Source: an uncultured virus (IMG/VR IMGVR_UViG_3300021400_004107) (Duplodnaviria > Heunggongvirae > Uroviricota > Caudoviricetes). From it: a stretch of 20,000 bases of DNA. This document shows positions 1 through 20,000 of the stretch, piece by piece. The DNA is taken from the IMG/VR virus record IMGVR_UViG_3300021400_004107, one strand, 5' to 3'. Every line of letters begins with the position of its first letter. The first letter of the stretch is position 1. A model generated the notes under the pieces. It was not told the DNA's origin. It did no database searches and saw only the letters and a program-made list of their open reading frames with translations. The position numbers and the translations under genes are program-made.

Positions 1-1356
1 GAGGATCTTTACTACAACGGGATCCACATTGCGACACACTCCGACCTTAAGGACAAGGATCAGACTTTCGACATTCCTGAGCTGCACACGACTGCTTCTA
101 CGGCAATCGGCAATACAGTTGAGTATTCGGATCAGGCAGTAGTTACTGACCGTGTCTTCTACAGCAATCTCGTACCCGGTAAGGAATACGAGATCACGGG
201 TACACTGGTAGTCAAGGCTTCCGGTGAGTCTGTCAAGGATGCTGAGGGACACGAAGTTACAGCAACTGTTACTTTCACTCCGGAAACGACTGAAGGATAT
301 GTCGACGTCGTATTCACATTCGACGCTACTGTCTATGTCGGTGAAACACTCGTTGCCTTCGAGACTCTGTCTCACAAGGGCATTGAGTATGTTGCTCACG
401 CTGACCTCGAAGACGAAGATCAGACGGTCTATGTACCTGAGATCCACACAACGGCTTCGACAGCTATAGGCAATGTCGTTGAGTATTCCGAACAGGCAAC
501 TGTAACAGACCGCGTATTCTATACAGGTCTTACGGTCGGCAAGACTTACGAAGTAACCGGTACGCTGGTTGTTAAGTCCACCGGCGATACAGTCAGAGAT
601 GCTAACGGCGAGGCCATCGTTGCAATGGCTGCTTTCACGCCTGAGACATCCGAAGGCTTCGTAGATGTCACATTCGTATTCGACGCAACGCTCTATCAGG
701 GCGAAGCTCTCGTAGCGTTTGAGACATTGACTTACGAAGGTATCGTGTACGCAGTACACACAGACCTCGAAGACGAGGATCAGACGGTCTATGTACCTGA
801 GATCCACACAACGGCTACTGACGCCAACGGCAATAAGGTATTCCAGGCTACCGAATCTGCGACTATCGTAGATGAGATCGCTTACGAGAACCTTGAGCCC
901 GGCACGATCTACCGTGCTGACGGTGTTCTTATGGATAAGTCCACAGGCGCTCCTCTCCTGATCAATGGTCAGGAAGTACACGCAAGTGTCGAGTTTACGC
1001 CTGAGACTCCTGACGGCACTGTCACGGTGACATTCACGTTCAACGCGAGCGCACTTGCAGGCAAGAGCCTTGTAGTCTTTGAGAACGTCTACGACATCTC
1101 CGGTGCGTTTGTCGTTAACCAGGAGACAGGCGAAGAGGTCTTCGATGAAACCATAGAGACACTCGTTGCAACACACGAGGATCTTGAGGACGAGGGCCAG
1201 ACAGTTACGATCACGGAAGCACCTAAGACAGGTGACACTTCAGACATGAGCGGCCTGGCAACAGGCGCCATGATCACTGCAGGTGTTGCTGCTGTTGCAG
1301 GCGCAGCTTTCGTAGCTCTTCGCAAGAAGAATAAGAGCCAGGGCGGTGAGGCGTAA
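1..1356 (+). CDS. Sortase-anchored surface protein with VaFE (T-Q ester bond) repeats, 5'-truncated by the window edge
   Basis: Frame 1 is open from base 1 (EDLYYNGIHIATHSDLKDKDQT...) to TAA 1354-1356. It has ~120-aa repeats with LVAFE/LVVFE and HxDLEDEDQT motifs. The C-terminus has APKTG, a hydrophobic helix and a basic tail (RKKNK). Confidence 0.9.
   Translation, partial: EDLYYNGIHIATHSDLKDKDQTFDIPELHTTASTAIGNTVEYSDQAVVTDRVFYSNLVPGKEYEITGTLVVKASGESVKDAEGHEVTATVTFTPETTEGYVDVVFTFDATVYVGETLVAFETLSHKGIEYVAHADLEDEDQTVYVPEIHTTASTAIGNVVEYSEQATVTDRVFYTGLTVGKTYEVTGTLVVKSTGDTVRDANGEAIVAMAAFTPETSEGFVDVTFVFDATLYQGEALVAFETLTYEGIVYAVHTDLEDEDQTVYVPEIHTTATDANGNKVFQATESATIVDEIAYENLEPGTIYRADGVLMDKSTGAPLLINGQEVHASVEFTPETPDGTVTVTFTFNASALAGKSLVVFENVYDISGAFVVNQETGEEVFDETIETLVATHEDLEDEGQTVTITEAPKTGDTSDMSGLATGAMITAGVAAVAGAAFVALRKKNKSQGGEA
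60..1210 (+). repeat. Intragenic tandem domain repeats, period ~360 bp
   Basis: gacctcgaagacga(a/g)gatcagacggtctatgtacctgagatccacacaacggct occurs at 403-456 and 763-816, 360 bp apart. gagtattc occurs at 121 and 481. Confidence 0.9.
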
Positions 1357-1377
1357 AGCCTCCCGCTTAAGGCTTCC

Positions 1378-1439
1378 TTCTTAGGCTGACAGCGGGCCTC
1401 GGAGCTTAGTGCTTCGGGACCCGTTACTGAGCTTAAGAA
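1378..1439 (+). other. Long imperfect intergenic stem-loop between adhesin and sortase
   Basis: TTCTTAGGCT (1378-1387) pairs with AGCTTAAGAA (1430-1439), enclosing an inner GC-rich stem. No U-tract follows. Confidence 0.6.
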
Positions 1440-1513
1440 AGAGCAGAAGAGAGTTATCGCTCTAGCCGTTTCTCTTATCTGCTTGCGTGTTTATAAGAAA
1501 GGACAGTATTTCC

Positions 1514-2341
1514 ATGAACAGATTGACTCTCGTTCGGGTGCAGAACGGTGGCAAGAAACTGCTTCTTTTAATTTGCCTTGCAGCTGTGTGTGTCTGCGGA
1601 TATTTCCTTGTCCGTATGCTTTTAATAGAGGAAGCACAGAAGATAGGGCAACAGGAATACTGGCATCTATCTGAAGAGATGGGTCCTGAAGACGAGACGC
1701 CCGAAGAGAGACTTGTCGAGGTTCAGCTCGCTGAGCCTTTAGAGGTTTTGCCTGAATACGCGGATATGCTTGCCGAGTATCCGAACTTTGCTGGGTGGAT
1801 CAGTATCCCTGATACTGAGTTCAGTTACCCGGTCATGATTGCTCCGGAAGAAGATCCTAATTACTATCTATTTCATAACTATGAGGGAACTCGTACCGAC
1901 CTCGGTTGCCCGTATATCCCGTATTACAGTAGCTACGATGCGGATAACGTAATGATATATGGTCATCATATCAGAAATCACCGCATGTTTGGCTTTCTCG
2001 AGAATTACCAGGACGAGGATTTCTATAACGAGCACCGCTTCATATTCTATGATACGCCCTATCAGCATCGCATTTACTATATTGTGTCGGTGATGATCAT
2101 ATCGGTAGAAGATCCGAGATTCCATTTCCAGGATTTCGTTAACTGGGGCGGGATCGGGCAGTCGCATTTTTATAATCAGGAGTGTTATGACCGCAACATT
2201 TTCGACTCGGACACTCTGCCTGATGATGGAGACAAATTGCTCACATTAGTTACTTGTGAATATTCCATTCCAAATGGCAAAGGCCGATTGGTCATAGTGG
2301 CACAAGATGTTACTGCTTATGACACCGAATCTGAGAATTAA
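1514..2341 (+). CDS. srtB: Class B sortase
   Basis: N-terminal TM anchor, GWISIPDT..YPV, YYL.HNY.G, IYGHH (catalytic His), LTLVTC (catalytic Cys) and GRLVIVA (Arg). AAGGA lies before ATG 1514; an alternative GTG start is at 1487. Confidence 0.92.
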   Translation: MNRLTLVRVQNGGKKLLLLICLAAVCVCGYFLVRMLLIEEAQKIGQQEYWHLSEEMGPEDETPEERLVEVQLAEPLEVLPEYADMLAEYPNFAGWISIPDTEFSYPVMIAPEEDPNYYLFHNYEGTRTDLGCPYIPYYSSYDADNVMIYGHHIRNHRMFGFLENYQDEDFYNEHRFIFYDTPYQHRIYYIVSVMIISVEDPRFHFQDFVNWGGIGQSHFYNQECYDRNIFDSDTLPDDGDKLLTLVTCEYSIPNGKGRLVIVAQDVTAYDTESEN

Positions 2342-2370
2342 GTTCTTTTGCAAATAAGAGAGGAGCTCAT

Positions 2371-2640
2371 ATGGATAAACACGAATATTTTGAGAAGTAT
2401 CGAAAGGCCCATGATCTTCCGGAGATTAAAGACTTCGGTATGGCCAAAGAGCATGATCCGAGGTCCGTAGAACTGTTTGGCTATATCTCTGAGGTCGATT
2501 ACGGCAATGGTGACTATTTCTGCTTCAAGAGCGGCGGAGACGGTGATAACGGTGAGATCTTAATGGATCTGCTGGACTGCTTCTTTAAGAACAAGGACAA
2601 GTTAGAAAGTGTTGAGCAAGGTCTTGGCACGGAAAGGTAG
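2371..2640 (+). CDS. Hypothetical phage-type protein (YFCFKSGGDGDNGE motif)
   Basis: ORF with strong RBS (gagaggag) before the ATG. Confidence 0.75.
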   Translation: MDKHEYFEKYRKAHDLPEIKDFGMAKEHDPRSVELFGYISEVDYGNGDYFCFKSGGDGDNGEILMDLLDCFFKNKDKLESVEQGLGTER

Positions 2641-2646
2641 GGGCCT

Positions 2647-2907
2647 ATGTTAGGAGCTGTGTTGTCGACTTTAGTTGCCATAGCATGTGTTGCCGGGTTT
2701 GTTGTATTCATATTCCGTAAGGGCAAAGAGTATCAGGACAAGGAAAAGTGTGCTTTTGATGATCTGGCCAAGGAGAGTAACGCTAAAGCCGACCGGGAAT
2801 TGCAAGAAACTAAGGCTACGTTCTGCGGATACTGCGGCAGGTTTAATCTGGGCCCGGTAGATGTCTGTAGGTATTGCGGGGCAATACTAAATAAGGAGAA
2901 GAATTGA
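2647..2907 (+). CDS. Membrane protein with C-terminal zinc ribbon
   Basis: N-terminal TM helix; CGYC-x10-CRYC near the C-terminus. Confidence 0.75.
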   Translation: MLGAVLSTLVAIACVAGFVVFIFRKGKEYQDKEKCAFDDLAKESNAKADRELQETKATFCGYCGRFNLGPVDVCRYCGAILNKEKN

Positions 2908-2908
2908 T

Positions 2909-3220
2909 ATGAACGTGCATATGCAAGGTGATCCTTCTCAGATAATCCCGGTGCTGATCGGCATGGTGCTGTGTTTTATCATAAGCGCCGTTCCTATAAT
3001 GACTGTTATCATAGCGCTCGTCAGGCATTTTAAGCGTCAGGCGAAGAACGATGCCGACATGATGAAGAAAGCGGCGGAGATAAAGAGCAAGCAACTCGAG
3101 ATCGAGGAGAATAAGGGCATTCCGAAGCGGATAGTCGAATGCCCATTCTGCGGCAGAGTCAATCGCTATGACACAGGCTCGTGTAAATATTGCGGAGGCG
3201 TGCTGAATTTGAAAGAGTGA
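2909..3220 (+). CDS. Membrane protein with C-terminal zinc ribbon (paralog of 2647-2907)
   Basis: TM helix; CPFC-x10-CKYC; RBS aaggag upstream. Confidence 0.75.
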   Translation: MNVHMQGDPSQIIPVLIGMVLCFIISAVPIMTVIIALVRHFKRQAKNDADMMKKAAEIKSKQLEIEENKGIPKRIVECPFCGRVNRYDTGSCKYCGGVLNLKE

Positions 3221-3236
3221 AAGGAAAGTAACTGCT

Positions 3237-3536
3237 ATGCTTGTTTTGCCGATCAAGAAACGCTGGTTCGACATGATCCTGTCCGGAGAGAAGAAAGAGG
3301 AGTACCGCGATATCAAGCCGTATTACTGTTCCCGTCTTACATCGGCGGGCTATCTGGATCAGTACGGGCTTCCGACATTGAAACATGGAAAAGTGCTCTT
3401 TAGGAACAGATACTCCAAAACCTCACCATCGTTTACGGCACTGGTCACGGTCGATATTAAAACAGGCAACTCTGACTGGGGCGCCGAGCCTGGTAAGGAA
3501 TACTATGTCCTGTCTATTAAAGAGATCATCCACTAG
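3237..3536 (+). CDS. ASCH/PUA-like domain protein
   Basis: LPIKKRWFDMILSGEKKEEYR matches the N-terminal GxKxxExR signature of phage ASCH-like proteins. C-terminal WGAEPGKEYYVL is also typical. Confidence 0.8.
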   Translation: MLVLPIKKRWFDMILSGEKKEEYRDIKPYYCSRLTSAGYLDQYGLPTLKHGKVLFRNRYSKTSPSFTALVTVDIKTGNSDWGAEPGKEYYVLSIKEIIH

Positions 3537-3604
3537 GGAATCGGGGGGGGTATAGGTGAATTTGCTGGCAAACTTGTCTTGTTTTTAAGAAGAAAAGGGG
3601 GCTT

Positions 3605-4183
3605 TTGATGCATTTGTTGACCATAATTCCCGGTAGTATCCTATATAGGTTTGTGAATGAAAGACCGGGTAACGTCCAGATTTCGTTTCGTGAAAATAAA
3701 GGGGAGGATGGACGCTTTAATAAGAACGAATCACTTGCCTATTTTTCTTTATCCGTTGATGATTTGATGGATGAATTAGGTAGGAGTAATAAGATAATGG
3801 GAAGTATGTTAACTGCGATTGTTCAAAAGCCCGTTGTTATTGTCTACCCCGATCGTGAGACTGAATTTAATGCTTATAGAGCCATAAACAATAATCATGT
3901 TCGATCTCCGGAGTTTAAGTGCGCATATCGCCGCCTTTCTTTTCCTATTATACCTGACTACGAGATTACTAATGATTTGGCTCATTACTATTTAAAGGAT
4001 CTATGTATCGATGGAATAGGGTATTCTTCTGCACAAGGGTTAAATTTAATGGCTAATGGCAGGCTGTATTATTTAGGCAAAACTAATGAGATATCGCCAT
4101 TTGTTCAAAATATAGCTTTGAAACGGCAGGGCTACGACAAATTAAAAATACAGTCTCCTGTGCCCTATTGGCATTTGCCTTAG
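3605..4183 (+). CDS. RES-domain-like protein (putative NAD+-consuming toxin family)
   Basis: Motifs LYR, GRFN, YFS, E, Y..T..LA, DGIGYSS and N.AL occur in RES-domain order. The gene is visibly more AT-rich than its neighbours. Confidence 0.65.
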   Translation: MMHLLTIIPGSILYRFVNERPGNVQISFRENKGEDGRFNKNESLAYFSLSVDDLMDELGRSNKIMGSMLTAIVQKPVVIVYPDRETEFNAYRAINNNHVRSPEFKCAYRRLSFPIIPDYEITNDLAHYYLKDLCIDGIGYSSAQGLNLMANGRLYYLGKTNEISPFVQNIALKRQGYDKLKIQSPVPYWHLP

Positions 4184-4208
4184 TACAGTTATTTCTATTC
4201 ATAAACTC

Positions 4209-4258
4209 TTTCATTCCTGACAAGAAGTTGTTATAATATAGATATAGAAATTTCTATA
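4209..4258 (+). promoter_or_regulatory. Sigma70-type promoter with downstream palindromic operator
   Basis: TTTCAT (4209-4214), 17 bp, TGnTATAAT (-10 at 4232-4237). A perfect 16-bp palindrome TATAGAAATTTCTATA sits at 4243-4258. Confidence 0.7.
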
Positions 4259-4307
4259 ACAAACTTAACTCAAGATGGATAAGACTCAATAAGAAAGAAA
4301 GGGTCAC

Positions 4308-4658
4308 ATGTTTGCAAATCAGACTATTATCATTTTTGCCGTATTCTGCGCAGTCGTTTTGATCTGTCTGGGTATCGGTATTTTTCTAGCTTTCAGGTCT
4401 AATGATCATCACATAGCTTATATAGTTATAGTGCCCGCGATACTGGCTGCCTTGTTGGCGATCCTGTTGCGCGACGATGTGGAAAAGCGCTATAGCGCCG
4501 GCGAGTATGACCTTTCACGCATGGCGGAAGATTATGGAGCTGCGGTTGATTATGGTGACTATGACGAACCGAGGCTCGAGCACTATCTTCTGACTGACGA
4601 GTGGATATACAGAATCCCGCAGTTCGAAGACCCGGGTGAACAATACAGATTGAACTGA
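4308..4658 (+). CDS. Hypothetical membrane protein (2 TM)
   Basis: ORF with two hydrophobic segments and an upstream RBS. Confidence 0.7.
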   Translation: MFANQTIIIFAVFCAVVLICLGIGIFLAFRSNDHHIAYIVIVPAILAALLAILLRDDVEKRYSAGEYDLSRMAEDYGAAVDYGDYDEPRLEHYLLTDEWIYRIPQFEDPGEQYRLN

Positions 4659-4682
4659 GGAAGGATTCTCGAGGTGCCCGTT

Positions 4683-4835
4683 ATGAAAAGCAACATCCAC
4701 AAGAAGGCAACTTTTGAAGACAAGTTCGACCGCAAGTACGCGTGCTGGGTTAAGAACAATCCGAAGGCGTGGCGGTTCTGGAAAAAACGGAACAGGAAAC
4801 TGTTCAGGAAGCAAAGAATAGGAGAGGAGATTTGA
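4683..4835 (+). CDS. Small basic protein, 50 aa (not in ORF track)
   Basis: RBS gaggtg; MKSNIHKKATFEDKFDRKYACWVKNNPKAWRFWKKRNRKLFRKQRIGEEI*. It fills the gap between neighbouring genes. Confidence 0.6.
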   Translation: MKSNIHKKATFEDKFDRKYACWVKNNPKAWRFWKKRNRKLFRKQRIGEEI

Positions 4836-4837
4836 TT

Positions 4838-5155
4838 ATGATCGTAGTTTTTATTGCATGTGCTGTTCTCGGGATAGTAATCGCAAGTGTACTGTTAACG
4901 CGCACCGAAAGACTTTGGCAAATGGTCATAGTAACGGCTGCTGCGTCATTCTTAATTGCGTTCGGCGGAGTCGGTGTGATAGACGAGTATAAGAAGTACA
5001 CAGCTCCCGCACCCTCAACTGTCACTGTTCACTTTATCGAGAGCGACAGATATGTCGAGTATGAAAACGCTCAATACTATTCAGACACCGGCAAGATTGT
5101 CCTGGAAGACGGCTCCGTAGTACAGCTCGCTAATGCCGAGATTACTTGTGAATAA
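4838..5155 (+). CDS. Hypothetical membrane protein (2 TM)
   Basis: RBS aggagaggag before ATG 4838, in frame with track ORF 4769-5155. Confidence 0.7.
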   Translation: MIVVFIACAVLGIVIASVLLTRTERLWQMVIVTAAASFLIAFGGVGVIDEYKKYTAPAPSTVTVHFIESDRYVEYENAQYYSDTGKIVLEDGSVVQLANAEITCE

Positions 5156-5181
5156 TAAGAATACTGAAAGAAGGACTAAGC

Positions 5182-5601
5182 ATGGGCGTGACGATAACAG
5201 CAACCAAGTCTTCATATTCATTCGACATGGGCTGTGGTGGGTTCTTTGATCTTAGACAGAATATCGCTCACATTCTCAATGAAGAACTGGGCGAGGTCTA
5301 TGAGACGCTGATACATTGTCACAGCCGTGAAGCTTTTGAAGAGCACGACAGAAGGGCTAGCAGGGTCATCGCTAAGTACGATCTCGACAGGTATAGCGGT
5401 GTCTTAGACTTCCTGTACAGTAGTGATTGCGGTGGAAGCGCTAACTATAAGGTCTGTAAGCAGATCTACGATCTCATTAAGGATGTGGACTTCGGAGATA
5501 AGTGCTTCAGGTACGCTATGCGTGCACACAACGACTACGAAGAGTTCAAGGCATTCTTAATGGAGTGTTACTCGCACAGAAGATCGATGCGTTGGTATTA
5601 A
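5182..5601 (+). CDS. Hypothetical protein
   Basis: 139-aa ORF with RBS aagga. Confidence 0.75.
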   Translation: MGVTITATKSSYSFDMGCGGFFDLRQNIAHILNEELGEVYETLIHCHSREAFEEHDRRASRVIAKYDLDRYSGVLDFLYSSDCGGSANYKVCKQIYDLIKDVDFGDKCFRYAMRAHNDYEEFKAFLMECYSHRRSMRWY

Positions 5602-5614
5602 GGAGGCCAAGAAA

Positions 5615-5902
5615 ATGTTCCTGATCGTCTTTCTTTCTTTTATGATTGGTCTCGGTATCTTCCTTGCTGTAAAGGGCTTAAGAGAATGGGACGAAACCAA
5701 CTTTATGCTCGGTATCGGTATGACCATATTATTTGCCTTATCGATTTTAGGTACGGTACTTGAATACTCGGTCCCGTTTGTGCAAGTCGGTATCGGTATC
5801 GGAATAGGCGCACTGTCTTTTGTTTCTGTGTGTCTTATCATACGCTTCCTGTCCTGGTTGTATCTGAATACAGACAAGCTTGACTGGATAAACTACTTAT
5901 AA
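5615..5902 (+). CDS. Hypothetical membrane protein (3 TM)
   Basis: RBS aaggagg; highly hydrophobic. Confidence 0.7.
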   Translation: MFLIVFLSFMIGLGIFLAVKGLREWDETNFMLGIGMTILFALSILGTVLEYSVPFVQVGIGIGIGALSFVSVCLIIRFLSWLYLNTDKLDWINYL

Positions 5903-6034
5903 CTAAAGAGGAGAATTTGCGATATCTCGTGTGGGGATGACACAAATCAAACAATCGTAGCAGTAAAAGTCACTTAAGGCGATAAAGAGCGAGGAAAGCA
6001 AGAATATCTCAGCTCGTTATAATTAAGATAACAC

Positions 6035-6067
6035 AGCCGTACGGGAAGTTTTTCTTGTACGGCTTTT
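6035..6067 (+). terminator. Rho-independent terminator
   Basis: AGCCGTACGGGAA / TTCTTGTACGGCT stem followed by T residues. Confidence 0.7.
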
Positions 6068-6092
6068 GCATTATTAGATCAGGAGGAATCGG

Positions 6093-6482
6093 ATGGATCC
6101 GATGAAGATTACTGCAGGGGAGCATAAAGCTTTCTTAAAGGCTTTAACCCCCGACCAGTCGGAAGAGCTCAAGGAACTGGGTCTCAAGTGGAGTCCATTC
6201 CGTGCGCGAGGTTGGACTTACGAGCATCTTGGCGGGAACAATTTCAAATTCACTGCACCGAATAGTAAGTATTTCTTCGCGCACATGGATTTCGACAGCG
6301 GCAACATTATTTACACGGGGCCGCAGGGTGAGGAGATGTCACCCGGGTCTTGTGTGGGAAGGAATTTCGAATGCAGAGGCGTCAGAGCCGTTCGGGTTAC
6401 TGCTAAAACAGTCGCCAGAGCGGTGTTTTATTACGAGAGACTGAAGTATCAATTGTCACTCGAGGAACAAGATAAGGAGTAA
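6093..6482 (+). CDS. Hypothetical protein
   Basis: RBS aggagg; 129-aa ORF. Confidence 0.75.
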   Translation: MDPMKITAGEHKAFLKALTPDQSEELKELGLKWSPFRARGWTYEHLGGNNFKFTAPNSKYFFAHMDFDSGNIIYTGPQGEEMSPGSCVGRNFECRGVRAVRVTAKTVARAVFYYERLKYQLSLEEQDKE

Positions 6483-6486
6483 GACT

Positions 6487-7557
6487 ATGTCAGGTATGAG
6501 CCCGGATCTGTATTTACGCTTCATGCATAAGTTTACAGCAGATGTGTTAGAGGACTTCAACCCCACAAATACGCCGCTATCCAAACTTCCTGTTATTGAC
6601 TTCTGGACTTCAAATTGGGATCCCAGAGAGTTTAACGACAGACCCGATTACCATGACTGGGTGGTCAAGAACGGTTTCGATGCTTTCTTGCCACCGTTTT
6701 CTGCTTGCTGGGTCAAGGTTATGGACCATTGCGCTCTCGTAAGGGCCAGCAGAGATTTTCTGCAGTTCCTTATCTGCGGCAAGATGGTCTTCGATAAGGT
6801 AAACGGGGATCGCCTGGCTTTGTTTAATGTCAAAGGAATGGGTTATCCGTTTATATCTTGCGCTTTGTCTCAGGTTGAGAGAGATACTCTCAACGACTCA
6901 TGGCGTTATACGATTACTAATGGTATCGCGGACCTGTTTATGAGCTTCGATGATCAGGAGTGCAAAGATGTACTTCGAAAGTATCAGATACCGGAATCCT
7001 GCCTTCCCGGAATAAAAGAAAATATGGAGATCAATCTCTCCGAGAACATGTCTCAGGATTTCTTGGACGAGTGGTATGCGCTGTCTAATTGTGTTATGGC
7101 TGCTCTTGCCGTAACGAACTATCTGTTATCAAGACGCTCCATCGAGAAGGCAGAGAAGAAATGCATCGTCATTCCCGATTCGGTCAAGCTTTTCGAAGAA
7201 GACCGTCAGGAGCAGAAACGAATTATCAAAAACCTGAAGGAGTATTCTTTCGAGCACGTCACGATCTTATCCACTGATCCGCCTAAGCGCGTTACTGAGC
7301 GCAACATAGATAAGCTGTATGCCAGAGAGCCATACCAGATCCACACTCCCGCCTGGCTTGTTTCGGAGCATACCAGAGCACCGGCCCGTGCTCATGAGCG
7401 CCATCTTAAGGACGGGCGCGTCATCCAGGTCAGAGAGGGCTCGCATACGGCTACGGTTTCTGCACATGTAAATCAGCACAAAGGTATAGAAACGCCTAAG
7501 CCTGACATTGCCGAGTTCAGAGAGACTCTGCAGGTCTGGGAAGGCCGAGGATATTAA
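6487..7557 (+). CDS. Hypothetical phage-type protein with His-rich C-terminal motif
   Basis: 356-aa ORF with RBS aaggag. C-terminal WLVSEHTR...AHERHLKDGRVIQV resembles the VRGHWR-type motif of phage proteins. Confidence 0.75.
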   Translation: MSGMSPDLYLRFMHKFTADVLEDFNPTNTPLSKLPVIDFWTSNWDPREFNDRPDYHDWVVKNGFDAFLPPFSACWVKVMDHCALVRASRDFLQFLICGKMVFDKVNGDRLALFNVKGMGYPFISCALSQVERDTLNDSWRYTITNGIADLFMSFDDQECKDVLRKYQIPESCLPGIKENMEINLSENMSQDFLDEWYALSNCVMAALAVTNYLLSRRSIEKAEKKCIVIPDSVKLFEEDRQEQKRIIKNLKEYSFEHVTILSTDPPKRVTERNIDKLYAREPYQIHTPAWLVSEHTRAPARAHERHLKDGRVIQVREGSHTATVSAHVNQHKGIETPKPDIAEFRETLQVWEGRGY

Positions 7558-7576
7558 CTAATATGAGGAGGTTCAT

Positions 7577-7876
7577 ATGGAAGTTTATGTAACCAGTATT
7601 TATGACAACGATTCCGACACATCCGATCTCAAAGTGTTCGAGACGAAGGAACAGGCCCAGGCTTACGCCTATTCGGAATACGAGAAGATCTATCTTCAGC
7701 ACCAGAACGACGGCGACTTAGACTGTGACAGTTTTGTTCCGAAGAGTGAATTCTGGCCGGGAGACTTGGGTGAGCAGGATGTATACGCAGTCATTCAGTG
7801 TTATGACATGCACATCACGTTTACCATTGCTACCAGAGAGGTTGAACGCACCCTTGAGATAGGGAGGTGCAGCTGA
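7577..7876 (+). CDS. Hypothetical acidic protein
   Basis: RBS gaggagg; 99 aa. Confidence 0.75.
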   Translation: MEVYVTSIYDNDSDTSDLKVFETKEQAQAYAYSEYEKIYLQHQNDGDLDCDSFVPKSEFWPGDLGEQDVYAVIQCYDMHITFTIATREVERTLEIGRCS

Positions 7877-8052
7877 TGGGGATACTGAAACTGCATCAGG
7901 AAGACGGAAGTGAGATCTTCATTGCTGCGGATGACATACAGGCATTCTACCCGAAGACTAACAGCTCTTCGGCCATAGTGTTCAAGAGTCACGGTCAGCT
8001 GATCGTTAAGGAGACAGCAGATGAAATAAACTTAATGCTCAAAGGAGGATAA
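7876..8052 (+). CDS. FlbD/SwrD-like small protein
   Basis: TGATG overlap with the previous gene and RBS ggaggt. The pattern ILKLH..DG..IFI..DDI...S.IVF..G.LIVKETADEI resembles the FlbD family. Confidence 0.55.
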   Translation: MGILKLHQEDGSEIFIAADDIQAFYPKTNSSSAIVFKSHGQLIVKETADEINLMLKGG

Positions 8053-8056
8053 TACG

Positions 8057-8407
8057 ATGGGAAAGTATGGCTCAGGCCTGTCTTCCGGACAGGTTGCAAA
8101 TCTGGAGAAAGAGGAGATAAGAGAGGCCCTTAACGGGCGTATCAGGGTAGACGAGAACGAGGACGGCTTTGTCTATGCTCCTTGTGACGATAAGGAGAGA
8201 CTCAACAGTATCATTCTTCATGCGTATGATGCGATCTATTTCCAGCTTAATCAGTCGCTGGCATCTGCCAGGGCTCTCGAGAAGATGTACCACGATATGG
8301 GCGGTACCGTTAACCTTCCGAAGTATCAGGAGGCGCTTCTTGCAACCGCCATGACTGACGAGTATATCTACGAAGACGATGAAAAAGATGACGACGGAGA
8401 AGAATGA
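8057..8407 (+). CDS. Hypothetical protein with acidic tail
   Basis: RBS aaggagg. Confidence 0.75.
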   Translation: MGKYGSGLSSGQVANLEKEEIREALNGRIRVDENEDGFVYAPCDDKERLNSIILHAYDAIYFQLNQSLASARALEKMYHDMGGTVNLPKYQEALLATAMTDEYIYEDDEKDDDGEE

Positions 8408-8419
8408 GGAGGTATGTAG

Positions 8420-8809
8420 ATGGAATTACACCATTCTGATCCTGAGATCACTGATGACGGCGACAAGCTTGAATTCTCTGGCGCATATGCATCGTTCTAC
8501 ATGCTTTCGACGTACATATACTCCGAACCGATGTATGTTTTCCAGAAACTGATCCGGAAATCGTCTCTGTCCGCCGAGAACTTATACTCTATGACATTGT
8601 CAGTCGAGCAACTGGCAGAGGGCGAAGGAAAGTCAGTTCACTTGATAGATGCGCCGAGAAGTTTCAGCCTGAACGGTCTTGATAAAACAGAGCTCATGGA
8701 GGCTTTTATTACACTGGTCAGTAATCTCGGCCAGTATGGATTCAACGCTATAGGCTTTTTACCGGGCACCGTTCTGTCCGTTGAGGCGGAAGGAGGTGCC
8801 GATGTCTGA
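8420..8809 (+). CDS. Hypothetical protein
   Basis: RBS gaggaggt. Confidence 0.75.
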   Translation: MELHHSDPEITDDGDKLEFSGAYASFYMLSTYIYSEPMYVFQKLIRKSSLSAENLYSMTLSVEQLAEGEGKSVHLIDAPRSFSLNGLDKTELMEAFITLVSNLGQYGFNAIGFLPGTVLSVEAEGGADV

Positions 8810-8981
8810 TCTGGATGTGACAGTGCGAGAGACTATCGCCAAGTATCACTTGACGGAGGATAGTGCTCCCAAAGAAGTGCTTCAGGCAGCAATAGCGGAG
8901 TTTGGCCTCTCGGAAGGGGGCATGTATGCGGCGGAGATGCGTAACATCTTGTATGCGAACAAAAGAAAGAAAATGACATAA
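8802..8981 (+). CDS. Hypothetical protein, 59 aa
   Basis: RBS aaggaggt before ATG 8802, in frame with track ORF 8781-8981. Confidence 0.7.
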   Translation: MSDLDVTVRETIAKYHLTEDSAPKEVLQAAIAEFGLSEGGMYAAEMRNILYANKRKKMT

Positions 8982-8992
8982 CTGATAAAGCC

Positions 8993-9021
8993 TTGCCGTT
9001 TCTGAAAGATAGAGTTATAAT
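8993..9021 (+). promoter_or_regulatory. Sigma70-type promoter
   Basis: TTGCCG (8993-8998), 17 bp, TATAAT (9016-9021). Confidence 0.75.
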
Positions 9022-9027
9022 AAGCCT

Positions 9028-9273
9028 ATCCATAGGGATCGTGTTACAGAAACCTGTGAGGCCTGTAACCTTTTAAGAATTCTCAAGGGTTATTCTAAGG
9101 AAACGTTTTCACTCATATCCAAATACCTCGAAACCAATGCTCAAGGCAACGTTACTTCTCCTAATCGCTGAATATTGACACCAAGGCAACGCTCATTACT
9201 CATTACAGCTTCTATTTAATTTGAAGGATTGCCGCCTTTCGTTTGCTTCATAGCCTACGGGAGGCGGTATTTC
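9028..9273 (+). ncRNA. Candidate small RNA with repeat-spacer architecture
   Basis: Lies between a promoter and a terminator-like hairpin (GCCGCCTTTCGT 9231-9242 / ACGGGAGGCGGT 9257-9268) with no long ORF. It has two 5' hairpins, then AAGG(A/C)AACG at 9097, 9143 and 9183. Confidence 0.55.
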
Positions 9274-9295
9274 TAATTGTGTTTGTGATAAGGAC

Positions 9296-9344
9296 TTGCA
9301 TTATTTCGTAAGTTGGCTATAATATACATATAGATATTTCTATA
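9296..9344 (+). promoter_or_regulatory. Promoter of the tRNA cluster with palindromic operator
   Basis: TTGCAT (9296-9301), 16 bp, TATAAT (9318-9323). TATAGATATTTCTATA at 9329-9344 is a 15/16 match to the palindrome at 4243. Confidence 0.7.
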
Positions 9345-9358
9345 TAGAACTTTGACAA

Positions 9359-9433
9359 GCTCGCATGGCTCAAAGGTAGAGCAGTTGTTTCGTAATCAAC
9401 AGGTTCCGGGTTCAAGTCCCGGTGTGAGCTCCA
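9359..9433 (+). tRNA. tRNA-Thr (anticodon CGT)
   Basis: Cloverleaf: acceptor GCTCGCA/TGTGAGC, D stem GCTC/GAGC, anticodon loop TTCGTAA, T arm CCGGG-TTCAAGT-CCCGG, encoded CCA. There is a U31-U39 mismatch. Confidence 0.93.
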
Positions 9434-9627
9434 GCAGATCTCTTCGCGGCGGTTGTCATACCAGGCTTTTGTAAGCTCGCTCCTGACTCGGAAGATGCGT
9501 TCGCGAAAAAGGGTAGTTTTCATCTTCCGGGTACTCCTTCAAGTTAAGCGAACTTTCGGCATCGGTTTTCGTTTCGGCTTTCTGCTGTTCCGATCGCCAC
9601 TACCATACAGTCAGAAAGCCGGGATAT

Positions 9628-9702
9628 CGCGGAATGGAGCAGCGGCAGCTCGTCGGGATCATAGCCCGAAGGTCGCAGGTTCGAATCCTGCTTCCGTCAC
9701 CA
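9628..9702 (+). tRNA. Initiator tRNA-fMet (anticodon CAT)
   Basis: C1:C72 mismatch, three consecutive G-C pairs in the anticodon stem (TCGGG/CCCGA), loop ATCATAG, T arm GCAGG-TTCGAAT-CCTGC, ends in ACCA. Confidence 0.93.
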
Positions 9703-9745
9703 GTTGGGTTATAATAAAGGAAACAAGTATTAAGGAGAGATAACA

Positions 9746-9916
9746 ATGGAGAAGAAGATCGTTTGCGCTACACCTGAGCAGGTCAAGAAGTCTGGCGAGG
9801 AGATCTGCAAGAGATTTCCTGTATCTATGAATATGCTCGCCGGCAATGAGGAGAAGGCGCGCGAGCTGCTTAAGGAGAAGGAAAATGAAAGAGACTCTTC
9901 TTACCCCGGCAGATAA
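9746..9916 (+). CDS. Small protein, 56 aa, inside the RNA island (not in ORF track)
   Basis: RBS aaggag; MEKKIVCATPEQVKKSGEEICKRFPVSMNMLAGNEEKARELLKEKENERDSSYPGR*. Confidence 0.65.
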   Translation: MEKKIVCATPEQVKKSGEEICKRFPVSMNMLAGNEEKARELLKEKENERDSSYPGR

Positions 9917-10096
9917 CAACTAATAACGTATATCAGGGATTATTATGCTTTGGAACTTACATAAGTGATAATTCCTTGTTATAACAACATGCCCTCCGAG
10001 GTTTTCGGACTGACGGTTAAAGACGAGCGTTTTCGGACGTGAGCAAAGTAGATGATGTGTCACCCAACTGCGAGTCGCAAAAGGCAACATTCACAT

Positions 10097-10480
10097 GGGG
10101 GCGCCCGGTTTCGACGGGGCTCTTCAAACAAGATAAGCGGGCGGTGCCATTTCCCGGTAAGACACCTAAATCCTTTCCGGGAGCGCAGAAGTAACTGCAA
10201 ACGAACCTGAGCTCGCAGTAGCCTGAATCTGCAGTGCCCTGTGCCATCTGCCGCACAGAAGCACTCACATCGCAGACCTCGGGATAGGGTAGGTCAAGAT
10301 CCCGGTCCGGTTAGCAAGGTTTTTCTCTTTCCTGCCATAAGGTCCTTAACTTAAAGGAGAACTGATAAAGCTCGTTTGACGGTGTACTAACCTTTGTCAG
10401 TATTTTGATCACCGTATACGCCCGAAGAAAGTCTTGTCCACGAGTTTCGGACAGGGGTTCGATTCCCCTCACCTCCACCA
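10097..10480 (+). ncRNA. ssrA: tmRNA (one-piece), tag peptide (A)ANEPELAVA*
   Basis: 5' GGGGGCG...GGTTTCGACGGG and 3' GGACAGGGGTTCGATTCCCCTCACCTCCACCA. G3:U70 Ala identity pair. The resume codon follows TAACT: GCA AAC GAA CCT GAG CTC GCA GTA GCC TGA (10197-10226). Confidence 0.93.
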
Positions 10481-10485
10481 AATAT

Positions 10486-10635
10486 GAAGTAGCGGCAGAA
10501 TGGCGATTGTTAAATGAACGGTAGTAATGAGTTAAGGTGCAGTGGGGTTCGAGTCCCCTAACGGATAGGTTCAACTCCTACTCGTGCAGGCGCAATATCT
10601 TTAACATAAAGGTTCAAATCCTTTCTACTTCACCA
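10486..10635 (+). ncRNA. 150-nt tRNA-like RNA with a large structured insertion replacing the anticodon loop
   Basis: Acceptor GAAGTAG/CTACTTC plus ACCA; D arm with GG; T arm AAAGG-TTCAAAT-CCTTT. The insert has two more T-loop hairpins, GGGG-TTCGAGT-CCCC and TAGG-TTCAACT-CCTA. Confidence 0.75.
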
Positions 10636-10640
10636 AAGGT

Positions 10641-10858
10641 CTGATTTCGAACATGGGCTTTAGAAGACCTCTTAAACTTATAAGCCAATGTAAAAGTTTG
10701 TATGTTCTGTTCAAAACATGCCAGTCGAATCAGGGTGTACACGAAGTGACTGTAAGATGATCGTGGCACGTGGGAAAGTTAAGTAAGTTAAAGTGAACCC
10801 ATTTTGTGTGTAAACACAGAACGATATAACTGCTGACAGTCGGGAAAGACCGACTTTT
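10641..10858 (+). ncRNA. Candidate structured ncRNA between the tRNA-like RNA and tRNA-Lys
   Basis: Pairings CTGATT(T)CGA/TCGAATCAG, TACACGAAGTG/CATTTTGTGTG and a terminal AGTCGG-GAAAGA-CCGACT hairpin. No long ORF. Confidence 0.45.
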
Positions 10859-10860
10859 AT

Positions 10861-10937
10861 GTTTCGTTAGCTCAATCGGTAGAGCACTCGACTTTTAATC
10901 GAGGGGTACCAGGGTTCGAATCCCGGACGAAGCACCA
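10861..10937 (+). tRNA. tRNA-Lys (anticodon TTT)
   Basis: Acceptor GTTTCGT/ACGAAGC, anticodon arm CTCGA-CTTTTAA-TCGAG, T loop TTCGAAT, ACCA. The T stem has one bulged or mismatched A. Confidence 0.93.
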
Positions 10938-11027
10938 TTTGAGATAAGGATTAAGAAAAGCATGGCTTTGTACGGGCAGCGGGGCTTAGACCCCGTCGCT
11001 CCAGTTTCTCCGTTTGGAGGTTCGATT

Positions 11028-11492
11028 ATGTCCCGTTGTATAGAATTTACTCCTGAGAACCTTGATAAGCTTAAGCGTATAGAGCGTGAGGCCTATGACG
11101 GTACCGGCTATATGCAGATGCAATGGTGTGAAACGTGGGCAGATATTGCCGGATACTGTGAGTGTTCTCTTGAGCATCTCCACATCGCTTTTATTGACGA
11201 CGGATATGTCATCGCTGCTTGCCATGAAGACTACATGGAAATCGTCGATCTTGCCTCGTCAGGCAGGAATATGAACCTGTTTGCAGTATGGGATTTTTTG
11301 AAGGAACTTAATAAGCCGATGGTTTTCGATGCCAGGGAGAGTACCTCGTACAGGCTTATAAAACTCCTGGAACGCAGAGGCGAGATCTCGATCGTAGAAG
11401 ACGCCCCACATCAATGGGGAGGAGAGACCTTCCATGACGTAAGATGCACTTTCAATCTGTCCCGGCATCCGGAGATAGGCCGATACACATAA
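11028..11492 (+). CDS. GNAT-like fold protein (putative acetyltransferase)
   Basis: RBS ggagg before ATG 11028. The pattern LKRIEREAY...GYVIA...EIVDLA...DARESTSY resembles divergent RimI/GNAT proteins. Confidence 0.5.
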   Translation: MSRCIEFTPENLDKLKRIEREAYDGTGYMQMQWCETWADIAGYCECSLEHLHIAFIDDGYVIAACHEDYMEIVDLASSGRNMNLFAVWDFLKELNKPMVFDARESTSYRLIKLLERRGEISIVEDAPHQWGGETFHDVRCTFNLSRHPEIGRYT

Positions 11493-11502
11493 AGAAAGGA
11501 AT

Positions 11503-12066
11503 ATGCTTGTTATGAACCTTGAGAAATTCAGATCCCTGTCTAAATCTTACCGAAAGCTGGTCAAGAAGGAGAACCAGATTAAGAAAGTGTGTATCTGGCT
11601 TCCTGTCGGCTGGCTTATCTGGTTCCTGATGATCGGAACCATTACGCTTAAGCTGTCGAACGCGGATCCCGGACATCCGATGACTGCGATCTGGGCTTTG
11701 ATATTCACGCTTTGTCCTATTGTCTGGGGCATCTTCATGTTTAAGAAGAGCCAGCTGAAGAAGGACAGGATCGAAGAGTCTGAAGACATGCGAAACACGG
11801 TCATTAAGATCCTGAAGCACGAATACGCATCGGTATCCGGTACTAACTTCGACGATACACTGACTTCTGTACTGGAGTCTTCGGGCCTGCCTATGCAGGT
11901 CCGAGACAGCTGGTGGCTGGGTATCGACACGATACGCTACATCGAGGTGCTACTCTTGGAGTCGTATACAGGCAAGGAATTTTCACGTTTCCAAAAGGGC
12001 ATTCTTGCGACGGTTTTGGAAGAAAAGCATCAGCCTACTTCGCGCTTAAAAAGAGACGGAGAGTGA
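11503..12066 (+). CDS. Hypothetical membrane protein (2 TM)
   Basis: RBS aaagga; two hydrophobic helices. Confidence 0.7.
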   Translation: MLVMNLEKFRSLSKSYRKLVKKENQIKKVCIWLPVGWLIWFLMIGTITLKLSNADPGHPMTAIWALIFTLCPIVWGIFMFKKSQLKKDRIEESEDMRNTVIKILKHEYASVSGTNFDDTLTSVLESSGLPMQVRDSWWLGIDTIRYIEVLLLESYTGKEFSRFQKGILATVLEEKHQPTSRLKRDGE

Positions 12067-12232
12067 CACAATATATTGTGTTACCTGTCACTTAAGCCGT
12101 TTAGGCAAAAGAAATACGCATCTTTCGCAGGTGGCTATACTTAAACTGTGATTTAAGTCAATCATCGGCGGCCCATATACCGGGCCCGGACTCCGTGCCG
12201 ATTGGTCAAAAGCGGAGCCTCTTTCTGTGGTG

Positions 12233-12265
12233 GAGGGAGCTCGAGTTTAGCTCCCTCTTTTTTTT
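12233..12265 (+). terminator. Rho-independent terminator
   Basis: GAGGGAGCT/AGCTCCCTC stem followed by T8. Confidence 0.85.
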
Positions 12266-12308
12266 ATTACAACATGAGCCGTACGGAATACGGCAGAAAG
12301 GAACTTTC

Positions 12309-12746
12309 ATGAAAAAATATCTTTATGTAACAAGTGCTCTGGTTCTTACAGCAGCGCTCATGGCAGGCTGTGCTTCCAAGGAGGCTTCCATCAACGGCCA
12401 TTACAAAACAGATCTTGACGTAGGCGGTTCCGTCACCGTGAACGAAGCCGGTATGACTAACCCCGATGTTCTCCTGCCCGTAGAGATCGTTCTTGCTGAC
12501 GGGGAGTACACGATCACGCTTGACACCGACGCGATGGCCAGAGATTTCGAAGATGCACAGACTGACGAGCACTATGTCGTTGATTCAGTAGAAGCGGACG
12601 AGGAAGTTGTCTACACAGGTCATTACACCGTAGAAGACTCTGTTATTACTTTTGACGGTGATATGCACTTTACTGCCAACGTAGAAGACGGAACGCTTGT
12701 TGCGGATCATTTCCTCGGTTTTGATGATGTAACATTCGCAAAATAA
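12309..12746 (+). CDS. Lipoprotein
   Basis: RBS aaagga; MKK, hydrophobic core and LMAGC lipobox; acidic, beta-rich mature domain. Confidence 0.8.
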   Translation: MKKYLYVTSALVLTAALMAGCASKEASINGHYKTDLDVGGSVTVNEAGMTNPDVLLPVEIVLADGEYTITLDTDAMARDFEDAQTDEHYVVDSVEADEEVVYTGHYTVEDSVITFDGDMHFTANVEDGTLVADHFLGFDDVTFAK

Positions 12747-12788
12747 AAAATCAATATGCCGGATGTCCCCGGCGGAAAGGTTAATCTT

Positions 12789-13760
12789 ATGAGAAAAGCA
12801 AAATTCGGTAAAAAGTCTATTATCGCTATGGCAGGCGCCGGCGGTATCTTAGCCCTTGCGATCGGCGGAGTCGTTCTGCTCCCTAAGCTCCTTAACAAAA
12901 GCCCTGAAGCGCTGCATATCAATCTCGCGTCAGAGCTTGACTGCACAGACGCAGCCTCCGACGTACTTTCGGATATTACCGGTGCGAATTATAACTTCGA
13001 TGGTGAAGTATATGCGCATTTCACCATGTCCCTCGACGACGGCGAGTTCACTATGGACCTTGACGAAGATCAGCTCCGAGAAGACCTGGACGCGTTCTTC
13101 TCCAACAATGTCGAGGGTATCTTAACTTCTCAGCTCTCTGCTGCAGGCGTCGGTACCGATGCTTCGGCGCTTGACGCATATGCTCAGGAGATCGGCTATG
13201 CCAACTGGGCGGCTGTTGTTGATGCGACTGCTGCTTCTGTCATGGACTCCGACGGTTATCTCGCCTTAACAGACGGGGATGTTAACTATGAAGGTACCTA
13301 TGAGTACACAGAAGACGGCACGGCTCTTAACTGCTATGTCGGATCTAAAACTGTATTTGTAGCCGAGATCGGCGACGACGGTAAGATCTACATCGACTAC
13401 GACTTCGACCGCAGCGCCCCTGTCATGCTCTACGATTACTTCAATCGCGGTTGCACTCTCGAGTTTGCCAAGGCTTCCGGAAACAGTGATCGTGACTCTG
13501 ATTCCGACAGGCCGTCTTCAGGCAATTCTTCTGACGGCGTAGTCGTTAATGTCTATATTGTTCCTGCAGAGACTACTGCAGAGCCTACAGAGACTACGGC
13601 AGAACCTACTCCTGAGCCTACACCTGAGCCTACACCCGAACCTACTCCTACACCTGTACCCGAGACACAGCCTTCCGAGACAGCGCCTGTAGAGACAGAG
13701 GCTCCGGCCGAGACAGAAGCGCCTGCTCCCGCCGAAGGTGAAACTTCTGCGGAGGGTTAA
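12789..13760 (+). CDS. Membrane-anchored extracellular protein with Pro/Thr/Glu-rich tail
   Basis: Basic N-terminus and TM helix; acidic domain similar to 12309-12746; (PTPE)n and ETxA repeats at about 13565-13740. Confidence 0.8.
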   Translation: MRKAKFGKKSIIAMAGAGGILALAIGGVVLLPKLLNKSPEALHINLASELDCTDAASDVLSDITGANYNFDGEVYAHFTMSLDDGEFTMDLDEDQLREDLDAFFSNNVEGILTSQLSAAGVGTDASALDAYAQEIGYANWAAVVDATAASVMDSDGYLALTDGDVNYEGTYEYTEDGTALNCYVGSKTVFVAEIGDDGKIYIDYDFDRSAPVMLYDYFNRGCTLEFAKASGNSDRDSDSDRPSSGNSSDGVVVNVYIVPAETTAEPTETTAEPTPEPTPEPTPEPTPTPVPETQPSETAPVETEAPAETEAPAPAEGETSAEG

Positions 13761-13762
13761 CC

Positions 13763-14041
13763 ATGGCTAGTTTATCGGCGCAGGTACCGTGGGGCTTCGT
13801 GAACTTTATCAGGGAGACTCTGCCTAATGTCGACCCTGTCATAGCATCTATAGCAGGGCTCGTTACTTTTATGGCCATACTGTTCGCCGTTCTTATCTGG
13901 TATCAGTCAGAAACCCGAGACCTCAGATCGCTCTGGAAGTACATCCTTGTCGCAGGCATCTGTGCTGTTGCGTTCGTTTCGCTGTTTGGCTTGTTGATCG
14001 TTTATGCAAGATCTCGAGGCGTCGTTCTGCCTATTAACTAA
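13763..14041 (+). CDS. Hypothetical membrane protein (2 TM)
   Basis: RBS ggagg; hydrophobic. Confidence 0.7.
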   Translation: MASLSAQVPWGFVNFIRETLPNVDPVIASIAGLVTFMAILFAVLIWYQSETRDLRSLWKYILVAGICAVAFVSLFGLLIVYARSRGVVLPIN

Positions 14042-14089
14042 GGCCACGACCCTCGAATCTGAAATACATATTTCGTGAGGTGAATCACT

Positions 14090-14680
14090 ATGATCTTAAT
14101 CATCGGACGCTCGGGCAGCGGTAAAGACTTCCTTGCCCGCGAACTTGCCAAGCAGGGCTTATCCCAGGTGAAGTCGTACACCACGCGCCCTCCTCGCTAT
14201 GAGGGTGAGAATACGCACATCTTCCTATCTGCTCAAGAGGCTAAAGGCTTTAGCGATAAGATAGCCACAACAGTCATCAACGGCTATGAATACTTCGCCA
14301 CTTCTTCGCAGATGAAGGATAACGATGTCTATATTATCGATCCCAGAGGCACTGCGGAGCTTTTGCGGAATTGCCCCGAAGTCACTTTTGACATCTGCTA
14401 CCTGCAGGCAGACGATTCCTGTCGCCGTGCTATGGCTGTAGGGCGTGGATCTGACCTTGCTAAAGAAGCAAAGGTATACGAGATGCGCAATGCTGACGAG
14501 GATGCTCAGTTCCGCGAGTTCGAAAACATGCTCAAGGACACTTATGCATTCTACGCCTTTAAGAATAAGTACCCCAACGTAAGACAAGTCATTATCGGCC
14601 ATAACGACTATCGACCCGAGACCATGAACAATCTCGTTCAGTCACTGACTGCCCCTGTCTGTGCGGGGCGTGGTACTTAA
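14090..14680 (+). CDS. Guanylate kinase-like P-loop NMP kinase
   Basis: Walker A GRSGSGKD, SYTTRPPR..E, H.F, Y.Y and YIIDP.G, all typical of Gmk-like proteins. Confidence 0.85.
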   Translation: MILIIGRSGSGKDFLARELAKQGLSQVKSYTTRPPRYEGENTHIFLSAQEAKGFSDKIATTVINGYEYFATSSQMKDNDVYIIDPRGTAELLRNCPEVTFDICYLQADDSCRRAMAVGRGSDLAKEAKVYEMRNADEDAQFREFENMLKDTYAFYAFKNKYPNVRQVIIGHNDYRPETMNNLVQSLTAPVCAGRGT

Positions 14681-14713
14681 GGCTTTGGCAGGTAAGAGAG
14701 GAGGACTAAGGTT

Positions 14714-15031
14714 ATGTATGTCAATTTCGATCAAGGCTGGGTAGCGAAAGCACATCCAGGTGCGGCTTTGACCGGTTATCTCTTTGACGGTGATCCAACG
14801 CCGACGGATGCTCCGGAAGGATTCTCGGTGTTGTGCAACACGGAGCTGGTAGATGACCTGAGACGGATCCGATTCGAGAACACGTTCAGACTGTTCTGGA
14901 CCGGTGAGGACGGGGAGGCGCACAAAGACTGGTTCGGTAAGACTTCCGTATATTTCGATGACTACCTGAATGTCTCGGAAGAACCCCGTTATTCAGTAGT
15001 AGCCCCGCTTGTCATATCGATGACGCGCTAA
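14714..15031 (+). CDS. Hypothetical protein
   Basis: RBS gaggagg. Confidence 0.7.
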   Translation: MYVNFDQGWVAKAHPGAALTGYLFDGDPTPTDAPEGFSVLCNTELVDDLRRIRFENTFRLFWTGEDGEAHKDWFGKTSVYFDDYLNVSEEPRYSVVAPLVISMTR

Positions 15032-15046
15032 AGTCGGAGGCTATGA

Positions 15047-15409
15047 ATGAAGATACACGGACACATACTGGCTTCCAGACTCAGCCCTGACTTCGACATT
15101 AACACCAAGCTGTATGAGCTGCCGTCGGAGATCAGGGCGTATATCACAGACTGTATGAGCGGGTCGGACCTGTCGGCAGACATCTTGACCGCACTTGGTG
15201 AGATAGGTGTCACCGACCTCGGGGGCGACCTGCTTAAGTATCTGAGGATCAAAGTCTCGGAGGCCATAAAGGAAGATAAGGCTTACGACATCTCATTCAC
15301 CAGAAACGGTGCGCTGGCTTACAACTATGTAGTCGATGTCGCAATACACCTTAATGACTTTATAGAAGAACTGAACAACAGGCCAACGCCGGCTTTCAGG
15401 CCGTTTTAG
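15047..15409 (+). CDS. Hypothetical protein
   Basis: RBS ggagg. Confidence 0.7.
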   Translation: MKIHGHILASRLSPDFDINTKLYELPSEIRAYITDCMSGSDLSADILTALGEIGVTDLGGDLLKYLRIKVSEAIKEDKAYDISFTRNGALAYNYVVDVAIHLNDFIEELNNRPTPAFRPF

Positions 15410-15423
15410 AAAGGACTACAACT

Positions 15424-15702
15424 ATGAGTGAAGAATTATTTGACCAGCTTGTTTCGCTAATTGAGTATTGCACCCGAATGGCTGCTTCGTCTCTGATCGT
15501 AGGCATTGTGTGCATTATCGGTATCTTTATCACATTGCTCTGCCTCGTCGTTATCGACAGGAAGATAAACTACATGCGTAAAGCGTTAAACATCGCGCCT
15601 GAAGACTCGCCTAAGAGCGCATTCTGCCTTTTCAAGAAGACGTCTAAGGACGCTGCCGCTAAGGCAGATAATGTTATCGACCAGAAACTGTCACATAAAT
15701 GA
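15424..15702 (+). CDS. Hypothetical single-TM protein
   Basis: RBS aaagga; hydrophobic segment. Confidence 0.65.
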   Translation: MSEELFDQLVSLIEYCTRMAASSLIVGIVCIIGIFITLLCLVVIDRKINYMRKALNIAPEDSPKSAFCLFKKTSKDAAAKADNVIDQKLSHK

Positions 15703-15718
15703 AGGGGTTAAAAAGAAC

Positions 15719-16042
15719 ATGACTAATTTTGAGCTTATAACATCGGCACCTTATTGCCTTCTTAAGAACCACGAGTGGCTTATGGACCACTATCACAACA
15801 TCGCAGATCGTATCAACTGGGAGGAGTGGCTCCAGTCAGAGGTGGGCAAGAAGCCGTCCGACTTCGTGATAAATGCACAGCGTGGTTTCTACTCGGATGA
15901 TGAAGGTAAGAATGAAGTTGAATGCATGATTCTGGGTCAGTGCGAGATGTTCGGTCAGGATTATATCCGTCTTACTACAGAGCTTGACGACCGTTGGACT
16001 ATACTGAGCGTGCCTGCGCATAAAGTGCGCATTACAGGGTGA
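15719..16042 (+). CDS. Hypothetical protein
   Basis: ATG 15719 after aagggg, in frame with track ORF 15671-16042. Confidence 0.65.
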   Translation: MTNFELITSAPYCLLKNHEWLMDHYHNIADRINWEEWLQSEVGKKPSDFVINAQRGFYSDDEGKNEVECMILGQCEMFGQDYIRLTTELDDRWTILSVPAHKVRITG

Positions 16043-16048
16043 CAAACG

Positions 16049-16618
16049 GTGATTGCCAGAGATCATATCATCACAGGAACGGCTTCGGCCGTTTTTTTAT
16101 GCTCTGCGGTATATACCGTCGCATATAATGTCGACCTGGGCTTGATCTCTTCTGCGTGTTCGTCTGCGATCTCGTACCTGTCGGAGGTATCTTCGCTCTA
16201 TAAGCTCTGTGCTGTTCCTTTATATATCTTCGGACTCATTCTGCCTGACTGCGACATGCGTACATCCGTAGTCGGGCGCTTTTTTTATATCCCCGTTAAG
16301 CATCGCACCTGGACGCATTCTGTATGGTTCGTCCTGCCGTGGTTCGTGCTTTCTTACTGGTTCCCGCCTCTGGTCGCACTGGCTTTCGGCATTTGCTTAC
16401 ACGACTGGTGGGACGGTCTTTCGAACGGCGGGGTGTGCTTCTTTTATCCCATAACCAAGTATCGTGACATGCCTACCGGTGCGCACTATAAGCCCAATCA
16501 CAGGGGCTTTTATGCTACCGGTTCGGGTGACGAGACTTTCCTTACCGTAGCTGCATCTTTGTTCGCCGTTCTGGCAGTAGCGTACGCCGTCCTGTTCCAC
16601 AAAATTCATTTGCTTTAG
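16049..16618 (+). CDS. YdjM-like membrane-bound metal-dependent hydrolase
   Basis: N-terminal H, G..LPDCD, HRTWTHS, H..WD.L..GGV..FYP motifs and several TM helices. Confidence 0.8.
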   Translation: MIARDHIITGTASAVFLCSAVYTVAYNVDLGLISSACSSAISYLSEVSSLYKLCAVPLYIFGLILPDCDMRTSVVGRFFYIPVKHRTWTHSVWFVLPWFVLSYWFPPLVALAFGICLHDWWDGLSNGGVCFFYPITKYRDMPTGAHYKPNHRGFYATGSGDETFLTVAASLFAVLAVAYAVLFHKIHLL

Positions 16619-16630
16619 GAGATTTTCAGT

Positions 16631-17344
16631 ATGACCTTGGATGAATATAACGCAGTTAAAGGCATGAACTACAACGAGTTTTGTGAACATCTCAAGGCGA
16701 AGTACGGCATTGCTACAGAAGATTATTACCTACCGGGCTTTGTTCGTAATAACAAGGTGTCCAGGACAAGAGAAGGGCTCTTTGCGCATCATGTTATGGA
16801 AGACCGCGCAATACTTCTGTCTACCCGTGAGGTAGCTATGACACATCCCATGTCGTACCAGTCTAAAGAGAATCTTGTCTATTGCGACTGGGTAGAGCAT
16901 CTGTATCTCCATCTTCTCATAGCAGAGAATCCTGCTCCGGGCGCGGAGGAAGGCGTCGGCATCGGGGGCTGCATTTCGTTTCTCGTACCGCAGCTTAATG
17001 ACGTTTTTGCCGGATTCAGGTCGGACAAGGAGTGGGAGCAAAACTGCATCAACAAGGTCTTCGATGAAGAGACGGGCTTTGATGCGTATATGGCTGTTGT
17101 GGCCAGACTCAAAGTGCATCTGGCAAAACTCCTAACAGGAGATTCGTCCGTCATAGACCTCGATGCATTAAACGAACACTGCAACTATTACCTGTGCAGC
17201 TCGGCCCACGAGGAGGACTCGCATGGAATGCCTAATCAGGCTTTCGTCGCTGAGTATGGCAGCAGACTGGAGTCTTTTATCTATGCACCTATAAGGAATA
17301 TGCCTACGGGATTCAGTCTGTCTTTGCCCGGATTACATTACTAA
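16631..17344 (+). CDS. HNH-like nuclease-domain protein
   Basis: HHVMED...NLVYCDWVEHLYLH matches the HNH beta-beta-alpha-metal pattern; RBS aggag. Confidence 0.55.
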   Translation: MTLDEYNAVKGMNYNEFCEHLKAKYGIATEDYYLPGFVRNNKVSRTREGLFAHHVMEDRAILLSTREVAMTHPMSYQSKENLVYCDWVEHLYLHLLIAENPAPGAEEGVGIGGCISFLVPQLNDVFAGFRSDKEWEQNCINKVFDEETGFDAYMAVVARLKVHLAKLLTGDSSVIDLDALNEHCNYYLCSSAHEEDSHGMPNQAFVAEYGSRLESFIYAPIRNMPTGFSLSLPGLHY

Positions 17345-17365
17345 AGAAAGGACTCAATATCCAAC

Positions 17366-18025
17366 ATGGCTAAGAATAACAAAAGAAGGGAAGCAGAGCC
17401 CGGGGATCTTGTTTTCCCGGACAATAACTTCCTCAACAAGATGTACTCGGACGCGTTTAATCACCGATGTTCCGTCTTCAAGCGTCCGTTCGTTGTGATC
17501 GGTAAGCATCGTAACAGACCGTATCTTTCGATCATCGCACCCTTGTCGTCCAAGTTCTATTACAACTATATAAAGCTCAAGAGACGATACGATCTGGGCC
17601 TTGAAAACCCTCGCGCACCTTCGATCATACTTGTGTCCAACGACGCACACAAGTCTCAGGGCTTCTACAACGCAGCTCTGATGATGGATCAGGCTATCAT
17701 CGTGCCGACTAAGTCATTATGCGTATATAAGAAAGCACATACGGAATGGCATCTGGACCTACCCAGACGACCCATAAGGCCATCGGTGCCATTTGATGAT
17801 CCGCAATATCCGTTTATCCTGGCTCGCTACGAGAAGGCAGAAGACGAGTGGGAGAAATGCACGGACAAGTCTTTGTTCAGTCCTAAGGTAAATATCAACC
17901 TGATCGTTTCGCAAGGCAGAGACATGATCAAGACTTTGTACGAAACAGGCAAGATGGAGACCGACCTGGATGTTGCGATTGGCAGGTCTGAGGGGCTTCT
18001 TCATCCCGACATGTTCGACTTCTGA
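17366..18025 (+). CDS. PemK/MazF-like endoribonuclease with C-terminal extension
   Basis: PGDLVF...KRPFVVIG...IIAPLSS...ALMMDQAIIVP follows the MazF motif order. Confidence 0.6.
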   Translation: MAKNNKRREAEPGDLVFPDNNFLNKMYSDAFNHRCSVFKRPFVVIGKHRNRPYLSIIAPLSSKFYYNYIKLKRRYDLGLENPRAPSIILVSNDAHKSQGFYNAALMMDQAIIVPTKSLCVYKKAHTEWHLDLPRRPIRPSVPFDDPQYPFILARYEKAEDEWEKCTDKSLFSPKVNINLIVSQGRDMIKTLYETGKMETDLDVAIGRSEGLLHPDMFDF

Positions 18026-18036
18026 GGTGAGACGAT

Positions 18037-18288
18037 ATGAGAAATATACACAATGAACTCGTCTCTTCCCGTGAAGTTTATCAGTTCGCGGATCACCGCC
18101 CGGAAGACCTCTACAAGCAGGTGATCTCCATGACTTTGTACCGACTGGAAACTATGCTCGAGGGTTCTCAGAACTTCGAGTCGGAAGAGTCGTGGCTTTT
18201 TAGACGAGACATATCTTCTACAGCAGAAAGTATTCGTGCCGCTTTAGGTATCAGCGAAGCAATGGCTTCGGAGGACGACCCGTTATGA
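18037..18288 (+). CDS. Hypothetical acidic protein
   Basis: RBS gaggtg; ATGA overlap with the next gene. Confidence 0.65.
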   Translation: MRNIHNELVSSREVYQFADHRPEDLYKQVISMTLYRLETMLEGSQNFESEESWLFRRDISSTAESIRAALGISEAMASEDDPL

Positions 18289-18917
18289 GATATATGACAC
18301 ATTACCAGAGAGTTAATGCGTATAAGCACATCAGCCGGGACAACTGGACACTGGACATGACTGCACGTAAGTACGGCGTATCCGTATCAGCTGTCGAGGC
18401 CATGCTCAGAAGTCAGAAGAAGAATGCAAAGATCGGCCTTGGCTGGGAGGCAGTCGCCAAGATCTGCGACGAGCGTGATGCCGGACTTAATGTCAGGGAC
18501 ATCTCGCTGTATTGGAACGTGCCTGAGAGGGTCATTCTTACCTTAAAAAGAGATGCAGACTTCGTGCCGGGACGAGAGCCCGGGCCGTCCGGATATGTGT
18601 TCCCCAGGGACAAGTATGATGTGTTTATCGCTGACTATGACCGTATTCCGCCCAAGACAATGACTCGTAAGGATATAGCGGCGAAGTATGGACTTACCGA
18701 GAATCAGCTGAACTGGATAACTTCGGGTAATGCCAAGAATTCACGCATCGTTTCTCCTGAAGTTAAAGAGCAGATCATGAAAGACATCGAGGCTTTGAAT
18801 AGCAAGAGTATCAGGCGCCTGGCGGATAAGTACGACATCCCTTACGATATCGCGAGGAGCTGGATAGGTAATCACTTAAAGGAGCTTAAAGAAGCTGAAG
18901 CTGCCTTGGGCAGATAG
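18285..18917 (+). CDS. Multi-helix-turn-helix DNA-binding protein
   Basis: Four HTH-like segments: TARKYGVSVSAV, DISLYWNVPERVI, DIAAKYGLTENQL and RLADKYDIPYDIA. Confidence 0.7.
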   Translation: MRYMTHYQRVNAYKHISRDNWTLDMTARKYGVSVSAVEAMLRSQKKNAKIGLGWEAVAKICDERDAGLNVRDISLYWNVPERVILTLKRDADFVPGREPGPSGYVFPRDKYDVFIADYDRIPPKTMTRKDIAAKYGLTENQLNWITSGNAKNSRIVSPEVKEQIMKDIEALNSKSIRRLADKYDIPYDIARSWIGNHLKELKEAEAALGR

Positions 18918-19028
18918 GAGAGAGGGTACAGCTGGAGAGTGGCATTGTTTTCAATCTTCGTTATACTATAGATGTACAGTTAAGTACATTAGGCGATTCC
19001 CAGCAATAAGCGGGGGCCTTAAAATTCT

Positions 19029-19058
19029 ACGGGAGTGTTAGTGCACTCCCGTTTTTTT
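19029..19058 (+). terminator. Rho-independent terminator
   Basis: ACGGGAGTG/CACTCCCGT stem followed by a T-run. Confidence 0.85.
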
Positions 19059-19084
19059 GTATTTAAAGATAAGGAAGAAGGTAT

Positions 19085-19780
19085 ATGGTAGATAACTTAA
19101 GTCCGATTCAAAGGTCAATCATAGGAGCGCTGGGTCCCTTAGGCCCGGGTGCGGGGCTGGTCTATTCGAAGGGCCTTTACAGGGAGATTTGCGGAGAAAA
19201 GCCGGTGCCTGAGGAAGCGTTTGCCAGAGCTTTGAGGACTATGCCGGAGCGCCCGTTCGGGGATGACTACGTCTTTCACAAGGTCTGTAACGGCGTCTAT
19301 GTCGTGGCATCTCCGGAGAGTCAGAAGCGCGATCTGACACAGGTTGCAAAAGACATCTTAAGGTCTGATTTGAGCTGCTGGATGTCTGACGATGCGTATA
19401 TGGTCGGGGCCAGTTTTAAAGAGGAGTTAGACCTTAAGATACAGGCCGGGCCGCTGTACATTGCAGTCAATGAGCGACTCTTTCCCAAGGCGTACGAAGA
19501 CGTATTCGAGGTGTATCAGAGGCAGGCGCCGTATCCCATAGACAAGAAGACAAAGTGGATCCTGGCGCTGCTTGACTACTTCAAAGACAACAAGGATATC
19601 CCTGACGAAGAGTGGGCAAAAGTGGTCAGTCTCCTGGGCGGTAAACTCATGGATCGGAACATGGCAGGTATGGCTTTTGCCATCGCGGATCAGTGCTATT
19701 CGCGCCGCGTCATGGACCGTTTGACTGACTTTATGCAGCGTGCCGGCAGGGAGTACGAGGCATACAGACAGAGCAGATAA
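19085..19780 (+). CDS. AbiEi/DUF6088-like winged-helix protein (divergent)
   Basis: N-terminal LYRE...EEAFARALRTM...HKVCNGVYVV resembles the AbiEi N-terminal wHTH, and ALLDY resembles the C-terminal domain. Confidence 0.45.
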   Translation: MVDNLSPIQRSIIGALGPLGPGAGLVYSKGLYREICGEKPVPEEAFARALRTMPERPFGDDYVFHKVCNGVYVVASPESQKRDLTQVAKDILRSDLSCWMSDDAYMVGASFKEELDLKIQAGPLYIAVNERLFPKAYEDVFEVYQRQAPYPIDKKTKWILALLDYFKDNKDIPDEEWAKVVSLLGGKLMDRNMAGMAFAIADQCYSRRVMDRLTDFMQRAGREYEAYRQSR

Positions 19781-19793
19781 CAGCATTTATCAA

Positions 19794-19836
19794 CCCCGGT
19801 GTTTCCTTCTAAGGAGGCATCGGGGCTTTATTTTTT
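19794..19836 (+). terminator. Rho-independent terminator
   Basis: CCCCGGTGTTTCCTT/AAGGAGGCATCGGGG stem followed by a T-rich tract. Confidence 0.8.
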
Positions 19837-20000
19837 GCCCTGCGAACGAACAATCGTTCTGTGTATTATTTGTCGGAAATTTCGCTGTTTTTGACCAAAA
19901 AAGGCACTTTTTTCGACAGAGCCGTTAGTGAAATTGCATAGTGAGCACTCTTTCTTTTACAGCACGTTGCACAATAAATGTAACGAGATGTGTAAATCTG

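What the first reader, a model, noticed from the sequence alone, without database searches (positions are those of the whole stretch)
8990..11003. Dense 2-kb RNA island: tmRNA, three tRNAs and at least five unexplained structured RNAs
Seen: in an otherwise tightly protein-coding region, ~2 kb carries tRNA-Thr(CGU), tRNA-fMet, tmRNA, tRNA-Lys(UUU), a tRNA-like RNA and only one short ORF. Nearly every spacer folds into multi-stem structures. Established: large phages carry tRNAs and sometimes tmRNA, and tRNA-Lys(UUU) and tRNA-fMet are targets of anticodon nucleases such as PrrC and VapC. Inference: this may be a translation-rescue or counter-defence RNA operon, with intervening ncRNAs released by tRNA processing.
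Basis: partly seen in the sequence, partly recalled or inferred. Interest (0 to 1): 0.7.

Follow-up and report, generated by a model that had tools for sequence, protein, structure and literature searches.

The report
tRNA and tmRNA cluster on mobile element
A 2-kb stretch of a large, uncharacterised mobile element from animal-gut bacteria carries three tRNA genes, a ribosome-rescue tmRNA gene and a scrap of tRNA-derived sequence, a kind of cargo already known from huge phages and megaplasmids, and the claimed extra structured RNAs between them are not supported.

Summary
Confirmed: tRNA-Thr(CGU) 9359-9433, an initiator-type tRNA-Met 9628-9702, a full-length tmRNA 10097-10480 (tag ANEPELAVA) and tRNA-Lys(UUU) 10861-10937, all on the + strand. 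This 2-kb stretch is 8% coding, against 92% in the flanks.

Partly confirmed: the "tRNA-like RNA" (10487-10637) is tRNA/tmRNA-derived. It has three canonical T-arm motifs, a 7-bp acceptor and ACCA, but no cloverleaf.

Not supported: "at least five structured RNAs". No Rfam family matches, and the spacers fold no better than the coding flanks. One strong hairpin (9230-9269) looks like a terminator between two promoter-like sites.

Context: this is an unclassified element of at least 126 kb carrying an adhesin and a sortase, with no phage or conjugation hallmark in the window. Relatives at 95-97% identity in other animal-gut samples keep the whole island. Relatives at 58-72% protein identity lack it.

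RNA-library contigs identical to the window cover the tmRNA, the small ORF and two spacers.

Closest analogues are the tRNA+tmRNA cargo of megaplasmid pMP7017 and of huge phages. I found no evidence for counter-defence.

Verdict: a new member of a known kind, of modest interest.

The parts
8993..9021 (+). promoter-like site P1 (TTGCCG-17-TATAAT), directly after the stop of the upstream gene
   Evidence: It is one of only 3 TTGnnn-N16-18-TAnAAT matches on both strands of the 20-kb window. The consensus scan of 8500-11500 as a whole is not above chance (3 found, 3.7 expected).
9230..9269 (+). 13-bp hairpin followed by a T-rich tail (9270-9287): terminator-like. It is the only strongly non-random fold in the spacers.
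   Evidence: fold; windows 9160-9279 z -3.68, 9200-9319 z -4.46. The pairing was read. The terminator scan did not flag it, because the T run is interrupted.
9296..9323 (+). promoter-like site P2 (TTGCAT-16-TATAAT), 36 nt upstream of tRNA-Thr
   Evidence: Its position relative to the gene was read. Function is inferred.
9359..9433 (+). tRNA-Thr(CGU), CCA encoded
   Evidence: (64.9 bits).
9434..9627 (+). 194-nt spacer with two long hairpins (9486-9532 and 9575-9621), probably an inter-tRNA precursor spacer
   Evidence: z -1.31, not significant; I7, I11. An RNA-library contig of run X15 covers 9416-9631 with 0 differences.
9628..9702 (+). initiator-type tRNA-Met(CAU), CCA encoded
   Evidence: 54.1 bits; the 1-72 pair is flagged non-standard. 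A11:U24 and three G-C pairs were read from the alignment. It differs from the elongator tRNA-Met of G001/G002.
9746..9916 (+). 56-aa protein gene of unknown function with RBS AAGGAG
   Evidence: 2 homologue clusters at 93% and 63% identity; conserved RFPVSMNM.AGNEEKA core. No Pfam, PHROG, NCBIfam or PADLOC hit.
9917..10096 (+). 180-nt spacer ahead of the tmRNA, with no significant fold or similarity
   Evidence: z +0.33; z -0.2. It is bridged by the 811-nt RNA-library contig 9664-10474 of run X16.
10097..10480 (+). tmRNA (ssrA). The tag frame is 10197-10226 (ANEPELAVA*). The acceptor has G3:U70 and CCA.
   Evidence: 112.8 bits, E 9e-44, full model. The acceptor was read. RNA-library contigs lie at 10126-10474 (X15) and 9664-10474 (X16).
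10487..10637 (+). tRNA/tmRNA-derived piece: a 7-bp acceptor (10487-10493 / 10627-10633) plus ACCA, and three T-arm motifs at 10546-10556, 10568-10578 and 10611-10621. It has no D or anticodon arm.
   Evidence: 3 of 7 motif matches. D4 is 89% identical to the tmRNA T-arm, D3 is a 43-nt tandem duplication, and D6 is 87% identical to the 5' part of tRNA-Met; z 5.9 against 100 shuffles; no gene at default settings; 17.6 bits; fold z +0.04.
10638..10860 (+). 223-nt spacer ending in a terminator-like hairpin (10838-10855) plus TTTTAT, which abuts tRNA-Lys
   Evidence: terminator-like; z -1.08; window 10760-10879 z -2.29. An RNA-library contig of X15 covers 10650-10835.
10861..10937 (+). tRNA-Lys(UUU), CCA encoded, canonical anticodon loop CUUUUAA
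   Evidence: (60.5 bits; the loop is identical to a chromosomal tRNA-Lys(TTT)).
11028..11492 (+). first conserved backbone gene downstream (154 aa, unknown function). It marks the right edge of the variable region.
   Evidence: (15 homologues), (loci L001-L007; downstream synteny 11028-18288 kept in L004, L005 and L006).
1..2341 (+). VaFE / T-Q ester-bond repeat adhesin (partial) and class-B-like sortase. This is backbone and marks the left side of the variable region.
   Evidence: PF18202 2.7e-84; Sortase 2.8e-09; NF033903 7e-110; srtB 3.7e-29, below cut-off; the same pair is present in L005, L004 and L007.

Best explanation
The island is accessory translation cargo of a large mobile element (contig 126 kb; phage or plasmid/ICE undecided) of animal-gut Clostridia. 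It holds three tRNA genes (Thr-CGU, initiator Met, Lys-UUU) and a divergent but complete tmRNA, with one small protein gene in their midst. It sits in a variable slot between the element's adhesin/sortase genes and a conserved downstream module.

Inferred mechanism: transcription starts at the element's own sigma-70-type promoter(s) (P2 at 9296-9323, perhaps P1). It runs through tRNA-Thr, tRNA-fMet, the 56-aa gene and the tmRNA, probably to the hairpin at 10838-10855. Host RNase P and 3'-end nucleases then cut out the mature RNAs, all of which have CCA encoded. The tRNAs add to the host pool. The tmRNA, charged with alanine through its G3:U70 acceptor, rescues stalled ribosomes and tags products with ANEPELAVA.

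The spacers are leaders, trailers, a terminator and decayed or duplicated tRNA/tmRNA 3' pieces, not a set of five dedicated structured RNAs.

Shown: the genes, their integrity, the mobile and variable context, conservation in close relatives, and presence in RNA libraries. Inferred: the transcription units, the processing, and the benefit to the element.
For: Genes. Acceptor G3:U70, CCA ends and initiator marks: read.

Promoter-like sites are concentrated here: 2 of the 3 TTGnnn-N16-18-TAnAAT matches in 20 kb.

Variable slot: the distance from sortase to the A1 gene is 8.7 kb here against about 1.3 kb in L004 and L005. 0 of 6 relatives' loci (L002-L007, 58-72% identity in the A1 protein) have any tRNA or tmRNA.

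Close relatives keep the whole island. One 26,953-nt contig of run X8 spans 6000-14000 with 282 differences and 31 gaps. In run X3, the piece 8763-10474 has 50 differences in 1712 nt (97.1%), against 95.4% and 94.8% for the flanking pieces. 20 of 23 listed runs from 10 studies hold at least part of the stretch.

RNA libraries: in X16, an 811-nt contig identical to the window bridges 9664-10474 (k-mer depth 24.4, against 3.7-6.6 for its 7 other listed contigs). In X15 (another study), all 8 listed contigs lie within 9416-12569, and none lies in 6000-8936 or 12675-14000.

Not a recent host copy: 46-53% identity to 12 chromosomal tmRNAs, and only the last 60 nt or fewer match in the listed hits from 301 genomes.

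Published analogues: the 190-kb conjugative megaplasmid pMP7017 has 20 tRNA genes next to a highly transcribed tmRNA (PMC10832533, passages read). Huge phages and some large putative plasmids carry tmRNA (PMC7162821, passages read).
Against: No RNA ends, strands or levels are known. All runs laid were assembled contigs, which cannot show them, and RNA libraries can contain DNA.

The promoter and terminator scans of the region are not above chance as a whole: 3 against 3.7 expected, and 2 against 2.4.

Codon support is weak. The window's genes prefer AAG (70%) over AAA (30%), so a tRNA-Lys(UUU) is not the obvious supplement. ACG is 23% of Thr codons. The host is unknown, so codon compensation cannot be tested.

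No smpB was seen in the window.

The tag ends in VA, whereas 12 of 12 chromosomal tags examined end in AA, so its fate as a degradation signal is untested.

A rough bound leaves room for some constraint on the spacers. At most 50 differences fall in the 1184 nt of X3 piece 8763-10474 that lie outside the RNA genes.
Confidence: 0.62

Rival explanations
1. Counter-defence module. The element supplies replacement tRNA-Lys(UUU), initiator tRNA and tRNA-Thr(CGU) for host tRNAs that anticodon nucleases or toxins cleave on entry of the element. The tmRNA clears the ribosomes stalled as a result.
For: tRNA-Lys(UUU) (PrrC) and tRNA-fMet (VapC) are named as nuclease targets in PMC10264068 (passages read). 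Phage tRNAs that rescue infection from tRNA-depleting retron effectors are reported in PMC11555353 (listing and start of abstract only). The island lies in a variable accessory region of small unknown genes. The codon preference for AAG over AAA speaks against simple codon supplementation by tRNA-Lys(UUU).
Against: The anticodon loop of tRNA-Lys(UUU) is identical to a chromosomal one, so there is no loop-mutation signature. PMC10264068 states that phages generally avoid encoding tRNA-fMet where the anticodon itself is the target. No tRNA ligase, nuclease inhibitor or defence-related family was found among the 34 proteins scanned. With only three tRNAs, the overlap with known targets is weak statistics. 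The host and its defences are unknown.
Confidence: 0.15
2. The spacers encode new functional RNAs. In particular, 10487-10637 would be a matured tRNA-like minihelix with three T-loops (a decoy or substrate for tRNA-binding enzymes), and 9028-9290 would be a promoter-to-terminator sRNA.
For: The 7-of-7 acceptor pairing sits exactly next to a canonical T-arm and an encoded ACCA. Three T-arm motifs lie within 76 nt. P1 and the hairpin at 9230-9269 (z down to -4.46) frame about 250 nt with no credible ORF. RNA-library contigs cover spacers 9416-9631 and 10650-10835. The island piece is slightly more conserved than the flanks in X3 (97.1% against about 95%).
Against: No Rfam match. Folding energies are at background. 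The T-arms are explained by local duplication of the tmRNA T-arm and a 43-nt tandem copy. No listed RNA contig covers 10481-10649, and X16 has no depth over 8937-9470 (a hole proves little). The island is absent from all 6 more distant relatives, so no covariation test was possible.
Confidence: 0.13
3. This is an ordinary chromosomal ssrA/tRNA locus of an undescribed bacterium, not mobile cargo.
For: The whole contig could not be read. A chromosomal tmRNA with a tRNA-Thr(CGT) 117 nt away exists in one genome of the order (L020). No phage or plasmid hallmark gene was found in the window.
Against: There is no housekeeping gene among the 35 ORFs; all lie on one strand and most have no known family. 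Relatives sit on short MAG contigs, while those MAGs' own tmRNAs lie elsewhere. The island is present or absent among relatives of the same backbone. The tmRNA is much more divergent than chromosomal ones are from each other.
Confidence: 0.07

Closest known systems
tRNA array plus tmRNA of the conjugative megaplasmid pMP7017 of Bifidobacterium breve (PMC10832533)
   Same: A large mobile element of a Gram-positive gut bacterium with clustered tRNA genes and a tmRNA whose tag differs from the host's. There are further non-coding elements nearby. The published reading is translational support and adaptation of the tRNA pool to the element's codons.
   Different: pMP7017 has 20 tRNAs next to its replicase, a 397-nt tmRNA with a 12-residue tag ending LAA, and strand-specific transcriptomes. 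Here there are 3 tRNAs, a 384-nt tmRNA with a 9-residue tag ending AVA, no replicase in view, an undecided element type, and no sequence similarity to any PLSDB record beyond the universal 3' end.
tmRNA and tRNA genes of huge phages (PMC7162821)
   Same: tmRNA together with tRNAs as translation-related cargo of very large elements from gut and other metagenomes. That paper notes that large putative plasmids carry analogous sets.
   Different: No virion, terminase or other phage hallmark is seen here. Three of the element's protein families are absent from the viral contig collection. No phage record has a similar tmRNA beyond 36-72 nt at the 3' end.
Phage tRNAs that replace or evade tRNA-targeting defences (PMC10264068, PMC11555353)
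   Same: A mobile-element-borne tRNA-Lys(UUU), a species that PrrC-type nucleases attack.
   Different: The defining signature, anticodon-loop changes relative to the host tRNA, is absent in the one comparison possible. No companion repair enzyme is seen.
tRNA/tmRNA 3'-end fragments left by site-specific integration or decay (pseudo-tRNAs)
   Same: 10487-10637 consists of T-arm-plus-acceptor pieces. One is 89% identical to the neighbouring tmRNA's T-arm, and two form a tandem copy.
   Different: No integrase is nearby. The pieces are only 22-43 nt apart. The outer piece has a perfectly matching 5' acceptor strand 113 nt upstream, which simple att scars do not have. That integration leaves such fragments is recalled knowledge and was not tested here.

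Membership tests
tmRNA (Rfam RF00023) | Full-length match to the covariance model above the gathering score | tested here: met
   112.8 bits against 47, model positions 1-374 of 374, E 8.7e-44.
tmRNA (Rfam RF00023) | tRNA-like domain: acceptor stem with G3:U70, T-arm, 3' CCA | tested here: met
   5' GGGGGCG pairs with 3' CACCTCC followed by ACCA, giving G3:U and one C-A mismatch at pair 6. The T-arm is GGGGTTCGATTCCCC. The role of G3:U70 is recalled knowledge.
tmRNA (Rfam RF00023) | Internal tag reading frame starting at an Ala resume codon and ending at a stop | tested here: met
   ARAGORN gives ANEPELAVA*, gene positions 101-130, equal to window 10197-10226. The length and pattern resemble the 9-10-residue tags of 12 chromosomal tmRNAs, but 12 of 12 of those end in AA and this one ends in VA.
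tmRNA (Rfam RF00023) | Pseudoknots PK1-PK4 and SmpB partner | tested here: inconclusive
   Posterior probabilities are low across the PK2-PK4 part of the alignment. No SmpB-like protein is in the window. The rest of the contig is not readable.
tRNA (Rfam RF00005), three genes | Cloverleaf match above the gathering score, with an anticodon called by an independent program | tested here: met
   64.9, 60.5 and 54.1 bits against 29. ARAGORN calls Thr-cgt, Lys-ttt and Met-cat.
Bacterial initiator tRNA-fMet | No Watson-Crick 1-72 pair; A11:U24; three consecutive G-C pairs at the foot of the anticodon stem | tested here: met
   C1 faces C72 (flagged 'v'). The D stem is GAGC/GCUC. The anticodon stem is UCGGG/CCCGA. 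The elongator tRNA-Met of G001 and G002 have G1 paired and lack these marks. The list of defining marks is recalled.
tRNA (for 10487-10637) | Complete cloverleaf with D and anticodon arms | tested here: not met
   ARAGORN at default settings, with or without introns, calls no gene. Only lowered thresholds give mutually inconsistent calls. Rfam scores 17.6 bits against 29.
Tailed phage genome | Virion or packaging genes (major capsid, portal, terminase, tail) | tested here: not met
   None among the 35 window ORFs in Pfam, PHROGs or NCBIfam. Only 3 solid PHROG hits were found: two of unknown function and one guanylate-kinase-like. The AlphaFold model of the 356-aa protein is unusable (pLDDT 52). 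Only 20 kb of 126 kb is visible, so the test holds for the window alone.
Conjugative plasmid / ICE of Firmicutes | Relaxase, coupling protein, type IV secretion genes, replication or integration genes | tested here: not met
   None in the window. Only a surface adhesin plus sortase is present, which I recall as common on such elements. No plasmid record is related. The sortase's best plasmid hits are unrelated in context.
Nuclease-evading phage tRNA (PMC10264068) | Anticodon-loop sequence differs from the host's tRNA of the same anticodon | tested here: not met
   The loop CTTTTAA is identical in the window's tRNA-Lys and in G001's chromosomal tRNA-Lys(TTT). G001 is only a proxy host.
Codon-compensating tRNA cargo | The element uses the cognate codons more than its host does | not testable with these tools
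   Element usage: AAA is 30% of Lys codons and ACG is 23% of Thr codons. The host genome is unknown.

The most novel reading that the evidence does not exclude
The island is an entry-phase translation-protection module of a conjugative-type megaelement. It would supply a spare initiator tRNA, tRNA-Lys(UUU), tRNA-Thr(CGU) and a private tmRNA with an altered tag end. It would also supply a matured three-T-loop minihelix RNA (10487-10637) that serves as a decoy or sponge for tRNA-targeting nucleases or T-loop-binding enzymes.
Probability: 0.08. Interest if true: 0.7.

Novelty: new member of a known kind. Interest (0 to 1): 0.3.

Why it matters
The finding adds a Clostridia-type gut element to the short list of mobile elements that carry their own tmRNA together with tRNAs, here including an initiator tRNA. 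The published list so far covers huge phages and a few megaplasmids. The tmRNA is far from any chromosomal copy examined and has an unusual tag end (AVA). This makes it a simple test case for asking whether mobile-element tmRNAs merely add dosage or redirect tagged proteins. The case also shows that multi-stem folds read by eye in moderately AT-rich spacers are no evidence of structured RNAs, because the same energies occur in the coding flanks.

Tried and rejected
- **Whole genome, earlier findings, rest of the contig.** None was available.
- **Close DNA relatives.** None in the phage or plasmid collections; only tRNA-Lys and tmRNA 3'-end pieces matched.
- **Viral-contig scans.** Six scans found nothing: two flanking proteins, the tag DNA, and families A1, A3 and A4.
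- **Host inference.** By tmRNA DNA, only the universal 3' end matched in 203 of 301 genomes of one order. By tRNA DNA, tRNA-Thr had no match and tRNA-Met had partial 79-84% matches to elongators.
- **Function of neighbouring proteins.**
  - The Atlas look-ups gave no usable lead.
  - The A1 profile against Pfam and PDB gave nothing.
  - PADLOC gave nothing except one weak HTH hit.
  - The AlphaFold model of the 356-aa protein had pLDDT 52, so no fold search was run.
- **Sortase homologues.** They occur in both plasmid and 'phage' records and do not discriminate. The best plasmid hits, a 334-kb Subdoligranulum record and Butyrivibrio pNP243, are unrelated in context, and the former has no tmRNA.
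- **Permuted tmRNA reading of 10450-10552.** Rejected at 28.9 bits against 47; the score comes from the true tmRNA 3' end.
- **Similarity of spacer 9917-10096 to the tmRNA 3' region.** The repeat GTTTTCGGAC is not above shuffles.
- **Parts without cover in RNA contigs** (8937-9470 and 10539-10805 in X16; 10481-10649 in X15). No conclusion can be drawn.
- **A paper search linking ester-bond adhesins and sortases to conjugative elements** returned nothing useful.


Full report
**What is there**

ARAGORN finds four RNA genes on the + strand: tRNA-Thr(CGT) 9359-9433, tRNA-Met(CAT) 9628-9702, a tmRNA 10097-10480 with tag ANEPELAVA*, and tRNA-Lys(TTT) 10861-10937. Rfam confirms all four above gathering scores. 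The tmRNA scores 112.8 bits over the full model, and the tRNAs score 64.9, 54.1 and 60.5 bits. Rfam finds nothing else in the 20-kb window.

A permissive scan of 8900-11100 adds only sub-threshold noise. All four genes encode their CCA end.

The tRNA-Met has an unpaired 1-72 position (C facing C), A11:U24, and three G-C pairs closing the anticodon stem (alignment). These are the marks I recall as defining bacterial initiators. The elongator tRNA-Met genes of two related MAGs lack them.

The tmRNA acceptor has G3:U70 (read).

The stretch 8982-11027 is 8.4% coding, against 91.9% for the rest of the window. Its one gene (9746-9916, 56 aa, RBS AAGGAG) is real. It has two homologue clusters, at 93% and 63% identity, that keep a core motif. 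The gene after the island starts at 11028 behind a GGAGG, not at 10962.

**The spacers**

Whole-spacer folds give z-scores of +0.04 (10481-10640), -2.34 (8983-9358), -1.31 (9434-9627), +0.33 (9917-10096) and -1.08 (10638-10860) against dinucleotide shuffles.

I ran a 120-nt sliding window over 5000-15000:

| Window class | n | Mean z | Share below -2 |
|---|---|---|---|
| Spacers | 25 | -0.42 | 12% |
| Coding flanks | 193 | -0.46 | 10% |
| Real RNA genes | 23 | -0.21 | 4% |

So the folds seen by eye are what this sequence composition gives anywhere. The test is also weak, because the real RNA genes do not stand out either.

The one outlier is a 13-bp hairpin at 9230-9269 with a T-rich tail (z down to -4.46). 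It lies between two promoter-like sites, 8993-9021 and 9296-9323. Those two sites are 2 of only 3 TTGnnn-N16-18-TAnAAT matches on both strands of the window. I read this as terminator, then promoter, then tRNA-Thr.

A terminator-like hairpin at 10838-10855 abuts tRNA-Lys. The consensus scans as a whole are not above chance.

**The tRNA-like piece**

10487-10637 holds three of the window's seven GGTTCNANTCC motifs. The other four are the T-loops of the real genes, and 0.14 matches are expected by chance.

- The first T-arm is 89% identical over 19 nt to the tmRNA's T-arm, 90 nt upstream.
- The second and third are a 43-nt tandem copy.
- The 5' end resembles the 5' part of tRNA-Met.

This is the only spacer with significant similarity to the RNA genes (z 5.9). 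Six other spacers and three coding controls range from -1.5 to 1.5.

A 7-of-7 acceptor pairing plus ACCA encloses the piece. There is no D or anticodon arm. ARAGORN at default settings calls nothing, and Rfam gives 17.6 bits against 29. Its fold energy is at background.

Most likely it is duplicated and decayed tRNA/tmRNA sequence. A functional minihelix RNA is not excluded.

**Context**

No genome is held for the window. The window is part of a 126-kb metagenome contig (L001 is identical over the overlap).

All 35 ORFs are on the + strand. Few have any family:

- a VaFE / T-Q-ester adhesin and a class-B-like sortase at the left end;
- a guanylate-kinase-like protein;
- a YdjM-like protein;
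- a SAV1803-domain protein.

No phage or conjugation hallmark appears. No phage or plasmid record is related. Three protein families of the element are absent from the viral contig collection. Whether it is a phage, a plasmid/ICE or something else stays open. My odds are roughly 50% plasmid/ICE-like, 35% phage and 15% chromosomal island.

**Relatives**

The 154-aa protein downstream has 15 homologues, on contigs of up to 140 kb.

Six loci with relatives at 58-72% identity were fetched. Among them are a 271-kb contig and short contigs of two Clostridia MAGs. In three of them (L004, L005, L006) the downstream genes 11028-18288 are syntenic, and the adhesin/sortase lies upstream in L005, L004 and L007. 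None of the six has a tRNA or tmRNA. The gap between sortase and the A1 gene is about 1.3 kb in those loci, against 8.7 kb here. The island and some 16 small genes therefore fill a variable slot.

Much closer relatives do keep the island. 20 of 23 listed runs from 10 studies hold part of it. The runs are labelled gut, sheep gut and mouse gut, and two are possible sources of the window.

- One 26,953-nt DNA contig of run X8 spans 6000-14000 at about 96.5% identity.
- Run X3 covers the region in three pieces: 95.4% (6000-8717), 97.1% (8763-10474) and 94.8% (10445-14000).

Of the 38 differences listed for 6104-7179, 25 fall on third codon positions (my count). The flanks are therefore under protein-level selection. 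The island's slightly higher identity could come from its RNA genes alone, so constraint on the spacers is undecided.

**Expression**

All runs laid were assembled contigs. Ends, strand and level cannot be read from them, and DNA carry-over is possible.

Within those limits:

- The RNA library of the probable source sample (X16) has an 811-nt contig identical to 9664-10474. It bridges the tRNA-Met 3' part, the small gene, the spacer and the tmRNA.
- An RNA library of another study (X15) has identical contigs on 9416-9631, 9737-9938, 10126-10474, 10650-10835 and on genes up to 12569, but none on 6000-8936 or 12675-14000.

This fits a transcribed island that includes two spacers. It does not show stable spacer RNAs.

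**Origin of the tmRNA**

The two MAGs with distant relatives have their own tmRNAs, with tags ANDTELVAA and ADNTELVAA. Ten more chromosomal tmRNAs of that order have 9-10-residue tags. All 12 tags end in AA, and the window's tag ends in VA.

The window's tmRNA is 46-53% identical to these 12, which are a median 63.6% identical to each other. Across 301 genomes of the order, the listed matches cover only the last 60 nt or fewer.

It is thus an old, divergent copy, not a recent capture. I recall that engineered ssrA tags ending in LVA are still degraded in E. coli, so the tag may well remain a degron. This was not tested.

**Function**

The best-supported reading is ordinary translation cargo of a large mobile element, as described for megaplasmid pMP7017 and for huge phages. 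pMP7017 has 20 tRNAs and a highly transcribed tmRNA (PMC10832533, passages read). Huge phages and large putative plasmids carry tmRNA (PMC7162821, passages read).

Codon compensation cannot be tested without the host. The element's own preference for AAG (70%) over AAA does not favour it for tRNA-Lys(UUU).

The counter-defence idea rests only on the identity of two tRNAs. The anticodon loop of tRNA-Lys(UUU) equals a chromosomal one, and no repair or anti-defence gene was recognised. PMC10264068 (passages read) reports that phages mostly avoid encoding tRNA-fMet where the anticodon itself is the target.

**Verdict**

The four RNA genes and the tRNA-derived piece are real. The set of unexplained structured RNAs is not supported. 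The phage assignment is unproven.

This is a new member of a known kind of cargo. Two points are modestly interesting: the divergent tmRNA with its AVA tag end, and the triple-T-arm piece.

Noticed in passing
window 1-2341; L005 2-1816 and 3991-4734: A VaFE / T-Q ester-bond repeat adhesin and a class-B-like sortase belong to the conserved backbone of this element family. This is unusual cargo for a phage, and it is why I lean towards a plasmid/ICE-like element.
   Followed up: partly
window 2342-11027 versus L004 793-2161 and L005 4735-5985: The slot between the sortase and the 154-aa backbone gene is 8.7 kb here, holding about 16 small unknown genes plus the RNA island. In distant relatives it is about 1.3 kb and holds two unrelated small ORFs. 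It is a hot spot for accessory cargo.
   Followed up: partly
window 13563-13649 (inside ORF 12756-13760): Imperfect 12- and 21-nt tandem repeats lie within a coding region. The X8 relative lacks 21 nt at 13590, so the repeat number varies between strains.
   Followed up: no
window 6487-7557: A 356-aa protein with an invariant His/Arg/Lys-rich C-terminal third has 9 homologues, on contigs of up to 125 kb. No family match was found, and the AlphaFold model is too poor to use (pLDDT 52).
   Followed up: partly
L020 1501-2067 (genome G056): A chromosomal tmRNA (tag AEKQPVLAAA) lies 117 nt from a divergently oriented tRNA-Thr(CGT), the same pair of genes as in the island. The tRNA is only 52 of 75 identical to the window's. 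This may be coincidence or an old linkage.
   Followed up: partly
window about 9187 (run X15): One RNA-library contig follows the window up to 9187 and then continues for about 255 nt with unlike sequence (table 7). This is either a variant of the first spacer in another sample or an assembly join.
   Followed up: no
window 9142-9151 and 9182-9191: An exact 10-nt direct repeat, CAAGGCAACG, occurs 40 nt apart in the first spacer, and a third similar copy, AAGGCAACATTCA, lies just before the tmRNA (10081-10093). No function is known, and short two-copy repeats are often chance.
   Followed up: no
window 11028-11492 and alignment A1: The 154-aa backbone protein has invariant Cys34, Cys44, Cys46 and His66 among 13 sequences, which suggests a metal site. 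No Pfam or PDB relative was found.
   Followed up: partly
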